In this document: positions 1-64,000 of the stretch, piece by piece | How the letters are laid out: each line of letters begins with the position of its first letter | How positions within the stretch are numbered: the stretch's first letter is position 1 | Origin: a virus | Taxonomy: Duplodnaviria; Caudoviricetes | DNA: 64,000 nt | Reading direction: 5' to 3' (one strand) | Virus record (IMG/VR): IMGVR_UViG_3300023174_003901 | Location: 136,247-200,246 of that record | Notes under the pieces: generated by a model | What the model saw: only the letters and a program-made list of their open reading frames with translations | Databases searched by the model: none | What the model was told of the DNA's origin: nothing | Program-made: the position numbers and the translations under genes

Positions 1-58
1 GTTCTACAATGTGAATACGATCGTGCTCACGATCAAATAGTGCGTCAATGTAACTCAT
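1..58 (-). CDS. 5' end (truncated by window) of a probable family B DNA polymerase
   Basis: ATG at 58 with GGAG Shine-Dalgarno gives MSYIDALFDREHDRIHIVE, which resembles my recollection of PolB N-termini in large uncultured phages; only 19 codons visible. Confidence 0.5.
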   Translation of the reverse strand, partial: MSYIDALFDREHDRIHIVE

Positions 59-113
59 CTGTCTCCATTTGTGGCTGGTTGGCCATGATTCATGTTCGTC
101 AAGTGAACGATTC

Positions 114-422
114 TCAATTGCTTTGTATCAGCAATTTAATCAGCCCTGCGCTGTCAATAATACTTAGTATCAAGTAGTTGCCTAGGATACCAAAACTGCC
201 TCGCGTGTAAGCACACCAGGCCATGATCAGACATCCTGTGATGAATGCCGCATACAAGGGTATGAATGGCAAGTTGGGCACTGTGATAGCATAGGTTAGA
301 CTACAGCCGATGCTTATGACCCAACCCAACATCTCCAGGCAGAAACGCAGGGGATATTCGCGGTAGTCGGCTCGAACATAGTCCGCAACTGAACTGCGCC
401 ATTCTCGAAATGTTTGACTCAA
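114..422 (-). CDS. small multi-pass membrane protein
   Basis: 102 aa with about 3 hydrophobic segments; ATGA overlap with the upstream gene. Confidence 0.65.
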   Translation of the reverse strand: MSQTFREWRSSVADYVRADYREYPLRFCLEMLGWVISIGCSLTYAITVPNLPFIPLYAAFITGCLIMAWCAYTRGSFGILGNYLILSIIDSAGLIKLLIQSN

Positions 423-685
423 AGTGTTTTACCAACAGTTTCCAAGATGGTGTTGAGTTCGTCGTGATCTCGATTGGTCTCGCCCAATTTGGCCTTGTGT
501 GCAATCTTGATTGCTTTCTTTAAGGTAGCAGGTTTGATTTCTAATTCTTCAGCAATGGCCTTGATGGTGTCATTGAGGCCTTCGTTTAGGGTATCAACTT
601 CGTGTAGCACCTGCATGCCTTCGTTGATCAGTTGTGTGAGTTTGGCTTTGGCTTCGCCATTGAAAGTGCGGTTATAATCGCTCAT
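419..685 (-). CDS. small dsDNA-binding protein (T4 DsbA / GapR-like)
   Basis: Start revised to 685 (AAGGAG SD); helical LNDTIKAIAEELEIKPATLKKAIKIAHK pattern. Confidence 0.6.
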   Translation of the reverse strand: MSDYNRTFNGEAKAKLTQLINEGMQVLHEVDTLNEGLNDTIKAIAEELEIKPATLKKAIKIAHKAKLGETNRDHDELNTILETVGKTL

Positions 686-704
686 AAGTTCTCCTTGATC
701 ATGT

Positions 705-733
705 ATTATACATTGATGTGTTAACGAAAGCAA
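705..733 (-). promoter_or_regulatory. sigma70-type early promoter
   Basis: TTGCTT-N17-TATAAT with extended -10 TG, upstream of ATG 685. Confidence 0.7.
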
Positions 734-752
734 TGGGTTTGGTAAAGAAAAA

Positions 753-836
753 TGCTCACTTATGGGTTCCAGTAGCGAATTGGATGACCAAGGCAGCAGC
801 CGCCTACCCTCGCAACTAGTGCGGTCCTAAGGGTGT
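753..836 (-). ncRNA. candidate structured RNA (multi-stem, two possible loop-tail pseudoknots)
   Basis: Fills the intergenic gap; stems ACCCT/AGGGT, CGCA/TGCG, AGGC/GCCT, GGT-CA-TCCA/TGGAACC; 3' tail AGTGAGCA is complementary to loops CGCT and TGCT; followed by a U-rich run. Confidence 0.5.
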
Positions 837-838
837 TC

Positions 839-2914
839 TTATGATTGGATGATTTGTTTCAACAACGCTAGACGGCTTTCGCGCACAGGTGCTTTTGGTT
901 GCTGTTGTTGCTTGGCTTTTTCTTGTGCTCGGGCTTTTTCACCCACACGCTTAACCATGTCCTGATATTTTTTACCATAGTCGGCTTCTTTAGGTGGCAC
1001 GTAGTCGTCCTTGGCTTCCGGCAATACAGGATCCACATGCTTGCCTAAACGACTACGAATGTGATCTTTTTTGTCTTGGGTAGGAATAAGTTGTTGGACT
1101 GCACGAGGTCTATCTCCAGGCTTCCAATCTTTAACTTTGTTAATTTTATATCCTCTGCCAGGTTCCAACCCAAAAGTTTCTATGTCGCTTTTTGGCAGTC
1201 GAGAGCCAATGGTCACTGGCCCGTCTTCCGCCATGCCTTGCTTAATTGGAGGCAATCCTCTTAACTTGACATAAGCATCAAGAATATCGGATGCAAAATC
1301 TGTATCGTACATGAGCCAGTTTAATCGTTGACGACTTCCTAACTCTTGAATAGCAATGGCAAAAGCATATCGTTGCACTAAATTGTAAGAGGTAAGTTTA
1401 GGATGTTCGGCAAATACTTTTTCTGCTAAATCTTTCGCGTATTTACGGGCAAAAGAACGGCCAAAGCGTTCGCGAATTTTATCTGTTCTTTGTTGTGGAA
1501 TATTGTCTTCGCCTTCGTCCACACCTTGCTCAATCACATCAACACCGGCCTTGCTCTGCGGACTCAACATGCGTGTGATGTCTCTAGCATTGGCTTGAAT
1601 AATTTGCTTGCCAACTTCAACATTCTGTGGAGTAAGTTCTCTAGCCACTTTGTTAATTTTGTCAACGACAGGAAGCACTGGGCTTGGTCGAGAACCAAAC
1701 ATGCCTTCTTCCACGCCCTGGTCTTCAATCTGCATCGGATTCAAAGGATCATCTGTGTAAATAGTTCTTACATCGCTGCCTGCATCACTTAGTAATTCAT
1801 CAATCATGTCACTTACATCAGAATTATGCTGAGCCTGGAATCCGGCACGTTCACCTTGTGTGATATAAATCTTTGCTATTTTTGCTGCCTGATCTAGTTC
1901 AGACCTGCTGTAACCATCTTCGCCGCCAAACCTCTTGTAGTTGGCTAAAATTACTTTGCCTATCTCCGGTCCAGGGTCTGCCTTGGGCGCCGTCTTTTTG
2001 GCAATGCTAATGATTTGATCTAAATCCTCAATTTGATTTGTATTTTCAGGTGGCCCCATGCCTTGCCACACGTCTGAAACATATCCAGGTAATCCTGTGG
2101 TCTGTAAACTCTTGTTTATATCTACAAAAAATTTATTGATTTCCTTCACAGTCTTAACAATGTTTGTTGCAAGATAGGGGTAATTATTTGATGTGTATTC
2201 CTTTGCAGTGTCAAAGAACATTTCAGTAAAGCCCTGGCTTTGCCCAGAGTCAATTGAATCCCATCCATATTTTTTACCAATAGACATTAGTTGTTGTTCA
2301 ACTTGATCGGGAGTAAATTCTATTTTACCACTGAGAAATTGGTCAGGGTCGCCGATGTTGGTTGGTATTGGTTTGCCATTGCGGCTAACACCTTTGATTT
2401 TTTTTGACCCTTGCTCACTTGCAAAACTCACTGCTACATATCCAGTTACTGGAACATATTTAGGAGTTGATTTTTGTATGTTGCCCATCATCTTTTGAAA
2501 ACGTGGGTCGTCCGTTGGACCTTCCTCTACACCTTGCTCGTCTAGGCCACGATTGTGACGCCACTGACGAACGCTCTTGCCCCGGTCACGTGCGCTGCCT
2601 AGTTTGGGTCTTAGGTCGCCTCTTTTTTCAGTCACGTCTTGCTCGCCAAAGTCATCTGCCAACCGATCAAACACAATTTGTTCAATGCGTTCAAAGTCAT
2701 CGTCTGGATGGAGACCTGCGTCAATCACAACATCGTCATACATGTCTTGCACATATCGGCCAGCAGGAGTGTTGGCACTAAACAACTCATACAATGCGTC
2801 AAAGTCTTCGCGGGCCACAATGTTGCGCAGTTCCGCGTCAATTTCACTCATCACGCCTTCAGTCATGTCTTTTTCAAACACTTGGGGTAAGTTAAAAAAT
2901 TCGTTCAGTATCAT
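839..2914 (-). CDS. modular putative internal head (virion cargo) polyprotein
   Basis: 691 aa; leader MILNEFF; repeated linkers EQDVTE, EQGVEEG, DQGVEEG, EQGVDEG, KQGMAED. Confidence 0.6.
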   Translation of the reverse strand: MILNEFFNLPQVFEKDMTEGVMSEIDAELRNIVAREDFDALYELFSANTPAGRYVQDMYDDVVIDAGLHPDDDFERIEQIVFDRLADDFGEQDVTEKRGDLRPKLGSARDRGKSVRQWRHNRGLDEQGVEEGPTDDPRFQKMMGNIQKSTPKYVPVTGYVAVSFASEQGSKKIKGVSRNGKPIPTNIGDPDQFLSGKIEFTPDQVEQQLMSIGKKYGWDSIDSGQSQGFTEMFFDTAKEYTSNNYPYLATNIVKTVKEINKFFVDINKSLQTTGLPGYVSDVWQGMGPPENTNQIEDLDQIISIAKKTAPKADPGPEIGKVILANYKRFGGEDGYSRSELDQAAKIAKIYITQGERAGFQAQHNSDVSDMIDELLSDAGSDVRTIYTDDPLNPMQIEDQGVEEGMFGSRPSPVLPVVDKINKVARELTPQNVEVGKQIIQANARDITRMLSPQSKAGVDVIEQGVDEGEDNIPQQRTDKIRERFGRSFARKYAKDLAEKVFAEHPKLTSYNLVQRYAFAIAIQELGSRQRLNWLMYDTDFASDILDAYVKLRGLPPIKQGMAEDGPVTIGSRLPKSDIETFGLEPGRGYKINKVKDWKPGDRPRAVQQLIPTQDKKDHIRSRLGKHVDPVLPEAKDDYVPPKEADYGKKYQDMVKRVGEKARAQEKAKQQQQPKAPVRESRLALLKQIIQS

Positions 2915-3591
2915 TTGGCTTCTTCCACGTAGTCTGCACTAGAGTCTGGCTGCACAGCCGGACGTCTGGCACGGTATAGATTCACTGCCATCTCGGCTTC
3001 ATCTAATTCTTTGAAACTGGATGGCATGCTTCGAGTGCCATTGTGAATGGTAAACCCTCTGCGTTGATCGCCGTGTATCTCTAGTACTGAACCATCTTCT
3101 AGCGGAATAGTCTTGACAGGTGAACTTGCAGGCTCAGGAATGGTACTAACTTGGCCTTGTCCTGGACGCATCTCATCTACTTCAACATCTTCTTCTTGAC
3201 TGTCAGGATCTGTGGGATCATTGTCTTCAATGTCTCGAACTGCTTTGTCTTTGAGATCTTGATCTACTTTGACTTTGTCGGCCAACTGATCCAAATAGTG
3301 TGTTAGGTCTTTCTTGACCTTCGAAATCATGTCTTCTTCAATCTCGGACATGGTTTCTGCCAGGGGCATTTGCCCCACTTCTACATCATCACCAAACATG
3401 TAGCCAGCCGGGCTTGCTTTCCGATTGGCATCGCCGCCTAGTACAGGTCCTTGCTTGGGCATTTTGAACAGGGCCGGCATCTGTGGCACTGATTTCTGTT
3501 GTGCGTTCAAGCCTTTCTTGACTGTGGCGGGAGTTGTCTTTCCCTCAATCAAGTCCAAGCGTTGGAGGATGCTGTAGATATCGTCGCTCAT
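2911..3591 (-). CDS. acidic putative head-associated protein
   Basis: Start revised to 3591 (ATGA overlap with the dps stop); several [ILV]xE sites. Confidence 0.55.
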   Translation of the reverse strand: MSDDIYSILQRLDLIEGKTTPATVKKGLNAQQKSVPQMPALFKMPKQGPVLGGDANRKASPAGYMFGDDVEVGQMPLAETMSEIEEDMISKVKKDLTHYLDQLADKVKVDQDLKDKAVRDIEDNDPTDPDSQEEDVEVDEMRPGQGQVSTIPEPASSPVKTIPLEDGSVLEIHGDQRRGFTIHNGTRSMPSSFKELDEAEMAVNLYRARRPAVQPDSSADYVEEAK

Positions 3592-4028
3592 GCTCGTTCG
3601 ACTTTCAAGTAACTGGTCAGTTGCCAACGATATTTGCCATGAGCACTGAGTCGTTCTGCAATGAAGTTAGCAATACCTTGTTCGTTGGCGTCATTGGCTT
3701 CTGCAAAGCAACGATTCAACAAATCCAACATCTGATCATTGTTGGCCTTGAGTTCTTCTAACATGAGTCGAGCACGGGGAATCTTTGTCTGCCCTGAGAT
3801 CTCAGTGAGTTCGCTAAACCGCTCAAAACTTGCAGGCGAATATTCACCTAGGTAGCGGATGTATTCTGCTGTGGGATCAATGGCTGAGTAAGCATCTTCA
3901 TATATCTCTTGAAAGAACCCGTGGAGTTCGCTGAAGTCTGGCCCTTCTACATTCCAGTGGAAGCCATGGGCTTTCAAGTAGTAAGCAAAATTAGTTGCTA
4001 ATAGAATTTTTAAACTGTCCGCGAGCAT
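3588..4028 (-). CDS. dps: Dps / DNA-protecting ferritin-like protein
   Basis: KAHGFHWNVEGPDFSELHGFF...D..AEYIR ferroxidase signature; 146 aa. Confidence 0.92.
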   Translation of the reverse strand: MLADSLKILLATNFAYYLKAHGFHWNVEGPDFSELHGFFQEIYEDAYSAIDPTAEYIRYLGEYSPASFERFSELTEISGQTKIPRARLMLEELKANNDQMLDLLNRCFAEANDANEQGIANFIAERLSAHGKYRWQLTSYLKVERA

Positions 4029-4203
4029 TTTTGTTCCTTTTGTATTCCTGGGGCGTGTTAGGCGTCAGGTCCCTAGTATATTTACCACTTAACATTGATC
4101 CGCCTGATCTTGCGACCATGCCCAAGGGCTGTGCGATAGTGGCTATACTACCTGCACTTGAGGTGGCAGCAGACGAATTTTCCAGGATTTCACGTGCTCT
4201 CAT
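3991..4203 (-). CDS. small protein with capsid-targeting-like leader
   Basis: MRAREILE then S/A/G-rich segment; AAGGA SD. Confidence 0.55.
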   Translation of the reverse strand: MRAREILENSSAATSSAGSIATIAQPLGMVARSGGSMLSGKYTRDLTPNTPQEYKRNKNARGQFKNSISN

Positions 4204-4492
4204 GGGGATATATCCTTAACATAGTATTTTTTATTCTTGCACTGGGTGGGCCTGAATCCACACGCAGGTTTTTAACTGTTAATCGGGCTTGACTGGGTTC
4301 AACCAGTTCATAGCGTATGTCGTACTTGCCTGGCTCAGCATACACAGGAATCAACTCTTCCAAATACTGTTCCTGCCAGATGTACGTGCGTTCCACAAAC
4401 AGTTCGTTGCCCACAAATAATCTATACACAGGCGGCCGATCCTTCCAGTCACAGTAGACATCACACTTGATCATGACATGCTCGCGGCTCAT
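4190..4492 (-). CDS. hypothetical beta-rich protein
   Basis: 100 aa, translationally coupled on both sides. Confidence 0.6.
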   Translation of the reverse strand: MSREHVMIKCDVYCDWKDRPPVYRLFVGNELFVERTYIWQEQYLEELIPVYAEPGKYDIRYELVEPSQARLTVKNLRVDSGPPSARIKNTMLRIYPHEST

Positions 4493-6009
4493 TATTCGCT
4501 CTTGTTGCCCCAGTTGGCAGCACCTTTTTTACGACACTGAACCAAGGCTCCGGACGCATAGGCCGACGGCCATACTTTGTATCTGCTTTTTACTTTGTAA
4601 TAACAAGCATCTTGTTTTTCATTTATCATCAACTCACTGAACATGGGGCCGCCACAGTTGGGACAGTGTTGTTCCTGCACAGATTTATCCTTAAGGCCCT
4701 GCACCGCAGTTGTGCGTCGGGGATCAGGAGCAGGTGCAGTGTCGGCACTGGGCAAGAACTTGACTATTGATTGCTTGGTCAGTGGACCCAATACACCATC
4801 CACATCTAAATTGGCATTGAATTTTTTGTTCAGCATCTGTTGTATTCTGCGGATTTCGTCTGAATTCTTTTGGCCTAGTGTTTCGTTAACAAATTCTTGT
4901 ATGGTATCTTTTGCTACGTCTTGCTGACCTGGTAATGTATCAGAAACGGTTATCATATTTTCAGGAACTATTTGTACGGGAACGCGGCCTTGGTAGCCTG
5001 CTACTTGATAGGCCAGGAACCGGTGATTGCCATCTATTACAAAAAGTTGTCCATTATCGTTCCACACCAGCAAAGGTTTTAACACACCATTTTGTTTTAA
5101 TTCTGGTAAAAGTTTGTTAGTTACCCAATCAGCAATTTTAGGATCTTTCATTGATTTATGCTTTTCCCACATGCGCAATTTATTGAACGGTACCAAGGTA
5201 GACGGCAAACTTTTCTTGATGTTATCATCTATTGTGGCACCTCTATGATTGGTATACACAATCACTGGTTTTTGTTCTGACCCTTCTGCTACATCTTCAT
5301 TTTTCTTTTTGTTCTTTACACAGTTGGGATACCTTTTGCCAAACATGGTTTTCATGCCTTCTTTGTGATAGCCTTTCCAGCAGGCTTCTTCTAAATCCAC
5401 GCCCTCGTCAGTTTTCTTGTTGGCATTGATGTAGGCACGATACACCGCGGCTGCTGATGCCTTGCCGGCTGCCCGGGCACGTTGTTCCATGGCCACTGCG
5501 GCCTGTATCTTGTGTGCATGGCTCCGACCACTGTTGCGTATCTTTGCAACACTGGCACGTGCGTCTTCAACTGTGGCAAACTTCAAGCCAGTTATGGTGC
5601 CTCGAGGATTCTCATCTGTGTATAAATCACTATGTTTCTTTGAATCAGCAGGTTGCCCTGGTTTCCTAGCAATTCGTGGGCTTTCCGTCACAGGCCGTTG
5701 CCAGGCACGGGCCGGAACGTTAAGTGTTTTTTCCAAATGTTTTAGTGAAGCATTTGTCAACAAGTCTGTGCTGTCTCTACCGGGTTGATAATACCACTTG
5801 CCACTTTTGGTTTGTCTTAGCCCCATAATCTTTAAATCAAGATGGTTGAAACTGCGGCCACCTCGAGCCACATCAAAGAAGTAGAGTGTGTCAGCAGGGT
5901 TGGTCACTGATTCTGTCTTGGGCTTTTTGCCGGCCTTTCGCATGGCAATGGCAATAGCGGCCTGCTGTGCAGGGTTGGCTGCTTCTGAGAAGAAATCACC
6001 GAGTATCAT
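4492..6009 (-). CDS. modular polyprotein: basic mini-domains + ParB/Srx-like + peptidoglycan-binding-like + Zn ribbon
   Basis: Leader MILGDFFSE; PLLV...VIDGNHR; LDVDGVLGPLT; CPNC; linkers VTE/LEE/VAE/VQE/INE. Confidence 0.65.
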   Translation of the reverse strand: MILGDFFSEAANPAQQAAIAIAMRKAGKKPKTESVTNPADTLYFFDVARGGRSFNHLDLKIMGLRQTKSGKWYYQPGRDSTDLLTNASLKHLEKTLNVPARAWQRPVTESPRIARKPGQPADSKKHSDLYTDENPRGTITGLKFATVEDARASVAKIRNSGRSHAHKIQAAVAMEQRARAAGKASAAAVYRAYINANKKTDEGVDLEEACWKGYHKEGMKTMFGKRYPNCVKNKKKNEDVAEGSEQKPVIVYTNHRGATIDDNIKKSLPSTLVPFNKLRMWEKHKSMKDPKIADWVTNKLLPELKQNGVLKPLLVWNDNGQLFVIDGNHRFLAYQVAGYQGRVPVQIVPENMITVSDTLPGQQDVAKDTIQEFVNETLGQKNSDEIRRIQQMLNKKFNANLDVDGVLGPLTKQSIVKFLPSADTAPAPDPRRTTAVQGLKDKSVQEQHCPNCGGPMFSELMINEKQDACYYKVKSRYKVWPSAYASGALVQCRKKGAANWGNKSE

Positions 6010-6272
6010 GATTTTTTCCTCTTTGTAGACACATTGATGGCTGGGCCTGAGCGTTCAGGATTGGGATCTTGTTTGCGTTTGCGGCTAGCGGCACTTGCAC
6101 GACCTTTCTTGCCCAGTGAGTGTGCCTTGGAGGCAGGCAAGCACTTGGGTTTGCCTTCAGAATCTGATCCTCTGGCACAATCGCCGCGGATTTTACCATC
6201 AGGACCAAATCGTACCCATTTGTCTTTAAACCACTTGCGTAGGTTTTCGTTCATGAATTCATCGGCTCTCAT
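6006..6272 (-). CDS. small basic protein with capsid-targeting-like leader
   Basis: MRADEFMNE then NLRKWFKDKWVRFG...C..G....GKPKCLP module. Confidence 0.7.
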   Translation of the reverse strand: MRADEFMNENLRKWFKDKWVRFGPDGKIRGDCARGSDSEGKPKCLPASKAHSLGKKGRASAASRKRKQDPNPERSGPAINVSTKRKKS

Positions 6273-6277
6273 ATGTT

Positions 6278-6283
6278 TACTTA
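6278..6283 (-). promoter_or_regulatory. late-promoter-like TAAGTA
   Basis: 5 nt before ATG 6272, no SD. Confidence 0.5.
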
Positions 6284-6296
6284 GCCCTGTCGGCTT

Positions 6297-6767
6297 TTAC
6301 CTTATTCTGTGCAGTAGATAAACTGTGGTGTTGGCCATGTCACTGCGATCCAATCTATAACCCCAGGCCTGAGCATAGCGTTGCACCAGGCGATCATAGA
6401 GATTGCTTCGGCTCATGGGTTTCTGTCCAGGCTCAACATCTTTGTCGGCTGTGAAACGCAGGGTTTCAGGCTGTTCCATTTCTATGAATTGACCAATAGC
6501 GGTCAACACTGTGGCAAACACTCGCTGAGCATCACCGGCTCCGGAAATGTCCAGGCGATTGTCGCGCCAAAATTCAACTACCCAATCTTCATTGTCGGCC
6601 ACATCAGAATCAGTATAGAAATTGATTGTGAGATTGGTGCCATCTGGCAGTCGTGCTAAGGCATCATATCTAGGATCCTGTTCAGCACCGGGCTCGTCCT
6701 GATTGTTGTCCCAGTGAAATGCATAGGGTTGGTCAAATGCTTCTAAGATAATATCTGTGACCCTCAT
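6297..6767 (-). CDS. hypothetical protein with capsid-targeting-like leader
   Basis: MRVTDIILE leader; ATGA-coupled. Confidence 0.6.
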   Translation of the reverse strand: MRVTDIILEAFDQPYAFHWDNNQDEPGAEQDPRYDALARLPDGTNLTINFYTDSDVADNEDWVVEFWRDNRLDISGAGDAQRVFATVLTAIGQFIEMEQPETLRFTADKDVEPGQKPMSRSNLYDRLVQRYAQAWGYRLDRSDMANTTVYLLHRIR

Positions 6768-8206
6768 TTTTTCTTTGCCTTTGCTCTACCAGCCTTCATA
6801 TTGGCCAACCAGTGTGCCATGCGTTGCTTTTCACCTGAACTATTTTTAGCAGTTTTTCTCAGACTGCTTACTGATGCCTTGGTGTTCACACCTGAACGCT
6901 TGGCAAGTCCTTTGCGGCCAGGATTCTTGCCATCAGCAAAGTTTTCTGCTACACCTTGCTTGGGAATCAACAATTCAGGCATACGATACTCACTGACATC
7001 TACTGGATATGGCTGTAGTGATGCTTTGTATAATTCGGCATACTGTTGTTTTTCTTCGGATGTCTTGGCTCTGTAAAACTTGTTGGCAATGGCCATGTCG
7101 CCCACCAAAGTTCCTGGTGGAATTGAAATCTTTTTTGGACCATAGTATTTTAATTTGTCAGAATCTTTGTTGGTCAAACTGTAAAAGGTTGATTCCCATT
7201 TGTCCGGGTGCAAGGCATATTGTGCTGTTGTTCTTTCTGGCACAAACTCTGCAAGTGTATCTGCACCAGGATGAAATTTACCTAACTTGGATAAACTTAT
7301 AGCAGTATCATTGCTTTCGCCTTCCGCAACAACCGGTTTGACAGGAACATAGGCAGGCACACTGGTCATGCCTGCTTCTACCGCGGCTACAGCACGATGG
7401 TTGCCATCAATGATCCAACCCTGTGAATCAACCACAATGGGCATACTTTTTAACACTGATCCAATCCGTGGTATCAATTCTTGAACTTTGTCATTGTCCA
7501 CCCAGTTCACACGATTGTAAGGATCCGGTTCTTCGCCATCAGGATCCAAGTTCAGTTGTGACAAGGGAATACTCTTTAATTCCCACTCAGGATGATCAGT
7601 TATGCTGTATTCAATGTCAAATGCTTCTGGAGCATGAGCACGTTTGACATAATCAAGCACTTGGTCGGCCGCCATGGATTCTGTTATGCCTGGCCTGCTT
7701 TGTGCCACGGCCACATAGGCAGGACCAACGTAGCCATCAGGATACCGGGCAAAGTGTTGTATGGTTCTATGCCAACCTTCCAACAGTTCATAACCGTTGC
7801 CAAATTTAATTAATATTGCAGGTTCTCGACTCACACCGCCCTGTTGTATCAATGCCGCTTGTGTGGCATGTCTTTCAGCATCTTTGGGTATGCCCATACC
7901 CATGTCACTGGTGCCGCCTGCACGACCAATTAACTTTCGTTTGCTCTTCGGCTCAAACATGTCCATGGTAAACTTCATGTTGGGTACAAGTTGCCAAGGG
8001 TTGACATTAGGACTTAGTCCTGCATCTGCGATCATTTCGATAATTTCATCTTTGACTGCTCTACTATCAGTGGTGTAATTTTTATTTTTACCGCGACCTT
8101 TGTACAACCAGTCTTGCACAACATATTCTGGCCATGTGGGAACAATGCTTCGGATGTATTGATACATCCTGTCTCTGAGTTCTATTAAAAATTCACTTGC
8201 TCTCAT
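6764..8206 (-). CDS. modular polyprotein with two ParB/Srx-like domains and a basic C-terminal mini-domain
   Basis: MRASEFLIE; LLEGWHR and IIDGNHR motifs; linkers PGITE, PVVAE, KQGVAE. Confidence 0.7.
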   Translation of the reverse strand: MRASEFLIELRDRMYQYIRSIVPTWPEYVVQDWLYKGRGKNKNYTTDSRAVKDEIIEMIADAGLSPNVNPWQLVPNMKFTMDMFEPKSKRKLIGRAGGTSDMGMGIPKDAERHATQAALIQQGGVSREPAILIKFGNGYELLEGWHRTIQHFARYPDGYVGPAYVAVAQSRPGITESMAADQVLDYVKRAHAPEAFDIEYSITDHPEWELKSIPLSQLNLDPDGEEPDPYNRVNWVDNDKVQELIPRIGSVLKSMPIVVDSQGWIIDGNHRAVAAVEAGMTSVPAYVPVKPVVAEGESNDTAISLSKLGKFHPGADTLAEFVPERTTAQYALHPDKWESTFYSLTNKDSDKLKYYGPKKISIPPGTLVGDMAIANKFYRAKTSEEKQQYAELYKASLQPYPVDVSEYRMPELLIPKQGVAENFADGKNPGRKGLAKRSGVNTKASVSSLRKTAKNSSGEKQRMAHWLANMKAGRAKAKKK

Positions 8207-11200
8207 ATCATCACCGGCAACACTTCAATATCTGCACCTGGTGCAGGGGATAACGATCCTTGACGACGTTGATCCTGCAACCAAGTTTGTGCAATGCGAT
8301 TGGCATCTGCTTGATTGTTGCCTACACCACGGAAGCGCCATACTTCTTCGCCATCAATCATGACTCGCCACTGTCCACTAAAACTATTGCCAGGCGGTGC
8401 CGAACTGGCCTGATCTGTGGTGCCAAACAAGTCTCTGAATGAGTAATCCGTGTTGCGGCCATTGGTACGGTCCGGGAAGTTCTGTGCCACATCCATGGGA
8501 ACTTCGGGAATTTCCTGCTGTGCCGCAACTGGATTGAATATCACCTGCAGACTCAGTTGACGGGCATCAACACCATGTCTGCGGGCTGTGTCGTCTCGTA
8601 CCGCCAGGGCCTGATCCTGACTGGCACCACGTACGGTGTTGAGTGTCTCGTCAGTCTCACGATCCACTATGCGCCAGTCACGTGGAATTTGAGAAGGTTG
8701 AGGTCTGATCTCTTGGAATCCGTAGTCTTCAGTAGTTGTGGGCAGGCCAGCGGCTGCCAGCCACTCTCCATAAATTCTGTTGGCATCTCTGCGATCGTCA
8801 GCACGGAATCTAAACACAGGGTTAGTATTGAACCGATCCACAACTGCATAGTTGGCGTTGGTTGATTGACTTGGCAAGCCCAGGCGGTTCTCCATGTCGG
8901 TCTGTGTGCCTACGTTGGCCCCACTGCCTGTACCTCTAGTTCTCACACCGTAGAGATCGTGCCGTCCAGTGGAAATAAGTGCCATGGCTTGACGTTGTGC
9001 CGCGCCACGATCAGTTATGGGTTGTCCGCCCTGAAGAAGATTAACCGTACTGTTGCCAGTTTGTCTGTTGTAAACTTCCCAAGGCCCAGGTCCGGTAGGC
9101 CGCAAAGGGTTGGACGCGGCGTCTTGATCGGTATTACCGCTGCCATCCACAGGTCTAGCACCAAACAACAAGCGAGCATCTACTGTGCCTATGCCGTGGG
9201 GACCAAAATTGATATAATCATCTAATCTTGTGTTTACATCTGATTGATTGCGAGCAGAGAATTCAGTGTCGGGGACGGCCTCACCAGTGCGTCTATCGAA
9301 CAGTTCATAGGTTCCTGTGCCGGTCTGTGGTGCGCCAGGTTTGTCTGGTTGTTCATCGTAGGGCCGTAAAACTTCAGCATCCATTTGAGCCAGAGTGTTG
9401 ACCAAGAGTGGTTCGCCCCATTCTTTTGCAGCCTTCTGTTTGGCTTCTTCTTCTGAGGTAGCAACCACTTCCACTGTGTAACTATATTGGCCAGCATTCT
9501 TGCCGTATTTGTAAACTTTCCACCACATTTTTTGGCCGTCAGTCTTGCCACGTTTGATATTGCGTTGTAACTGTGCCTGTTTGATAAAACTACGCAGGGC
9601 CGCTTTGGGAATCTTGCCGGCCACATAGTCACTAAAGTACTTGATGGTGTCGTCATCTCGGTTGTTTTCAGTCAACATTTTGTAGAGTTTGGTCAGGTAC
9701 TCTTGACGATACATTTCAGGATTTAGTGCCGCACTCATGGCCACAGTAAATCTCAACAGAGTGTTTTCAATCTTGTCAAAATTTTCGTCCAACCAGTCGC
9801 CACCGGGTGAGCGGAATTCAATGTGTCCATCCTTGGTGTTGATTGATGTATACTTGCTGGTGATGCCTGAGTGTATGGCCTTGCTGGCCAACTGATCCAA
9901 GTTGCCCTTCATCTTGTCCAACAACTGGGCGGCATTGTCAGGATTGTCACGCACAGCCCGTTTCACAATGTCCAGTGCTGATTTGGCATAGGTGTTGCCA
10001 CTACGACCAAATGCATCCAGCACATATTTGTCACCCATGAGCAGGGCCAGTTTAACAAAGTCCAAGTTTTCTCTACTGTAGTCCGGCACAGAGATATTGA
10101 TGTGCAGGCCAGTTGAATCATTGGTGTAACAACCATACTCCTTGGCCCAGCGTTTGACTTTGTTCAAGTCGCTGAGTATTTCATCAATAGGCAAGGGTGG
10201 ACTCACAAACTCCAGGCCTTGATCGTTGGGATCATCTGGTTCCAGGCTGCCATCTGGTTCCACCACATATCGTATTTGAGTTGGGCTGGGACGGATTGTA
10301 CTGCCTGAGTGATAGTTGCCACTGGCTCTGACATCGCGACCAATGGCATTTTCAAACTCTTGTGCCACATCTTCAATGCTGGCTTCGCCACCGCTTTGGG
10401 GGTCGCTCCAGTGCGGCCAACTCATGCTGTAGGCATTTTCAATTTCGCTCATGTTACTTAGATCTGCACCATCCAACCAGTCGCTTTCGTCATAACTTTC
10501 TTGATTTTCTTCGCGGAACTCTTCGTAGGCTGTTTGATATTGATCACTCACAGGATCAGCATGAACATTGGCAGCATATTCTTCCAGGGCTTCTGTGCGT
10601 TCCAGGTCAGATTTTTCCTCTGGATTCCACTCTGACTCGTCTACGTTTTCTTTAACCCATTGATATATGTATTCCTCACCCCCACTGTCCCAGTCGTCGG
10701 AGATCTTTTGATCCAACCATTCTGTATAGTCGTTCCGCATGCTGTCACGCATCTCATCGCAACTGCGGCGACTGTTCCAGTCACCATCATAGAAAAAGTC
10801 ATATGCATCCTGTATGCTACGGCAACGTTGGTCGTAGTCGTAGTCGGGTTCCTGGTCGGCATCACCGCTGCCGCCTTCAACATTGGGCACAATCATTTCA
10901 AATTCCATACCGGCTATGGCGCCGGTCTTGGCAGCCTCTCGACGCAGGTTCTTTGAACCCATATTGATTTCAAACAGGTCTTGTTGTTTGAATTGAGCCA
11001 GTTCCTCTGCTAAACTTTCGTTTAGTTTGGCGGTCAACAATGCAGGACGACCTTGAGCGTCTGTTTGTAGTCCTAGTTTGTTGGCTTCTTTGCCCACAGC
11101 ACCTGGTCGAACGTCTCGAGTCAAGGCCATGATAAAGCGTGGATCACGGGCCTGTTTCTTTGTGGGAATGTATCCTGAGGCTTCCTCCAATGGCACATGG

Positions 11201-12300
11201 GCAAACATCTCAGGATGTTTCTCTGCCCAGTGACGCATGATGCGACCTGCCATGGCATTGGCTTCATCTTCATAGGGACTGCCTGTCTCTCCGGCATTGT
11301 CGGGTAGTTTTTGTTTCTCTGCTTGCTTGCGATGTGTAAACTCATGGGCCATGGTTCGCAGGATGTCTAGAGTGTGGCGGCCTGCTGTGGCCAAGTGTAG
11401 CACATTGTTTTCGGGCTCATATTGACCAAACGATCCTGTCTGTTCACTCCAGTCTGTGCTGGTATGCAATTCAATACGGGGTGATTTCTTGATACCCAGG
11501 TACTCTATACAACTCTGTGCAAACTGATTGATAGTGTCTTGTAGTCCATCTTCAGACTCTGTGGTAAAGCCATAAGTCACATGTGGCTTGGCACGTTCAT
11601 CAATACTGAGTTCTTGGTCCTTGGCAGCATTTCTGGCATCTACTAACTTTTGAATATAACCTTGTGTGCGCAACATCTTGAATGCAAGATTCTCAGGACC
11701 AAACTCGCCATGCTCATCAAGACCGCTTTGGCGTAGTTGTCGAATCTTGGCCATCAAATCAGCCATGACCGCATGGTCTTGAGTCTTGATAGCATCTTGG
11801 ATGCGTTGTTTTAAATCTTGATACTTGCTACGAGTGTTTTGATCCACAACATCAGCACGTTGACGACGTGGTACTTGAATCCAGTCGTTGCGGAGCAAAC
11901 TGTATTCACCTTGTGTCACATGTGGTTGGTCTACATCTTGCACATACAGTTCAACATCATAGCCGCCAATCTTGATGTTGTGCTGATTGTTATATGCGTA
12001 CTTTTTGGCATCAAACAATTCACGATATACCTCATCATTGGGTATGTCAACCACAAGGTGCAGGTCTATGTCTGAATTGGGGGTATATGTGTAAGCGGCG
12101 TTTGATCCGCTGAGTGTGATGTCTTTTAGATCGAGATCTTTCACGCCCAGTGTTGCACGAAAATCATCTGCAATTTTCATCAGTGCGTCACGCACTTGGG
12201 GCTTCAAATGCTCGTCCTGGCCCCATATTCGGGGGTTTAGACGAGCATTGAATTTTACAGCGTCGGAAAGTTTATAGCGGTCTAACTCATGGAGATTCAT
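8203..12300 (-). CDS. Pol-beta-like nucleotidyltransferase + HExxH metallopeptidase + putative amidoligase + C-terminal repeats
   Basis: GSNAAY...SDIDLH; AHEFTH; GMEFEM / EPDGSL / GLEFVSPP / TGLHINIS; 1365 aa. Confidence 0.75.
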   Translation of the reverse strand: MNLHELDRYKLSDAVKFNARLNPRIWGQDEHLKPQVRDALMKIADDFRATLGVKDLDLKDITLSGSNAAYTYTPNSDIDLHLVVDIPNDEVYRELFDAKKYAYNNQHNIKIGGYDVELYVQDVDQPHVTQGEYSLLRNDWIQVPRRQRADVVDQNTRSKYQDLKQRIQDAIKTQDHAVMADLMAKIRQLRQSGLDEHGEFGPENLAFKMLRTQGYIQKLVDARNAAKDQELSIDERAKPHVTYGFTTESEDGLQDTINQFAQSCIEYLGIKKSPRIELHTSTDWSEQTGSFGQYEPENNVLHLATAGRHTLDILRTMAHEFTHRKQAEKQKLPDNAGETGSPYEDEANAMAGRIMRHWAEKHPEMFAHVPLEEASGYIPTKKQARDPRFIMALTRDVRPGAVGKEANKLGLQTDAQGRPALLTAKLNESLAEELAQFKQQDLFEINMGSKNLRREAAKTGAIAGMEFEMIVPNVEGGSGDADQEPDYDYDQRCRSIQDAYDFFYDGDWNSRRSCDEMRDSMRNDYTEWLDQKISDDWDSGGEEYIYQWVKENVDESEWNPEEKSDLERTEALEEYAANVHADPVSDQYQTAYEEFREENQESYDESDWLDGADLSNMSEIENAYSMSWPHWSDPQSGGEASIEDVAQEFENAIGRDVRASGNYHSGSTIRPSPTQIRYVVEPDGSLEPDDPNDQGLEFVSPPLPIDEILSDLNKVKRWAKEYGCYTNDSTGLHINISVPDYSRENLDFVKLALLMGDKYVLDAFGRSGNTYAKSALDIVKRAVRDNPDNAAQLLDKMKGNLDQLASKAIHSGITSKYTSINTKDGHIEFRSPGGDWLDENFDKIENTLLRFTVAMSAALNPEMYRQEYLTKLYKMLTENNRDDDTIKYFSDYVAGKIPKAALRSFIKQAQLQRNIKRGKTDGQKMWWKVYKYGKNAGQYSYTVEVVATSEEEAKQKAAKEWGEPLLVNTLAQMDAEVLRPYDEQPDKPGAPQTGTGTYELFDRRTGEAVPDTEFSARNQSDVNTRLDDYINFGPHGIGTVDARLLFGARPVDGSGNTDQDAASNPLRPTGPGPWEVYNRQTGNSTVNLLQGGQPITDRGAAQRQAMALISTGRHDLYGVRTRGTGSGANVGTQTDMENRLGLPSQSTNANYAVVDRFNTNPVFRFRADDRRDANRIYGEWLAAAGLPTTTEDYGFQEIRPQPSQIPRDWRIVDRETDETLNTVRGASQDQALAVRDDTARRHGVDARQLSLQVIFNPVAAQQEIPEVPMDVAQNFPDRTNGRNTDYSFRDLFGTTDQASSAPPGNSFSGQWRVMIDGEEVWRFRGVGNNQADANRIAQTWLQDQRRQGSLSPAPGADIEVLPVMI

Positions 12301-12305
12301 GAGTG

Positions 12306-12311
12306 TATTTA
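12306..12311 (-). promoter_or_regulatory. late-promoter-like TAAATA
   Basis: 5 nt before ATG 12300, no SD. Confidence 0.6.
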
Positions 12312-12314
12312 CCG

Positions 12315-13253
12315 TTAAGCGGCTTTGGTGGCCTTGACTTTCTTATCTGCCTTTTTATCTACTTTTTTGCTGGTTGCAATCACTTTTGCTTCCACAGGCA
12401 CCGCAGTTGTTTGTGCGGCAGCGGCAGCAATCTGATTGTTCACAGCAATTTCATGCAGGTCTTGATACAGTTTGTCCTGTGTTTGATAGTCAAACACATA
12501 GGTACCTGTATGTCGGAGCAACACACGGCGATCAATCCAGACTTGGCCACCCAGGTCACGCCAGTTTTCACAGAATGTCCAGTCTTCTGAGTAGTAACGA
12601 TTTTCACGCACTGCTGTGTCAAAGTAGGTTTTCATGTAAGGGTTAAGAACAGGGTCCAGACCAATATCATTGGTAAATGGCTTCACAGCAGGGTGTGCAT
12701 TGAGTTTCTCAAACACTTCACGCTTCATGAGCAAGAAGCCCGTGCCGGTCTTGGTAACTTCAACCAAGCCTGATGGATCATCTTGTGGTGTGCCAGGAAT
12801 GCCGTTCACGCACCATTTCACTGGCAACGACTTCATTGGATACAATCCGCCTACCACATCCTTTTGATGGTTCAACATGGCCAACAAGTGCCAGGGCTCC
12901 CAACCAATGTCAGCGTCAATAAACATCAAGTGTGTGGATTCTTTTGTGTGCAAGAACTTGGCAGTGAGTGTGTTACGTGCGCGGCTAATAAGTGATTCAT
13001 TAGTCATGGTTTCTACTGTCCAATCAATGCCCAGTTGACGAGCAGTGTTAGCCCACTTGATATAACTCATGAATGTTGATTCAGTCAGCATACCACCATA
13101 ACATGGCATGCAAATATGCACTCGTGTGGTTTTCAAATAATCAAGATTTACTTGAATTTGGTTCTGTGGTTGTCCATTTGGAGTTTCCTGCGGTGCCAAT
13201 GGCACGTCTGAAGGCAGTGTGGCTGGGGGTGTGGTTCCGGTTTGGGTTATCAT
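12315..13253 (-). CDS. GT-A fold glycosyltransferase-like protein
   Basis: ICMPCY...ESLISRARN...HLMFIDADIGW (DxD)...YYSEDWTFC. Confidence 0.75.
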   Translation of the reverse strand: MITQTGTTPPATLPSDVPLAPQETPNGQPQNQIQVNLDYLKTTRVHICMPCYGGMLTESTFMSYIKWANTARQLGIDWTVETMTNESLISRARNTLTAKFLHTKESTHLMFIDADIGWEPWHLLAMLNHQKDVVGGLYPMKSLPVKWCVNGIPGTPQDDPSGLVEVTKTGTGFLLMKREVFEKLNAHPAVKPFTNDIGLDPVLNPYMKTYFDTAVRENRYYSEDWTFCENWRDLGGQVWIDRRVLLRHTGTYVFDYQTQDKLYQDLHEIAVNNQIAAAAAQTTAVPVEAKVIATSKKVDKKADKKVKATKAA

Positions 13254-13277
13254 AAGTTCCTCGTTAAAATTGTATAA

Positions 13278-13283
13278 TATTTA
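13278..13283 (-). promoter_or_regulatory. late-promoter-like TAAATA
   Basis: Upstream of GAGGA SD and ATG 13253, inside a CGTTAAA/TTTAACG inverted repeat. Confidence 0.55.
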
Positions 13284-13302
13284 ACGAGTTTAGCACAGGG
13301 CG

Positions 13303-14340
13303 TTATTTTTTGCGACCTGCACAATGAGCACGTTGACTAAAACCTCGAGGATTGGCACAATTGATACTGCTCTTGTACTTTTGACTCCACTTTTCTTCTA
13401 TGTAGTCTTCACTGACCGGAGTATCTGCGGCAGTCCATTCAAAATCACTGTCACGCACTCCAAACTTTTTGCTGAGTTTGGCCAGTAGTGCATCCAGTAC
13501 TGTTGCGGGCACATTCTTGGCCACCACACGCCGGCCACTACTGCGAGGATCAGGACGATAGAATATGTCAATTCGTTTGGGATTAACATTGTGTGTTTCA
13601 TCTACATTGTTGCTGTTCAATTGGTCTTCAATATCACTGCCAATTTCGTGTCCGGCCACACGCATGCCCAGTGTGCCCATGGTTCCAAGTTCTGTGGCGG
13701 CGGCCAGTCTTCCGCCCAAGGCCGCACCCAGTGCAGGTAAGAATTCATTCAGTTGTTCACCAATGGCTGTGTCCAACATTTTAACAACTGTGGCTGCCAG
13801 TTTAGGATTGGTTTGTGTTTTGGGATAAAGGCTCATTACCAAGGCTGTCTTGCGTTTGTCATTCAGTGTGGGCCAGGCAGTACGAATTTCTGTAGCCGAC
13901 GTCATGCCAGGACCAAACTCCACAGTGGGCAAGTAAGTCATGTAAGCGTGTCGGTTCATGGGATAAAGAACGTCTTGTCCTGCCAGTGGTTGCAGATACG
14001 CTGGGTTGCCATCTTTTTTGATGCCACCTGCTTGTGGCGGCTTGTTGGCGTCTTTTTCTGAACGCACAAATATCAATTGTGTATCTTCGGGATTGTAATT
14101 TTTGGTAATTTCTTCAGCACGAAATGGTGATTTAACTTGATAAAAGTCTCCGGGCTTGACTCCAGCCAACTGGGCTAGTTTTTCTTTTATTTTAAAAGGA
14201 AACGGACGCTGACTTGTGTCATTGGTGGCAGCCACTTTGATATCGGCACCAGGAAACGCTTCTTGTGCAGATTGATAAAGTGCGTGGTGTCCGGCGTGAA
14301 AAGGATGAAATCCGCCAGGCATGATAACCAATTGTTTCAT
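13303..14340 (-). CDS. HxGH (cytidylyltransferase-like) nucleotidyltransferase with appended modules
   Basis: Start revised to 14340; IMPGGFHPFHAGH; C-terminal LNE/VDE/VSE/IEE-delimited modules. Confidence 0.7.
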   Translation of the reverse strand: MKQLVIMPGGFHPFHAGHHALYQSAQEAFPGADIKVAATNDTSQRPFPFKIKEKLAQLAGVKPGDFYQVKSPFRAEEITKNYNPEDTQLIFVRSEKDANKPPQAGGIKKDGNPAYLQPLAGQDVLYPMNRHAYMTYLPTVEFGPGMTSATEIRTAWPTLNDKRKTALVMSLYPKTQTNPKLAATVVKMLDTAIGEQLNEFLPALGAALGGRLAAATELGTMGTLGMRVAGHEIGSDIEDQLNSNNVDETHNVNPKRIDIFYRPDPRSSGRRVVAKNVPATVLDALLAKLSKKFGVRDSDFEWTAADTPVSEDYIEEKWSQKYKSSINCANPRGFSQRAHCAGRKK

Positions 14341-14345
14341 ACCTG

Positions 14346-14351
14346 TATTTA
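14346..14351 (-). promoter_or_regulatory. late-promoter-like TAAATA
   Basis: 5 nt before ATG 14340. Confidence 0.6.
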
Positions 14352-14354
14352 GCG

Positions 14355-14789
14355 TTACATGTTTTCCAAAAGCCACAAGTACACAGGCGTGGCAAATTCT
14401 AACTCAATTGTGCCATTGCAACCCATATCGCCAAAGAATTGATCTTGGATTTCGGGACCTGTACCATTGAGATTGTGTCGATAAACAGCATGGTCATGAA
14501 CAATTTGTGTACAATCAATTTCGTCAAACAAAATTTCAGTCACGCTTAATAATGAATCAGACACAATGTTGCCTTGATCATCAACTTGGGTATGTTCAGG
14601 TAGTTTGTTTTTTAGTGTGATACGCAATGAGTGCTTGCCATCGTCATCACTGAATTCATGCGCAACAACTGTAGGATCGTTCACGTGATCCTGATCAAAC
14701 ACACAGGTATTGTCAATCCACACTTCACAACCCAGTGACATGGCAGTATTACTAGGGGCCACAACACAGGAAAATTTTACAGTATTCAT
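14355..14789 (-). CDS. hypothetical beta-rich protein
   Basis: 144 aa ORF in a co-directional operon. Confidence 0.6.
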   Translation of the reverse strand: MNTVKFSCVVAPSNTAMSLGCEVWIDNTCVFDQDHVNDPTVVAHEFSDDDGKHSLRITLKNKLPEHTQVDDQGNIVSDSLLSVTEILFDEIDCTQIVHDHAVYRHNLNGTGPEIQDQFFGDMGCNGTIELEFATPVYLWLLENM

Positions 14790-14792
14790 AGT

Positions 14793-15170
14793 TTAATAGG
14801 TTGCTGAAACTAGTTCAATTGTGCCATCGGTGAAATTTGTGATCACAGCACGTAGCCAAGTAAAATTGCCCAGCACACTGTCGTAGTGTACATCAGTGAT
14901 TGTGGTAGAATCTGCTGTGCTGCCGTCGCCGTAACTGGTCACATCAAACCACTGAACTGTGGCAGGATCTTGGTCCAAGGTGGCTTGTATAGTTACATCA
15001 CCTTGTACCCCGAGAAAACGCCACTGGATTGTTTGCACACCACCACGCCCGCGATAGTAATTGGCTGCCTTTTGTGGGTCACCAATAAAGTCCTCACTGG
15101 ATCCATCATAGTTGCCCGAAGGCACACCATGCGTGGTTGAAGCCAACAGGGTCACAGTGGTTGTGGCCAT
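14793..15170 (-). CDS. putative structural beta-sandwich protein
   Basis: 125 aa, T/G/D-rich, MATTT start typical of virion proteins. Confidence 0.55.
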   Translation of the reverse strand: MATTTVTLLASTTHGVPSGNYDGSSEDFIGDPQKAANYYRGRGGVQTIQWRFLGVQGDVTIQATLDQDPATVQWFDVTSYGDGSTADSTTITDVHYDSVLGNFTWLRAVITNFTDGTIELVSATY

Positions 15171-15334
15171 TATGCTCGTTCAACTTCCACAATGATACCT
15201 GCACCTGTCAGTTCTTCCACAACTGCTTGTAGGGCTGTTACTGTGTCGTCGCTGACAATTTCAGTGCCTGCATCCAAATCTTTGACCAATTTTGATAGTT
15301 TGATCACAACTATTTCTTCGATGATTTTTGCCAT
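15170..15334 (-). CDS. 54-aa hypothetical protein missed by the ORF track
   Basis: MAKIIEEIVVIKLSKLVKD...VEVERA*; TAAATA 7 nt upstream; stop overlaps the next ATG. Confidence 0.7.
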   Translation of the reverse strand: MAKIIEEIVVIKLSKLVKDLDAGTEIVSDDTVTALQAVVEELTGAGIIVEVERA

Positions 15335-15341
15335 AGTACAC

Positions 15342-15347
15342 TATTTA
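15342..15347 (-). promoter_or_regulatory. late-promoter-like TAAATA
   Basis: 7 nt before ATG 15334. Confidence 0.55.
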
Positions 15348-15989
15348 GCCGCGGGCCACAATGGGCAGGGTCTTTTTTACAATGCCCGGAACTGCCATGT
15401 TAATCAGAAAATCTGCTTGGGGCTCGTTGTGGTCCACAAAATAGTTGCCCATGAGCCACATGCGTCGGCCTTCTACTAGCATTTGAAATCCTGGACTCAG
15501 TCTAAATTGATCTGGTCTAGCCTGAAAGTACCCACGAAGATTTTGAAGTTCGTGGTCTCTCAGCCAACGTTCTCGAAAGAATGTTCTGTAACTGTGTCGG
15601 GGATTCTTTAGAGTGACCGCATCGGGCTGTAAACTCACACTGACCTGGGTGCAATTAGTAACCACTAGTCCACCAACACCATTGAGATTCTTAAAATCCG
15701 CAGGATGGTTGGTGTAAAGATACATGGCATGTGTGCTGACTGTGCGTTTGAAAGGATTCGGACGACACAGCAAGTAGTCACACACACCAATCAAATCATG
15801 CTGTTCTTCTTCGGTTATTTTTTGTCGAAAATTCCCTGACGGCGGCCATGCATTGCGATAATGTATAGATTTTAAAGCCTTGATAGGATCCAAAACTCTC
15901 AGCACATTAACGTTCTTTAAGAAAAAAGAGATGCAGTAATGATACTGTCCAAAGAACAGTTGATTGCGTTCAATCGGCTTAAACTTCAT
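15345..15989 (-). CDS. hypothetical protein
   Basis: Start revised to MKFKPIE (15989), overlapping the clpA stop. Confidence 0.6.
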   Translation of the reverse strand: MKFKPIERNQLFFGQYHYCISFFLKNVNVLRVLDPIKALKSIHYRNAWPPSGNFRQKITEEEQHDLIGVCDYLLCRPNPFKRTVSTHAMYLYTNHPADFKNLNGVGGLVVTNCTQVSVSLQPDAVTLKNPRHSYRTFFRERWLRDHELQNLRGYFQARPDQFRLSPGFQMLVEGRRMWLMGNYFVDHNEPQADFLINMAVPGIVKKTLPIVARG

Positions 15990-18246
15990 TGGCAATCCTG
16001 ATAATGCCATCATCTCCTACTATAGTATCCGCTCTGGGCGTGATATCAAAATGCACAGCGTCATCTGCCATGGTAGCCATGATATCACAATCGCTCAGGC
16101 GCTCAAACAAGATCTTCTTGGATAGCGGTACACGAATAAGTTCGTCAATTTTACGACTGAGTGGTCTCGCACCCATCTTCGAATCATAGCCCTTGAGAGC
16201 AAGCATGTCAACGACTGATTCGGAAAGATTGAGACGTATACCTTTTGTATGCAAACTTGTCTTGAGTTCGTCCACAAACTTGACCACAACTTTCTTGATG
16301 GCCAAGGTGTCCAGTTTGACAAACTTGCAGATTTGATCGATACGATTACGTAGTTCGGGTTTAAAAAAGTTCTTAAGTGCTTTATCATCTTCGCCTGTCT
16401 TTTCAAAACTACCAAATCCAATGTTGTTGGCTTCTGAATCCTGTGAGCCCAAGTTTGATGTCATAATAATGATACAGTTCTTGACATCTACCCGCTTGCC
16501 ATTGCTTGAAGTAATGTGTCCTTCGTCCAGCATCTGTAGCAGAATGTTTGAAACATCTTGGTGTGCTTTTTCAATTTCGTCAAACAAGATCACAGCAAAA
16601 GGATTCTTGCTGATATCTGAAATCAGTTTACCACCACCAATATTGCCATCTTCAAAGCCCACATAGCCCGGAGGAGCACCAATTAAACTTGATACTGTAT
16701 GACGCTCTTGATACTCACTCATGTCGTACTTGAGCAGGTGCATGTCTAAGTTTGCGGCCAGTAGTTTGGCCAATTCTGTTTTACCTGTACCTGTTGGGCC
16801 CAGGAACAAGAAACTGGCCATCGGACGATTAGGGTTGCCAATGCCCGAGAAGTTGATGTACACACGCTCTAGTACAGAGTCTACTGCGCCATCCTGTCCA
16901 TACAGTTTCTGCTTGATGTTTGATTCAAGATCCACAATCTTGGCAGAACGTTCGTTCTGCAAGCGATCCACAGGTATACTGGTCACCCGGGCCACTTGTG
17001 CCATGATCAAATCTTGGGTCACAGTGAGTTGGCCCTGATCTTTCACACGCTCTCGAGCACAGGCCGCATCCAACAAGTCAATTGATTTGTCAGGGTTCTT
17101 CTTGTCGTGTATGTAACGTCCACTCAGTTCCACTGCGGCGGTCATAGCCTCCGTGTCAATCAGCACATTATGAAACGTCTCGAGCCTGGGAGATAAACCA
17201 ATAAGAATTTTCTCTGTGGTGTCACGATCTGGCTCATCGATTGCCAAGCGGTAGAATCGACGCATAAGCGCCCGATCCTTTTCAAAACTCTCATAGTATT
17301 CTTCCCATGTGGTTGACGCTACAACTTTTAAACTGCCCCGGGTGATAGCCGGCTTTAACATGTTGGCAAAGTCCAAGGCGCCATTTGACCCTGCTCCAGC
17401 ACCTTGCATGGTGTGTGCTTCGTCAATGAACAAGATACACTTCTTCTTGCTTTCTAAAGCCTGGATCACCATCTTGAACTTTTCTTCAAACTCGCCGCGG
17501 TACTTGCTTCCTGCCAACAGTGACCCGATCTCCAATGACCACACTTCGTGATCCTTCAAGAATTCAGGCACACGTCCGGCTGAGATTTCTTGTGCTAGGC
17601 CTTCCACGATACAAGTTTTGCCCACACCAGGATCGCCCACCATGAGCACATTGGCCTTGAAGCGTCGAGCCAGCACAGCAATCATTTCTTCCAGTTCAGT
17701 AGCACGACCAATCAAGGGTTCCAGTCGATCTTTCTGTGCCATAGCAGTAAGACTCACACAATGCTCGTCCAGCACTTCGGTGGCCTGACGATCGCTCATA
17801 CGGTTGGCTTCTCCTTGAGCATAGTTAACTTGCCAGAACTCCACAAACTCCTGTTTGGTCACTCCGTACTTGAGCAAGAAGTAGTGTGAATGACTGTTGC
17901 CTTCGCCCATGAGCGCAAGATACAGGTCCACAGTAGTAACTGATCTCCGTCCGGTAAACAGCACCTGTGTCAAGGCACGATTAAATGTGCGTTCCAGGGC
18001 TGTGGTTTTCCTGGGCGTGATATCTGGGTCAGTTGACACTAGACTTTGACAACTGTCTAAGTAAGCACACAGTTCGGTTTCGAACATGGCCACATCTGTG
18101 CCAAATTTAGTTAGGCAGCGACGAAATGGTTCGTGTCTAATAAGGCTCAGTAACACATGTTCAGTCAACACATATTCGTGTTGCCAGGTGCGGGCAATTT
18201 TGACCGCGTTTTCGATAATACTTTCAATTTCTGGGTTGTGTTGCAT
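15979..18246 (-). CDS. clpA: ClpA-like AAA+ chaperone/protease ATPase subunit
   Basis: Clp N-domain; GDPGVGKT and FIDEAH; second AAA GPTGTGKT, FDEIEKAH; SLIGAPPGYVG. Confidence 0.93.
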   Translation of the reverse strand: MQHNPEIESIIENAVKIARTWQHEYVLTEHVLLSLIRHEPFRRCLTKFGTDVAMFETELCAYLDSCQSLVSTDPDITPRKTTALERTFNRALTQVLFTGRRSVTTVDLYLALMGEGNSHSHYFLLKYGVTKQEFVEFWQVNYAQGEANRMSDRQATEVLDEHCVSLTAMAQKDRLEPLIGRATELEEMIAVLARRFKANVLMVGDPGVGKTCIVEGLAQEISAGRVPEFLKDHEVWSLEIGSLLAGSKYRGEFEEKFKMVIQALESKKKCILFIDEAHTMQGAGAGSNGALDFANMLKPAITRGSLKVVASTTWEEYYESFEKDRALMRRFYRLAIDEPDRDTTEKILIGLSPRLETFHNVLIDTEAMTAAVELSGRYIHDKKNPDKSIDLLDAACARERVKDQGQLTVTQDLIMAQVARVTSIPVDRLQNERSAKIVDLESNIKQKLYGQDGAVDSVLERVYINFSGIGNPNRPMASFLFLGPTGTGKTELAKLLAANLDMHLLKYDMSEYQERHTVSSLIGAPPGYVGFEDGNIGGGKLISDISKNPFAVILFDEIEKAHQDVSNILLQMLDEGHITSSNGKRVDVKNCIIIMTSNLGSQDSEANNIGFGSFEKTGEDDKALKNFFKPELRNRIDQICKFVKLDTLAIKKVVVKFVDELKTSLHTKGIRLNLSESVVDMLALKGYDSKMGARPLSRKIDELIRVPLSKKILFERLSDCDIMATMADDAVHFDITPRADTIVGDDGIIRIANEV

Positions 18247-18280
18247 GTGATTGTGTCCTGAAGAGGTTGTCATACAATTG

Positions 18281-18309
18281 ATTATACATGAATAGGGCTG
18301 GGCAAGCAA
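18281..18309 (-). promoter_or_regulatory. sigma70-type promoter for clpA
   Basis: TTGCTT-N17-TATAAT, extended TG. Confidence 0.6.
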
Positions 18310-18324
18310 CCTTTATGGCTCAAT

Positions 18325-18330
18325 TACTTA
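18325..18330 (-). promoter_or_regulatory. late-promoter-like TAAGTA overlapping the dnaJ stop
   Basis: The TAA is the dnaJ stop codon. Confidence 0.35.
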
Positions 18331-19119
18331 GCCACCAATTTCTTGTTTGATAGCAGCCATTAATTCTGGAGAAACTGTGGCGGGCATGGTGGCTTGTAGT
18401 CGAACCAACATGTCTCCGCGTGTGCCTGAACGATCCGGTAAACCTCGACCCTTGGCACGTAGTAGTGTTCCGGGTGCAGTATTGAGAGGAACTGTCAGAG
18501 CCAAATGGTTGCCCAGAATGTCTGTGACTGCAACGTCACCTCCGGCGACCAGACACCAAAATGAGACAGGTGCTTCAGTTATCAAAGTGGCACCGTTGCG
18601 TTGCCAGCGTGGGTTAGGGTGGATTCGGTAAGTGATCACCAGGTCCTGACCACCCGGAGCAAGATTGTCGTATTTCACATGATCACCATCTTCGATGCCA
18701 TTGGGAATGTTTACTTGTACATTGTGTGCGCCTGTATGTGTGCCCATGCTCACAGTTCTAGGTCCAGGGTAGGCCACATCCTGTAAGGTGATCCAAAGAG
18801 TCATTCTTGAGTGTTGAGCACGTGGTGGGTGCTGTTGTTGAAACTTGGCGCCAAACATGTCAAATATGGTATTGAAATCAAAGTTGGCATTGAAGTTTGG
18901 TCCGCCGCCGAACCCGCCGAACTGTGGTTGTGGTGAGTCATACTGTGACCGTTTGGCCACATCGCCTAACACATCATAGGCGGCTTGTATTTCTTGAAAC
19001 TTTTGAGTATCACCACCCTTGTCTGGATGATTTTTACTGGCTAGTTTGCGAAAAGCCCGTTTGATTTCGTCAGCAGTGGCAGTTCGAGCAACACCTAGCG
19101 TTGCATAGTGATCGGGCAT
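18328..19119 (-). CDS. dnaJ: DnaJ/CbpA-type co-chaperone
   Basis: J domain with HPD (NHPDKGGD), G/F-rich linker and DnaJ_C region, no Zn finger. Confidence 0.9.
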   Translation of the reverse strand: MPDHYATLGVARTATADEIKRAFRKLASKNHPDKGGDTQKFQEIQAAYDVLGDVAKRSQYDSPQPQFGGFGGGPNFNANFDFNTIFDMFGAKFQQQHPPRAQHSRMTLWITLQDVAYPGPRTVSMGTHTGAHNVQVNIPNGIEDGDHVKYDNLAPGGQDLVITYRIHPNPRWQRNGATLITEAPVSFWCLVAGGDVAVTDILGNHLALTVPLNTAPGTLLRAKGRGLPDRSGTRGDMLVRLQATMPATVSPELMAAIKQEIGG

Positions 19120-19123
19120 GAAA

Positions 19124-19154
19124 AAGTCCTGTATGTTTTAATTATACAGGACTT
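19124..19154 (-). terminator. intrinsic terminator
   Basis: 11-bp perfect stem AAGTCCTGTAT/ATACAGGACTT, 9-nt loop, ends in a U-tract on the minus strand. Confidence 0.7.
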
Positions 19155-19169
19155 AGAGGGTAGTGTCTA
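19141..19169 (-). promoter_or_regulatory. sigma70-type promoter for dnaJ
   Basis: TAGACA-N17-TATAAT with TG; the -10 box lies in the hairpin. Confidence 0.6.
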
Positions 19170-19403
19170 TTATTTCTTTTCGACTTCGAGTTTCTTGTGT
19201 TGCTTGACGTCTTTACACGTTTGTTTAACAACACCTTTGGCATCCTTTACAGGCTGGCCATCTTTGACAACGTCAACACAGACCCGCTTGGTTTCTTTTT
19301 GTGCTTTGGCTGCTTCTGCCTTGGCTACGTCTGCTGAGTGTGAGTCAGCGGCCAATGCCGGGACACAAAACATTAATCCTGCTACAAATATAATATTTTT
19401 CAT
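19170..19403 (-). CDS. small secreted Lys-rich protein with a Cys pair
   Basis: Signal peptide (VPALA/AD); CVDV...QTCKDV. Confidence 0.65.
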   Translation of the reverse strand: MKNIIFVAGLMFCVPALAADSHSADVAKAEAAKAQKETKRVCVDVVKDGQPVKDAKGVVKQTCKDVKQHKKLEVEKK

Positions 19404-19404
19404 T

Positions 19405-19734
19405 TTACTTTCCTACCTTTTGATTAAGTTGTCTCAACTTCTCTTCGTGGATAGATATATGTTCTCTATTCTGTTGGATAGAATCACGGTTCTTTTGAAT
19501 TTCGGCTGTTAAGTCTTGGCGTAGTTTTTCACGAGCAAGTTCGCTACTTGTATTAGATGCTTGTTTGTTATCGCTTGTGACTACTAAACTTACTTTGCTT
19601 TCCAACACTGTTATCTGATGATTTAGCGTTGATACTGCATTTAGCAGGTAACCCACACCTGCTATGATAAGTGGTAATAGAGCAAACAACATTTTCTCTA
19701 TAAACACACCTTTTGCTGATTCTTCTTGAGCCAT
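19405..19734 (-). CDS. single-TM coiled-coil membrane protein
   Basis: N-terminal TM segment followed by coiled coil; next to the holin-like gene. Confidence 0.6.
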   Translation of the reverse strand: MAQEESAKGVFIEKMLFALLPLIIAGVGYLLNAVSTLNHQITVLESKVSLVVTSDNKQASNTSSELAREKLRQDLTAEIQKNRDSIQQNREHISIHEEKLRQLNQKVGK

Positions 19735-19754
19735 TTTGTTTTCCTTTATAGTTA

Positions 19755-20306
19755 TTATCGTTCTGGGAATGGTGGTATCACAGGGGCGGGTTTCCCACCA
19801 AATCCTGTAGTGACTTCAGCCGCTGGCGCTCCAAATCCTGCACTGCTACTAGGCCCTGCTGAAGGTGCGCTTCCAAAGCCGCTTCCCACGCCCAGGGGTT
19901 GTGATCCCCATGAGTTAGTGACTGGTGCGCCAACTGCGGCGGGTGCGCTGGGTTGAGGAACTGCTGCCGGGGGTGCGTAGGTTGTTCCTCCGCTGACTGG
20001 TATGGATAATCCGCCATTGTTAGCCCCTCCTAGTTTTTCTTGTGTACGACCGTAGGCTGCAATACCCAGCACAGCACCCATGGCAATGTGATACAGGCCT
20101 GCACCTTGTAAGGTGATGGGTTGCCATTGCACGTTGACTTGACCTTTTGAAATGGCCTGTAGCACTGACCACAGCACAGGAAATATCACAAAGTCTGCAA
20201 TACAGGTCAGCATGTAACTCCAGCCCATCATGGGACGCCATTTTGAGTTCATCCAGTCTTCTTTTTTCTTTTCTGATTCCGACATCGGTTTTTGTTCTTC
20301 TGCCAT
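19755..20306 (-). CDS. holin-like protein (3TM / GTA-holin type)
   Basis: DWMNSKWRPMMGW...GAGLYHIAMGAVLGIAAYGRTQEK with P/G/A-rich tail. Confidence 0.65.
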   Translation of the reverse strand: MAEEQKPMSESEKKKEDWMNSKWRPMMGWSYMLTCIADFVIFPVLWSVLQAISKGQVNVQWQPITLQGAGLYHIAMGAVLGIAAYGRTQEKLGGANNGGLSIPVSGGTTYAPPAAVPQPSAPAAVGAPVTNSWGSQPLGVGSGFGSAPSAGPSSSAGFGAPAAEVTTGFGGKPAPVIPPFPER

Positions 20307-20322
20307 GTCTGCCCCTTTTGAA

Positions 20323-20328
20323 TATTTA
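20323..20328 (-). promoter_or_regulatory. late-promoter-like TAAATA
   Basis: AATAAATATT upstream of the holin-like gene SD. Confidence 0.55.
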
Positions 20329-20335
20329 TTATGAT

Positions 20336-21109
20336 TTACGGATGTAGTGTGCTGTAAATTACACCACTATTGGTCATGGTAAAGTTGTTGTTGCTAGAAT
20401 CAGCCAGGTACGTGCCGGCGGAATTCACTTGTAGCAACAATGAAGTGTTGGCTATGTTGGGCAATGGCGCTGACGGAGCAGTGAATCCTGAAGTGTACAG
20501 GGCCGACTTGGTCACACGCACACTGCTCATGTAGCCATTAAAATATCTGCCAGCGGAACTGGATCCCAGTGTCAATTGATCAGTCACTTGTGATGAACCC
20601 ACATTTGTAGTAATGATATTGGCGCCTGACGCTTGATTTGTTTGCAAGGTACCATTCACAAACAAGTAAACGTTGGGTCCATTTATGGTCATGGCCACAT
20701 AGTACCAGACGCCTTCAGACAGTTGTGTTGTGGTTGCCACTAATTTGTTATATGAACCATTGTATATAAACAGTTGCAAATAACCATTGCTCTGCACATT
20801 CCATCCCCAAGGAGTGGTGGCCAGGTCTGCTGAGTAATTGCCTATGATCCAACTTTCTTCGCCGGTTTGACCGGTCTTGGTTCCATTGAATGAAGTGATG
20901 TTGATAAATGCTTCCAGCGTGAATACACTTGAAGTGGTCAATTGCCCGCCGGTCAGCAGATTGATGTTGGTAGAACCTGGGCTACTGACGGGTGTCTGTA
21001 GATACGCGGCAGCCGGAGTAAAATTCATACTGCCGGTGGCAACAGGTCCGCCACTTATTGAGATGCCTGTTCCAATATTGATTCCGCTGCCGATACTAAT
21101 TCCCATCAT
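20336..21109 (-). CDS. LamG/concanavalin A-like virion protein
   Basis: FTLEAFI...WYYVAM...LFVNG...FNGYMSSVRVTK. Confidence 0.8.
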   Translation of the reverse strand: MMGISIGSGINIGTGISISGGPVATGSMNFTPAAAYLQTPVSSPGSTNINLLTGGQLTTSSVFTLEAFINITSFNGTKTGQTGEESWIIGNYSADLATTPWGWNVQSNGYLQLFIYNGSYNKLVATTTQLSEGVWYYVAMTINGPNVYLFVNGTLQTNQASGANIITTNVGSSQVTDQLTLGSSSAGRYFNGYMSSVRVTKSALYTSGFTAPSAPLPNIANTSLLLQVNSAGTYLADSSNNNFTMTNSGVIYSTLHP

Positions 21110-21122
21110 GTGCTCCTTCTAA

Positions 21123-21128
21123 TATTTA
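21123..21128 (-). promoter_or_regulatory. late-promoter-like TAAATA
   Basis: Directly follows the stop of the upstream gene; same TAATAAATATT context as 20323. Confidence 0.55.
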
Positions 21129-21848
21129 TTATAATCCGTATCTGCTTTTTACCGCATCATAATTTTGTGTGATTTCAATTGTGGATAGCGCACGATTATA
21201 AACCAACACTTGTGAAATTCTTGCTGTGGCAAATTCACCAGCATCTGGATCACCACCAACAAAAAACGGCATGGCAGTCACTCTCAAATCTGGTTGGTCA
21301 GCGTCTCTCAAGCCCACTTGTGTGCCATTCACATACATCTTCATGTTGGCTGTGCCGGCCTGTGTGCCATCGTAAATCACACATATATTCTGCCAGACAT
21401 TGAGTGTGAACAATTGGAATATTTCTGCAGGATACATTTCAAATTTTTGAGTGGTCAATTTGTAAAATCTAAGAAGGGTAGTTCCTCTATAGCCCATGAG
21501 AACAAAACTGTCTGAATTTCCTGTTGGATATGCCCAGATGTTCCAGGTAAATGCAGTGGCAGATGTTTGTATCGGCGTCTGATAGGTAAAACTGGTTCTT
21601 TGTGATCCAGCACTTCCAAAACTAAAATAACTTGCATCTCCAGCAGATGTAAATGTAGGACTGTTGACCAGTGTTCCGTTGTTGCCGTTGCCGCTGATGT
21701 CATTCCAGGCAGTGCCTGAGCCGGAATAACTGGAGGTCTGTCCGGCGTCAATATACACTTGTAACCCTGTGGTAACTATGTCAGGACCGGGAGTGCTTCT
21801 TACGGTGATTCCTGGACCTATGGTAATTCCTGGACCTATTACTGGCAT
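21129..21848 (-). CDS. LamG/concanavalin A-like virion protein
   Basis: GLQVYIDAG..SSYSGSGTAWNDISGNGNNGTL...VLVYNRALS..EITQNY. Confidence 0.85.
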   Translation of the reverse strand: MPVIGPGITIGPGITVRSTPGPDIVTTGLQVYIDAGQTSSYSGSGTAWNDISGNGNNGTLVNSPTFTSAGDASYFSFGSAGSQRTSFTYQTPIQTSATAFTWNIWAYPTGNSDSFVLMGYRGTTLLRFYKLTTQKFEMYPAEIFQLFTLNVWQNICVIYDGTQAGTANMKMYVNGTQVGLRDADQPDLRVTAMPFFVGGDPDAGEFATARISQVLVYNRALSTIEITQNYDAVKSRYGL

Positions 21849-21857
21849 GGTTTGTCC

Positions 21858-22622
21858 TTAAAACGGTACTGTTGCTGTTTGTGTCACTGTGCCATTGTTG
21901 GTCACAGTCTGTGTGCTCGATGTGTCTGTGGTCACTGCCGCGCCCAACATCAAGTACTTGGTGTTTGCGCCTGATGTGAGTGGTGCTGACGGTGCAGTGA
22001 TTGTGGCACTGTTGCTGTCATACACAGCCGCACCTGTAGTGATTCTTAGGTTGGTGATGTTGCCAGGCCAGTAGCCACCATAGTATCTGGCCACCCAGTT
22101 ATTGTCGCCCCAGACCTGACTGTCTGTTTGTGTACCGCCCGAAGGACTGCCGCCGCCTACGGCACCGGTTGCCCGTGTGCAAGTCACGTAGTTGGCAGTG
22201 TTGGAGAAAGTTCCAACCCACATGGTTTCCAAGTCAGTTGTGGCATTGCGATTCAGCACTATGTATTGCCACTGACCTATTTTAAATGTACCTGCTGACC
22301 AGGTGTAAGAGGGCTGATATCCACCGCCGTATCTGTCCAGGGTAATGTTGGAATCACTGGTGAGAAACATGCTCATGCCCACACTTTGATCAGTGCCTAT
22401 CAGTGCCCGATTGGAGAAGTCACCGGTGTTGTAGAACCAGCCTTCTATAGTAAATGCGCCGGCTGCCGGAGTCCACCCAGGAGTCATGCTGATATACTGA
22501 CTGGTTCCGTTAAACCCTAAACTACCTGCCAGGGGTGTGTAGAGATTGGGAGGATCTCCGCCCATAAAAATGCCGCCACCTATGTTGATTCCGCCACCAA
22601 TTGCTATTCCTGGTAATGCCAT
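21858..22622 (-). CDS. LamG/concanavalin A-like virion protein
   Basis: FTIEGWFY...WQYIVL...GNITNLRIT...YDSN. Confidence 0.75.
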   Translation of the reverse strand: MALPGIAIGGGINIGGGIFMGGDPPNLYTPLAGSLGFNGTSQYISMTPGWTPAAGAFTIEGWFYNTGDFSNRALIGTDQSVGMSMFLTSDSNITLDRYGGGYQPSYTWSAGTFKIGQWQYIVLNRNATTDLETMWVGTFSNTANYVTCTRATGAVGGGSPSGGTQTDSQVWGDNNWVARYYGGYWPGNITNLRITTGAAVYDSNSATITAPSAPLTSGANTKYLMLGAAVTTDTSSTQTVTNNGTVTQTATVPF

Positions 22623-22623
22623 A

Positions 22624-23166
22624 TTATACTCCTGGTATCCATAACCAAACGGCCTGGCTCATCAAAAGCAAGGCAAATGCGCCAACACCTATGCTGGCTC
22701 GATACAAACTGTTCTTCACGCTGAGTATACTGGCAGTGAGTAAAACAATAGCAATCTGCAACAGACTGCCTGCGTATGTGTACCAAGGGCTACGTTGCTT
22801 GGCCACTGCACGATCTGCTTCAAGAGCACGTGCTTTAGTCATTAGTTCTTTCTTGCCTTCGCCTGTGGCAGGATCACTTTCATATCTGGCAATCTTTTTG
22901 CTGAGTGCGGCAACTTTGTTCACATCCTTGCGGGCCATGGCATCATCCAGGGCCATTTCTGCCAAGGTACCTTTGATACTCTTGGCTTGATAAAATGCCC
23001 AGGTGTTGTTGGCTTCAATTGTGTCGTTTAAGATACGACTGCTATTGCCATTGCCCAGGTATGTGTTGATGGCCAACAAGGCTGCCATGACCACAATGAC
23101 CCATCCGGCTTTGTCTTTGATTTGTGCTTCACGTTCTGAACGTGATAATTGTTTTTGTTCTGTCAT
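22624..23166 (-). CDS. DUF4337-like membrane protein
   Basis: Start revised to 23166 (GGAG SD); ANNTWAFYQAKSIK motif with flanking TM helices. Confidence 0.65.
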   Translation of the reverse strand: MTEQKQLSRSEREAQIKDKAGWVIVVMAALLAINTYLGNGNSSRILNDTIEANNTWAFYQAKSIKGTLAEMALDDAMARKDVNKVAALSKKIARYESDPATGEGKKELMTKARALEADRAVAKQRSPWYTYAGSLLQIAIVLLTASILSVKNSLYRASIGVGAFALLLMSQAVWLWIPGV

Positions 23167-23185
23167 GATTTCTCCGTTGACATTG

Positions 23186-23191
23186 TATTTA
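23186..23191 (-). promoter_or_regulatory. late-promoter-like TAAATA
   Basis: Overlaps the stop of the amidinotransferase gene. Confidence 0.5.
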
Positions 23192-24181
23192 ACCACGAGC
23201 AGGGAAATAATCTTCTACTGTGCTTTGACGGCGTATGTCCACGGTCAAGCAGTGCATGGCACCGTCCCAGAAACTTCTGGTGCGAAATGGCACCCAGTGT
23301 ACTGTTATACCGCGACGGGACAGTTCTTCTGCTAGTTTTTCATTCTCTGCTAACATAATTACATTTGATTCATTTATACTCAGGCAGTTTAATTCAAAAT
23401 AGGTTTCTGTGTAGTTGCCCACCCAGTCCTGGGCATGCTGAACAATGTGATCGTTGAACATGCGATTTGTGCCCACGGTGGTGTCATAAAACTTGCCATT
23501 GTACACAGGATAAGGTTGCTGGTAGCCTATGCTGGGGTGTGCATGATACGTGGGGTTGTCTAGATATATGATTTCCCAGCCGGGAAATGTGCGTTCGTAT
23601 CCGTTGAAATAATGATTGGCCAGGATCAGTCCAGGCTTTAACACAGCAAAACACCCGTCCATGTGCCCACCGTTCTGTTCTACCTGCACTCGATATTCAG
23701 GCCACCAATTGCGATACTCAATGTCAAATACATCTGTGTCCAACACAATGTCGCGACCCACACGCACAACATTGGCACCGTGTACAAACCTATGCGGACT
23801 GGTCATTTGCTGGCATCTTGGGTCTTGAACATATTGATCAATGATCCAATCCCAACAACTGCCTGCAGAATCCGTTTGATACAGAGTGTGACCAATGACC
23901 ACATGATCGTCCCGGGGCACAATGGGTGGCTTTTGTAATATGCCGTTTTTTAAATGATTGTCTATGCTTGTGAATTGTGGCCGTTGCACCGTCACATTGA
24001 ATGATTCAATTGTGCGTTGTATTGAATTCAAATCCTCTTGTGTTATTTCAGTTAATTGTTGAAATACATCTCTAATCTCTGGGGCAAAATGCTCATACCA
24101 GGACGCAGGATAAACATCTCCCAACCAACATTCTTCCAGTTGTGACCACGAGTTGTGACTGTTGATAGTCGGTAATGTCAA
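23189..24181 (-). CDS. amidinotransferase (glycine/inosamine-phosphate amidinotransferase family)
   Basis: NSHNSWSQLEE start; PRD; GHMDG; C-terminal GAMHCLTVDIRR catalytic Cys motif. Confidence 0.8.
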   Translation of the reverse strand: MTLPTINSHNSWSQLEECWLGDVYPASWYEHFAPEIRDVFQQLTEITQEDLNSIQRTIESFNVTVQRPQFTSIDNHLKNGILQKPPIVPRDDHVVIGHTLYQTDSAGSCWDWIIDQYVQDPRCQQMTSPHRFVHGANVVRVGRDIVLDTDVFDIEYRNWWPEYRVQVEQNGGHMDGCFAVLKPGLILANHYFNGYERTFPGWEIIYLDNPTYHAHPSIGYQQPYPVYNGKFYDTTVGTNRMFNDHIVQHAQDWVGNYTETYFELNCLSINESNVIMLAENEKLAEELSRRGITVHWVPFRTRSFWDGAMHCLTVDIRRQSTVEDYFPARG

Positions 24182-24799
24182 TCAAGCACCCAGTACGTGT
24201 AATGCGTGTTCAGTATGACTGATACGATCGTCCAGGCCAATGTAGCCACCATTGATGGCACGAGTCAGGCCTTTGACATCATTTGCATCAGCAAAGCGAT
24301 TTAAATTGTTTTGTTCCCAGAACCAGCAGGCTGACTGTGCGGCACCTTCAAAGGTGGCCAAGTATTCGCTTGCTTCTTCTACTGTGATACCCAATGACCC
24401 TGCAAAGAATGTGTAGTTGTCTTTGCCTGTGAGTTGTATAAGTCCACGTCCGCAGTATCTATAGCCGTCGCCTGACGCTTCGTCGCCATTGCCCATTCTT
24501 TTGGCGTAGACTCTATTGGCAATCCGTTCAGGTTTATTGGCGTATTGTTGTGCCAATTCAGCAGTGGGAAAATACTTGGCAAATGTCTTTTGTAGGCTGA
24601 CTGCTTTGTAATTCAAATTCTCTTTGATAAAAACAAAATTTCCTGACTCATGTGCGCATTGTGCTATGAAATGTGCAACTCTTAATGGAGTATTAATTTC
24701 GTAGTCGTCCAACAATTGCTCTAGTGCTTCATACCAGTGATCAATATGCGGATTCTTGACCATTTGTTTTAATTGGTCTTTTGTCAAGATTGTGCTCAT
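24182..24799 (-). CDS. GH19 endolysin
   Basis: FIAQCAHESG...ENLNY...GRGLIQLTGKDNY...INGG. Confidence 0.9.
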   Translation of the reverse strand: MSTILTKDQLKQMVKNPHIDHWYEALEQLLDDYEINTPLRVAHFIAQCAHESGNFVFIKENLNYKAVSLQKTFAKYFPTAELAQQYANKPERIANRVYAKRMGNGDEASGDGYRYCGRGLIQLTGKDNYTFFAGSLGITVEEASEYLATFEGAAQSACWFWEQNNLNRFADANDVKGLTRAINGGYIGLDDRISHTEHALHVLGA

Positions 24800-25107
24800 T
24801 TTTGGGCTCCTTCATGTATTATTTTTTGTATGCGGTACCATTCTTGCCAGGCATCTGTCTTTACTGCACACTCATAATAGGTACTGTAGTTGACAGTGAC
24901 TGTGTTGGCCACATCACTTAACTTAGCATTGTCCTTTAACTTTTGCAAGTCAGGACACACAGTCATTGCACCCTTGCCAGGCGGTTCAGGGAATTTTGCT
25001 GTGACAGGCACTGCTGTGGCACATCCTGATATGGCCAGAATCACCATAATGACTAGAGAAAATATAATCAGACTTGATATAACCTGTTGGTCTCGTTGAT
25101 CTTTCAT
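24796..25107 (-). CDS. o-spanin (Rz1-like lipoprotein)
   Basis: Lipobox ISG-C, Pro-rich, second Cys; coupled to the i-spanin. Confidence 0.75.
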   Translation of the reverse strand: MKDQRDQQVISSLIIFSLVIMVILAISGCATAVPVTAKFPEPPGKGAMTVCPDLQKLKDNAKLSDVANTVTVNYSTYYECAVKTDAWQEWYRIQKIIHEGAQK

Positions 25108-25547
25108 TTTGGCGGCGCCTCCGCGGCACGATTGTGTGCGTCAATAAATGGTGGTGGAATCACGCATTGGTCATTGTATCGCACAACTTCACGGTCAACA
25201 TACTGTCGGATGTATGTCATGCGCTGGCGGATTTCTGTTGTTTGTTTTTGTGTCTTGGAATCAATTTGGGCATTGGCTTCTGCTGATGCTTTTTCTGCCT
25301 CGGCCAAGCGTGCCTCTACTGCTGCCACACGCTCACGCCATTCTGTTTCCACAGCAATACCGCCGCGAAAGTAAACACCCAGCACTAGTAACGCAATGCC
25401 GGCCAGTTTAAAGCCCAGTTGATAGGGCCATAATACAGGAACACGATGTGCAACAAAGCCTGCCGCAGTGGCCACAATACCTGTGAGTAACAAGATATTA
25501 CAGAACCATAAGATAACAGAGTCAGGGAGAAAGTGTAGGATAAACAT
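25104..25547 (-). CDS. i-spanin (Rz-like)
   Basis: N-terminal TM segments, A/E/K-rich coiled coil, C-terminal Cys. Confidence 0.7.
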   Translation of the reverse strand: MFILHFLPDSVILWFCNILLLTGIVATAAGFVAHRVPVLWPYQLGFKLAGIALLVLGVYFRGGIAVETEWRERVAAVEARLAEAEKASAEANAQIDSKTQKQTTEIRQRMTYIRQYVDREVVRYNDQCVIPPPFIDAHNRAAEAPPK

Positions 25548-25555
25548 TATGCTAA

Positions 25556-25561
25556 TATTTA
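25556..25561 (-). promoter_or_regulatory. late-promoter-like TAAATA for the spanin-endolysin operon
   Basis: 8 nt before ATG 25547. Confidence 0.55.
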
Positions 25562-25568
25562 TCGTTGA

Positions 25569-25574
25569 TAACTA
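25569..25574 (+). promoter_or_regulatory. late-promoter-like variant TAACTA (divergent)
   Basis: 4 nt before ATG 25579. Confidence 0.4.
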
Positions 25575-25578
25575 CTTG

Positions 25579-26820
25579 ATGAATGTTCTAATTCTTACAC
25601 CGGATGCAGTGGGCAGTACTTTGTTGCAACGTATGTTGACCATTTACATGCAATTTCATGCGTTTGGCCGTCCAGTTATCAACCTACACGAACTGACCAA
25701 TGGCCTGGCCCGATACTACAGCCCTGAATTCAATCAAGAATTGGTCAGTAAACATGCCTTGAAAGAGTGGGGATATCATCAGTCACTGGCACAGGTGACT
25801 GAGATGTTGAGCAGTGTGGATCACTACAAAACGTCAAGACTTGCACACTATCATATTGTGCGCCGCGGGGACTCCGTGGCGGAACAAATTCCATTTTATA
25901 ATTATCTCAATGAGAATTTTTTTGTAATTGCCTGCCGACGTGAGAACGTGTTTGAGCATGCGCTCAGCATGACTCTCAGCACTGTGACAAAAAAACTCAA
26001 TGTGTACGATGTGTATGAAAAAGTAGACACTTTTTATGACATGTACAAATCTGGGATCAACCTGGATGCCACAGTATTTGAGCGCCAATTGACAGCCTAC
26101 AAAAATTATCTCACCTGGAGTGAACAGTATTTTGATATTGGTGCATATTTCCATTACGAAAAAGATATTCCCAGACTGGAACAATACATCCTAAATCTGC
26201 CGGTATTTGCCGCACAGGCCACACAGATAACCTGGGATCAAAATTTCGGGCACAGTTTCAATGACTGGAATCAAATGCACTATATCCGTAGCAATCCTAG
26301 TGCATTGTCCTGTCTGCCCGCACAGGCCGTGGAAAAATTGTTGTTGACTCTGGATCCAGTTGATGATTATCAACAGCACAGTCAGCCAGAAATGCCGCCT
26401 GTTTATTCTGCCGCAGATCTTGCGGCGCTGCCTGAACATGTGGTCAACACCTGGACTCGTGACGTGATCAGCCGCACAGGCATTGTGCCTTTCCTGGACT
26501 CAGAAAAACAGCAAAAACTAGCACCATATGAGTCTGGTTATGCCATGGCCAAAGCCACAATAGATCAAATGATCCAATTAGGCATAATGGTCAGTGGCCC
26601 GCCTATCAAAAAACAAACACTAGATGACAAGCACCAAATAATCAAAAATTTTGATCAATTGATCACAGTGTACAACCATTGGATTGAACAAAATCCTGGT
26701 ATTGGAGAGCCCATTGACAGTGATAAAATACAGAATCAAATATCAACAGAATCTAACTTCTGGAATTCAATTATGAATTCAAAAGATTCTGTACCTGCGT
26801 TGCTACCCATTCAGCCGTGA
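25579..26820 (+). CDS. P-loop sulfotransferase-like protein
   Basis: Start revised to MNVLILTPDAVGSTLLQR (resembles the 5'-PSB loop); CRRENVFEHALS; FHYE. Confidence 0.5.
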   Translation: MNVLILTPDAVGSTLLQRMLTIYMQFHAFGRPVINLHELTNGLARYYSPEFNQELVSKHALKEWGYHQSLAQVTEMLSSVDHYKTSRLAHYHIVRRGDSVAEQIPFYNYLNENFFVIACRRENVFEHALSMTLSTVTKKLNVYDVYEKVDTFYDMYKSGINLDATVFERQLTAYKNYLTWSEQYFDIGAYFHYEKDIPRLEQYILNLPVFAAQATQITWDQNFGHSFNDWNQMHYIRSNPSALSCLPAQAVEKLLLTLDPVDDYQQHSQPEMPPVYSAADLAALPEHVVNTWTRDVISRTGIVPFLDSEKQQKLAPYESGYAMAKATIDQMIQLGIMVSGPPIKKQTLDDKHQIIKNFDQLITVYNHWIEQNPGIGEPIDSDKIQNQISTESNFWNSIMNSKDSVPALLPIQP

Positions 26821-27634
26821 GGAGATCAAAGTGCAGTCCGTCACGTGCTCGATCCAGATATTCAACTCTTATTAAATCACACAAAAACTCAGGATGACTC
26901 TGTTGTATTGCTTGAAACTCCAGCAAGCCCTTGATATCTATACCGTGTAGTGTGCGCAATTCTGTGACAATTTCGGGATAAAGATCCTGACATTCTGTTG
27001 AACTTGATGGCAACAGAATTGGCCAATTAGGATCACGTGTTTTTTGCCAGGCCGCATCAGTAAAGGAGTTATTGCTGAAGTTTGGCACAATAGATTCTAT
27101 CACACGTGAATTTGCACAATGTGTACGAACCTTTTTCCTACATGAATAGAAATTTTCAAAATCCTGTATATCAGTTGACTTCACATGATGCTGACGACGA
27201 TCCAGATCCGACAGGTCAGCGTCAGGGTGTTCTCGACGATGCAAATAACTCCACATTATCACAATGTCACTGGGTCCGGCAAGATCATATGCATCACATG
27301 CTGTTCTAGCAATCCATTCATTGCTGGCCCCGTCCATGGCCACCGTGATCACACGGCGCTGACTGTGTTGGCTCAGCACTTGAGGCCAGGTGTGCTCAAA
27401 GCAACTGCCCAGGCCTACGGTAAAACTATCACCCAGGCACCACACAGCAGACTCTAAATCCTCCGGCCATTCCTGATCTCTAAATCCTCTGCTGTTGTAT
27501 CGGTAGTCAATTGAGTGTGGCCATTGTGTGAACACTTCCCGGTCTAAACATCTGTTCAAACTGTCCATTCCAGAATAGTCAAACTGTTGGTTGGCAAGTT
27601 CAGGCAGGGTCAATGGACCATTGACTGCGTTCAT
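26771..27634 (-). CDS. SGNH/GDSL-like protein
   Basis: YRYNSRGFRD...WCLGDSFTVG...AMDGASNEWI...DGLH. Confidence 0.65.
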   Translation of the reverse strand: MNAVNGPLTLPELANQQFDYSGMDSLNRCLDREVFTQWPHSIDYRYNSRGFRDQEWPEDLESAVWCLGDSFTVGLGSCFEHTWPQVLSQHSQRRVITVAMDGASNEWIARTACDAYDLAGPSDIVIMWSYLHRREHPDADLSDLDRRQHHVKSTDIQDFENFYSCRKKVRTHCANSRVIESIVPNFSNNSFTDAAWQKTRDPNWPILLPSSSTECQDLYPEIVTELRTLHGIDIKGLLEFQAIQQSHPEFLCDLIRVEYLDRARDGLHFDLLTAEWVATQVQNLLNS

Positions 27635-27646
27635 ATTTGACCCTGG

Positions 27647-27871
27647 TTAATCTTTGTCTGTGACAATTACTGCCACATTATCTACCCAGACCATTCGCCC
27701 AACACAAGCAATATTCCATTTGGTTTCACCATGCTCTTGAGTGCATTCTGTGTAGGTTTCGCCAATCAATCTCACATCTTTGGCCAGATGTTCCGTACCA
27801 TTTTCAAATATGCGCCAAACCAATTCTGAGCCATTGTGTCGGGTGTTGAATCTCACGTGGTACTTATTCAA
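27647..27871 (-). CDS. hypothetical protein
   Basis: 74 aa, TTG start, fills the gap. Confidence 0.55.
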   Translation of the reverse strand: MNKYHVRFNTRHNGSELVWRIFENGTEHLAKDVRLIGETYTECTQEHGETKWNIACVGRMVWVDNVAVIVTDKD

Positions 27872-28706
27872 GGCCCAGAGACTTTCTTATATTGGTCGCA
27901 GAGATATTGGTAATCGATTGGTCAAAGGATTCTTGCTCGATTGTGTAACCCACGTCGCGACCATAAGTGATATTAACAATATTAGGAACAACCTGAATTT
28001 CATATTGACCTTGGTATACAGTATCTAAATCCCTGCGTATGAAGTATTTAACTTGCTCAATGGCAAAAGGATTTGTGCCTTGCCAACCCTGGCAATCACG
28101 TATTTGTATAACCACCTGCCCTGTTTTGGCAATGGCACGTTCAAACAAGGCACGATGTCCTGCATGCCACGGCTGCCAGCGACCCAGCATTTGCACAGTT
28201 TCCTTTTGCCAATCGAATGTGGGTCTACGGCGATTCTCAATTATGTGCTCGCCCACAAATTCCACCCATTTCTCTGCGTTCTGTTCTGTAATGCGGAAAT
28301 CATAAACTTCAGGTGGCACAAACATCCGGTTGGTGTCTTCAAAACGGCCTTTTTCAATTGTGTCAATCCAAATGCACCAATCTGCTTTGAAATTGTTGCG
28401 CATTTCCACCAAGGGTGCCACAAAGTCCACAATACAATAGTCAGTATTGGCTTCGTCTGCTAGGTCTCGCATGCGCAGACTTTGTCTAACTCGTCCTTCT
28501 GTTGAGAAGTCCCAATCATTGTAGTGTCTACGCACTTCGTCGGCATTGAGCCATGCCACTGTGATTCGAGCATCAGCAATGGGTCTTAGACTGTGCTCAT
28601 TGATGGGTGTGATGTGATCTTCGAGATAGCGTTTTAATCGTTCTGCAAAGTAGGTTTTGCCCGAGCCGGGCAGGCCCATTATTAATATGCGTTTAGGTGT
28701 TTTCAT
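27864..28706 (-). CDS. adenylylsulfate-kinase-like + HxGH nucleotidyltransferase fusion
   Basis: GLPGSGKT...LNADEVR...DWDFS..GR; C-terminal GRWQPWHAGH. Confidence 0.75.
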   Translation of the reverse strand: MKTPKRILIMGLPGSGKTYFAERLKRYLEDHITPINEHSLRPIADARITVAWLNADEVRRHYNDWDFSTEGRVRQSLRMRDLADEANTDYCIVDFVAPLVEMRNNFKADWCIWIDTIEKGRFEDTNRMFVPPEVYDFRITEQNAEKWVEFVGEHIIENRRRPTFDWQKETVQMLGRWQPWHAGHRALFERAIAKTGQVVIQIRDCQGWQGTNPFAIEQVKYFIRRDLDTVYQGQYEIQVVPNIVNITYGRDVGYTIEQESFDQSITNISATNIRKSLGLE

Positions 28707-29328
28707 AGTAGTTCTCCAGTATAAATTTGGCTATAGATTCATGTTCAGAATCTGAGGGGTGTTTGACATGTGGTATTAATTTATTAGTTATTAAATCATT
28801 GATAGTTAAATCCACTAATTTTATTTGTTTTGCATCACAATGTGCTTGGATTGCCTGCCGATAATTCCGAGTCTTTTTTGCCATTTCCTGGCTGTCAAAA
28901 TAATTTTCAATCAAGAATGGGTACACCGCAGATAGATCATTTATCGCCTGATCACTATCGCCGGTGAACCATGCTCCATGCTCGCGCTTGTCGTGCATTT
29001 CAAAGTTGACTAAATCAATCATGCTACTGGCCCAATTGGGCAACACAAACCAATGTCGATTTTGATTTTTCCAATACAGTCGTTCATTGCTGGTCCACAT
29101 CACAACAACAGAATGTATATTGTTTGCGCTGTGTAAATGGTCCATGACACTGTGAAATATGTATTCATTTGACGCACCACTCAAGGCAACATTTACTAGT
29201 TCTGTGTTTAATGCTCGAGACATATAAGCAGAGTAGGATCTTTTGACATTTTCTTCATGCATGAATCCGTTGTACAACTCTGCACCGTGAGTGACTGAAC
29301 ATCCTGACACCAGTAACTTTTGTTTCAT
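28693..29328 (-). CDS. SGNH/GDSL-like protein
   Basis: LVSGCSVTHG...NVALSGASNEYI...HPSD..H. Confidence 0.6.
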   Translation of the reverse strand: MKQKLLVSGCSVTHGAELYNGFMHEENVKRSYSAYMSRALNTELVNVALSGASNEYIFHSVMDHLHSANNIHSVVVMWTSNERLYWKNQNRHWFVLPNWASSMIDLVNFEMHDKREHGAWFTGDSDQAINDLSAVYPFLIENYFDSQEMAKKTRNYRQAIQAHCDAKQIKLVDLTINDLITNKLIPHVKHPSDSEHESIAKFILENYYENT

Positions 29329-29945
29329 GTGTGTTTTCTACTAGCGTGTCGTGCAAGATCATCTGTGGCGTGATGTGCAATGGGTTTAAAATACTTGGCA
29401 TTTGCATCCGTTGCTAATATATCCTTTAATCTGGGATCTGCTGTGGCAATTGGGAAGGCCAGTTGTTGTTGAATATTTTCTAGATATCGTTGGCCATAAA
29501 GATGCAGTAATTCATAACTCAAGAACACAGGTGCTGCCAATTGATCAAACTCTGCCAGGGCCGTGCTCAATGTAGTTGCGCCACGGACACGGGACTGTTG
29601 CATTTGAACTATGTTCTGATCACGTCCTAACACAGCAAACTTTATACGTAGACCTGCTATTTGCAATTTAGACACAAATGCTTTGAAATTGGGCACCGTA
29701 GGCACACCATTATTCATATACGGCACACTCATTGACGTCACATACCAGTCGCTCTGAGCCCATCTGTAGTATCGCAATTGATCAGGATCCTGCCAGTACT
29801 GTGCAAATGGCTCTTGATCATGTCCTATCCAATAATCCGTTAATAGTGCTGACCATCCTGAGACCTGAGGGTGTAGGGCAAATATCTTGCTCCATAAGTG
29901 ATTGCCTGCGCCTTGCGGGCCTGTTAAGATTAATATTGTTTTCAT
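29325..29945 (-). CDS. P-loop sulfotransferase/kinase-like protein
   Basis: LILTGPQGAGNHLWSK...LGRD...LSYE. Confidence 0.5.
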   Translation of the reverse strand: MKTILILTGPQGAGNHLWSKIFALHPQVSGWSALLTDYWIGHDQEPFAQYWQDPDQLRYYRWAQSDWYVTSMSVPYMNNGVPTVPNFKAFVSKLQIAGLRIKFAVLGRDQNIVQMQQSRVRGATTLSTALAEFDQLAAPVFLSYELLHLYGQRYLENIQQQLAFPIATADPRLKDILATDANAKYFKPIAHHATDDLARHASRKHT

Positions 29946-30592
29946 CGGGGTAGTGCCGCTAGGTAGTCCATGGTTGCGGCAGTTCGTATGCCTGTTAATT
30001 GCAATGTCACGCGAGGATCAAAGCCTGCGTTGGCTGTGCAGTGTGGAATATTGGCCCAGTCAAATGTTGTTACATCTCCTGCCCGCCAATGGTTGTAGTG
30101 ATAATTGCCGTATTCCCAGAACTGTCCTGGCTGCCACGCTGTCAATTGAATCATTATACGCATGATGCTGTCAGGGTGTTCGGGGCTCCATTTCTGCAAT
30201 TTATCTATGTGTAGATTCCATACTTCTCCAGGCTGCTGTACGTGTATGCGATTCATGCAGTCTTCCAGTGCAAAAGCATCACTGATACGCTGTAGACTTT
30301 CAGGCATGCGCCACGTCAAATGTGAAATAGGCAAGTCCGCAGGCATGCCATTTGCCGTCAAATCATATTCTTCTTTTTCAAGTTCTTCCGGCGGCGCTTC
30401 CAGTCCTTCACCTTTGTAACCACGTGTGGCCCAGGTTGCAGGTCGTGCGTTTGCAACAATATCCGTTAAGTCGTGAGCCCACGTGGGTTCTATACAGCCC
30501 AAGTATGCAACAACCGTTTCCGGCCGATCTATTTGTTTAGGATCAAAATGATAGGTGCTCTTGGACTTTGATATTTCCCAATTTGATTTCAT
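29942..30592 (-). CDS. 2OG-Fe(II) oxygenase / cupin-like protein
   Basis: Q.PG..WNLHID (HxD)...PHCTAN...RVTLQLTG. Confidence 0.65.
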   Translation of the reverse strand: MKSNWEISKSKSTYHFDPKQIDRPETVVAYLGCIEPTWAHDLTDIVANARPATWATRGYKGEGLEAPPEELEKEEYDLTANGMPADLPISHLTWRMPESLQRISDAFALEDCMNRIHVQQPGEVWNLHIDKLQKWSPEHPDSIMRIMIQLTAWQPGQFWEYGNYHYNHWRAGDVTTFDWANIPHCTANAGFDPRVTLQLTGIRTAATMDYLAALPR

Positions 30593-31209
30593 ATCACTGT
30601 TACCCTTATGTTTGATTGACCATAGTTTTGGCTGTATTCACCTGGCGGCCAATCAAGATTCAATATACTGGCCAACTCGTGATTTGTCAGCGGGTGCCTT
30701 CCGTAATATTGAAGTTGTGCCGCTACTATACCTGCATTTTGCTCGCGAATTATACCAGCCATTGTTTTTAAGTTCTTGTAATAGTCATGATACAGTGGAT
30801 ATGTGATGTCAAAATGGCCGCACTTGACCCACCAACCTAAACAAGCGTCATCATCACGATGCACCAACACTATGGGGCAGTCAGGCCATGTTGCTTTGAT
30901 ATAATCAATATGATTGGCAAACACGTGACTTTTGATAATTCTAATTCCTGTGCCCGAAAATGGCCTATCAAATTCTGCTTCGCACTGGTCTTTTGTGTAT
31001 TGATCCAATTGATCAAAGAAATGGCCGAATTCCATTCCAGGATCAAAATACGCACCCAAGTGCATTAATTCTCGCCGGCCACTCGCATCGTGATAATATG
31101 TACGTGCGTCAGAATAGTCAGAACGATCAATATCGGAACTGTAATAAATGTTCTTTACTACACTTGACCATTTAGAGCCTGGAGCGCCAGCCACAAAGAT
31201 ATATTTCAT
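30589..31209 (-). CDS. P-loop sulfotransferase-like protein
   Basis: IFVAGAPGSKWSSV...IIKSH...VLVHRD. Confidence 0.5.
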   Translation of the reverse strand: MKYIFVAGAPGSKWSSVVKNIYYSSDIDRSDYSDARTYYHDASGRRELMHLGAYFDPGMEFGHFFDQLDQYTKDQCEAEFDRPFSGTGIRIIKSHVFANHIDYIKATWPDCPIVLVHRDDDACLGWWVKCGHFDITYPLYHDYYKNLKTMAGIIREQNAGIVAAQLQYYGRHPLTNHELASILNLDWPPGEYSQNYGQSNIRVTVI

Positions 31210-32183
31210 TCTTTACTTAAATCAATTTTACTCAGCACAGGAATAAAGGCGGCTCTTAGGTCATCCATGTGTCGTTTTAATCCAGCAGGAGTTAGTTCAT
31301 CTTCAGCATAAAAGATAACATTGGCATCCGTATATTCTCGATATTCTGCACTACGAACAGCGGCTGAGAACTGTTGTTGATACCAGTCTGCGATATCCTT
31401 AGATGTACCAGGAGGCAATTGAATTGACCACGCGGCATATACGTTAATGCCAGGTGTGACTGTGTTCAATAACGGAACTGCAGGAAACTGTGGCATTCGC
31501 CTTGTGCCGGTAAATCCAATGGGCTTTACCTTGCCCCCATCAATTAATGATTTGGCCACTGCAATGGGCACAATACCAAATTCTGTTCCTATCTTACCAT
31601 CCCATTGACCCACACTTTGCAGTGCAGGAACAGGGCCATTGAATTTGATGCTTTTAACAACATCCTTGTTGCCCCGGCCCTTGTCCATTAGGTATTCAAA
31701 TGCAGTACGATGCGCACCGCCACCAATGGCCACATTGATATTTCTACCCGATTGAATATATTTTACAAAGTCCTGAGGAGTTTCAATCCCACTCTTTACA
31801 CTTGCAACTAGTACCAATGGTGATTTACCCATTGTGAGCACATCAACAAATGAATCGTAATTGTATTTTTTGATGTTCTTTTCCCAGATGTCGTTTGTGA
31901 CATAACTGCTCATGTGGCTGGGCAGATTAATGGTGTGCCCATCATTGGCGGCTTCTAAAAACCGGTTGTTGGCAATCACACTGTCTGCGCCAGGAATGTT
32001 TTGTACAACATACACAAAGTTGGGATTGCGCTTCTGCACAATTTCAGCCAGTTTGCGGAAGGCCATTTCGTTTCCGGCCCCGGGGGTGTTGCCAATAACA
32101 ACTGTGACAGGACGTGTGGGCTCCCAGGCAAATGCCATGACAGGCGCCAGTAGTGCGGCGATTAATAATTTTTTGATTGACAT
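31206..32183 (-). CDS. Bug/TctC tripartite tricarboxylate transporter substrate-binding protein
   Basis: Signal peptide; P.RPVTVVI...PG; NIPGA; DGHTI; FPAVP; AWSIQLPPGT. Confidence 0.85.
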   Translation of the reverse strand: MSIKKLLIAALLAPVMAFAWEPTRPVTVVIGNTPGAGNEMAFRKLAEIVQKRNPNFVYVVQNIPGADSVIANNRFLEAANDGHTINLPSHMSSYVTNDIWEKNIKKYNYDSFVDVLTMGKSPLVLVASVKSGIETPQDFVKYIQSGRNINVAIGGGAHRTAFEYLMDKGRGNKDVVKSIKFNGPVPALQSVGQWDGKIGTEFGIVPIAVAKSLIDGGKVKPIGFTGTRRMPQFPAVPLLNTVTPGINVYAAWSIQLPPGTSKDIADWYQQQFSAAVRSAEYREYTDANVIFYAEDELTPAGLKRHMDDLRAAFIPVLSKIDLSKE

Positions 32184-32193
32184 GCGGACTCCT

Positions 32194-32199
32194 TAAATA
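32194..32199 (+). promoter_or_regulatory. late-promoter-like TAAATA (rightward)
   Basis: Upstream of the plus-strand gene at 32236. Confidence 0.5.
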
Positions 32200-32217
32200 G
32201 TATTTGAAAATCAACTT

Positions 32218-32223
32218 TATTTA
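32218..32223 (-). promoter_or_regulatory. late-promoter-like TAAATA (leftward)
   Basis: Upstream of the AGGAG SD of the Bug gene. Confidence 0.5.
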
Positions 32224-32235
32224 CCAAAATTTCTT

Positions 32236-32961
32236 ATGAACACCAAAATTTTTAACCTCTTAACAAAAAATTTGCAACTAGCGTTTAATTTACCCAAGTA
32301 TGCAAATATTTCTATTGATGCTGATACTGTTGTACAAGACCTGCCCTGGACCCCAGCACGTTATTCAAAGTTCAAGGACGCTGTGGAAGCAGAGTTATCG
32401 TTGCCTTGCGATTATGTGGGTACATTACGAAGCATAGTAGACGATCTTTCAGAACGTTATATTCTACGTTTCTTCAGTGAAATATGGAAGCCACGCACAG
32501 GCGACTATGAACACACAGGTTGGGAACTTGCTGATGAGATCAACAAATTAAATCCTGAGCGTGTGTTGGACGTGGGCTGTGGCTATCACCCATTCAAAGG
32601 GCGCATACAGAACATTGTTGGAATTGACCCTTACAATAACTGTGCAGATTATGAAGTTGATATCTTAGAGTACCGAGTCAAGCATCAATACGATGTTATT
32701 ATTGCGCTGGGATCAATCAACTTTAATAGTCGAGACGAAATTGAGCAACGTTTTGCACACTGTGTGAGTTTGTTGAAACAGGGTGGAAAATTTTACTTAC
32801 GTGCCAATCCTGGTATCACACACAAAACAGGACCTTATGTGGAAATATTCCCCTGGACATTTGAAGTAGTAAATGAATTTGCTGAGCAGTACAATTTACA
32901 TTTGGATACCTACAAAAAGGATGCCAATGATCGATTGTATTTTGTCTATACCAAACTGTGA
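32236..32961 (+). CDS. class I SAM-dependent methyltransferase with a small helical N-terminal domain
   Basis: VLDVGCGY motif I; GID; YDVIIALGSINF. Confidence 0.8.
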   Translation: MNTKIFNLLTKNLQLAFNLPKYANISIDADTVVQDLPWTPARYSKFKDAVEAELSLPCDYVGTLRSIVDDLSERYILRFFSEIWKPRTGDYEHTGWELADEINKLNPERVLDVGCGYHPFKGRIQNIVGIDPYNNCADYEVDILEYRVKHQYDVIIALGSINFNSRDEIEQRFAHCVSLLKQGGKFYLRANPGITHKTGPYVEIFPWTFEVVNEFAEQYNLHLDTYKKDANDRLYFVYTKL

Positions 32962-33590
32962 TTTTGCAGGTAGTTGGCGGCTGCAGAATGTGCCTGTTCC
33001 AATGGATGATGATATTCTGTACTAATAGCATGCCCATTGCGTTGACTCCAGGCCACAAAGTTTGCACCGTCAAACAAATGCAAGTGTGGCGCAATTTTTT
33101 GTTGTAATTGTGCAATGCCTGGACTGATGTTCCATCTTGAATCCAGCAATAATTCGTCCATGTAAGTCATGCAAAACTTTGCTCCCACGGACTGTAGTGC
33201 TTGCACAGCACAATCAATCCAAATTAAATTGTTTAATTTGTCTGTGTATTCTGCTTGGAAGTGTCGATAATAAAATTCTGCTCGCTCATGTTGATCCCAA
33301 GGCAAGACAGAATGCCATTGATTGTTGCCAGCATACATATAGTCCCAACGATTTACAAAAGTCCAATTGATTACATAAACATCACTGCTGTGTTGTGCCA
33401 CCTGATCCAGTATGTTGTTTAGTATTTGTAAATTGCCCGATCCTGGCCTGGCATAACACTGATACTCCAATCCTTGACGTTGGGCAATTATGGCCGGCCA
33501 TGTCAATTGACTGTATTTTTTTGATTTGGTGGTAATGTCAGAAAGATCACTGCCAAAAATAAAACTGCACCCGAAACTTTTCAACTTCAT
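32946..33590 (-). CDS. SGNH/GDSL-like protein
   Basis: KSFGCSFIFG...ARPGSGNLQI...HHPL..AH. Confidence 0.6.
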   Translation of the reverse strand: MKLKSFGCSFIFGSDLSDITTKSKKYSQLTWPAIIAQRQGLEYQCYARPGSGNLQILNNILDQVAQHSSDVYVINWTFVNRWDYMYAGNNQWHSVLPWDQHERAEFYYRHFQAEYTDKLNNLIWIDCAVQALQSVGAKFCMTYMDELLLDSRWNISPGIAQLQQKIAPHLHLFDGANFVAWSQRNGHAISTEYHHPLEQAHSAAANYLQNHSLV

Positions 33591-33624
33591 AGTGCAGTTA
33601 TATATTGTGAATTATATGTGTAGT

Positions 33625-34374
33625 TTATTTTCCAGCCACTGCCAGTGCGGCGCCTTTGTTGAAACTGGGACTCCAGGGACTGTTGGCCTGAACCAAACCT
33701 TTGCGCTTGCTCCAATTGTAGCCAGCACGATGTCCTGAGCAGTCCTTGGTACAGGTTGAGCCCAGGAACTGTAATTCACTCAATTGCTCACGTCCTTTGA
33801 TGCCAATGACCATTGAGCGTTGATACTCAGTTTCAGGATCTTCCAGGTCCCATGTGCCTGAATACAGTACTGATTCTAATGGATATGCCTGTAACAGTTC
33901 TTCAGGAGATTCGTATGCGTTTTGTTCCACAGCATCTCGTCCTTGCATGATCACCAGGGTGCCGTCAGGAATATTATCAAACCATCCGTGGTCAGCAATG
34001 TCGTTGATGCTGGTGTTTATGACTAGTCCGGGCTGTTCAAGTTGTCTGTAGTCTAGTTCATTGACATCAGCCTGCATGTGTTCCACACCTGAAATATTCA
34101 TATCTTGTTGCAATTGCTGACCAGTACGCAACCATTCGCCTCGTTGTTCTACATCCACAATTCGATCAATAGGCACGCCTGTTCTGCGTAGGATTGTGCT
34201 GAGATTGCTGTACCAAGAGCCCAGTATGTAAGCAACAGGTACTGATTCAACGCCCTGTTGTTCCAGTATCAATTTGAGTTCACGGGCCAGCCACAGTTTG
34301 CTGAACACCAGATCCGGCGTGTAACTGCCCTCTAAACTAGGGCCGCTGGATTCAAAGATATCACCCAGATTCAT
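33625..34374 (-). CDS. methyltransferase-like protein with capsid-targeting-like leader and basic C-terminal mini-domain
   Basis: MNLGDIFE; SKLWL; ILGSWY; D.N..; VINTS; LSE then FLGSTCTKDCSGHRAGY. Confidence 0.55.
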   Translation of the reverse strand: MNLGDIFESSGPSLEGSYTPDLVFSKLWLARELKLILEQQGVESVPVAYILGSWYSNLSTILRRTGVPIDRIVDVEQRGEWLRTGQQLQQDMNISGVEHMQADVNELDYRQLEQPGLVINTSINDIADHGWFDNIPDGTLVIMQGRDAVEQNAYESPEELLQAYPLESVLYSGTWDLEDPETEYQRSMVIGIKGREQLSELQFLGSTCTKDCSGHRAGYNWSKRKGLVQANSPWSPSFNKGAALAVAGK

Positions 34375-34803
34375 TTAGTTGGCCTTTTGCCCGCGATCTT
34401 TTTCAGTGATAGGACCGCCTACTACCCAGCCCGCACAGGTTCTGGTTCCAGCACATTTAAAGTGTAGAAAATTGCAGTAGCCAAGATCACTCAAGTTTAT
34501 TGTGGCCACAGCGTCTGCATGTTTTTCATCGCCTTGGATTCCTGACTCGATACACTTGCGCATACTGTCACTGGCATCAAACGCCGCACAGTTGCCGCAA
34601 AGCATGGTCTTTACAGTTTTTTCTGGCACCGCCCAACGCTTGGCAGCACCTGCCCAATAGTCGCCTGGCTCTAGTGGATTAGCCGGGCCGTAGTGATAGT
34701 CGTCAATGGCTGTTTGGCGATTTTTAAGATTTAAGGTGATATCATGCGTGGCAATAGGACAGCCCTTTTGCACCGCTTCCACAAGATTGATGTACTGTCT
34801 CAT
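34375..34803 (-). CDS. Cys-rich (CxxC...GYC...C...CxxW) protein with capsid-targeting-like leader
   Basis: MRQYINLVE; CGNC; GYCNFLHFKCAGTRTCAGW. Confidence 0.6.
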   Translation of the reverse strand: MRQYINLVEAVQKGCPIATHDITLNLKNRQTAIDDYHYGPANPLEPGDYWAGAAKRWAVPEKTVKTMLCGNCAAFDASDSMRKCIESGIQGDEKHADAVATINLSDLGYCNFLHFKCAGTRTCAGWVVGGPITEKDRGQKAN

Positions 34804-34811
34804 TGGGTACC

Positions 34812-35726
34812 TTAGGCCTTTTTGGGCAATGCTTTGTAGTTGGATTTCTTGTCAGCGCGATTAAACTCTCGTGCTACTGATTGTTTGATGCCTACTTTGC
34901 GAGCAAACTCGGGATTGTGCGCAGCCGCTGCCATTGTGCGGAACTGTGCTTGGCTTGTGGACTTTTCATTCAAGTCGCCTTCGTGTACTCCGGTATCTGC
35001 CATAGCATGGCCCACAGCATGGCCGTGTGCTCCTCCGGCCACAGCACCCTGTGCCACGTGTCCTGCCGCTTGGCCAGCACGTTTTTGCCAATTAGGGTCA
35101 GGAGTAAAAGACTTTTTAATATTGTCCCATACACCTTCTGTTAAATCTTCTGCGGCCCATGAGACGTAACTATCGCCATTGATGTCACCAGCACGTATCA
35201 CAAACACGCCACCGTTGTCGTAGCCGCCTTCGTCTTCGCCAATTTCCCAGCCCATTTTTGCCAGTGCGGCTTCAATTTGCATTTGTGTTGCTTCGTCTCC
35301 GGCCCACCACATTCTAGCGTAGTTATGTAAGGCATCGTCTTCACCGCCACTGTCACCATCATCGGCTGCAAATTCATTTAGGCCTTCGCTCAAGTCCTCA
35401 TCTGAAAAGGCCATAAAATCATATGGTCCCCACTTTTGTCCTGTGCGACTGTCTATAGTGTCATCGTGATCACCATATTCATAGTAGTCATCACTGTAGA
35501 TTTCCACACCGTCAAAGTCACCATTGTAATCAATATGCAGTTTACGTGTTTTACCATCAGGACAAACAATGCCGCGATTTAGTAAACGTTCAACATCTTG
35601 TTGACTCTTGATACCTTTTTGCAGACTACCTGTGTCAAAGGTACCATTGTACCAGGCCGAGGCCAGGGCTTGGAAGTAGTTGCCTGAATCTCCGCCACCT
35701 GAGGGTGCAAATTCTCTCAGTCTCAT
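34812..35726 (-). CDS. modular acidic polyprotein with a basic C-terminal mini-domain
   Basis: MRLRE-FAP; LSE, LNE-FAA, LTE, VHE and LNE linkers. Confidence 0.6.
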   Translation of the reverse strand: MRLREFAPSGGGDSGNYFQALASAWYNGTFDTGSLQKGIKSQQDVERLLNRGIVCPDGKTRKLHIDYNGDFDGVEIYSDDYYEYGDHDDTIDSRTGQKWGPYDFMAFSDEDLSEGLNEFAADDGDSGGEDDALHNYARMWWAGDEATQMQIEAALAKMGWEIGEDEGGYDNGGVFVIRAGDINGDSYVSWAAEDLTEGVWDNIKKSFTPDPNWQKRAGQAAGHVAQGAVAGGAHGHAVGHAMADTGVHEGDLNEKSTSQAQFRTMAAAAHNPEFARKVGIKQSVAREFNRADKKSNYKALPKKA

Positions 35727-36307
35727 AGGATACCTGCGGCGGATTGTATCGTGCGAATAGCATCATCTCGATCGTAAGTGGCCTTCACAGGCAAACCTGC
35801 GGCCGTGCGCCATTCGTTGAGATCGCGCTCTGTGCGCTCGCGATACTCTCTTGGACTGAGTGGCACCAAGCGAGCAAATTCTTCAGTACTCCAAGGGTGT
35901 GTCTTTTCCTTGTAGACCATGGTCCAGTCTTCAGGTTCAAACTCTGTTAGTGTAGCCAGGTCTTCCAAGAGTTCGTTGATCTGCTCAGGAGCGGCTCTGC
36001 GACGTCGCATTTCCACGTAAACCAGATATCTATTGGGTTTGATTTCGCCAGGGCTTTGATCAGCGTCCAGCACAAAGTCATAGCCTTTTTCAAACCAATT
36101 CATCAGGTCCTTGGCAGCGGCTTTGTCACGGGCAAAGAAACTCACAACAATGATGTCATCATCGTCACCCATTTTGGATGAGAATTCATCAATGTGAATA
36201 GTGGGCTTGAGTATGCCCTCAAGGTCTTTGTAGCCAAGACCTTCAAGAAGCGACTGGCGGTGCGGCTGCAATTGGTGCTCCTGGTTGTTGTAGTGATTGT
36301 TGTGCAT
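35723..36307 (-). CDS. conserved-type hypothetical phage protein
   Basis: LLEGLGYKDL...IDEFSSKMG; start uncertain (overlaps the upstream gene). Confidence 0.6.
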   Translation of the reverse strand: MHNNHYNNQEHQLQPHRQSLLEGLGYKDLEGILKPTIHIDEFSSKMGDDDDIIVVSFFARDKAAAKDLMNWFEKGYDFVLDADQSPGEIKPNRYLVYVEMRRRRAAPEQINELLEDLATLTEFEPEDWTMVYKEKTHPWSTEEFARLVPLSPREYRERTERDLNEWRTAAGLPVKATYDRDDAIRTIQSAAGIL

Positions 36308-36851
36308 TTTCTGCGCTCTGGTCATTTTGATATTGTTCTCCATCAAGATCTTCTTGATAGGCTGAATCCAAATCTTCTAGATCAATTTCCTCGTCTTCCA
36401 ACTCAATTGATCCTGTGCGGATGTCTGAAATCAAGGCCTTGGGCATGACAATTTCCACCAGCCATACATGTTTGTCCACCAAGCGAGCGGTGTGCGTACC
36501 AGCCATGTAGTCTGCAGGTTGCTCCACTTTGATGGGTATTTTGATAGTGGTTTTTTTGAACTTGACATCGCAATCAAACGGCAGCAGTCGACGTGCGCCA
36601 CGTGGATCAGGCATGAGTTTTTCCGGCCACATAAAGATACAGCCCACTTTGTACTTGCCAATGTCGGGACCTTGTACCAGTTCACCGCGGTCCCAGTTTT
36701 TGAATGCATACAAGTCCATTTCGTCCAGCACACGCTCAAAATCCAGGAGAGTAAGCAAACTGCCTTCTGATAGATAGATATCGCGGATGTTGTCAGCCAC
36801 CATCCAGTAATCCTGATGATCTTTAAAAATTGCTTCGTCTTTGAGTGCCAT
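36243..36851 (-). CDS. conserved-type hypothetical phage protein
   Basis: Start revised to 36851; LLDFERVLDEMDLYAFKNW; acidic tail. Confidence 0.65.
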   Translation of the reverse strand: MALKDEAIFKDHQDYWMVADNIRDIYLSEGSLLTLLDFERVLDEMDLYAFKNWDRGELVQGPDIGKYKVGCIFMWPEKLMPDPRGARRLLPFDCDVKFKKTTIKIPIKVEQPADYMAGTHTARLVDKHVWLVEIVMPKALISDIRTGSIELEDEEIDLEDLDSAYQEDLDGEQYQNDQSAENAQQSLQQPGAPIAAAPPVAS

Positions 36852-36856
36852 GCAGA

Positions 36857-36862
36857 TATTTA
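36857..36862 (-). promoter_or_regulatory. late-promoter-like TAAATA
   Basis: 5 nt before ATG 36851. Confidence 0.6.
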
Positions 36863-36967
36863 TGGCAAACATCAATTCCGGGTTTGTTTAAATTTGCTCC
36901 GGACAGTGGAATACTTATGCTAGAAATATCTGAAATACATGGTCAGAAAACTCCGGGCTAACTCACC

Positions 36968-36973
36968 TAAATA
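36968..36973 (+). promoter_or_regulatory. late-promoter-like TAAATA for phoH
   Basis: Upstream of AAGGAG SD and TTG 37015. Confidence 0.5.
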
Positions 36974-37014
36974 TTCACACAGCCAGACCGGCTGTTTCAA
37001 AAGGAGAATCGCAC

Positions 37015-37749
37015 TTGAGTAGAAACAGAGGCGCTAAGGCGCAACAACGTATGCAAACAAACATTGAAAACACAATTCCGTTTAACACACAACCAAAGGC
37101 ACGACAACGACCCATAGAACTAATACCCAAAACACGAAACCAAGAGCATCTCATACTAAATCTACTCGACGCAGACCAACACATCATTGTAACAGCAGGG
37201 CCAGCAGGAACTGGTAAAACCTATCTAGCCATGCTGGCAGCGGTCAAAGCCTTCAGAAGCGGCGAAGCCAAGCGTATCGTTCTAACTCGTCCCGCCATCG
37301 GCGTGGAGGATGAACAACATGGCTTCTTACCCGGCAATCTAGTGGCCAAAATGGAACCCTGGACAAGACCCTTGCTTGATGTACTGCGTGAGTATTACCG
37401 GCCCGCTGAGATCACTGCCATGATCGAAGAAGGCAACATTGAAATTTCACCCTTGGCCTACATGCGTGGACGCACGTTCAAGCATGCCTGGATCATTGCA
37501 GATGAAATGCAAAACGCTACTCCCGCACAAATGAAAATGCTCCTGAGCCGCATCGGCACCGGCAGCAAGATTGTGGTAACTGGAGATGTGGAACAAGCAG
37601 ATCGCAAAGAGCACAACAATGGACTGTTGGATCTGTGTATCAAATTAGAGGCACGGCCCGTGGCAGGTATGGCTGTGTGCAGACTGACCGGAAAAGATAT
37701 CCAGCGTCACCCTATAATTGGCTCAGTGCTGAGATTGTACGAAGATTAG
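37015..37749 (+). CDS. phoH: PhoH-like ATPase
   Basis: GPAGTGKT; RIVLTRPA; GFLPG; LAYMRGRTF; DEMQN; VTGD..Q.D. Confidence 0.93.
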   Translation: MSRNRGAKAQQRMQTNIENTIPFNTQPKARQRPIELIPKTRNQEHLILNLLDADQHIIVTAGPAGTGKTYLAMLAAVKAFRSGEAKRIVLTRPAIGVEDEQHGFLPGNLVAKMEPWTRPLLDVLREYYRPAEITAMIEEGNIEISPLAYMRGRTFKHAWIIADEMQNATPAQMKMLLSRIGTGSKIVVTGDVEQADRKEHNNGLLDLCIKLEARPVAGMAVCRLTGKDIQRHPIIGSVLRLYED

Positions 37750-38360
37750 GAGGTGACGATTTCGTAAATTTCTCGCCAGTTTTTGACTACCGGAATTTGT
37801 TCGTTGACATGATTCATATTATGCCCATGCTCCATCAGGATGCTACGTAAACCTAAATCTAGTCCAACTTCAGCATTTTCCGGTTTGTCTTCAATCCAGT
37901 GACAACCAGAATTCTGATACTCACTCAATGCATCATTCTTGTCTGCACCGGTGTCCAAACACACAATGCGTTCAAATGCAGTTTTTCCAAATAACTTACG
38001 TAGATTCATTTCTCTCAGTTTGCCGGCGTTGGCATCAAGACTTAGACTGGTAATACAGTGAAATACGTAACCGTGTTCTTCGTGCAAGCGTTTGACATAA
38101 TACATGGCATCACGTAATGGAGGCAAAAAACCAATGGCAGCCGATTCGTTAAAAATCTTAATCAACTTGCGACCTTGTTCATGGTCAATTCCGTAGCGTT
38201 GTCCTATATCATACATGAACTGACTGCCTTCAGTTCTCACAAAGCCATGCTCTTCCATCCAGACTGAGAAGGCATATTCCCAATCTAAGATAACGCCGTC
38301 GGCATCAACTAGGATCAACTGTTTGGGGTTGTACTTCTGGGGTTTCTTCAGGTTTGACAA
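37746..38360 (-). CDS. HAD-family phosphatase (5'-nucleotidase-like)
   Basis: LVDADGVILDW; CITS; WIED. Confidence 0.75.
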   Translation of the reverse strand: MSNLKKPQKYNPKQLILVDADGVILDWEYAFSVWMEEHGFVRTEGSQFMYDIGQRYGIDHEQGRKLIKIFNESAAIGFLPPLRDAMYYVKRLHEEHGYVFHCITSLSLDANAGKLREMNLRKLFGKTAFERIVCLDTGADKNDALSEYQNSGCHWIEDKPENAEVGLDLGLRSILMEHGHNMNHVNEQIPVVKNWREIYEIVTS

Positions 38361-38613
38361 TTTCGTATCCGTTCTCTTTTAGTAAGCGTTCAATAATGTT
38401 TTCATAATATTGATTGTAGTAGGAAACAATTCGGTCCCAATCTCTAGGAACCACTGTACCAACCATGCTACATTTTACTACAGAAAGGGTGCGAAAGTCA
38501 AGTATTACATTGCAAGTTTGAATGTCTCGCTTTTTTAGATTTCGGCTGATTGCGGTGCTTTCGTCAATTTGGCCATTGGGTTTTTTATAGTAGGTAATTA
38601 ATAGATATCTCAT
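38305..38613 (-). CDS. hypothetical protein
   Basis: 102 aa; TAAGTA 4 nt upstream. Confidence 0.6.
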   Translation of the reverse strand: MRYLLITYYKKPNGQIDESTAISRNLKKRDIQTCNVILDFRTLSVVKCSMVGTVVPRDWDRIVSYYNQYYENIIERLLKENGYEIVKPEETPEVQPQTVDPS

Positions 38614-39323
38614 GCTGTACTTAAATGCTTTTGATGGTGTTGTAAATTTTTTCTGTTACGATCAACAAGTGCGTCCAACAACACAAGATTGGGTGATATT
38701 TCCAATTGATTGCACAGTTGTTTGTATGCTGCCAGAGTCCCGGTAAAATCAACAAAAAAATCTCCATACATTATTTCTAAATCTGCGCTGGGCAAATGCT
38801 TTGATTCGGCGCTTGATGTAGTTGGAACAAGTTCACTATAGGTTAATTTTCCTTGTTTGAACAAATTCAAACAATGTTTGCGTTTTTCTTTGCCTTGGTT
38901 GCCTAGCATGAACTTAATTTCAGCAAAGTCGTTGGGCCCCAACACACGATCAAGTATTTTTCTTTTGAAATCTTCAGCAATTTGAAATTCATACCCTTCA
39001 CAGTTGATGCGTATAAATCTTGCCTGATTGATTTTTTTTAATATGTCTACATGTTCGGGCCATTTATACAAATGATAAGGAATACAGATGTGTTGAATAT
39101 TGTGTTCACTGCAGAGATTGTTAAAATTCAACAAATATTCAGTAAAGTTTATTTGCCAATCAGGCGTGATTAAACTGTGAGAATTCAACCATTTTTGCAA
39201 ATAGTTAGGATCATCCTGTGTGTTGATTTCTAACTGTTGTCCAAAATGTGCAGACAACCAACTGGCTATGAATTCCCCGCCTGCACCTTCCTGATAATCA
39301 ATTACAATTAGTTGTTTGAGCAT
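38610..39323 (-). CDS. P-loop sulfotransferase-like protein
   Basis: VIDYQEGAGGEFIASWL; PYH; EIMYGD. Confidence 0.45.
   Translation of the reverse strand: MLKQLIVIDYQEGAGGEFIASWLSAHFGQQLEINTQDDPNYLQKWLNSHSLITPDWQINFTEYLLNFNNLCSEHNIQHICIPYHLYKWPEHVDILKKINQARFIRINCEGYEFQIAEDFKRKILDRVLGPNDFAEIKFMLGNQGKEKRKHCLNLFKQGKLTYSELVPTTSSAESKHLPSADLEIMYGDFFVDFTGTLAAYKQLCNQLEISPNLVLLDALVDRNRKNLQHHQKHLSTA
38618..38623 (-). promoter_or_regulatory. late-promoter-like TAAGTA
   Basis: 4 nt before ATG 38613, inside the end of the upstream gene. Confidence 0.45.
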
Positions 39324-39873
39324 GACTTAACGATTTTATTGTTTTGGCCCAGATCTTGTGAGTGTTTGGTCCTGGGTGAGTACCTGAAACATCTTGATCA
39401 CACGATGGCATGAGATTGATAGCCTTGGATCGCGATTGTCCAGAACTGATATGCAAACAACCAGGTGCCAGGATTTTGACCTGTTGAATCAGTGCATCAA
39501 CATCTTCTTGATCTCGATCAATCCAAAAAAATACAATACGAGTTGTTGGTGTGTAGCATGTTGATTCAACAAAATTTGACAAGTTGGTCACACTGTGATG
39601 ATTCATGTAATTGCCCGACAATCCATAATTTTGACTGCGTTCAAACTGTGATGTCAATATATCCAATTCGGCAACACCAGTTCCAAACACAATGCTGTTG
39701 CCAAAAAATGCCCAATCTGCTGGCCAATTGTAGTTTTGACTATGCCGATACCCTTGATTATTAAATCGATATTCAATCAACCCAGTGGAATCTTTACCCC
39801 ATGCACGTACAGTCTGACCACGATGGTTCCATGCTGGTTGATAACAGTTGTTAATTGATTTGTCCAAGTTCAA
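39298..39873 (-). CDS. SGNH/GDSL-like protein
   Basis: YRFNNQGYR...FFGNSIVFG...NYGLSG...D..GTHPG..TH. Confidence 0.6.
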   Translation of the reverse strand: MNLDKSINNCYQPAWNHRGQTVRAWGKDSTGLIEYRFNNQGYRHSQNYNWPADWAFFGNSIVFGTGVAELDILTSQFERSQNYGLSGNYMNHHSVTNLSNFVESTCYTPTTRIVFFWIDRDQEDVDALIQQVKILAPGCLHISSGQSRSKAINLMPSCDQDVSGTHPGPNTHKIWAKTIKSLSHAQTTNCN

Positions 39874-40774
39874 TCAAGGTAGCACTCAAGTTGATCTCTT
39901 GATCAGCCACTAGAGGAATTTTAGCAATGCCATCACGAATGATCACAATGGCTTGATCCTGCTGTTCAGGGGTCTTTCCAAACAAGTCCAAGTTGTTGTA
40001 CATCCATGTGAATATTTCATTGGCTTCTTCCGGCGTGGAACTTTGACACATGAGTGTTCTTGCGTCGCGAACTCTGCCTTGTTTGAACAGGTCCACACAC
40101 TCCAGTCGCCAGTCGCCCATGCTCTTGTCCGCGGCCTTGGGTGCAATCAATTGTCCTGACTGGCTGTTGGGCTGTAACAAGTTCAGGCACTTGCGTAGAT
40201 CTGGGTACGTGGCCTTGACATAGGTGTCCAGCACATCAAGATCAAACTCCACACCTTCTGTGACCAGCACAGTTGCGGCTCTGGCAGTGAACTCTGTGTG
40301 ATCAGTTTTGGCAATGTGAAACCCTTGGCAACGTGAGTGCAAAGGTGGAATAATCTTTGATGGATAGTTGCAAGTGAGAATGAAACGAACAGTTTGGCTA
40401 TAGTCTTCCATCAAGTTGCGAAGTGCTGGTTGAACTGTGTTTACTCCTAGATAATCAGCCTCATCTACCAGCACAATTTTTAATTCACCAAACGGCATGG
40501 TCTGACAGAATGATATCAATTTGTCTACCCAGGCAATCACACGACCTTCTTTGGAACCATTGGCATACATCACATCATATTCATCCACACCCAGTTGATT
40601 GATCAGCAGTTTGGCCAAGGTTGTTTTGCCTGTGCCTGCTGGACCCGACAACAACAGATGCGGAATACTTTTATCTTGAATCCATTGCTCAACTTGTTCA
40701 CGTTGTGCATCGTCCACAAACACATAGCCATCTACAGTTTTTGGCCTATACTTTTCTACCCATAGTTCTTTCAT
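39851..40774 (-). CDS. sliding-clamp loader small subunit (RFC / T4 gp44-like)
   Basis: WVEKYRP; PHLLLSGPAGTGKTT; VDEAD; CNY; LHSRC. Confidence 0.92.
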   Translation of the reverse strand: MKELWVEKYRPKTVDGYVFVDDAQREQVEQWIQDKSIPHLLLSGPAGTGKTTLAKLLINQLGVDEYDVMYANGSKEGRVIAWVDKLISFCQTMPFGELKIVLVDEADYLGVNTVQPALRNLMEDYSQTVRFILTCNYPSKIIPPLHSRCQGFHIAKTDHTEFTARAATVLVTEGVEFDLDVLDTYVKATYPDLRKCLNLLQPNSQSGQLIAPKAADKSMGDWRLECVDLFKQGRVRDARTLMCQSSTPEEANEIFTWMYNNLDLFGKTPEQQDQAIVIIRDGIAKIPLVADQEINLSATLIELGQIN

Positions 40775-41247
40775 TGCTTCAATGCCTTTATTGTTTCTGC
40801 TGCCACTACTCTTTTACGTAAACTTGAACTGGAGAACGAATGATCTCTGCCGTTGAACACCAGTTCAATCCCGCGCATGCCACATTCCTCATAGCCAGAA
40901 AAGTTTTGGTGTTGATATTCCACACCCAGCACACGAACATCAACTGGCAGGATCAGCAACAAGTCCACAAGATCTTGTTCGGTTTGGTATACAACAACTT
41001 CATCAACGTAACGGCATGCGGCCAACTGTATCTGTCGCTCAACAATACTTTGTATAGGGCGATTTTTGGTGTCTGGCCGATCGATAGTTGGGTCCGTTTG
41101 TAACCCACAGATCAGATAGTCACAATGATTCTTGGCTTCACTCAGCATGGCAATGTGGCCTGCATGTGGGCCCATGTCAAAGGTTGAGAAAGTAATGCCA
41201 ATGCGCTTACCTTCTGATTTGAGTTGTTTGATGTGGTTGAATATCAT
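40771..41247 (-). CDS. glycerol-3-phosphate cytidylyltransferase-like protein
   Basis: GITFSTFD..HAGH...YLICGL..D...YVDEV...R.H..SSS. Confidence 0.85.
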   Translation of the reverse strand: MIFNHIKQLKSEGKRIGITFSTFDMGPHAGHIAMLSEAKNHCDYLICGLQTDPTIDRPDTKNRPIQSIVERQIQLAACRYVDEVVVYQTEQDLVDLLLILPVDVRVLGVEYQHQNFSGYEECGMRGIELVFNGRDHSFSSSSLRKRVVAAETIKALKQ

Positions 41248-41474
41248 TTTTTAAGTATGTTGACAATGCATTCTGCTTCTTGTTCGCGAAGCCATTCCTC
41301 TTCACCAGCAAAGCCTGACGTCTTTTTCAGCATCTCGTCTACAGCAAATTTTACACGATACAAGTCTTGTTTGCAAGGCCAATTGACATAACCCGTCATG
41401 TAAGGGTCGTTGGCACCACGGTACATCTTTTGGCATTCGCCAATGACGTTTTTTACATTCCAATCTATAATCAA
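41244..41474 (-). CDS. hypothetical protein
   Basis: 76 aa, ATGA-coupled. Confidence 0.6.
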   Translation of the reverse strand: MIIDWNVKNVIGECQKMYRGANDPYMTGYVNWPCKQDLYRVKFAVDEMLKKTSGFAGEEEWLREQEAECIVNILKK

Positions 41475-41872
41475 TTGTGTTGCATCCAGTCTGGCTTGGC
41501 TTCCACATGAATGGCCGTGCTAAAAGTTTCGTCTTTGGGCTCTTCGTCTGTTTGTATCAGTATGTCTTTGGGGTCAACTCGGCGTAGTGTTTGTTTGCCG
41601 TTTTCATCTTCGATATCGATACCACGTGTCCAACGACCGTGTGCAATACACACCCATTCGCCTACCCGGACATCATGTTGTTCTGGACCCACAGCATACA
41701 CCTGTCCCCAGCGTGGACGAATACCTGTGCTCTTGCCGTTGTCGTTGAGCAACACAATACCACCTGTGGTAAAGCGTTGGTCAAATGTCATTTCTCCCAC
41801 GATAACTGAGTCGTTTAAGGGACGCAGTTGATCTCGGGTGATCTGATGTGCTTGATATGCTAATTTTGTCAT
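41471..41872 (-). CDS. groES: GroES-like co-chaperonin
   Basis: LRPLNDSVIV...T.GGIVL...GQVYAVGP...VRVGEWV...KDIL. Confidence 0.85.
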   Translation of the reverse strand: MTKLAYQAHQITRDQLRPLNDSVIVGEMTFDQRFTTGGIVLLNDNGKSTGIRPRWGQVYAVGPEQHDVRVGEWVCIAHGRWTRGIDIEDENGKQTLRRVDPKDILIQTDEEPKDETFSTAIHVEAKPDWMQHN

Positions 41873-42273
41873 TCTTGATCCTTGAGTTTTTCTGCACGAG
41901 CCATGGCAGCCGCCAGACCCTGTGTGGGTGCATCGCCCTTGAGTTCTACCTTTTCCCCACGTTCCATGGCTTCACGCTTGGCCTGGCGTTGCTGGCGATC
42001 CTGTTCCAGTTGTTCTGCTTCAGTCAACTTTGGTTCTGGAGTTGGATTACGATTGCTTGTGGGTATTGGTCCTGCGTTGGCATTGGTTTGACGATTGAGA
42101 TTTCGGTTTACTTGTTGGCCACGAGTGGCCACAACATGTCCGTGATTGTCAATAATATCACCACGTGCGTTGGCTTTCATGTTGCCCACAGCACGAACAT
42201 TTTCGTTTTGTACCATCATGGCACCCAGGTCCACAATCTTGCCTTGTGCAGTTCGATAGGTTTTTTGTGTCAT
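41869..42273 (-). CDS. hypothetical protein
   Basis: AAGGAG SD; RTAQGK.VD...AVGNM..NARGD. Confidence 0.65.
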   Translation of the reverse strand: MTQKTYRTAQGKIVDLGAMMVQNENVRAVGNMKANARGDIIDNHGHVVATRGQQVNRNLNRQTNANAGPIPTSNRNPTPEPKLTEAEQLEQDRQQRQAKREAMERGEKVELKGDAPTQGLAAAMARAEKLKDQE

Positions 42274-42292
42274 TGTTTTTCTCCTTGATTTT

Positions 42293-42298
42293 TATTTA
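42293..42298 (-). promoter_or_regulatory. late-promoter-like TAAATA
   Basis: Overlaps the upstream stop; precedes the SD of the gene at 42273. Confidence 0.5.
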
Positions 42299-42823
42299 AC
42301 GCAGGAACTCTGCAGGATCTAATTCATAGTATAAACTGTCAATTCTGTGTACGCCCAACAGGTATAACACATAACTGGCCACACTAGATCCTCGACCCAC
42401 GCCCCATATCACATGATTTTGTTTCATAACGTCCACTAGATACTTCAAGTAACGCAAAAGATCAAACAGGCCACGCTCTTGATACTGTAACAGTTCTGCA
42501 CCACAGCGTTGTAGTTGTGCTTCTGTAGCACAAAGTTTCAGCACATGTTCTGCAATGTCCAACGTCCGGTATTCTTCGGGCATGTGCCATGTGCTTTGTT
42601 GCATGTGATCAAACACTGCTTGAGCATCCGGTTCTGACCAGTGTGTGAAATCAGGCACATGCTCCAACCAAAAGGCCGCGGCTTCTATGTCCACGGAATC
42701 GTCTACCAGGGTGCCGCCCACACTTTCGAGATCACGCCCTTGCATGACCAAGTTGATTAGATCTGCTTCACCTAGTACAATTTGTCCTACACTATCAGTT
42801 TTCATCGGGCCCAAACTTTGCAA
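42296..42823 (-). CDS. short DNA polymerase III alpha (DnaE)-like protein
   Basis: WGVGRGSSVASYVLYLLGVHRID..Y.L....FLR matches the DnaE GRGS region; only 175 aa. Confidence 0.7.
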   Translation of the reverse strand: MQSLGPMKTDSVGQIVLGEADLINLVMQGRDLESVGGTLVDDSVDIEAAAFWLEHVPDFTHWSEPDAQAVFDHMQQSTWHMPEEYRTLDIAEHVLKLCATEAQLQRCGAELLQYQERGLFDLLRYLKYLVDVMKQNHVIWGVGRGSSVASYVLYLLGVHRIDSLYYELDPAEFLR

Positions 42824-43409
42824 ATACCACGGTGTTGCCAGTGTTGCCAGTGTTGTCGGTGGGTTCTACATCTGACCATTCCAGTTCAAGATCCTGCCAA
42901 CTCAGTGTTCTACTGAGTTTGACCACATGTTTCTTACTAGCAGAGGATTTGAAATCGGAATGCACGGGTGTGTGATCCTGCCACCAGCCCGGTTGTGCCA
43001 TAGGGCCTGCGCTTTCACGGTCACTGTGCAGGTATCGCACATTATCCCCCAAATCACTTTGTATGGTCACACCGTTCACAAACATTCGCTCCTGCAATAT
43101 AGCATTGAGTTTGCAGTATAACGCAATACCAATGATCTGGTCAATGGGTTGTTCAGGCATGGTGGTTACTTTGATTCCGGCCGAAGTCAGTGCTTGGATC
43201 TGCGTGACATCATTTTGATGAATGTACACAGTATTGGCCATTTCGTTGTAGACAAAGTGATTGAGTCTATTCAGACTGACCACATGATCATCTGCGTTGG
43301 AAGTATTGGTTGTGATGGCCAATTCTATGTTGTAACTGTTGATCTGTAGACAGTTTTCAAACCAGATGGCGGCACGCCATTGCATGTCATATTCTAATCT
43401 TACGTTCAT
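42795..43409 (-). CDS. hypothetical protein
   Basis: 204 aa, coupled. Confidence 0.6.
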   Translation of the reverse strand: MNVRLEYDMQWRAAIWFENCLQINSYNIELAITTNTSNADDHVVSLNRLNHFVYNEMANTVYIHQNDVTQIQALTSAGIKVTTMPEQPIDQIIGIALYCKLNAILQERMFVNGVTIQSDLGDNVRYLHSDRESAGPMAQPGWWQDHTPVHSDFKSSASKKHVVKLSRTLSWQDLELEWSDVEPTDNTGNTGNTVVFAKFGPDEN

Positions 43410-43642
43410 GATATATCAATCTTGGAATTAAAAGGATCTTCCCCGTCTTTGGGTCGGTAAAGTTCGGCTGTTTTTTCTTGTTGTTTGGTTGTGTAACTGC
43501 TCAGGGCCATTCGTATTTGATCACAGAGGTAGGGATTACCAGACCGCATGGCAATGCCCAATTTTTTATGAAGTTCGGAAATTTTCGACCCCAGTTGTTC
43601 CAGGGTCAAACCATCTAGATCATTGATGAATGGATGTTCCAT
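43406..43642 (-). CDS. hypothetical helical protein
   Basis: AAGGAG SD; downstream of a sigma70 promoter. Confidence 0.65.
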   Translation of the reverse strand: MEHPFINDLDGLTLEQLGSKISELHKKLGIAMRSGNPYLCDQIRMALSSYTTKQQEKTAELYRPKDGEDPFNSKIDIS

Positions 43643-43660
43643 GTTACTCCTTGTGTGTAG

Positions 43661-43689
43661 AGTATACAGGAATTACAGTGGCCTGTCAA
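43661..43689 (-). promoter_or_regulatory. sigma70-type promoter
   Basis: TTGACA-N17-TATACT with extended TG. Confidence 0.75.
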
Positions 43690-43695
43690 TACCTG

Positions 43696-44577
43696 TTAGG
43701 CAAATGCTACACCATTGGCGCCGATGGCAAACCATTTGGCATTGATGTACATCAAGGTACAAGCATCACCAATGTCATTGAACGTAATTGTTCCTGAACC
43801 GCTTGATTTCCAGCCGGCATTTGAAACAGTGATCACCATGTCTCCAGAATCAGCATACATGGCAAACACTTTGATTTGTCCTGCAACTCCGGCTGCCAGC
43901 GTGGCAGTTTCTGAGGTAGAAGTTGAAAAATAACTGGTAGTTTTGCCCAAACTGGCGGCAGCACTTGCAGCCAAATCTTCAGAACTGGGCAAGTACAATG
44001 GATCTCTGTTGCGGTTAAGATCAACAATGCTGATTGCGGAACCACCATTAACCGTGGTAAATTCAAATATGAAGGTTCCTGTAGTACTGAAGGTGATTAT
44101 GTTTGAGGCATAACCTTGCAAGTTTGCAGTACCAATAGACACAGCGGCTGGCAGTGTTAGCGTATGTGCTGTGCTGGCCACGGTGATCCGCAACACAATT
44201 GAAGCCGCCACGCCCGAGGCAGGAAAGTTAGTAAATCCCAGTGTGACTGAACCCGATGTGGTTAGAGTTTGATAAGAGCCGTTGTCCCAATCCAGTGTAA
44301 CTGTACCTGATGTGGTACCCAACGGATTGACCGCTCCAGCAACTTGACTAGCCTCAAAGTTGTACAACAAACTCCCGTTCATGTTGTTGTCCAAAGTGGT
44401 TCCGGTCAACGCGGCTTTCAGCACAGCATTATTTTGCAGATCAGTAATTTCATCGGCTGCATATTGAAAGTTGGTTGAGGTATTGGTAAAATTGTCACGA
44501 AAGCCTTGGCTGTCGTTGTCTTGCCCGGCTACTGGATAAGCGCCGTCAATGTCGTTTGGGTTAATTTGGCTGGTCAT
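43696..44577 (-). CDS. putative tail/baseplate structural protein
   Basis: YPVAGQDNDSQGFRDNF N-terminus, T/S/G-rich beta body. Confidence 0.65.
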   Translation of the reverse strand: MTSQINPNDIDGAYPVAGQDNDSQGFRDNFTNTSTNFQYAADEITDLQNNAVLKAALTGTTLDNNMNGSLLYNFEASQVAGAVNPLGTTSGTVTLDWDNGSYQTLTTSGSVTLGFTNFPASGVAASIVLRITVASTAHTLTLPAAVSIGTANLQGYASNIITFSTTGTFIFEFTTVNGGSAISIVDLNRNRDPLYLPSSEDLAASAAASLGKTTSYFSTSTSETATLAAGVAGQIKVFAMYADSGDMVITVSNAGWKSSGSGTITFNDIGDACTLMYINAKWFAIGANGVAFA

Positions 44578-44589
44578 TTTTTTTCCTTG

Positions 44590-47199
44590 TTACACTAATA
44601 TATTCCGTCTGGGAAACACAAGATATTTATCGTAAACGTCTGTGCTGGAGTACATATCTACTGGTGCTTCAAATCTCATACTTGAAGCATCAAATGTGGT
44701 TATTTCACCGCTGGCTACCACAAAGTTAAACGTGGCTCCTGTGCCCGATCCAGTAATATCAGTTCCTGAAATACCGGTATAAGTGTCACCGCTAGAGAAA
44801 CGTGGTGCTTGACCTTGCAAGGTTACCAAGGTTATGTTCCCAGTATTGCCCACATCTTGCACTCTAATTGTGATGTCATTGATGCCATCATCTCCCCCAA
44901 CTTGGGATCCTAAAATTAAAATTTCATCACCGGGATAAACAATTATTCCGGTTGTACTACGCTCAATACCACGATATCCAGTTCCGCCACCGCCTCCAAT
45001 GGCAGTGACCTGGTAGTGCAAGAGCAAATCAAATGTGGTTGAATTTGGCACAAAAGGAGGTTGAGAACTGACCCATCGTTGAACAGTTGGGTTCCAATTC
45101 TTGGTCAACAATCGATCCAGTTCATAGCGATCAACTTTGAAGTCTACCCGGTTCAGTTGATCTCCATACTGCTGGGCTATGTTGTAGGCCACTTGTCCAG
45201 ACTTACCGGGCATGCAATAACAAATTACCCAGGCAGGAGTAAAGCCCAGTACTCGCCCGTTTGCCTGTTTGCTCAACATCCAACGTGGCAACAGTTTTGA
45301 AATTTGTCCCACGGTATCAATCACTTGGTCTCGCATGTTGATCAGGCTATTGGGATACACTGTGGCAATTTCTGTAGAGTCAAATTGATTGATTGGATAG
45401 GGCAAGGTCACACTCTTGCTCACGCTTTGTCCTGAATTGTTCACTAGATCATCAATGATACTGCTATACACCACTTCATACAATACATTGCCTGCATCAT
45501 CAAGTGCCCGTGCTGTTTGAATTGACCCCAGCACAAGATTTTTCCAGTAGTGATTGATTACCAAACTACTGACATAGGCTTCGTAGGTGGCCGCAGTAAG
45601 TCCATAGGCATGTTCATATATCACATTCTTGGCAATGCCAAAGTTGGGATCATCAATACGATACACCAGATCAACTGGAATAATATCTTGATTCTGAATC
45701 AACTGATTGATCAAATCTCTGTCTGCTTGTGGGGGCATGCATTTGATGTAGAGATTTTCGTAGGGTTCGTTGTACTCTCGTAACACAGTTATGGAGAACG
45801 TTTTAAACACACTGATCAAGCCATCTTGACTGTAGGCGTTTACTGTGAATGTGTATACGGAATCAAATGTTGTGGTGCCTTGGTCAAATGTTGTGGTTCC
45901 AAGATCCACAGCAAAGGTGTTGAAACTCACACGTCCTGCAATGTCTCCTGATGACAACAACTGTAGGCCTTGTGGCAACTTGTTGTACACACCAATGTTA
46001 GGGGAGGGATATGATCCTGGCATGAGACGATACTGCAAAAGTCGCCCACCCAAGGTATTGACTGCTGCCACATATAATGTACTGGTGCTGCCATTGATGA
46101 TAGTGCCAAGATCGGCGGCGGTCAACCAGGTAACATCGGTGTTGACTTGTCCAACCAGAGTCAGTGAGAACGTATAATTTTCACTGCGATATTGTGGGTA
46201 AGCGGCTTTTCTTACATAGATTTCGAAATTGTAGATATTTTCTGTGGCACCTTGATAGGGCAGGTAACCATATAACCAACCGGTTTGCAGATCAAGAGTG
46301 GTACCAGGCGGCAATGCACTTGTGGATCCATCAGTTTGATATTCTAAATATTCAATAGCATCGCTATCGAAGTCTAGGCCAATAAACTGATAGGCCCAGA
46401 AATTGTCACTACGAACTTGTCCCAAGTCGCTGGGCTCAGAGTTGACCAAGAATGGTAGATATACATTGGTTTCATCGGCAGTGACAAAAGTGTTGTCTGC
46501 TGTGATATCTATTGTGTCAGCCGTTAATGAACTACGGCTATAAACATAAATCTCAAATGTGCGTATGTTTGTTTCTCTACCATCATTGAGTTCCAGTGTA
46601 AATTGATAGTTGGTATTGAGACTATTGGTAGCAAAATCAAATGGGTATTGATCAAAAGGTGTGGCATCAAACCCTGGGGTTTGTTCAACAGGAACCAATG
46701 GCACAATGTATCCTGTGATCAAACCGGTTGGGCTTAAACTTAGTCCTGGAGGTAATGTACCGGCAGCCAATGATATCACAACATTGTCTCCAGGATTGGG
46801 ATCGGATATTTCAATTTGAATGGGAGCAATAGGTGCGCCGTCGTAGAATGTACCCACATTGCCTGCTGGAGTTACAAATACCGGAGGCACCTGTGACAGC
46901 ACAGTAAAATCAAATGTTCTATCGGCAAAACGTGGCGGAATTGAGTTGCTACTTGCTCTAATCACAAATCGACTGTCAACATTGTTTATACCGTTGATAA
47001 CATAAGGTATACCTTTTAATAGGCCACTTGTGGTACATTGTATACCTAAGGGCAAAGCACCTGCAATTGCTCTATAGGTCACTGCGGTAGGATCAAACGG
47101 ATCAGCAGGATCTGTTGCTACCAATTGAATTTGGTAGAACTCACCTTCGGGTATGGTACCCAAGTGGCCTGCGGCAGTTTGCCACTGTGGCTGTGCCAT
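44590..47199 (-). CDS. baseplate wedge-like protein with Ig/cadherin-like repeats
   Basis: Repeated G.LPPGL.L..TGLI.G motifs followed by Y.FT; located in the structural cluster. Confidence 0.65.
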   Translation of the reverse strand: MAQPQWQTAAGHLGTIPEGEFYQIQLVATDPADPFDPTAVTYRAIAGALPLGIQCTTSGLLKGIPYVINGINNVDSRFVIRASSNSIPPRFADRTFDFTVLSQVPPVFVTPAGNVGTFYDGAPIAPIQIEISDPNPGDNVVISLAAGTLPPGLSLSPTGLITGYIVPLVPVEQTPGFDATPFDQYPFDFATNSLNTNYQFTLELNDGRETNIRTFEIYVYSRSSLTADTIDITADNTFVTADETNVYLPFLVNSEPSDLGQVRSDNFWAYQFIGLDFDSDAIEYLEYQTDGSTSALPPGTTLDLQTGWLYGYLPYQGATENIYNFEIYVRKAAYPQYRSENYTFSLTLVGQVNTDVTWLTAADLGTIINGSTSTLYVAAVNTLGGRLLQYRLMPGSYPSPNIGVYNKLPQGLQLLSSGDIAGRVSFNTFAVDLGTTTFDQGTTTFDSVYTFTVNAYSQDGLISVFKTFSITVLREYNEPYENLYIKCMPPQADRDLINQLIQNQDIIPVDLVYRIDDPNFGIAKNVIYEHAYGLTAATYEAYVSSLVINHYWKNLVLGSIQTARALDDAGNVLYEVVYSSIIDDLVNNSGQSVSKSVTLPYPINQFDSTEIATVYPNSLINMRDQVIDTVGQISKLLPRWMLSKQANGRVLGFTPAWVICYCMPGKSGQVAYNIAQQYGDQLNRVDFKVDRYELDRLLTKNWNPTVQRWVSSQPPFVPNSTTFDLLLHYQVTAIGGGGGTGYRGIERSTTGIIVYPGDEILILGSQVGGDDGINDITIRVQDVGNTGNITLVTLQGQAPRFSSGDTYTGISGTDITGSGTGATFNFVVASGEITTFDASSMRFEAPVDMYSSTDVYDKYLVFPRRNILV

Positions 47200-49418
47200 T
47201 ACATTCTTCCTACAACTATTTCAATTATTCCTGAATCACCATTAAAGTTTACAAGTGCTTTACCAATCACGGTTCCCATTGCTGGTGTTGTACAGGCTTG
47301 TGCCCATCCATTGCCAGCAGATACCATCATGTCGCCTTTGCGCACCGGACCAATAACCAGGGTTGGCACACGCCCGGTTAGAGCCACTGCGGCACGGTGC
47401 TCAGCATCAAGTCCTGAGTTCATCAAGTAACTGGGCTTCTCTGATATTACACCAGCCACTCTTGGGTCGCTGGGTGTGATAGATTTTGTAACTTCTTGAT
47501 CGCCGCCAAAACTCACCACAGTACCAGGAGCGTACTCAGCATCTGCTGAGTATACCTCAGCCAAGTCAGCATACAATGCTGTGGTTGCTTGAGCAAACAC
47601 CTGATTGAAATACTTGCTGGATGATCCGATATTGCCCACTGCATTGCCGGCACCATTTATAATGGCAGTGGCAGCATTACCACTATTGATTGTGATAGCA
47701 CCAGTGGCGCTGATCAGTCCACCTGTTAAGAAATTACCGGCTGTGATATTACCCGAGCCTGAAATTGCTCCGCCGGCACCGGACGTAACAATATTACCGC
47801 CTGTGATGTTACCCGATGCACTTACTATACCAGTTACGTATGCACCTGAAGTAGCAAACACAGTTACGTTCGATGTTCCGCCAACTCCAACTGCAACGTT
47901 GCCGCCAGAACTGACCACAGTAACATTACTATTACCCAAATTGATATTAGCAACTGAAGTGATAACTCCGCTTAACAAAGCACCATTACCCAGGATGTAA
48001 CTACCAGATATGTTGCCAGTGGCACTTACGACTCCACCAAAAGATGCATCGTGTGCATATAAATTGCCTGTGCCTGTATCTAGAGTGACGTTTCCACCGG
48101 TAATGTTGCCAGTTGTAGATACTACTGCACCCAAGAAACTTGTGCCGGTTATGGTACTGGTTGAACTTATTAGCCCACCGGTCAAGATGTTGCCACCAGT
48201 TACGTTACCACTTACTGATACTACGGCACCAGTGAAACTGGCCACGTTCACAATGTTAGTGAATATGCCGTTGTTGGCTGTGACGTTACCTGTAACAGAA
48301 ACAAGACCACCAGTGAAACTGGCCACGTTCACAACGTTGGTAAACATGCCATTGTTGGCTGTGACGTTGCCTGTGACACTCACCACGGCACCTGTATGAC
48401 TGGCCACGTTCACAACGTTGGTAAACATGCCATTGTTGGCCAAGACATTGCCGGTGACACTCAATAAATTAGTATCTGACGCAAAAGTCAATCCGGAGGC
48501 GGCACCTGCATTACCATTAGAGTTAAAGAGTACCTGTGTGTTTGACCCAGGAACTGTTAGGTTACCAGAAATATTGCCGGCAAAGTTACCCACAAAATAT
48601 CCAGATGTGTTTATGTTACCGCTGGCACTTATTTGGCCACCTGTTGACAAGTTACCACCTGACACGTTGCCTGATGATATGATGTTGCCACTGGCACTGA
48701 CTATACCTGTTACATACTCGCCTGTGGTGGCAAATACTGCTACATTCGATGTTCCGCCTACACCAACACTGATGTTGCCGCCTGAACTTACCACTGTGAC
48801 GTTTGATGTGCCTGAATTGATATTAGCGACCGAAGTGATAACGCCTGTTAAGCAAGCGCCATTACCAAAAATATAGTTACCAGTCACATTGCCCGAGGCT
48901 GATACTAAGCCTCCAGTCAGTAAATTACCTGACTGTGTGTTGCCACTAACTGTGAGTGAAGTTAAAGAACCAACACTAGTAATGTTTGGTTGTGCGTTGG
49001 TATACACTGTGCCAGCAGCCAATGCATTGGCAACTTGTCCAGTGATATTACCTGCTGGAATTGAAGTCAATAATGACCCATTGCCCACAATGTAAGCACC
49101 TGTAATATTGCCTGTAGCACTAATCAATCCACCTGTGAGCAAATTACCGCCGGTGATGTTGGCAGTAGCACTAATCAATCCGCCAGTTCTTATATTACCA
49201 CCAGTCACGTTGGCAGTGGCACTGATCAGTCCACCTGTGAGCAAATTACCACCGGTGATATTGCCAGTAGCAGTCACAGTCACCGCATTGGTTGTTATAA
49301 AACTTCCTAGAGTGTTTGCTGTTACCTTGTAAGTTGCGCCGCTGTAGTCAGCAGGGACTACTGTAGCACCATCGATGGTGTTGGTATTGGTTAATCCCGA
49401 TATGGTTGTATCTGCCAT
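47199..49418 (-). CDS. tail fibre with GNITGGN repeats and a C-terminal chaperone/autocleavage-like domain
   Basis: Repeats xATGNITGGNLLTGGLIS; C-terminal ALYADLAE.Y...GTVV...GRVP...KGD...IGKAL. Confidence 0.75.
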   Translation of the reverse strand: MADTTISGLTNTNTIDGATVVPADYSGATYKVTANTLGSFITTNAVTVTATGNITGGNLLTGGLISATANVTGGNIRTGGLISATANITGGNLLTGGLISATGNITGAYIVGNGSLLTSIPAGNITGQVANALAAGTVYTNAQPNITSVGSLTSLTVSGNTQSGNLLTGGLVSASGNVTGNYIFGNGACLTGVITSVANINSGTSNVTVVSSGGNISVGVGGTSNVAVFATTGEYVTGIVSASGNIISSGNVSGGNLSTGGQISASGNINTSGYFVGNFAGNISGNLTVPGSNTQVLFNSNGNAGAASGLTFASDTNLLSVTGNVLANNGMFTNVVNVASHTGAVVSVTGNVTANNGMFTNVVNVASFTGGLVSVTGNVTANNGIFTNIVNVASFTGAVVSVSGNVTGGNILTGGLISSTSTITGTSFLGAVVSTTGNITGGNVTLDTGTGNLYAHDASFGGVVSATGNISGSYILGNGALLSGVITSVANINLGNSNVTVVSSGGNVAVGVGGTSNVTVFATSGAYVTGIVSASGNITGGNIVTSGAGGAISGSGNITAGNFLTGGLISATGAITINSGNAATAIINGAGNAVGNIGSSSKYFNQVFAQATTALYADLAEVYSADAEYAPGTVVSFGGDQEVTKSITPSDPRVAGVISEKPSYLMNSGLDAEHRAAVALTGRVPTLVIGPVRKGDMMVSAGNGWAQACTTPAMGTVIGKALVNFNGDSGIIEIVVGRM
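47560..47612. repeat. 53-bp perfect repeat, copy 1 (copy 2 at 49942-49994)
   Basis: gccaagtcagcatacaatgctgtggttgcttgagcaaacacctgattgaaata is identical in both fibre genes. Confidence 0.9.
48237..48440. repeat. 81-bp (27-aa) tandem repeat, about 3 copies
   Basis: actggccacgttcacaa starts at 48237, 48318 and 48399. Confidence 0.85.
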
Positions 49419-49429
49419 TTTCTATTTCC

Positions 49430-49570
49430 TTAAATTGTAATAAATTTGTCGCCCGCGAGCGTGGTAATATAAAGTCCACTTATAGTGGTAATATAACTAC
49501 CGCTGGGTGTGCCTCCTTGAAGTACCCACCCAGATCCTATTTGCCATCCTGATCCAATTGATAAACTCAT
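49430..49570 (-). CDS. 46-aa microprotein with IGxG N-terminus, missed by the ORF track
   Basis: MSLSIGSGWQIGSGWVLQGG...DKFITI*; GGAAA upstream; fills the gap between the fibre genes. Confidence 0.65.
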   Translation of the reverse strand: MSLSIGSGWQIGSGWVLQGGTPSGSYITTISGLYITTLAGDKFITI

Positions 49571-49580
49571 AATATTTTCC

Positions 49581-51542
49581 TTACAGTCTTCCTACCACAA
49601 TTTCAATTGTGCCTTCTACGCCGTCAAAATCTTCCAAGGCCTTGCCAATAACAGCGCCCGACATTGGTTCGGCTTCTGCACGGGCCCGACCACTACTGGT
49701 TGAAACCATCATGTCGCCTTTGACCACTGGACCAATTACCTGAGTGGGCACTCGACCAGTCAGTGCTACCACAGCACAATGTTCTGCTTCAAGTCCGGAG
49801 TTCATTAGGTAACTGGGTTTCTCGGATATTATCCCAGCCACTCTGCGACTGGAATCTACGGTACTTACGGTCACTTCTTGGGTGCCACCAAATACAACCA
49901 CAGTACCTGCAGAATATTTAGCATCTGCTGAATATACCTCGGCCAAGTCAGCATACAATGCTGTGGTTGCTTGAGCAAACACCTGATTGAAATAATTACT
50001 GGATGATCCAATGTTGCCCACAGCATTGCCATTGGCGTTTACAATGTTGCCTGCAGTTACATTGCCAGTGCCCACAGTCAAGTTGCCGCCAGTGATGTTA
50101 CCGGTGGCTGTGATCAATCCGCTGGTTAAGAAATTACCAGCAGTGATATTGCCTGTGCCTGAAATTGCTCCACCAGCACCGATTGTGGTAAGTCCAATTG
50201 ATGTAATGTTACCAGCAGAACTAATCAAGCCACCTGTTAAAATATTACCACCAGTGATGTTGGCAGCGGCTGATACTTGGCCACCTGTGATCAAGTTACC
50301 ACCCGTGATGTTGCCTGACGCACTTACTACGCCTGTTACATATTCTCCTGATGTAGCAAACACAGCCACATTTGATGTCCCGCCAACTCCAACTGCAACG
50401 TTGCCACCTGAACTCACAATAACAACATTACTTGTGCCTGAATTGATATTAGCAACTGAAGTGATCACACCAGTTAGTAAAGCGCCATTGCCCAAGAAAT
50501 ATGTGGCTGCGACGTTACCAGACGCAGATACCAGCCCACCTGTTGTGATGTTACCACCAGTTACGTTGGCAGTTACAGATACAACTGAACCCAATAAACT
50601 TGAACCAGTAACAGTACCTGTAGAACTTATCAAACCCGCAGTTAACAAGTTGCCACCAGTTACGTTGGCAGTTACAGATACAACTGAACCCAATAAACTT
50701 GAACCGGTAACAGTACCTGTAGAACTTATCAAACCCGCAGTTAACAAGTTGCCACTGGTTACATTGCCACTTGCACTCACAACACCAGCAATGATCAAAC
50801 CTGCAGTGGTCAATGTAAAGACGTTGGTCACACCGGCCACGTTACCAACGATGTTTCCGCCTGAGGCAGGAATATTCATTTCACTGGTGCCATTGAGCAA
50901 TTTGCTTGCCGCACCCACGTTGCCCGATGCAACAACACCAGTTAAACCTGCACCGTTACCTGTGAAGAATGCCGCAGTGATATTGCCCACAGCACTGACT
51001 TGTCCAGCAGTTATCACGTTACCACCTGTGATATTGCCAGTTGCCGTCACCAGCCCACTGGTTGCAATATTACTGCCCACAATGTTACCTGTCACTGTGG
51101 CTGACACAATATTACCGGTCAAACTCAGTTGACCCGCAGTCAACAAGTTGCTGACTATTGCGTTGTTGGCTGAACTATTGCCCGATGCTGTCACCGTGAC
51201 CGCAGTCACAGCGCCAAGACCTTGAATTGTTCCGGTACTGATCACAGTACCAGTCACGCTGAGATTGCCGAGAGTGGCCAGTCCTGACGAATTTAGGGTT
51301 CCTGCTACATTAACGCCGGTACCAGTGACTGTGAGCACATTGGCAGTGCCGGCTGAGGAAATAACCACATTTCCATTGACTAGAGGAATATTTACATTGC
51401 TAGAACCATTGGAAATACCACTTACACCACTGGTGGCAAAAAGTTGACTGAAATTGTTATTGGTTTTGGCAAATGCCTCGCGCAGTGGGTCGCCCAAGCC
51501 GTCATTTGGCGCAGTCCCTATATCGATTACTTCTTGAGTCAT
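49581..51542 (-). CDS. second tail fibre paralog
   Basis: IDIGTAPNDGLGDPLREAF.K.NNNF N-terminus (T4 baseplate/fibre-type), same repeats and C-terminal domain. Confidence 0.78.
   Translation of the reverse strand: MTQEVIDIGTAPNDGLGDPLREAFAKTNNNFSQLFATSGVSGISNGSSNVNIPLVNGNVVISSAGTANVLTVTGTGVNVAGTLNSSGLATLGNLSVTGTVISTGTIQGLGAVTAVTVTASGNSSANNAIVSNLLTAGQLSLTGNIVSATVTGNIVGSNIATSGLVTATGNITGGNVITAGQVSAVGNITAAFFTGNGAGLTGVVASGNVGAASKLLNGTSEMNIPASGGNIVGNVAGVTNVFTLTTAGLIIAGVVSASGNVTSGNLLTAGLISSTGTVTGSSLLGSVVSVTANVTGGNLLTAGLISSTGTVTGSSLLGSVVSVTANVTGGNITTGGLVSASGNVAATYFLGNGALLTGVITSVANINSGTSNVVIVSSGGNVAVGVGGTSNVAVFATSGEYVTGVVSASGNITGGNLITGGQVSAAANITGGNILTGGLISSAGNITSIGLTTIGAGGAISGTGNITAGNFLTSGLITATGNITGGNLTVGTGNVTAGNIVNANGNAVGNIGSSSNYFNQVFAQATTALYADLAEVYSADAKYSAGTVVVFGGTQEVTVSTVDSSRRVAGIISEKPSYLMNSGLEAEHCAVVALTGRVPTQVIGPVVKGDMMVSTSSGRARAEAEPMSGAVIGKALEDFDGVEGTIEIVVGRL
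49942..49994. repeat. 53-bp perfect repeat, copy 2
   Basis: Identical to 47560-47612. Confidence 0.9.
50554..50755. repeat. 99-bp (33-aa) near-perfect tandem duplication
   Basis: Units start at 50554 and 50653, one mismatch seen; encodes GNLLTAGLISSTGTVTGSSLLGSVVSVTANVTG twice. Confidence 0.9.
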
Positions 51543-51561
51543 AGATCTGTATCCTCTGCTG

Positions 51562-51567
51562 TATTTA
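51562..51567 (-). promoter_or_regulatory. late-promoter-like TAAATA for the fibre/baseplate operon
   Basis: Upstream of GAGGA SD and ATG 51542. Confidence 0.6.
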
Positions 51568-51595
51568 GCGGCAGAGAAGGTCTATGTGTTTTGGG

Positions 51596-51916
51596 CTACA
51601 CGGAAAAACTGCTTCCGCAACCGCAGGTGGTTTGTGCTTGAGGATTGTTGATTACAAAACTACTGCCCATGATATCTTCTTTGTAGTCAATGGTAGCACC
51701 CTGCAGGTACTGCATGCTCATGGAGTCGACCACTACCTTCACCTCTTCGTAGGCAAAATCAAAGTCATCTTCGTTTTGCATTTCGTCAAAAGTGAATCCA
51801 TAACTCATGCCCGAACAGCCGCCACCCTGCACAAACACTCGGAGCATGAGATCAGGGTTGCCTTCTTCAGCCACAAGTTCACGAAGTTTCTCAACTGCGC
51901 CAGATTCTAGTTTCAT
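51596..51916 (-). CDS. erpA: A-type Fe-S carrier (ErpA/IscA/HesB)
   Basis: [17 protein letters not shown]...[13 protein letters not shown]...[11 protein letters not shown]. Confidence 0.92.
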
Positions 51917-51928
51917 AATGTACCTACT

Positions 51929-52471
51929 TTATAGTCTATCAGAACAAACGTCCCAATTGATGATACGCCAGATATTGTCCAGGTATTTTTCTTTTTCCCA
52001 CTGGTAGTCCAAGGCCCAAACATGTTCCCACCAGTCAATAAGTACGCATATATCTGTACGCACTGCATGATTGCGAATGGTTTTGATTTCACCACCGGTG
52101 CTCAAATACACCCACCCAGAACCTTGGATCTTCATTGCGACTTTTTTAACTTCATCCTGGAAGTTTTCGTAACTCTTGAACTTGCGTTCAATCAGTTCCA
52201 GTACAGCACCACGTGGGCGGTTGTTGCCTTTGGGAGGTTGCAATTGTGGAAAAAACTTGTTGTGTAAGAAACTGCCAGCACGATTGAAATCTGAATCACC
52301 TTCGCCGGCGTTGTAGCGTTTGGCATAGCCCTTGGCCAAATGCTCATAATGATAATTGATACTGTCTCCGCTGAGCACAGGATTTAGGTCGTCTTCACCG
52401 TATGGCAAAGGGATTGTTTCCAATTTGGCTGGACGGGTTGTTGCTTCTAATAAATCGATGTGTTTGCGCAT
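51929..52471 (-). CDS. sod: Fe/Mn superoxide dismutase with a capsid-targeting-like leader
   Basis: Start revised to 52471; LPY...L.P...YHYEH; LHNKFF; GSGWVYL; DWWEH..ALDY. Confidence 0.88.
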   Translation of the reverse strand: MRKHIDLLEATTRPAKLETIPLPYGEDDLNPVLSGDSINYHYEHLAKGYAKRYNAGEGDSDFNRAGSFLHNKFFPQLQPPKGNNRPRGAVLELIERKFKSYENFQDEVKKVAMKIQGSGWVYLSTGGEIKTIRNHAVRTDICVLIDWWEHVWALDYQWEKEKYLDNIWRIINWDVCSDRL

Positions 52472-52475
52472 GTTG

Positions 52476-52481
52476 TATTTA
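52476..52481 (-). promoter_or_regulatory. late-promoter-like TAAATA
   Basis: 4 nt before ATG 52471. Confidence 0.6.
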
Positions 52482-53564
52482 TTGCATGATATAACTTGTG
52501 TCAATGTAAGTGGTTTTGTAGATATCTGCTTTTCTATACAAAAGAAACTTCCATTCCGATTCGATGTAAGCATTGTGTTCCATGTCCATCCATATCAACA
52601 ACTCACCAAGTTCAATTGGTCTAGGATCAATTACATACAACACATGGTCCACGATTTCTTTAGGATTTCGGTATTCCTCGGTTGCAAAGCGTTCCAATCT
52701 TCCTGATCTTCCGCCAAAGCCTTGAATTTCATCAATGATGTGTTGGCCAGACTCAATTTCTACTATGTCCCAAGCGTCGAAGTAATTGTGTATTTGTTCG
52801 GGCCAGTTAGTGTATATTTTTATTTTTGGTTTTATTGGGTATTGACTCCGCCAGGCGGAATAACTATCCCAAATATTATAACTGTTAATATTACTAAAAT
52901 TATCAAACTTGTCTAATTTGTTTTCGATTGATAGAAAATAAATTTTATTTTTTATTAATTCAGTGATTAACATAACTTTTGCTGAATCGTGTGGCGGGTT
53001 GTTATCTAATTGTAGAACATTGTGCAACATCTCAGTGGATGTTATTTCTTTGGGATCAGATAGCATGGTGCTTGATTGCCCTAATTCAACTAACTCGAAG
53101 CCCAACACACTATTCCACGGATCACGTTTATGCATGCCAGTTGCCACAGACCTGCTACCACCATTTACCCATTTACTATAATTGCACAATGTAGGAAAAT
53201 TCCATACCGTGTCACTGGCCAGTCTACACATGTACATGATAAATGATGCACTTTGATATGAACCCCTATTCTCAAAAAAATGATCCGACCATTGACAAGA
53301 CTTGTATGCTGACAAATCAATGAGTTGTTGTACTAATTGATTTCGTACCTGCAAAAATCTGTCAATATAAACTTGTTTATGAAAATGTCCATAATACAAA
53401 ACTGCATATAAATTCAAAAAAGGAACAATGTCATCGGTTGCAGGTATGATTGTTTCTGCGGAGAACTCTATTTTACCTAATTGGAAATTATAAAAAGATT
53501 GCTTGCGTAAATCGGTTGCTGACATAAAATTATTTTCTACAAGTGATACGTCTCTTGAGATCAC
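52479..53564 (-). CDS. hypothetical protein (AT-rich)
   Basis: 361 aa, ATGA-coupled to the radical SAM gene. Confidence 0.6.
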   Translation of the reverse strand: MISRDVSLVENNFMSATDLRKQSFYNFQLGKIEFSAETIIPATDDIVPFLNLYAVLYYGHFHKQVYIDRFLQVRNQLVQQLIDLSAYKSCQWSDHFFENRGSYQSASFIMYMCRLASDTVWNFPTLCNYSKWVNGGSRSVATGMHKRDPWNSVLGFELVELGQSSTMLSDPKEITSTEMLHNVLQLDNNPPHDSAKVMLITELIKNKIYFLSIENKLDKFDNFSNINSYNIWDSYSAWRSQYPIKPKIKIYTNWPEQIHNYFDAWDIVEIESGQHIIDEIQGFGGRSGRLERFATEEYRNPKEIVDHVLYVIDPRPIELGELLIWMDMEHNAYIESEWKFLLYRKADIYKTTYIDTSYIMQ

Positions 53565-55126
53565 ATGGTTTCATGATTGAGTTCCAAAATGTAACTTCTT
53601 GCGGCCTCTAATTCAGGTATGTAATCTGCTAGTTTTGTGCCGCGAGCACGGTCCAACTGATCGTTGTATGCAAAAAAATCTTTGAGATCTTTGAGGTCAC
53701 AAACTGGATTATTGTTGTAATGATTGTAAATGCTGTCTATACCACTTTTGCAACTTTTACCATTGGAATGATACACAGATGTCTGCATGCATTTGAGCAT
53801 GGATTCAACTACTAGATCTTGACGAGGATGATTGAATGCTGACTGCCAAGCCAGGTAATTGATTTGTAGATAGATAGCAGTAAACGGGAATTCACGATCT
53901 AAAAATTCAAACAACAGATGCAAGTTGGTCACATTGTAAATACCCGGCACAGTGTTAATACTGACAGAATGACCAAGATTCTGTATCATGTGTGCATTTG
54001 CTATGACTCGGTCCCATTTGGATCCTGATCTCCAGTAGTCATTGACCTTGGCGTACCCATCAATGCTGAAACTAAAATTGGTGTTGGGAAAATGCGAAAC
54101 TGTTTCTAAAAATTCGTCAGAAAATTTTACTCCGTTGGTACACATGGTGAGATTGAAATCTGTCTGATTTTTCTTGATGCACTGTTTCATAAAGTCCAGA
54201 ACTTCTGGCATGATCGTGGGTTCGCCGCCTTGAAAATAAACAGTAGATTTGCTGTCTAAGTCGTCTATGCTGATTTGATCTAGAGTTGACGTGCTGGGAG
54301 TCCACATCATGGTACCGGGTGTGACAATATTGAATTTTTTTAATTCTTTACCAATGGGCTCACTGAACGCTGGTTGACAACCTCTACATTTGATGTTGCA
54401 ATGATTACCTGTGTGAATTTCGTAAAAATAAGGGTGTTGAATTTTCTCCAGATCTTCAACTGTTTCTAAATCCAATTGCACTGCCCAGTCCATGGTTTCA
54501 AATTGCCTGTAACTTTCAATGTCATGATCTTCATACTCATAACACACTTTGCAATGTTCTGGCAGTTTGTGACCTTGTAACATTGAATCGCGAATTTGGG
54601 TATAATTAGGATCAGACTTCCAGTCTTGAAATTGATCAATTTTGGTCACCGCAGTGTCAGCACGTGAACATAATCTAAGTTCTTTTCCGTCATTGAAGAA
54701 ATTAATCCATGGGTATATACAAAAACTTTTGTTTTCTTTGTACACCAAGTCGGACCAATATAAGATTTTTTTAATATTTTTATTGTTACGAAATACAGTA
54801 TCACACCCCATTTGTTCCAGTTTGACCATTAACTTAAATGTGGCCTGCATGCATTTCCAATGACTCCATTGAGCCTGCGGCTGATCTAACATGACAATCA
54901 AATCAAATTTTGATGCAAATGAAATTAAATCGCCCCAGGGAATGTCTACCACAGTGGTATGATAAAATCCTGGTTGGTCATGAACAACCTTAGATTCGAT
55001 TACTAGTCCATGATTGACAATGTCGTGTTCTGTTGCCAGAGTTGACACTTGATGATCTGTAGATTCATTGTTGTTGCCAAGGAATAGTACTCGAGCAGTT
55101 GAATCATTTAATTTTACATGATACAT
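53561..55126 (-). CDS. radical SAM protein with an N-terminal SPASM/twitch-like segment
   Basis: FCIYPW...C; C..CY..E; CNIKCRGC (CxxxCxxC); FQGGEPT; CTNG; SIDG. Confidence 0.88.
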   Translation of the reverse strand: MYHVKLNDSTARVLFLGNNNESTDHQVSTLATEHDIVNHGLVIESKVVHDQPGFYHTTVVDIPWGDLISFASKFDLIVMLDQPQAQWSHWKCMQATFKLMVKLEQMGCDTVFRNNKNIKKILYWSDLVYKENKSFCIYPWINFFNDGKELRLCSRADTAVTKIDQFQDWKSDPNYTQIRDSMLQGHKLPEHCKVCYEYEDHDIESYRQFETMDWAVQLDLETVEDLEKIQHPYFYEIHTGNHCNIKCRGCQPAFSEPIGKELKKFNIVTPGTMMWTPSTSTLDQISIDDLDSKSTVYFQGGEPTIMPEVLDFMKQCIKKNQTDFNLTMCTNGVKFSDEFLETVSHFPNTNFSFSIDGYAKVNDYWRSGSKWDRVIANAHMIQNLGHSVSINTVPGIYNVTNLHLLFEFLDREFPFTAIYLQINYLAWQSAFNHPRQDLVVESMLKCMQTSVYHSNGKSCKSGIDSIYNHYNNNPVCDLKDLKDFFAYNDQLDRARGTKLADYIPELEAARSYILELNHETM

Positions 55127-55128
55127 GT

Positions 55129-55347
55129 TTACTTGCGTCGGGTAATACGACCCTTGGTAAGATCGTAGGGTGAAAATTCCATTTCAACCCGATCTCCTAG
55201 CAACACCTTGATGTTGTTTTTGCGCATACGCCCACTCAAGTGTCCTAATACCTGAGCGTCTATGTTGTCTAACTTGACCCTAAACATGGTAGCCGGTAGT
55301 ACCTCTTCAACACGGCCTTCCATGTTTATAATATCTTCTTTTGCCAT
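55129..55347 (-). CDS. infA: translation initiation factor IF-1
   Basis: MAKEDII.MEG.V.EVLP...FRV.L...[28 protein letters not shown]; 72 aa. Confidence 0.95.
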
Positions 55348-55354
55348 AAGCAAT

Positions 55355-55360
55355 TACTTA
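55355..55360 (-). promoter_or_regulatory. late-promoter-like TAAGTA
   Basis: 7 nt before ATG 55347; the TAA is the upstream stop. Confidence 0.45.
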
Positions 55361-55750
55361 TTGGAAATCCAGGGTAGCCGTGACCTTTTTGAGTCGTTCA
55401 AAACGGAAACTGCGCCACTCCTGCTTTTCCAAATCAAACACACGGATACTGTGCGGGTCGGGTTCTTTTTTGGGTTTCCGACTCTCACGCACAATGCCAT
55501 CCACTGGAGCGGTACTTGTGGTTGGTGCTACCGGTCGAACAGGGATTCTACTGTGATCCAGCGTACACAACATGTCACGGTCGGTACCATCTGCTTTGGT
55601 GAATGTCACAGTGGCTTCACTGTTTTGTAATAGGCCTCTAATCCATTCACGTATTTGTTCTTTGACCTGATCATCTGCTTCTTGATATTGAGTGCCAGGC
55701 TGGCTTCTGAGCAAGCGAACCACTTCATCTTTTTCCCACATACCACCCAT
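55358..55750 (-). CDS. WYL_2 / SH3-like beta-barrel protein
   Basis: Start revised (AAAGGAG SD); VTFTKADG..R...CTL...FDLEKQEWRSFR. Confidence 0.75.
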   Translation of the reverse strand: MGGMWEKDEVVRLLRSQPGTQYQEADDQVKEQIREWIRGLLQNSEATVTFTKADGTDRDMLCTLDHSRIPVRPVAPTTSTAPVDGIVRESRKPKKEPDPHSIRVFDLEKQEWRSFRFERLKKVTATLDFQ

Positions 55751-55788
55751 TTCAAAATCTCCTTTATAGGTTAATAAACGTTTTTTAA

Positions 55789-56181
55789 TCATCCACGACG
55801 CATTCTGGAAATTTCTACTGCTTCTTCGTCTGAGAACACAGGTACAGCATTTGATTTGTGCATGGTAGCAATACCTTTGACCTTGGTACCTGTGTATACT
55901 TTTGGCGGTGCCAAGGTGGCGTTGCCACCTGTGTCAACACTGGGAATATGATGCGTGGTCATACGGCCTTCTGGTGCGGACAATTTGTATACCAAGGGCT
56001 CGGCCTTCATAGCACGTTTGCGACGCTTTTCTTCTAACTCAAGGCCTTGGCGTTTGAGTAGTTCTTTCCAACTTGCATCGAGTTCACGGGCACGTTGTGC
56101 TTCTTCAGCATTACGAAATTTTACTTTGCCCTTCTTGCGACCGTTGAGGCTGAGACTGGGGTGATGTAAGTGCATGGTCAT
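55789..56181 (-). CDS. conserved-type basic hypothetical protein
   Basis: Start revised (GAGG SD); YTGTKVKGIATMHKSNAVPVF. Confidence 0.7.
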   Translation of the reverse strand: MTMHLHHPSLSLNGRKKGKVKFRNAEEAQRARELDASWKELLKRQGLELEEKRRKRAMKAEPLVYKLSAPEGRMTTHHIPSVDTGGNATLAPPKVYTGTKVKGIATMHKSNAVPVFSDEEAVEISRMRRG

Positions 56182-56183
56182 AA

Positions 56184-56399
56184 TTATTCCTCTCGTTGAA
56201 TACTGGCCCAAGCCAGCCACTGTTTAAATGCATTATATACTGATTGGGCTTCTTTGTCATCCGCAGGAATCTTTTCCCCACGCACCCAAAAACCATCAGG
56301 TGTTATTCTGAGCATTTCTTGACCGCCATGAGAGTGAAAAGCAATAGCATCGTCTTTTACTCCCACAGTACCATAGTCGGTGGGATCAGTATCAGTCAT
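56184..56399 (-). CDS. hypothetical protein
   Basis: Start revised to MTDTDP (ATGA overlap); 71 aa. Confidence 0.55.
   Translation of the reverse strand: MTDTDPTDYGTVGVKDDAIAFHSHGGQEMLRITPDGFWVRGEKIPADDKEAQSVYNAFKQWLAWASIQREE
56232..56260 (-). promoter_or_regulatory. sigma70-type promoter inside the upstream CDS
   Basis: ATGACA-N17-TATAAT. Confidence 0.45.
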
Positions 56400-56623
56400 T
56401 TGTATAGTAACTCCATGGTGTATTCTGTATCTCGCATGTGGGCAACAGGCTTGATCCATCCTTTGTTGATACAAGTTTGAAGTATCTGAAAATAGTTGTC
56501 GGGGCAATTGTTTGAAATCTCAATTCCTGCACGTGGTATCAGTGTTATACCGTCGGGGCTGAAATTAAAGTCAGTGTCTTTAGGCCTCAGCGTCCGGAAT
56601 GTGTGTGTAGAAGTCTCAAACAT
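56396..56623 (-). CDS. hypothetical protein
   Basis: 75 aa, directly behind a sigma70 promoter. Confidence 0.6.
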   Translation of the reverse strand: MFETSTHTFRTLRPKDTDFNFSPDGITLIPRAGIEISNNCPDNYFQILQTCINKGWIKPVAHMRDTEYTMELLYK

Positions 56624-56629
56624 GTCTAC

Positions 56630-56658
56630 ATTATAGCAGAAACATGATTCCTAGTCAA
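56630..56658 (-). promoter_or_regulatory. sigma70-type promoter
   Basis: TTGACT-N17-TATAAT. Confidence 0.72.
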
Positions 56659-56672
56659 GTAATACCAAAGTA

Positions 56673-57005
56673 CTAGAACTGATCGGGCCAGTCTCTAAAC
56701 AAGGCGTGTTGTATGTTGCCCGAAACAAACTGGTTGAAACTTTTGTGCTTGACTTCCAATTCGCCTTCCAGTGGAGCCACACGACGGAACGCTGAATCCA
56801 TTTGACCCATGTCCTTAAACTCCATGATGATCATCCATTCTGGCATGTCTGCTATGCTACGGAATCCCATCTTGCATCTGGTAATTCTGTACGTCTCCAT
56901 TTTACCTTCTGAGATTAGGTGATCAAAGAAACTCTTCATTCCGTTGACCCATTCCAAGTCAGTGATGTCACCTTGTTTATCTGCCCAGATTGTATACAAG
57001 TCCAT
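56673..57005 (-). CDS. hypothetical ferredoxin-like/dimeric alpha-beta barrel-like protein
   Basis: 110 aa, coupled to the ATE-like gene. Confidence 0.6.
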   Translation of the reverse strand: MDLYTIWADKQGDITDLEWVNGMKSFFDHLISEGKMETYRITRCKMGFRSIADMPEWMIIMEFKDMGQMDSAFRRVAPLEGELEVKHKSFNQFVSGNIQHALFRDWPDQF

Positions 57006-57433
57006 TATAGTCTTCCTAATTCTTCGTAACCATCAAAGCGAGTCTTGTATTCAGACGCTTGACCTAGATACAAATATTCATAACCCAGTTGTTTGTAGTA
57101 GGCACATTCATGTTCAAGACTGCGTCTGCCCAGTTCCAGTTCTGGTTCATGATAGTTCCAGGCAAACTGTAGACTTTCTGCATTGCAACTGTCCCAGCGT
57201 CGACACAGGCTCCAGGCCACGATATCTGTGCCATTCCGATACACATGTGTGTCGTTGTGTGAGTCTTGAAACTGTTGCAAGAACAAAGGCATCACGCTCT
57301 CAAACTGTTTGTGGGCACAGTAATCACGATAGATCTGTTCATATGGTGCCAGGCCGCTGGCCCAGGTAAATCGTTCAGCACCGGGATAATAACTGTAGTT
57401 GGTTTTTGACAGATTGATTCTGCAAAATTTCAT
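57005..57433 (-). CDS. GNAT-fold protein resembling the C-terminus of arginyl/leucyl-tRNA-protein transferase (ATE/Bpt)
   Basis: VAWS...AES.QFAWNY..PELELG..SL.HECAYYKQLGYEYLYLG...YK..F. Confidence 0.6.
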   Translation of the reverse strand: MKFCRINLSKTNYSYYPGAERFTWASGLAPYEQIYRDYCAHKQFESVMPLFLQQFQDSHNDTHVYRNGTDIVAWSLCRRWDSCNAESLQFAWNYHEPELELGRRSLEHECAYYKQLGYEYLYLGQASEYKTRFDGYEELGRL

Positions 57434-57927
57434 TGACTTCGCCATGTTACCACCTGATCCAGTTCAGCCTGATTCCAGGTATTGTAGTAGCCTTTTGATT
57501 TGAGTTGTTCACTTGCTGTTGTTAGTTTGTCTAGTCGTTGAATTACCAATAGCCCACAATGACCAAAGTTCATGTGAACACCATTGACCAATTCCACAGC
57601 ATCCGGATGATCCTCAAGGATCACATAGTTTCTTGCCATCAGCACCTGCTGGTTGTATACTTTAATTAGTTTTTCTAGATCCAGGGCAGAAATTTTGGTA
57701 TGATCAAAACAAATGACCACAACTTCTTTGTATTCTAACTCGGGTAACTGTTGTTCAACTGTGGCCATCAATCTTTGGTGGCCACTATGCACAATCTTGA
57801 TTTGATTAGTAATTCTGGCCTGTCTAGCATAAGGGCATGGTGCCCACTGACCCAAGCCAGGGTGAGGCTGTTCAACAAAGTTAACCATCCAGTCAGTTAA
57901 CTTTTGTTCAATTTCTTCAGGGGTCAT
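57430..57927 (-). CDS. DUF1415-like protein
   Basis: W..NFVE......L....PCPYA; DHP; LLVIQR. Confidence 0.55.
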   Translation of the reverse strand: MTPEEIEQKLTDWMVNFVEQPHPGLGQWAPCPYARQARITNQIKIVHSGHQRLMATVEQQLPELEYKEVVVICFDHTKISALDLEKLIKVYNQQVLMARNYVILEDHPDAVELVNGVHMNFGHCGLLVIQRLDKLTTASEQLKSKGYYNTWNQAELDQVVTWRSQ

Positions 57928-58242
57928 TTACTTAAACAGGATCAGGGCCATGAATCCTGCTTGCAGTATAAATCCAAACCCAATTGTGATGATGTTCAAC
58001 ATGTCCCGGAGCACCACTGCCCGTAGGAACAGCAGGATCAGGCCACTCCACAAGAAAAAGATCATGTCCAGACCCGGAGTTTTATCGCTCAGTCCGGTCA
58101 TCAAGGCCAAGAAACTGGGCAGGGTTGCACAATGCAACACTATGACCGACAACCAGCCCAGAGTGTCTGCTGAAAGAGTTGCCAGGCTGTTGGTAATGTA
58201 GTCACGAATGGCAATGATTGTGACAGGCAGATTGAAAGGCAT
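57928..58242 (-). CDS. multi-pass membrane protein
   Basis: About 3 hydrophobic helices. Confidence 0.65.
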   Translation of the reverse strand: MPFNLPVTIIAIRDYITNSLATLSADTLGWLSVIVLHCATLPSFLALMTGLSDKTPGLDMIFFLWSGLILLFLRAVVLRDMLNIITIGFGFILQAGFMALILFK

Positions 58243-58817
58243 TAGCGTTCTCCGTAAAAGATGTGACGACCAATTTTATCAATTTTGGGCAGTTTCCAGC
58301 CCGGGCTGACATAATCTGCATGATAATAAAGTGCGCCTTTTAAGCCGGGCAGTCTAAAGTTTTCTAATAGAACTTTTTTGGCCACCAATTCAGATTCTGC
58401 CCACAAGGGCGGGTGTACTGGTCGAGTTTTGTGTGTGGTTTCACACACCCAACTGAACTGGCAAATTACTCGTTCATAGAATACGTTTTTTTGATAGATC
58501 ACACCGCAAACTGAATCACCAAATTTTCCGTGGGCCACACGGTTCATTGTGACTTGGGCCACTGCTACTTTGCCTTCAAAAGGCTCCGAGGCTGCTTCCC
58601 AGTAGATGTTGCGAGTCAAGCATTCCAGTTGCTTGATTTTTTCTGTAGTGCTGACATAGCCCGCTGGCATGGCTTCAACACCTGCGCGGAGTTCGCTGAG
58701 TTTGTGATTGCATACAGCGATCACCGCAAGGGCAATGATCCAAAGTCCTGCGACTCGGAACGCCCTTGAACTCCAGATTGCGATTTGATCGCTGATGTGG
58801 TTTACTTGTGCTTTCAT
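58242..58817 (-). CDS. SleB-like cell wall hydrolase (Hydrolase_2)
   Basis: CLTRNIYWEA..EPFEGKVAVAQVTMNRV; CGVIYQ; QFSW; ALYYHADYVSPGW; IGRHIFY. Confidence 0.9.
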   Translation of the reverse strand: MKAQVNHISDQIAIWSSRAFRVAGLWIIALAVIAVCNHKLSELRAGVEAMPAGYVSTTEKIKQLECLTRNIYWEAASEPFEGKVAVAQVTMNRVAHGKFGDSVCGVIYQKNVFYERVICQFSWVCETTHKTRPVHPPLWAESELVAKKVLLENFRLPGLKGALYYHADYVSPGWKLPKIDKIGRHIFYGER

Positions 58818-58825
58818 GGTAGTTT

Positions 58826-58831
58826 TACTTA
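58826..58831 (-). promoter_or_regulatory. late-promoter-like TAAGTA
   Basis: 8 nt before ATG 58817. Confidence 0.45.
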
Positions 58832-58876
58832 CTCAATGGGTTGCAGAACCGGGCTCAGACCGGGCAAAAATGGTAC

Positions 58877-58894
58877 CGTTTTGGTGTAAACGGC
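58877..58894 (-). terminator. possible weak terminator downstream of nadE
   Basis: CCGTTT/AAACGG stem with a U-run a few nt downstream. Confidence 0.3.
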
Positions 58895-58899
58895 GTAGT

Positions 58900-59676
58900 T
58901 TACTCAGATATTTTGCACACAGGAATTGGTTCCATCTTGTGCAGATTTCTGGCGCGAATTGCTCGATACTTTTTAAGATTTGCTTTTTCTGTACTGGTTA
59001 CAGACTGGTCTCCGGACTCGTCCAGCCACATAGTTCGTTCCAGTTCAGGATAGGTCATGCCCAGTTGTCCTTCGTCTGTGCGGTCATCATCCCAGAGTCC
59101 GTCAGTGGGTTCTGCGTCAATGATTTCTTGTGGCAAACCAAATTCACTGCCCATAGCCCAAACGTCTGTTTTCATGCAGTCGCCAATGGGGCTGATGTCC
59201 ACGCCACCGTCACCGTACTTGGTAAAGAAGCCCACACCAAAATCCTCTACCCGGTTGCCTGTGCCTACCACAATTCCACCATAACTTTGCGCAATTTGAT
59301 ATAGAGTCATCATGCGCAATCTAGCACGGCTGTTGGCAAATGCTAGGGTTATGTCCGTGCTGTCTCGGCAAATGGGTTCAAGTTTCTTTTCAAATGATGT
59401 GAACACTGGGGTTAGATCCATGCTCACATGGGTGACGTTTTTGTAACGTTCCAGCAACCAGTTGGCCTGCATACTGCTACGATTATCTAGTTTCCGATTT
59501 TGACGGATTGGCATTTGAACCACAATGGTCTTGAGTCCTGTTTCGGCACACAGAGTGGATACCACACTGGAGTCAATGCCGCCGGAAATTCCCACCACCA
59601 AAGTGTCAATTTTGGCACTCCGGGCGTAGGCTTTGATCCACTTGGTGATGTGTTTGATTCTTTGTCGGGGTGTCAT
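58900..59676 (-). CDS. nadE: NH3-dependent NAD+ synthetase
   Basis: VVGISGGIDSS; N.RARLRM..LY; GTGN..E; GFFTKYGDG; PTDGL. Confidence 0.93.
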   Translation of the reverse strand: MTPRQRIKHITKWIKAYARSAKIDTLVVGISGGIDSSVVSTLCAETGLKTIVVQMPIRQNRKLDNRSSMQANWLLERYKNVTHVSMDLTPVFTSFEKKLEPICRDSTDITLAFANSRARLRMMTLYQIAQSYGGIVVGTGNRVEDFGVGFFTKYGDGGVDISPIGDCMKTDVWAMGSEFGLPQEIIDAEPTDGLWDDDRTDEGQLGMTYPELERTMWLDESGDQSVTSTEKANLKKYRAIRARNLHKMEPIPVCKISE

Positions 59677-60206
59677 TTGATCTCCGGTTTAGGCATGGCC
59701 TTTAGTTTGTTCCACATATCTGATTTTTCCTTGCATTTTTTCTCTAACTTACGATATCTCTCACCTAACTTACGCAATTGGTCCCACTCCTTTTCCATTT
59801 CAGGATTGGGAGCGAGTATGTTCAATCGTTCTTCAACCTTCTCCATCCAGGTCTTGAGACTCTTTTCATTGATCAAGAGATCAGCGTTTTCACCTTTGAT
59901 GTGAACTGTGTTGTTGGGCTGAATGTTTTGATTGGCAAAAGTATATCCGCCAGTATTGTTAGTAGTTGTAGTCCAAACAGTTGGGCTGATATTACTACCA
60001 CCACCAATGGACACATTGGGTATAGCACCGTATGAAGGGTGACTTGTACCACTACTGTAGGTTGTGAGAGGGTCAATGCCATTAATTGTTAACTGCTCGA
60101 TAGGATTTGCTTCCCACTTCCAGTCTAGTGCTTTGTAGTCTTCTACTTCTACTCTTGAGTTGAGTTGGGCGAGGTATTCGTCGAGGCTGATTTGGTCATT
60201 AGCCAT
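59673..60206 (-). CDS. hypothetical protein
   Basis: Start revised to MANDQ (AAGGA SD). Confidence 0.6.
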   Translation of the reverse strand: MANDQISLDEYLAQLNSRVEVEDYKALDWKWEANPIEQLTINGIDPLTTYSSGTSHPSYGAIPNVSIGGGSNISPTVWTTTTNNTGGYTFANQNIQPNNTVHIKGENADLLINEKSLKTWMEKVEERLNILAPNPEMEKEWDQLRKLGERYRKLEKKCKEKSDMWNKLKAMPKPEIK

Positions 60207-60340
60207 GTGCCGTCCTTGTTGTCTTTCCATTCAATTGTGTCGCCCACTTGCCAACCAAGTTGGGCACACACTTCTGTACCAAGGTCCAGGAGTAGTTCTC
60301 CAGGATTGTCTGGGTCTTCAACCACTTGAACCATTGGCAT
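60149..60340 (-). CDS. AbrB/MazE-like small DNA-binding protein
   Basis: ELLLDL...V..QLGWQVGDTIEW. Confidence 0.6.
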   Translation of the reverse strand: MPMVQVVEDPDNPGELLLDLGTEVCAQLGWQVGDTIEWKDNKDGTWLMTKSASTNTSPNSTQE

Positions 60341-60525
60341 TACTTGGCTGCCAGGGCTTCTTTTTCAGCAGTGATTTCTTTGCGGCGCTCTTTGATACCC
60401 TTGGTCATTTCTTGCAGGGCCTTGCGAGCACGAGCGGCAGCGGCCTTGACACCTTTGGTAGTGAATTTTTCGTTTTCGGCAATGTAGTTTTCGTAAGCGG
60501 CTACGATTTGTTCATGATTGGTCAT
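60340..60525 (-). CDS. histone H1-like (Hc1-type) basic protein
   Basis: ENEKFTTKGVKAAAARARKALQEM......RKEI. Confidence 0.7.
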   Translation of the reverse strand: MTNHEQIVAAYENYIAENEKFTTKGVKAAAARARKALQEMTKGIKERRKEITAEKEALAAK

Positions 60526-60742
60526 TTGATTTCTCCTTGATTATGACAATATCTACTTGAGGTAGATCTTCTAAGTTGGCAATTGATTCGTATGATCGAT
60601 TGCCCAGTGCAACCACTCGAACTGAGCGATTGCCTATCCATTCCGCCAACAGTTGATCCTGTTGCCAAACTGAGTCTGAATCGGCACTGCCTGCGGACAC
60701 AAGGGCCTGGTGCCAAGTAACAACAATTGGTGTAGTAGACAT
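60512..60742 (-). CDS. hypothetical protein
   Basis: 76 aa, directly behind a sigma70 promoter. Confidence 0.55.
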   Translation of the reverse strand: MSTTPIVVTWHQALVSAGSADSDSVWQQDQLLAEWIGNRSVRVVALGNRSYESIANLEDLPQVDIVIIKEKSNDQS

Positions 60743-60748
60743 AGTGCT

Positions 60749-60777
60749 ATTATATACGCCTGCACACGGTCTGTCAA
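60749..60777 (-). promoter_or_regulatory. sigma70-type promoter (consensus)
   Basis: TTGACA-N17-TATAAT. Confidence 0.8.
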
Positions 60778-60779
60778 GA

Positions 60780-61025
60780 TTATTCTATGAAAATATGGCG
60801 ACGTTGCCAGGTATCCCAGATGGTTATTTGATCCCAGTTGCCACGCCAACTGACCTGGAACAGGCTGAGGCTACGTTGGTCAAACAATCTCATACGTCCA
60901 CCAGCAATGGATGCTGAGGCAGTGGGATTTCGTTTTTGCCAGTCCTTGAGTCTTTGTTCGCCTTGTGATTCGTGGAGTACCACGATGTAGAGAGCCTCGC
61001 TCTCGGTCTTGTTATATTTTGCCAT
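60780..61025 (-). CDS. hypothetical protein
   Basis: 81 aa in a co-directional array. Confidence 0.55.
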   Translation of the reverse strand: MAKYNKTESEALYIVVLHESQGEQRLKDWQKRNPTASASIAGGRMRLFDQRSLSLFQVSWRGNWDQITIWDTWQRRHIFIE

Positions 61026-61084
61026 CGAGTTGGGTCGCAGTTAGTGGACCCGATATTATTTACACCAATTCAATCTTTTTGTTC

Positions 61085-61111
61085 AAAAAGAAACGGCCAC
61101 TTAGGGCCGTT
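61085..61111 (-). terminator. intrinsic terminator
   Basis: AACGGCC/GGCCGTT stem, 6-nt loop, followed by TCTTTTT on the minus strand, 20 nt after a stop. Confidence 0.75.
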
Positions 61112-61130
61112 GCTTTGGGAAGTCATCCGC

Positions 61131-61466
61131 TTAGGCAGAGACTTTTGCGTCTACCGATTTGGTAGAGACTGTGGCCTTTGTAGCCTTGACCATGATCTCG
61201 CCCTTCTTGGCGATCTTGCTTTTCTCGGCCAACTTGTTAGCGACCGCAAAGCCAGCATCACCTGCGGTGATACCTTGCTCTTGCAAATACTGCAAGGCTT
61301 CCAACTTGCTCATTGCCTTGGGCAACTCAACCAAGTTGATGTTGGTACAGTTGTTCTTGCTCAAGATTTTCACACGAGCAACCAAGTCATTTGCAAAACG
61401 AGCCTTGGTAGTACCATCCGGGTTTGTTGCAGTGCCCGCCACTGTAAAGAGTTTTTCCGATGCCAT
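61131..61466 (-). CDS. Lys/Ala-tailed hypothetical protein
   Basis: FTVAG...KARFAND...LVELP..MSK.EA; AAAGG SD. Confidence 0.7.
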   Translation of the reverse strand: MASEKLFTVAGTATNPDGTTKARFANDLVARVKILSKNNCTNINLVELPKAMSKLEALQYLQEQGITAGDAGFAVANKLAEKSKIAKKGEIMVKATKATVSTKSVDAKVSA

Positions 61467-61526
61467 AATAAATGCCTTTCAAAGTGCTTTTAAGTTTAAA
61501 AAATGTTGCTGTTAACAACATATCTA

Positions 61527-61555
61527 ATTGTAACAGAATGGTTGATTTTGGTCAA
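61527..61555 (-). promoter_or_regulatory. sigma70-type early promoter
   Basis: TTGACC-N17-TACAAT; GGTTGA-N6-TCAACC palindrome over the -35. Confidence 0.7.
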
Positions 61556-61593
61556 CCAATTCTGCCACAAAAGATTGGGTAGTTTTGCCAAAA

Positions 61594-61788
61594 TTATTCT
61601 TTTGGCTCAAGGTTTTGTCCGATTTTTTTACCCGATAGCAATAAGTTTGCTACCGAAACAAACAGGCTCAAACAACCATACGCCATATCACCTCGAGAAA
61701 AGTAATCGGCGGCAGTCATCAACGCAATACCTGACACAAAGCCAGATATCACATCTTGGTGTTTTACAAACCATGCATAAAATTTCAT
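61594..61788 (-). CDS. small 2-TM membrane protein
   Basis: 64 aa, hydrophobic, coupled. Confidence 0.55.
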   Translation of the reverse strand: MKFYAWFVKHQDVISGFVSGIALMTAADYFSRGDMAYGCLSLFVSVANLLLSGKKIGQNLEPKE

Positions 61789-61967
61789 ATTAAGTCCTTA
61801 AACATTTCTTTCCGACCTTGTTCGCCCAAAGTTTGGTCAAATAATTCTTTGGTACGTTGTAACATGGCACAGGCCATCATTAGTAACTCATTGCCATCAT
61901 CACACATCATGATCTGACGATCAACCGGTACCATGAGTTCGGCCATGCGTTTTTGTACGTCACTCAC
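61785..61967 (-). CDS. hypothetical protein
   Basis: 60 aa, coupled. Confidence 0.6.
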   Translation of the reverse strand: MSDVQKRMAELMVPVDRQIMMCDDGNELLMMACAMLQRTKELFDQTLGEQGRKEMFKDLI

Positions 61968-62158
61968 ATTTTTCTTTCGTGAATCATGCTTTCAAATGTG
62001 CTCCACAGTTGTTCAAATTTGAGTTCGTATAAAGTGGCCACTGCTTCAACGGCGTGTTCGCCCTTCTCAGCGACCAATCGTAGATCGTCTGTGATTTTCC
62101 AGCAGTCTAAAATTTGTTGTTCCAGATCGAAACGGTCTGATGTTTTTGTTTTGGTCAT
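61964..62158 (-). CDS. hypothetical protein
   Basis: RFDLEQQILDCW.ITDDL; coupled. Confidence 0.6.
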   Translation of the reverse strand: MTKTKTSDRFDLEQQILDCWKITDDLRLVAEKGEHAVEAVATLYELKFEQLWSTFESMIHERKM

Positions 62159-62283
62159 TGTGCCAGTTCCTTGCTCTGAGTTTGGATGGTCTGTACGCCT
62201 TTGTCAAACATTCGAGCAATGCCCGAAAATCCCACAGCACTGACCACCAAGCCTAGAATGAATCCAATTATGAGTTTGCTCAT
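62155..62283 (-). CDS. 42-aa membrane microprotein missed by the ORF track
   Basis: MSKLIIGFILGLVVSAVGFSGIARMFDKGVQTIQTQSKELAQ*; AAGGA SD; ATGA overlap downstream. Confidence 0.65.
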   Translation of the reverse strand: MSKLIIGFILGLVVSAVGFSGIARMFDKGVQTIQTQSKELAQ

Positions 62284-62292
62284 GATGTGTCC

Positions 62293-63072
62293 TTAGATAA
62301 TGCTCACGCGATTGAGTTGAGTGGAGCCGTCTCTGTGAGCCTTGACGGTTCCTTGGATAGTGTGTTTTGCATCCTTCGCCAGTTCTTGGCGGTATGCAAA
62401 AAACACAGCAGAGTTGTCTTGGGTAACGCCAGTGGCGTACCAGGTGTTCCATTGCTGACTGTAGTTTGATTTGATGATCTCCACGTCCAGTTGCACTTTG
62501 TCACCAGGGGTGCCGATCAAGGCGCCTGATGTTTGGCGCACACGTTCCTGCACAGCCTGGCGCTCCAAACTGCGGGTATGACTTTGTGGGAGACATGCAA
62601 CCACAGCCAATTCCAACTTGTGTTTTACAGTATCAAACTCATCTTCAACTGCCAAGACCTTGCTGACAGCACCGTCAAACTCTGTGAGTTTGTTTTTAAG
62701 AGCACGGAAGGTAATGTCGTTTTGCAAGAACTTGCGGCACTCCTGACCCTGTGAAATATCTTCCACAGTGAGTTGAGCAGGGTTGGCCAAAATGTCCACC
62801 ATGATGTCGCGGTTGCGACGTTTGTCTACCACGGTATTGCTGGACATTTCTGGATCAACCTTGTACACAGTCTCTTTAATATAAGAGCCATTGATACGTT
62901 GTGCCGCCACTGCCGCACCCCAAACATTGTCCACTGAGTGCTTGATGCCCTCGGGCTTGGCACGAGATTTCCATTGACGGCGTGGCTGATCGGTTTCGTC
63001 AGCATCAGCCGCATGGTCCATCATACGAACTTCACGGGCTGTCATATTTGATACATCTACAAATCCTGGCAT
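62293..63072 (-). CDS. hypothetical protein with an OB-fold-like C-terminus
   Basis: IG..GDKVQLDVEII...TIQGTVKAH...TQLNRV. Confidence 0.6.
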   Translation of the reverse strand: MPGFVDVSNMTAREVRMMDHAADADETDQPRRQWKSRAKPEGIKHSVDNVWGAAVAAQRINGSYIKETVYKVDPEMSSNTVVDKRRNRDIMVDILANPAQLTVEDISQGQECRKFLQNDITFRALKNKLTEFDGAVSKVLAVEDEFDTVKHKLELAVVACLPQSHTRSLERQAVQERVRQTSGALIGTPGDKVQLDVEIIKSNYSQQWNTWYATGVTQDNSAVFFAYRQELAKDAKHTIQGTVKAHRDGSTQLNRVSII

Positions 63073-63123
63073 ATTAGATATTCCTGAGTGATTCGATTAA
63101 TAAGATTATGGCCATTGCTACGT

Positions 63124-63441
63124 TCATGCTGTCACCATCTGACCTTCAACGATCTCCAGCATGTTGGCCGGGATCTTCCACAAGCCACCGTCTCTGTCAC
63201 TACGAACTGTGACATATTTAATAGCAATCTTTTTTACTGTGCCTGTGGCACCAGAAGGGTTTTTGGAACTGATCCAACGAACTTGAACGCCTACATCCAA
63301 TTGGCGCTTGACCTGCTTGCGAAGACTGGCCTGTGCAAAACGGATGGCGTCAGCCATGCTACGAAGTTCTACATCAGTCCAGGTACCAAACATGATAGAA
63401 GAATTAATTTGCTGAATTGATGTAAGTTTTTCCATTTTCAA
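63124..63441 (-). CDS. hypothetical protein with an SH3/KOW-like C-terminus
   Basis: LDVGVQV.W...GTVKKIAIKYVTV...W.IPANML. Confidence 0.6.
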   Translation of the reverse strand: MKMEKLTSIQQINSSIMFGTWTDVELRSMADAIRFAQASLRKQVKRQLDVGVQVRWISSKNPSGATGTVKKIAIKYVTVRSDRDGGLWKIPANMLEIVEGQMVTA

Positions 63442-63467
63442 ACTCCCTTTTTGCTGAACATGTCCGT

Positions 63468-63496
63468 ATTATAGCATTTTGGTGATTATTGGTCAA
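63468..63496 (-). promoter_or_regulatory. sigma70-type early promoter
   Basis: TTGACC-N17-TATAAT. Confidence 0.75.
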
Positions 63497-63918
63497 CCTT
63501 TTACAAATGTAGTACTTTCGTATACATTATTAAACAGTTGTTCTGTGGGCACGTTGTGCTCCTTGTAGCCTTCGACCACCATGTCAAAATATCCCTGCCC
63601 TGGAAGGTTATCCAAGTTGCCGGGTTGCATGTAGTAAGTTTCGGCCATCACAACACGATCTTCGTGTGCCACACGCAGGGCACGGCGATTGTAGTAGAGA
63701 GGATAACCTTCCAGGCGATCCAGGCTGTTCAAGTGAAAATCATCAATGGTCCACAGCACCCCATCCACATAGGAGCCTTTGCATTTGACCACGTCAGCGT
63801 GGATGGCAAATCTAAACGAGTAATCGATCAGGCGAGCGTGACCCAGACTCAATGCACCAGGGCATCGCTGGGCCATACCTCTACGATTGGTATTCATGCC
63901 ATAAGCAAAGTAAAGCAA
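63493..63918 (-). CDS. gamma-glutamylcyclotransferase (AIG2-like)
   Basis: LYFAYGMN...RCP...GVLW...LDRLEGYP..Y.R. Confidence 0.85.
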   Translation of the reverse strand: MLYFAYGMNTNRRGMAQRCPGALSLGHARLIDYSFRFAIHADVVKCKGSYVDGVLWTIDDFHLNSLDRLEGYPLYYNRRALRVAHEDRVVMAETYYMQPGNLDNLPGQGYFDMVVEGYKEHNVPTEQLFNNVYESTTFVKG

Positions 63919-63923
63919 AAGTA

Positions 63924-64000
63924 TTACCTCTGAAAGTCTACAAGACGTTGCACAAGAATGCCGTGTTCAGCATCCATCTCTTCGTTCGAAACATAAAAGT
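63924..64000 (-). CDS. 3' end of a gene truncated by the window edge
   Basis: Open frame ...FYVSNEEMDAEHGILVQRLVDFQR* ending just before the GGCT start. Confidence 0.4.
   Translation of the reverse strand, partial: FYVSNEEMDAEHGILVQRLVDFQR

Follow-up and report, generated by a model that had tools for sequence, protein, structure and literature searches.

A nucleotidyltransferase–zincin–amidoligase fusion in a giant lake phage of the T4 superfamily, a candidate polyprotein cargo of the phage head

The window, a stretch of 64,000 nucleotides, belongs to a lake phage of the T4 superfamily whose genome of about 345 kb carries T4-type genes for the portal, gp5/gp6-like baseplate proteins, a gp46-like nuclease and a gp43-like polymerase. 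A single frame on the minus strand encodes a protein, here called P0001, in which a nucleotidyltransferase of the Pol-beta type, a zincin with an HExxH motif and an amidoligase resembling glutamine synthetase are followed by six small repeats. The features of the locus, in window positions, are as follows.

12306..12311, minus strand: late-promoter-like TAAATA at -11..-6, 5 nt before the ATG (context CGGTAAATACACTC-ATG)
8203..12300, minus strand: open reading frame of P0001, 1365 aa, 154 kDa, pI 4.9, ATG start, single frame
12286..12300, minus strand: residues 1-5, M-N-L-H-E, candidate short propeptide ending in L-x-E (pLDDT ~46)
11593..12252, minus strand: Pol-beta-type nucleotidyltransferase with a helical C-terminal half, aa 17-236 (Pfam PF01909, phrog_36119, fold)
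11596..11604, minus strand: joint 1, I233-D-E235, at the end of the nucleotidyltransferase, kept in 38/39 homologues
11206..11553, minus strand: minimal zincin (gluzincin) metallopeptidase, aa 250-365 (AF2 model, Foldseek, VIA)
10969..11205, minus strand: linker 2, aa 366-444, with joints L371-E-E373, L426-N-E428 and L442-F-E444, kept in 32-39 of 39 homologues
9541..10968, minus strand: glutamine-synthetase-like amidoligase, aa 445-920 (Pfam PF12224, phrog_2443, Foldseek)
10342-10815, minus strand: acidic helical insert in the amidoligase, aa 496-653, 158 aa, pI 4.05, 46 Asp+Glu
8206..9540, minus strand: six beta-beta-alpha-beta modules of ~50 aa each (secondary structure of the AF2 model), aa 925-980, 998-1050, 1074-1121, 1151-1197, 1207-1253 and 1307-1364
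6764..8206, minus strand: next gene, 480 aa, ParB-N-like modules, start M-R-A-S-E-F-L-I-E (T4-CTS-like), V-x-E-G joints

The boundaries of the long frame are exactly those of the preliminary description, and its assignment of a nucleotidyltransferase, a peptidase and an amidoligase holds for all three modules, whose active sites are intact and conserved in 35-39 homologues. The amidoligase insert (158 aa) and the C-terminal third of the protein (445 aa, six repeats) were absent from that earlier reading. The homologue alignments comprised 39 sequences for the N-terminal part and 35 for the C-terminal part, with identities down to ~52%, and the listed catalytic residues, whose conservation had been put forward as a check, proved invariant throughout. 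Foldseek was run for each domain, relating the nucleotidyltransferase to AadA, CdnE and MNT, the peptidase to zincins and the ligase to glutamine synthetases and YbdK. An identical copy of P0001 (0 differences) comes from run X3, a lake metagenome of an independent study.

Judged by motif, profile and fold, the first module is a Pol-beta nucleotidyltransferase. Its predicted catalytic set consists of G65-S66, D77-I-D79 and the third acid E117, all invariant in the 39 homologues. The Pfam family NTP_transf_2 (PF01909) matches with 25.5 bits (cut-off 21) and phrog_36119 with an E-value of 4e-36. The fold resembles the aminoglycoside adenylyltransferases AadA and AAD(9), CD-NTases, MNT and TENT5; Foldseek retrieved AadA/AAD(9), CdnE and MNT at probabilities of 0.77-0.97, though their E-values were no better than 1e-3 to 1e-2, and VIA gave a Z of 6.8 against TENT5.

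The HExxH region is, by its modelled arrangement of residues, a zincin-like (gluzincin) domain. The HEFTH motif (H319-E-F-T-H323), encoded at 11332-11346, places H319, E320 and H323 on helix 310-329, with the third ligand E344 on helix 342-361, and all four residues are invariant in the 39 homologues. The AF2 model of this region reaches a pLDDT of 80-90. The sole sequence-family match is DUF6782, a putative metallopeptidase family, which at 18.3 bits (cut-off 27, E 0.0015) stays below threshold. Foldseek matched the model to abylysin, selecase and Wss1 at a probability of 1.0 (range 0.94-1.0 with IrrE included), and VIA to YbeY, SPRTN, Wss1, BepA and the ArdC peptidase domain at Z 6.2-8.9, of which the scores of 8-8.9 for YbeY, SPRTN and Wss1 are middling values.

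The ligase is assigned to Amidoligase_2 on its profile match and its catalytic Glu, His and Arg residues. The Pfam family (PF12224) scores 29-31 bits (cut-off 22), phrog_2443 also matches, and the top Foldseek hits are glutamine synthetases (probability ~0.9) and YbdK. The motifs are E466/E468, EPDGSL (681-686), EFVSPP (697-702), TGLHINIS (730-737) and HIEFR (826-830), in which E466, E468, E681, E697, H733, E828 and R830 are invariant in the 35 homologues. Iyer and colleagues are said to have predicted in 2009 that PF12224 proteins are glutamine-synthetase-like COOH-NH2 ligases. With that family P0001 shares the above-threshold match, the Glu/His/Arg set and the glutamine synthetase/YbdK-like fold; it differs in having the 158-aa helical insert (modelled at pLDDT 85-90), a family-specific repeat array and two other enzymes fused to it. 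The link between amidoligases and gamma-glutamylcyclotransferases, raised in the preliminary description, proved weak: the GGACT gene of the lake phage (63616-63912) lies 51 kb from that of P0001, there is none in RsoM2USA or Atu_ph07, the two cultured phages with the amidoligase, and no gamma-glutamylcyclotransferase (AIG2/GGACT) or amidotransferase-like peptidase gene adjoins the P0001 gene. A GGACT neighbourhood is a contextual, not a defining, trait of Amidoligase_2.

The repeat array matched no Pfam family in the Pfam search of P0001. A profile of the module searched against 1.84 billion proteins matched 469 clusters; among the best 150 of these the module is mostly C-terminal, and the identifiable proteins are amidoligase proteins or their fragments. 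As far as these matches indicate, the repeat apparently occurs only in the P0001 amidoligase family, and we suspect that the repeats bind the ligase's target. P0001 itself ends in E-V-L-P-V-M-I, and the C-terminal E-V-x-P-V-M is strictly conserved and specific to the family. In 136 proteins the chain ends one residue after P-V-M, and where the chain runs on past the last repeat it reads P-V-M-x-E-[S/G/D] in 59 of 69 cases.

The xE sites that had been noted between the domains are conserved Glu-ending joints at the module boundaries. P0001 holds only 12 [LI]-x-E motifs, six of them kept in at least 80% of the 39 homologues, and five of these six (residues 3-5, 233-235, 371-373, 426-428 and 442-444) lie at the N-terminus or in the two linkers, most of them in stretches that are disordered in the model. 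Within the linkers no residues are better conserved than these [L/I]-x-E triplets. Joint 1 lies within the disordered stretch 233-249, where relatives carry insertions of up to ~100 aa, and stand-alone nucleotidyltransferases terminate 8-10 aa past its equivalent. In linker 2, residues 369-424 are disordered and relatives carry insertions of 100-250 aa (M48 peptidase, DUF6934, DUF6886). Relatives of P0001 have gained modules only at the two linkers and the C-terminus, the additions being ADP-ribosyltransferase (ART), GNAT, GH19 lysozyme with LysM, deaminase, M48 and ParB. Amidoligase genes that stand alone start with a leader running directly into an L-x-E|I-N-M-S motif; 37 of 38 amidoligase-only genes begin M-[RK]... 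and have the L-x-E|I-N-M junction within 34 aa. Since [LI]-x-E is short and common, the conservation in the linkers is suggestive rather than proof. The T4 prohead protease gp21 cleaves after L/I-x-E and removes propeptides of 7-65 aa, and a 10-aa CTS loads unrelated proteins (PMC9026906, PMC3012670). The lake phage encodes a protease of the gp21 family (Peptidase_S77, PF03420; 87.9 bits, above cut-off) at G000 23906-24349, adjoining the portal gene.

At the N-terminus of P0001, L3-H4-E5 is kept in 38 of 39 homologues and would delimit a propeptide of only 5 aa. M-N-L-H-E has no basic second residue of the kind seen in the M-R/K leaders and scores -4.6 with a matrix built from those leaders. 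Among the matches listed, all stand-alone nucleotidyltransferases (at least 120) start with M-N-L-H-E, so the pentapeptide may simply belong to the domain. Going by these residues, the likeness of the P0001 N-terminus to a loading tag is weaker than that of its neighbours' N-termini. Starts of the CTS-like form M-x-[LIVA]-x-[ED]-[FIL] are found on 9 of 188 ORFs (1.1 expected), five of the nine within 839-12300, and the neighbours also carry Q-G-V-x-E-G joints. The stop of the P0001 frame overlaps the start of the 480-aa gene in ATGA at 8203-8206, and the two genes are probably translationally coupled; in relatives the tail of the 480-aa protein, or a ParB module, is fused to the P0001 family (P0089, P0041).

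The late promoter of the preliminary description stands in part. The TAAATA at -11..-6 is common to structural genes, and the exact T4 motif TATAAATA was not found in the 64-kb window. Counted over both strands of 200 kb (400 kb), TAAATA occurs just 82 times, and it lies within 40 nt upstream of 23 of 188 ORFs, portal and baseplate genes included; the extended motif also precedes a 2632-aa ORF, the portal gene and the portal's neighbour. We infer that the copy before P0001 acts as a promoter.

Evidence from virions comes from a cultured relative. The amidoligase gp196 of phage Atu_ph07 (AUZ94978.1) is 33% identical to P0001 over aa 606-882 (E 2e-35) with the catalytic motifs in common, and mass spectrometry of virions detected it (14 unique peptides, 30% coverage; PMC6102473, Table S5). 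Its identity was confirmed by mass (57.93 kDa computed, 57.94 kDa reported). The gp196 gene lies two genes from the Atu_ph07 portal gene, and the protein starts M-R-W-Q-D-I-S-S-K-K-L-T-E. Both gp196 and ORF26 of Ralstonia phage RsoM2USA are amidoligases homologous to that of P0001, with the same catalytic motifs and the acidic insert, and start M-[RK]...L-x-E followed by [LI]-[KN]-M. Unlike P0001 they are single-module proteins of 500-524 aa without nucleotidyltransferase, zincin or repeats, and are only 27-33% identical to it; gp196 is a distant homologue. The RsoM2USA proteomics covers only ten gel bands and is thus uninformative on ORF26. A leader motif chosen after viewing the list occurs in 22 of 129 Atu_ph07 virion proteins and in 20 of 662 others, about 10 of the 22 being paralogues; a motif fixed beforehand on the lake-phage genome shows no enrichment in the Atu_ph07 virion proteins (5/129 vs 48/662).

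Taken together, the promoter motif, the joints, the module swaps at the joints and the detection of gp196 in virions point to a late-made, head-packaged and protease-cut cargo. We give somewhat better than an even chance to the reading that P0001 is a late-expressed polyprotein carried in the head of this T4-superfamily giant phage; three intact enzymes chained at Glu-ending joints would probably be loaded into the head, cut apart and injected with the DNA. P0001 would be made late and enter the prohead core, where cleavage by the prohead protease would yield four products: a 27-kDa nucleotidyltransferase (aa 6-235), a 16-kDa peptidase (aa 236-373), small peptides, and a 104-kDa piece that keeps ligase and repeats together (aa 445-1365). 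Ejected with the DNA, the pieces would modify host molecules once host ATP and NTPs become available: the nucleotidyltransferase may transfer nucleotides onto a hydroxyl group, the ligase form gamma-glutamyl-type amide bonds and the peptidase cleave targets. Most likely this would serve to weaken the defences of the host or to seize control of it, in the manner of T4 Alt and the internal proteins. The comparison with packaged cargo such as T4 Alt, drawn from the outset, is a reasonable one given the gp21-type protease, the CTS-like leaders on neighbours and stand-alone amidoligases, and gp196 in the virion.

It is unlikely that P0001 instead stays unpackaged, as a whole or processed multi-enzyme factor in the infected cell whose Glu motifs are flexible linkers, serving for example the late modification of phage or host nucleic acids, nucleotides, cell-wall precursors or proteins. 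The gene lies among non-structural genes, with cytidylyltransferase-like and glycosyltransferase-like proteins upstream, the DNA polymerase downstream and a ClpA/B-like ATPase alongside, and the portal/protease block of head genes is ~118 kb away (portal G000 25667-27445, P0001 gene G000 144449-148546). However, the T4 alt and internal-protein genes likewise map outside the head cluster. ParB-like modules and amidoligases are also found in modification systems, and M-N-L-H-E may be part of the enzyme; against this, an amidoligase homologue is physically inside Atu_ph07 virions, P0001 shares its late-type motif with structural genes, and the leaders on stand-alone modules look cleavable. Lysozyme modules, usual on proteins that exit the virion, are fused in relatives together with LysM.

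The chances are poorer for a P0001 that is packaged and injected as a polyvalent protein, either uncut or processed by its own zincin in place of the prohead protease, with loading governed not by the five N-terminal residues but by, for example, the C-terminal repeats. No module is shared more often among polyvalent proteins than the zincin, for which a role in autoprocessing has been proposed (PMC5512222), the P0001 zincin resembles the ArdC, Wss1 and SPRTN peptidases, and both the repeat array and the terminal E-V-x-P-V-M motif are family-specific. Yet amidoligase-only relatives without a zincin retain the leader and the L-x-E junction, and the joints fit the specificity of a gp21-type protease such as the genome encodes. 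Moreover, N4 vRNAP and ArdC retain their peptidase domain without cleavage (PMC5512222), so the presence of a zincin does not imply self-cleavage.

A more specific form of the packaged-polyprotein reading is a long shot: the amidoligase and its six repeats would be an injected ligase attaching gamma-glutamyl-type amide tags to host targets recognised by the repeats, as part of a virion-delivered, post-translational 'writer kit'. Using host ATP, the ligase would act on a protein or small molecule of host defence or housekeeping immediately after DNA entry, with the nucleotidyltransferase as a second writer and the zincin as eraser or cleaver, and the phage GGACT (63616-63912) might later reverse the tag. 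Such chemistry is not known from any phage, and the kit would consist of cassettes exchanged in frame at [hydrophobic]-x-E joints in more than 1700 natural variants.

If P0001 is indeed a head-carried polyprotein, lake T4-type giant phages would carry strings of enzymes, not just a few small internal proteins, and one grammar of a short leader and [hydrophobic]-x-E joints would cover loading, cutting and injection. The known chemistry of the first minutes of infection would gain an amide ligase driven by ATP and a nucleotidyltransferase of AadA type, the family would exemplify in-frame module swapping between genes, and its members (>1700 clusters at 90% identity) would form a large natural library for finding new anti-defence activities. 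It would also supply rules, taken from nature, by which large capsids could be loaded with foreign proteins. With its homologue in the virion, Atu_ph07 is a cultured phage in which the idea can be put to a direct test.

Two known systems invite comparison. With the T4 proteins IPI, IPII, IPIII and Alt, P0001 shares the T4 superfamily, a gp21-family protease, a short N-terminus ending in L-x-E and a late-type motif. T4 Alt is an ADP-ribosyltransferase and hence enzymatic cargo, as P0001 would be, and some P0001 relatives carry an ART module. The first residues of P0001 are unlike the T4 tag, whereas those of its neighbouring genes are much like it. T4 cargo comes as single modules, in contrast to several enzymes in one 154-kDa frame with internal joints, and nucleotidyltransferase, zincin and amidoligase are not among the known T4 cargo. 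The second system is the polyvalent proteins, described for phages and conjugative elements by Iyer, Burroughs, Anand, de Souza and Aravind in 2017 (PMC5512222). Their nucleotidyltransferases are minimal, ArdC-linked and mostly from elements of Firmicutes, whereas that of P0001 is two-domain and AadA-like, and an amidoligase or glutamine-synthetase-like ligase, present in P0001, is unmentioned in the text of that paper. The fusion or adjacency to MuF/portal seen in polyvalent proteins is absent for P0001, although the Atu_ph07 homologue lies near its portal gene, and P0001 differs further in its joints, which obey a regular grammar of terminal Glu residues linked to a protease of T4 type. As in P0001, many unrelated effector domains are combined in one polypeptide of a portal/terminase phage; zincin and Pol-beta nucleotidyltransferase are common to both, as are the ART, GNAT, lysozyme and ParB modules of the relatives, and both show rapid domain shuffling between relatives. 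With three enzymes, a zincin included, and a repeat array in a single chain, P0001 fits the multi-effector pattern of the polyvalent proteins.

P0001 is encoded by one uninterrupted ATG-started ORF of 1365 aa on the minus strand (window 8203-12300), and we lean towards reading it as a late, head-packaged candidate polyprotein that would be cut by the prohead protease and whose enzymes would be delivered with the DNA. The window forms the final 64 kb of a 200-kb IMG/VR record with a completeness estimate of 58%, which puts the whole genome at about 345 kb. Several studies of lake and freshwater metagenomes contain near-verbatim copies of the gene, an identical one coming from an independent study, which rules out an assembly artefact; a megablast search of 50,697 phage records with the gene as query gave no match. 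Lake metatranscriptome contigs with 85-97% identity to pieces of the gene were rejected as evidence of transcription, as they stem from relatives and DNA carry-over is possible. Among large ORFs in the rest of the record, PHROG profiles identified a T4-type portal, gp5- and gp6-like baseplate proteins, a gp46-like nuclease and a gp43-like family-B DNA polymerase, and a prohead protease gene (Peptidase_S77, the T4 gp21 family; record positions 23906-24349) adjoins the portal gene. The source phage is a giant phage of the T4 superfamily.

The gene lies within a minus-strand run whose order is kept on a 334-kb relative. Upstream are DnaJ-like, ClpA/B-like ATPase, cytidylyltransferase-like and glycosyltransferase-like proteins, and downstream several multi-module proteins followed by the DNA polymerase. 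The neighbouring features of the window are:
839-8206, minus strand: genes of 691, 238, 146, 100, 505, 156 and 480 aa, downstream of P0001
3588-4028, minus strand: 146-aa ORF within this cluster; on the syntenic relative contig L014 the corresponding ORF matches Pfam Ferritin (Dps-like)
15979-18309 and 18328-19119, minus strand: ClpA/B-type double-AAA ATPase (phrog_4871, E 1e-234) and its DnaJ-like neighbour, so named by synteny with L014
20336-22622, minus strand: three adjacent ORFs of about 240-257 aa with glycine-rich N-termini (G-I-x-I-G runs)
33625-35726, minus strand: three adjacent ORFs of 249, 142 and 304 aa with leaders M-N-L-G-D-I-F-E, M-R-Q-Y-I-N-L-V-E and M-R-L-R-E-F
The genes of 839-8206 and P0001 apparently form one operon. 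Several of these genes have starts resembling the T4 capsid targeting sequence (CTS), namely M-R-A-S-E-F-L-I-E, M-R-V-T-D-I-I-L-E and M-I-L-G-D-F-F-S-E, and their proteins show Q-G-V-x-E-G joints between parts as well as ParB-N-like modules. The 146-aa ORF may encode a DNA-protecting cargo protein, the ORFs of 33625-35726 may form another small cargo cluster, and those of 20336-22622 may be paralogues.

The preliminary description of P0001 as a fusion of three enzymes holds for the enzymes themselves and overlooked an insert in the ligase and six C-terminal repeats. Pfam NTP_transf_2 (aa 54-106) and Amidoligase_2 (aa 641-835) both score above their cut-offs, and the N-terminal 232 aa match phrog_36119 (no function annotated), a type of nucleotidyltransferase that cyanophages, Lak megaphages and Maribacter phages also encode as a gene of its own. 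The only Pfam match of the HExxH region is a sub-threshold one to a putative metallopeptidase family; the AF2 model of this zincin is confident (pLDDT 80-90) and aligns with minimal gluzincins, Wss1, SPRTN, IrrE, YbeY and the peptidase domain of the anti-restriction protein ArdC. In its fold the nucleotidyltransferase model is similar to the two-domain aminoglycoside adenylyltransferases AadA/AAD(9), with a looser likeness to CD-NTases, MNT and TENT5, and the ligase model has a fold like those of glutamine synthetases and YbdK. The statistics of these fold matches are modest, and they indicate fold, not function; phmmer with the full-length protein returned nothing meaningful from PDB sequences. 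The three active sites proposed earlier are borne out by conservation: in alignments of 39 and 35 homologues, reaching down to about 52% identity, residues G65/S66, D77, D79 and E117 of the nucleotidyltransferase, H319, E320, H323 and E344 of the zincin, and E466, E468, E681, E697, H733, E828 and R830 of the ligase are all invariant.

The ligase is split between its first strand (G-M-E-F-E-M) and the E-P-D-G-S-L strand by the 158-aa insert, a very acidic helical bundle modelled at pLDDT 85-90, and a similar acidic insert is found in the distant ligase homologues of the cultured phages RsoM2USA (Ralstonia) and Atu_ph07 (Agrobacterium). The last 445 aa consist of six beta-beta-alpha-beta modules of about 50 aa each, with a motif of roughly W-x-V-x-D-x-x-G-x-E-V-x-R-F ... 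D-A-N-R-x-A-x-x-W-L. No Pfam family covers these repeats, the searches with each of them giving sub-threshold matches only (DpnD-PcfM at E 0.049, others weaker), and an Atlas feature search with the last repeat found no usable match. Searched against 1.84 billion proteins, a profile of the module matched 469 clusters; among the best 150 of these it is mostly C-terminal, and the identifiable carriers are amidoligase proteins or metagenomic fragments thereof. Repeat number and kind differ even among close relatives of P0001.

The family as a whole comprises more than 1700 clusters at 90% identity by word-indexed search, the longest contigs measuring 330-350 kb. Its core, aa 1-920, is conserved, and additional material enters relatives at three sites only, namely the linkers that tie the zincin to the nucleotidyltransferase and to the ligase, and the C-terminus. 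Among the modules gained are an M48 peptidase, DUF6934, DUF6886, an ADP-ribosyltransferase, GNAT acetyltransferases, a dCMP-type deaminase, ParB-N and a GH19 lysozyme with LysM. In some relatives downstream genes of the window are also fused to the family (for example ParB in P0041 and the tail of the 480-aa protein in P0089), and modules of the family are encoded as separate genes as well. All three enzymes occur together in 107 of 267 family proteins sampled; a further 37 are ligase-only, start M-[RK]-[YF]-x-[ED]-[IFL] and reach, within 34 residues, the same L-x-E/I-N-M-S junction that P0001 has at aa 442-448. Several of the 120 best-listed stand-alone nucleotidyltransferases stop 8-10 residues past the E-L-S-[LI]-x-E motif.

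A cultured relative lends packaging indirect experimental support. By tblastn the ligase is present in two cultured phages only, RsoM2USA and Atu_ph07. The Atu_ph07 homologue, two genes away from the portal gene, aligns with P0001 aa 606-882 at 33% identity (E 2e-35), catalytic motifs included; its computed mass of 57.93 kDa compares with a published 57.94 kDa, gp197 and gp198 next to it agree as well, and because gene order and mass agree it is identified as gp196. This protein is among those detected in Atu_ph07 virions, with 14 unique peptides and 30% coverage (Table S5, PMC6102473). It starts M-R-W-Q-D-I-S-S-K-K-L-T-E followed by L-K-M-N-S-S, the leader-plus-junction form of the metagenomic ligase-only genes. 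The RsoM2USA proteomics covered ten bands only and is uninformative on the homologue ORF26, which lies outside those ten. Two further features of Atu_ph07 belong here:
MF403008.1 39484-50592 and elsewhere (loci L018-L019): proteins starting M-[RK]-W-x-Q-L-[TN]-E
locus L013, 6130-7122: gp195, another Pol-beta nucleotidyltransferase (G-S...S-D-x-D type), adjoining gp196
The former start is shared by about 22 virion proteins confirmed by mass spectrometry (among them the gp53-gp63 array, gp381, gp408, gp482 and gp196) and looks like a capsid-loading tag of this phage. gp195 was not detected in the virions, and it was rejected as a member of the P0001 nucleotidyltransferase family, with which it shares the active-site motif alone (E 0.02).

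The Atu_ph07 virion list was rebuilt by mass matching along the genome, which gave candidates for 140 of 140 entries and placed 137. Starts of the form M-[RK]-x-x-[EDQ]-[LIFV] head 22 of 129 virion genes and 20 of 662 other ORFs scored with any alternative start allowed (odds ratio 6.6), an enrichment inflated by about ten paralogues among the 22 (gp53-gp62); the motif was picked after inspection of the list. The motif M-x-[LIVA]-x-[ED]-[FIL], fixed beforehand on the 200-kb record, was not enriched among Atu_ph07 virion proteins, nor was [LI]-x-E within the first 13 residues, and a position matrix from metagenomic amidoligase leaders did not separate virion from non-virion proteins of this phage. 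In view of the post-hoc motif, the paralogues and the negative tests, the robust fact is the presence of gp196 in virions, and a general leader rule is no more than suggestive.

On the 200-kb record itself M-x-[LIVA]-x-[ED]-[FIL] heads 9 of 188 ORFs against 1.1 expected, five of the nine lying within 839-12300, a pattern likewise recognised post hoc. The CTS-like leader claimed for P0001 fares less well: its start, M-N-L-H-E-L-D, is conserved, poorly modelled and contains L-x-E, but it lacks the basic residue of M-R/K leaders, scores poorly on the leader matrix and also heads every one of those 120 best-listed stand-alone enzymes. It may represent a short propeptide like the seven residues of Alt, or the first turn of the domain. 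The start of P0001 is the weakest link in the packaging reading. That P0001 is a purely intracellular multi-enzyme we regard as unlikely.

The joints within P0001 bear on its processing. The protein has twelve [LI]-x-E triplets only, six of which are retained by 80% or more of the homologues; five of the six (residues 3-5, 233-235, 371-373, 426-428 and 442-444) sit at the N-terminus and in the linkers, in agreement with the inter-domain xE sites first described, and most of these five fall in segments modelled as disordered (1-3, 233-249, 369-424 and 441-444). Where the chain of a relative runs on beyond the last repeat, it reads P-V-M-x-E and then S, G or D in 59 of 69 cases, often with a second V-x-E a few residues on, and 136 proteins end one residue past P-V-M. 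The T4 protease gp21 cleaves after the Glu of L/I-x-E, the propeptides that it takes off being 7 to 65 residues long, and the first ten residues of IPIII are enough to load foreign proteins into the T4 head (PMC9026906; PMC3012670). Cleavage of P0001 at its joints would yield a 27 kDa nucleotidyltransferase, a 16 kDa zincin, small peptides and a 104 kDa ligase with its repeats. That P0001 is packaged but processed by its own zincin, or left uncut, strikes us as quite improbable.

The late promoter claimed for P0001 has a candidate of another form: the exact T4 motif TATAAATA has 0 matches in the window, but TAAATA stands directly before P0001 and before structural genes. This hexamer is strongly concentrated just upstream of ORFs (23 of 188, against 82 copies in 400 kb counting both strands), among them the portal gene and its neighbour, the baseplate wedge gene and an ORF of 2632 aa; in its extended form, C-G-G-T-A-A-A-T-A-C-A-C-T-C, it is identical before the 2632-aa ORF and before P0001. 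Across the record TAAATA lies at exactly -11 in P0001 and six other genes, leaving no space for a Shine-Dalgarno sequence; in the window these are:
12306-12311: TAAATA at -11 of P0001
14346-14351: TAAATA at -11 of the ORF ending at 13303
T4 late promoters have a characteristic spacing from hexamer to transcription start, so transcription would begin at or beside the ATG, which suggests that late mRNAs of the source phage may be leaderless or near-leaderless. We infer that P0001 is probably expressed late.

Amidoligases have a proposed link to gamma-glutamylcyclotransferase, and the window holds one such gene:
63616-63912, inside ORF 63493-63918, minus strand: GGACT/AIG2-like gamma-glutamylcyclotransferase (PF06094, 46 bits)
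It lies 51 kb from the amidoligase of P0001, and GGACT was found neither in RsoM2USA and Atu_ph07 nor in two control phages that lack the amidoligase; the link is therefore loose at best.

If packaged, P0001 would combine the T4 CTS/Alt principle with that of the polyvalent proteins (Iyer et al. 2017). The paper on the latter mentions no amidoligase, and its nucleotidyltransferases are minimal and ArdC-linked (PMC5512222), whereas that of P0001 is of a different kind. The P0001 family is thus not a listed member of the polyvalent proteins but a variant of them.

Follow-up and report, generated by a model that had tools for sequence, protein, structure and literature searches.

A candidate compact PAPS synthase in a large freshwater phage, formed by fusion of an APS-kinase-type domain and a mini nucleotidyltransferase

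A gene in a large freshwater phage encodes an APS-kinase-type P-loop domain at the amino terminal end and a mini HxGH nucleotidyltransferase (NTase) domain at the C-terminal end. The fusion is probably a compact bifunctional PAPS synthase that would feed phage sulfotransferases. This reading is the best supported, because the mini domain is fused to CysC in marine bacteria, because Sat and CysD were not found in a marine family of 25 genomes, and because sulfotransferase genes lie upstream of the fusion in related phages. Domain identities, folds, fusion architectures and gene associations are direct observations. The open reading frames singled out by a first-pass annotation of the window (the whole stretch of 64,000 nucleotides that was analysed), i.e. 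those at 25579, 27864, 29325, 30589 and 38610, are all present. The features are as follows.

25579..26820, plus strand: g25579, 413 aa, with an N-terminal Stf0-like motif (TPDAVGSTLL ... CRRENVFEHALS)
26771..27634, minus strand: SGNH/GDSL-like gene, 287 aa, downstream of the fusion (weak Lipase_GDSL_2, E 5e-3)
27864..28706, minus strand: candidate PAPS synthase, a 280-aa fusion open reading frame (PHROG 10255 'kinase', E 1e-47)
28227..28706, minus strand: its kinase domain, residues ~1-160 (GLPGSGKT, NADEVR, DWDFSxEGRxRQ, DFVAP; APS-kinase lid segment absent)
27864..28205, minus strand: its mini NTase domain, residues ~168-280 (GRWQPWHAGH, NPF, PNI, YGRDVGY, ISATNIR)
28693..29328, minus strand: SGNH/GDSL-like gene, 211 aa, between g29325 and the fusion (weak Lipase_GDSL_2, E 1.6e-3)
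29325..29945, minus strand: g29325, 206 aa, probable divergent sulfotransferase-fold protein; stop overlaps the fusion start in relatives
29942..30592, minus strand: g29942, 216-aa conserved island gene with HxD...H...R; possible 2OG-Fe(II) oxygenase
30589..31209, minus strand: g30589, 206 aa, possible sulfotransferase-like protein (sub-threshold Sulfotransfer_3)
31206..32183, minus strand: TctC-family solute-binding protein with signal peptide (Pfam TctC, E 2.4e-17)
32236..32961, plus strand: methyltransferase-like gene at the island head, divergently transcribed (weak Methyltransf_23/25/12, E ~3e-3)
38610..39323, minus strand: g38610, open reading frame

Is the fusion a real gene? It is both real and conserved, as the size of its family shows: clustering at 90% identity gives more than 7,600 clusters and at 50% identity 1,985 representatives, and members occur on more than 597 IMG/VR stretches. 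A megablast search of the INPHARED phages with the island gave no near-identical phage record. The AF2 model of the fusion has a pLDDT of 92.4, and in a Foldseek search with it human PAPSS1 (1xjq_B) ranks first, followed by APS kinases. The first-pass annotation spoke of a 280-aa APS-kinase-like domain; the kinase domain is real, but 280 aa is the length of the whole fusion.

The kinase is placed with the APS-kinase fold above other P-loop kinases. Pfam APS_kinase (PF01583) matches the fusion at 26.1 bits, above the threshold of 21.1 (22.1 bits in a six-frame search), with coverage limited to model positions 4-93 of 152 and positions 94-152 unmatched. Among relatives K17 and R59 are invariant and D56, F67, R72, F95 and P98 at least 90% conserved, and these residues align with the matching APS-kinase positions. 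The Walker A loop is accompanied by the APS-binding positions (D..R, Phe, Arg, FxSP). The mobile lid, the KGLYKKAR region between FISP and FTGI, is absent; the DFVAP-RFEDTN spacing is 22 residues in the fusion vs about 50 in the canonical CysC part of the marine fusion P0231. Judged by its sequence, the phage kinase domain is divergent and lid-less. The missing lid and the confinement of the Pfam match to positions 4-93 were counted against the PAPS-synthase reading.

What is the second domain? It had been likened to the ATP sulfurylase half of animal PAPS synthase. The GRWQPWHAGH motif is confirmed, and the second superfamily motif, ISATNIR, lies near the C-terminus; HxGH and ISxTxxR occur throughout the superfamily. 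The domain itself proved not to be Sat-type: PF01747 has no match on the fusion or anywhere in the 200-kb record, and the nearest relatives by sequence are archaeal NMNAT/NadM. If the domain does act as a sulfurylase, it would accordingly be one of a new type. Sat motifs read HxxH, GRDHAG-like and ISGTxxR-like; HAGH, YGRDVGY and ISATNIR are conserved in the NTase with a spacing unlike that of the Sat motifs. The Sat layout, in which an N-terminal PUA-like domain precedes a catalytic domain of some 200 residues, is absent, the ~110-residue NTase following directly after the kinase. PDB profile matches to 1i2d/1m8p run through their kinase-like domain only. Archaeal NMNAT/NadM gives the best NCBIfam match (E 2e-6) and PDB profile matches at E 4.8e-12 and 1.4e-10, and both MJ0541 and NadM align with the fusion at GRWQPWHAGH and ISATNIR; the curated cut-offs of TIGR01527 and NF002243 are not reached (26.5 bits vs 181.2 and 27.6 vs 127). 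Resemblance by sequence to NMNAT/NadM and not to Sat was likewise counted against a PAPS synthase.

Could the fusion act in NAD metabolism instead? The first-pass annotation had raised NAD salvage as an alternative, which is unlikely. In its wider form the proposal is either a NadR/NadM-like salvage fusion or one whose kinase has an NAD-type dinucleotide as its substrate. An NTase with NMN/NaMN adenylyltransferase activity would then be joined to a kinase for nicotinamide riboside or for the adenosine ribose. This agrees with archaeal NMNAT and NadM being the best sequence matches, with GRxQPxHxGH and NPF in common, and with the COG3236/NADAR-type gene that adjoins the fusion in Salvovirus phages. 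The genomic partners of the fusion are sulfur-activation genes and not NAD genes. An NAD-related role is quite improbable. In the alignment of the NTase profile with MJ0541, 24 positions stand opposite 48 residues of the central segment (residues 62-110), the nicotinamide-binding stretch, which together with C-terminal helices completes the NMN site.

A further question is whether the NTase is catalytic. The kinase half alone might make PAPS from host APS, the mini NTase being a nucleotide-binding module for regulation or scaffolding. APS is made through CysDN by many hosts, and regulatory degenerate domains are known in the sulfate-activation pathway: in fungal ATP sulfurylase an APS-kinase-like domain acts allosterically, and in the P. 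chrysogenum enzyme (1i2d/1m8p) it has a regulatory role. Yet G175, R176, Q178, H181, H184, R250, S269 and R274, the catalytic-type residues of the NTase, are (near-)invariant across relatives at 35-90% identity, the mini domain occurs as a separate gene too, and there are fusion-bearing genomes with no other APS source. A kinase-only function is given a slim chance.

Support for a PAPS synthase comes from marine bacteria, where a canonical CysC (Pfam E 6e-63) has the mini NTase as its fusion partner (P0231 type). Within the OCS116-type family APS kinase was seen solely inside the mini-NTase fusion, and neither Sat nor CysD was found across its 25 genomes, which are incomplete. Co-occurrence with a sulfotransferase is partial in this family (two of four genomes with the fusion vs three of 21 without). 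A metagenome-assembled genome, G002, carries CysD and CysNC besides the fusion. Genome incompleteness, the gene content of G002 and the partial co-occurrence in OCS116 were counted against the PAPS-synthase reading.

Related phages add a second association. Of 158 related phage loci, 49 have a Pfam-valid sulfotransferase just upstream of the fusion and in the same orientation, and in nine of the 49 its stop overlaps or abuts the fusion start. These partners are canonical, with the PAPS motifs PRSGST and VRD...S intact. In Bacata and DLP6, both complete phages, the fusion is present and no sulfotransferase is recognisable by Pfam, and the close relatives L015, L023 and L082 keep the fusion and lack the island; both observations were weighed against the main reading. 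Of 80 related loci, only some 10-13 share the window's neighbour genes, and the fusion is conserved independently of them.

The earlier proposal, that a minimal PAPS-synthase-like fusion works for sulfotransferases, is thus upheld in part, by the marine CysC fusions and the upstream sulfotransferases, but the NTase is not Sat-type and the window's own open reading frames are divergent. Three of these had been called P-loop sulfotransferase-like. g29325, whose fold is sulfotransferase-like at borderline scores, is probably a divergent sulfotransferase-fold protein. g30589 is possibly sulfotransferase-like, as suggested by a match to the 3'-PB region of Pfam Sulfotransfer_3 (E 4e-4, 21.1 bits, under the GA of 27) and an hhalign comparison with phage sulfotransferases that is consistent in topology and not significant (E 0.016). 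g25579 is a lead only: its ESM Atlas neighbours belong partly to Stf0/Sulfotransfer_3 clusters, and Pfam, PDB and hhalign give no support. Its start is an ATG within the open reading frame 25468-26820, and homologues begin at the identical MNVLILTPD. A fourth candidate, g38610, was dropped, having neither Pfam nor phage tblastn matches.

None of g29325, g30589 and g25579 reaches the curated PF00685/PF13469 thresholds, and g29325 and g25579 have no Pfam match even when each homologue is scanned singly. Against 590-aa phage sulfotransferases hhalign found nothing significant for the three alignments; with a more diverse sulfotransferase set, a probability of 62% was reached solely over the first 30 residues of g29325. 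Their profiles gave only noise against PDB sequences, and iterative hmmsearch over the 4,330 open reading frames of all retrieved loci did not bridge these families to canonical sulfotransferases. The 5'-PSB loops read GPQGSGNH, APGSKWSS and TPDAVGSTLL vs LPRSGSTLL in canonical phage enzymes, and the usual basic residue (Lys/Arg, as in PKxGTT or PRSGST) is absent. The 3'-PB Arg is retained (GRDQN, HRDDD, CRREN), the Ser not clearly so. That these open reading frames lack the basic 5'-PSB residue and fall under all family thresholds was also counted against the PAPS-synthase reading.

Other island genes differ in their distribution. The TctC-family gene is co-conserved with the island in 12 related loci, the methyltransferase-like gene is present in 11, and the SGNH/GDSL-like gene at 26771..27634 in seven; the one at 28693..29328 is in none of 80 and unique to the window. 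In g29942, H128, D130, H184 and R194 are invariant in 10 homologues. A 2OG-Fe(II) oxygenase is possible at the level of motif only, because Pfam and PDB searches gave no matches.

Might the donor be PAPS-like rather than PAPS? The NTase would couple a nucleotide to another small anion or phospho-compound, the kinase would add a 3'-phosphate, and atypical sulfotransferase-fold proteins would transfer the group. Cj1415 of Campylobacter jejuni is CysC-like. Cj1415-Cj1418 lead to CDP-phosphoramidate 3'-phosphate (PMC11800397), and in Cj1415/Cj1416, as proposed here for the fusion, a nucleotidyltransferase and a 3'-phosphate-adding kinase build a PAPS-like nucleotide donor (PMC11800397). The non-canonical 5'-PSB loops in the window and the divergent, lid-less kinase would fit such a donor. 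Nevertheless, the fusion's partners in relatives are canonical sulfotransferases, unlike in the Cj1415/Cj1416 pathway, and its marine partner kinase is a canonical CysC. The Campylobacter pathway also depends on a glutamine kinase as well as an amidohydrolase; genes of neither type were seen in the phage island. A PAPS-like donor is rather unlikely.

How would a compact PAPS synthase work? We infer both catalytic activities, sulfate as the acceptor and each downstream step as follows. The C-terminal domain, some 110 residues long, would derive from an NMNAT-type HxGH adenylyltransferase without the segment in which the nicotinamide nucleotide is held, and would adenylylate sulfate (ATP + sulfate -> APS + PPi). 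The N-terminal lid-less kinase would phosphorylate the APS 3'-OH, and PAPS formation would pull the unfavourable adenylylation forward. The consumers of PAPS would be phage sulfotransferases. In many relatives these would be the canonical enzymes; in the window's phage, divergent proteins of sulfotransferase fold would take their place, g29325 and perhaps also g30589 and g25579. The targets that the first-pass annotation had suggested (LPS, capsule, virion glycans, DNA) are purely speculative.

To our knowledge there are two ATP sulfurylase classes, Sat/Met3 and CysDN, and among the papers searched none was relevant to sulfotransferases in phages or to any further type of ATP sulfurylase. There is a somewhat better than even chance that the NMNAT-derived domain is a third class and, with APS kinase, constitutes the smallest known PAPS synthase, one that supplies the sulfotransferases of large aquatic phages and explains PAPS in marine bacteria without Sat/CysDN. 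If so, the annotation of sulfate activation in ocean and lake metagenomes would change, abundant large phages would bring their own PAPS supply, and streamlined marine bacteria without Sat/CysDN, such as the OCS116-type family, could still make PAPS. It would then also be of interest whether phages sulfate virion proteins or glycans, the host envelope or small molecules. A one-chain PAPS synthase of 280 residues might besides be used in enzymatic sulfation as a small module for regenerating PAPS.

Compared with known systems, the fusion's NTase has GRxQPxHxGH, NPF and a C-terminal I/YSxTxxR in common with archaeal NMNAT/NadM (TIGR01527; PDB 1f9a, 1hyb, 2qjt), but has about 110 residues vs about 170, with a mid-domain deficit of 24 residues, and lacks the C-terminal helices of NMNAT, the protein stopping six residues past SxTxxR. 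Relative to the APS kinase CysC (PF01583; M. tuberculosis 4rfv, A. pernix 2yvu), about 25 lid residues are missing in the phage kinase, and the residues NAD stand where CysC has the motif LDGD. Among the closest known systems are also the bifunctional PAPS synthases (human PAPSS1/2, PDB 1x6v/1xjq; Sat-CysC fusions, e.g. Aquifex aeolicus 2gks). Their second domain is Sat/PF01747, whereas that of the fusion has neither the PUA-like N-domain nor QxRNP, and its kinase, unlike theirs, has no lid; at 280 aa vs about 620, the phage fusion is under half their size.

The most economical reading of the 280-residue fusion, held with moderate confidence, is that it is a candidate miniature PAPS synthase with a new, NMNAT-derived ATP sulfurylase half; no description of such an enzyme was found in the literature searched. 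The kinase half (residues 1 to ~160) lies above the Pfam APS_kinase threshold (26.1 versus 21.1 bits), with a match that covers model positions 4-93 only. The first-pass annotation had given the APS-kinase-like domain 280 residues; the domain stands, but that length belongs to the whole fusion. When a profile of 50 diverse fusion homologues was run against PDB sequences, the top matches were all APS kinases (4e-15 to 1e-10), with shikimate kinase next (3e-4). The nucleotidyltransferase (NTase) half, residues 168-280, carries the HxGH-type motif GRWQPWHAGH, as first annotated, together with NPF, PNI, YGRDVGY and ISATNIR. G175, R176, Q178, H181, H184, G249, R250, G253 and R274 are invariant across homologues; a rival reading takes the kinase to be catalytic and this module non-catalytic. 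An ATP sulfurylase of the known Sat kind is not borne out: the nearest relatives by sequence are NadM (4.8e-12) and archaeal NMNAT (1.4e-10). An NAD-related fusion is a further rival; the NTase half scores far under the NadM/NMNAT family cut-offs.

The window is the final 64 kb of the 200,246-bp virus record, and a dense gene block, mainly on the minus strand, occupies 25.5-33 kb. Its genes, named by start coordinate, follow in minus-strand operon order from the upstream end (g32236).

32236-32961 (+): g32236, methyltransferase-like, divergently transcribed
31206-32183 (-): g31206, TctC-family binding protein (Pfam 2.4e-17)
30589-31209 (-): g30589, possible sulfotransferase-like protein
29942-30592 (-): g29942, HxD...H pattern
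29325-29945 (-): g29325, probable sulfotransferase-fold protein
28693-29328 (-): g28693, SGNH-like
27864-28706 (-): fusion, kinase and mini nucleotidyltransferase
26771-27634 (-): g26771, SGNH-like
25579-26820 (+): g25579, convergent, Stf0-like motif, a lead only

PhoH (37015-37749, plus; 8.8e-67), a clamp-loader-type AAA protein (39851-40774, minus) and a DUF4337 protein (22624-23196, minus) on the flanks indicate that this island occupies a variable region surrounded by genes for replication and auxiliary functions. The phage-encoded g31206 has a signal peptide, is of the periplasmic type and is co-conserved with the island at 12 related loci. The 211-residue SGNH/GDSL-like g28693 has no counterpart at any of 80 related loci; in related loci the g29325 counterpart overlaps the fusion start directly, and g28693 looks like a recent insertion splitting this translationally coupled pair.

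Does the window itself encode sulfotransferases? Of those first annotated, g29325 probably has the fold, but g30589 matches Sulfotransfer_3 below threshold, g25579 may be sulfotransferase-like, from an ESM Atlas lead, and the fourth, g38610, found no support of any kind. Profile comparisons were weak, and the 5'-PSB loops of g29325, g30589 and g25579 all lack the usual Lys/Arg.

The fusion family is very large. The genes next to the fusion in the window occur at just 7-13 of the 80 related loci and are not constant partners; three close relatives have the fusion and lack these genes. A sulfotransferase-domain HMM detected an ORF at 49 of 158 fusion-bearing phage loci (38 of the 90 with at least 6 kb upstream of the fusion). 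All detected ORFs share the fusion's strand, 50 of 51 lie upstream (median distance 1.8 kb), and at nine loci the sulfotransferase stop overlaps or abuts the fusion start codon. Ten of ten representatives pass both Sulfotransfer_1 and Sulfotransfer_3 thresholds, nearly full length, with canonical LPRSGSTLL and VRD...S motifs. By these sequence measures, related phages carry real sulfotransferases at the position corresponding to the island. Other phages have it as part of a protein of ~590 residues (L031:6043-7815, L063:5834-7549 and relatives), with a canonical sulfotransferase domain at the N-terminus, then TPR repeats, and at the C-terminus a conserved domain with a glycosyltransferase-9-like GGLGDQIH motif; the two halves are separate genes at some loci. 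At another locus (L146) the enzyme itself is split into adjacent, overlapping genes for a 139-residue kinase (2986-3405) and a 116-residue NTase (3402-3752), directly after an 833-residue ORF.

Full-length fusion homologues (34-40% identity) also occur in cultured Salvovirus/Sano-type and DLP6 phages. The loci are L001:7559-8735 in Xylella phage Bacata, where the fusion gene overlaps a COG3236/NADAR-type gene, and L002:7998-8729 in Stenotrophomonas phage DLP6. Neither complete phage has a recognisable sulfotransferase, a point against a PAPS synthase. Another rival reading is that the fusion makes a PAPS-like donor bearing another group, for which the Campylobacter jejuni CDP-phosphoramidate 3'-phosphate pathway is a precedent (PMC11800397).

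The candidate PAPS synthase has bacterial relatives. In the marine protein P0231 the mini NTase lies N-terminal to a full-length canonical CysC (PF01583, E 5.7e-63); this form is found in cellular context at at least 37 marine metagenome loci, and permuted and split pairings also exist. Its neighbourhood includes TPR-sulfotransferases (E 2.7e-42) as well as TPR-2OG oxygenases. In g29942 (216 residues; no match in Pfam or PDB), H128-x-D130, H184 and R194 are invariant among 10 homologues, a pattern typical of 2OG-Fe(II) oxygenases; together these hint at a possible hydroxylate-then-sulfate pairing. One P0231-form source is an OCS116-cluster single-cell genome. Across 25 genomes of that family, which are incomplete, PF01747 and true CysD or CysH were found in none, and APS kinase occurs exclusively within the NTase-CysC fusion; in two, sulfotransferases share its contig. 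This distribution is suggestive of a PAPS-synthase role, short of proof given that incompleteness and one unrelated MAG that carries CysD and CysNC as well.

Compared with known enzymes, the kinase half lacks the APS kinase lid segment, and the NTase half lacks the C-terminal helices of NMNAT and is 24 residues shorter than the archaeal MJ0541 over MJ0541 residues 62-110. Judged by each family's own criteria, the fusion falls outside both Sat and NMNAT.
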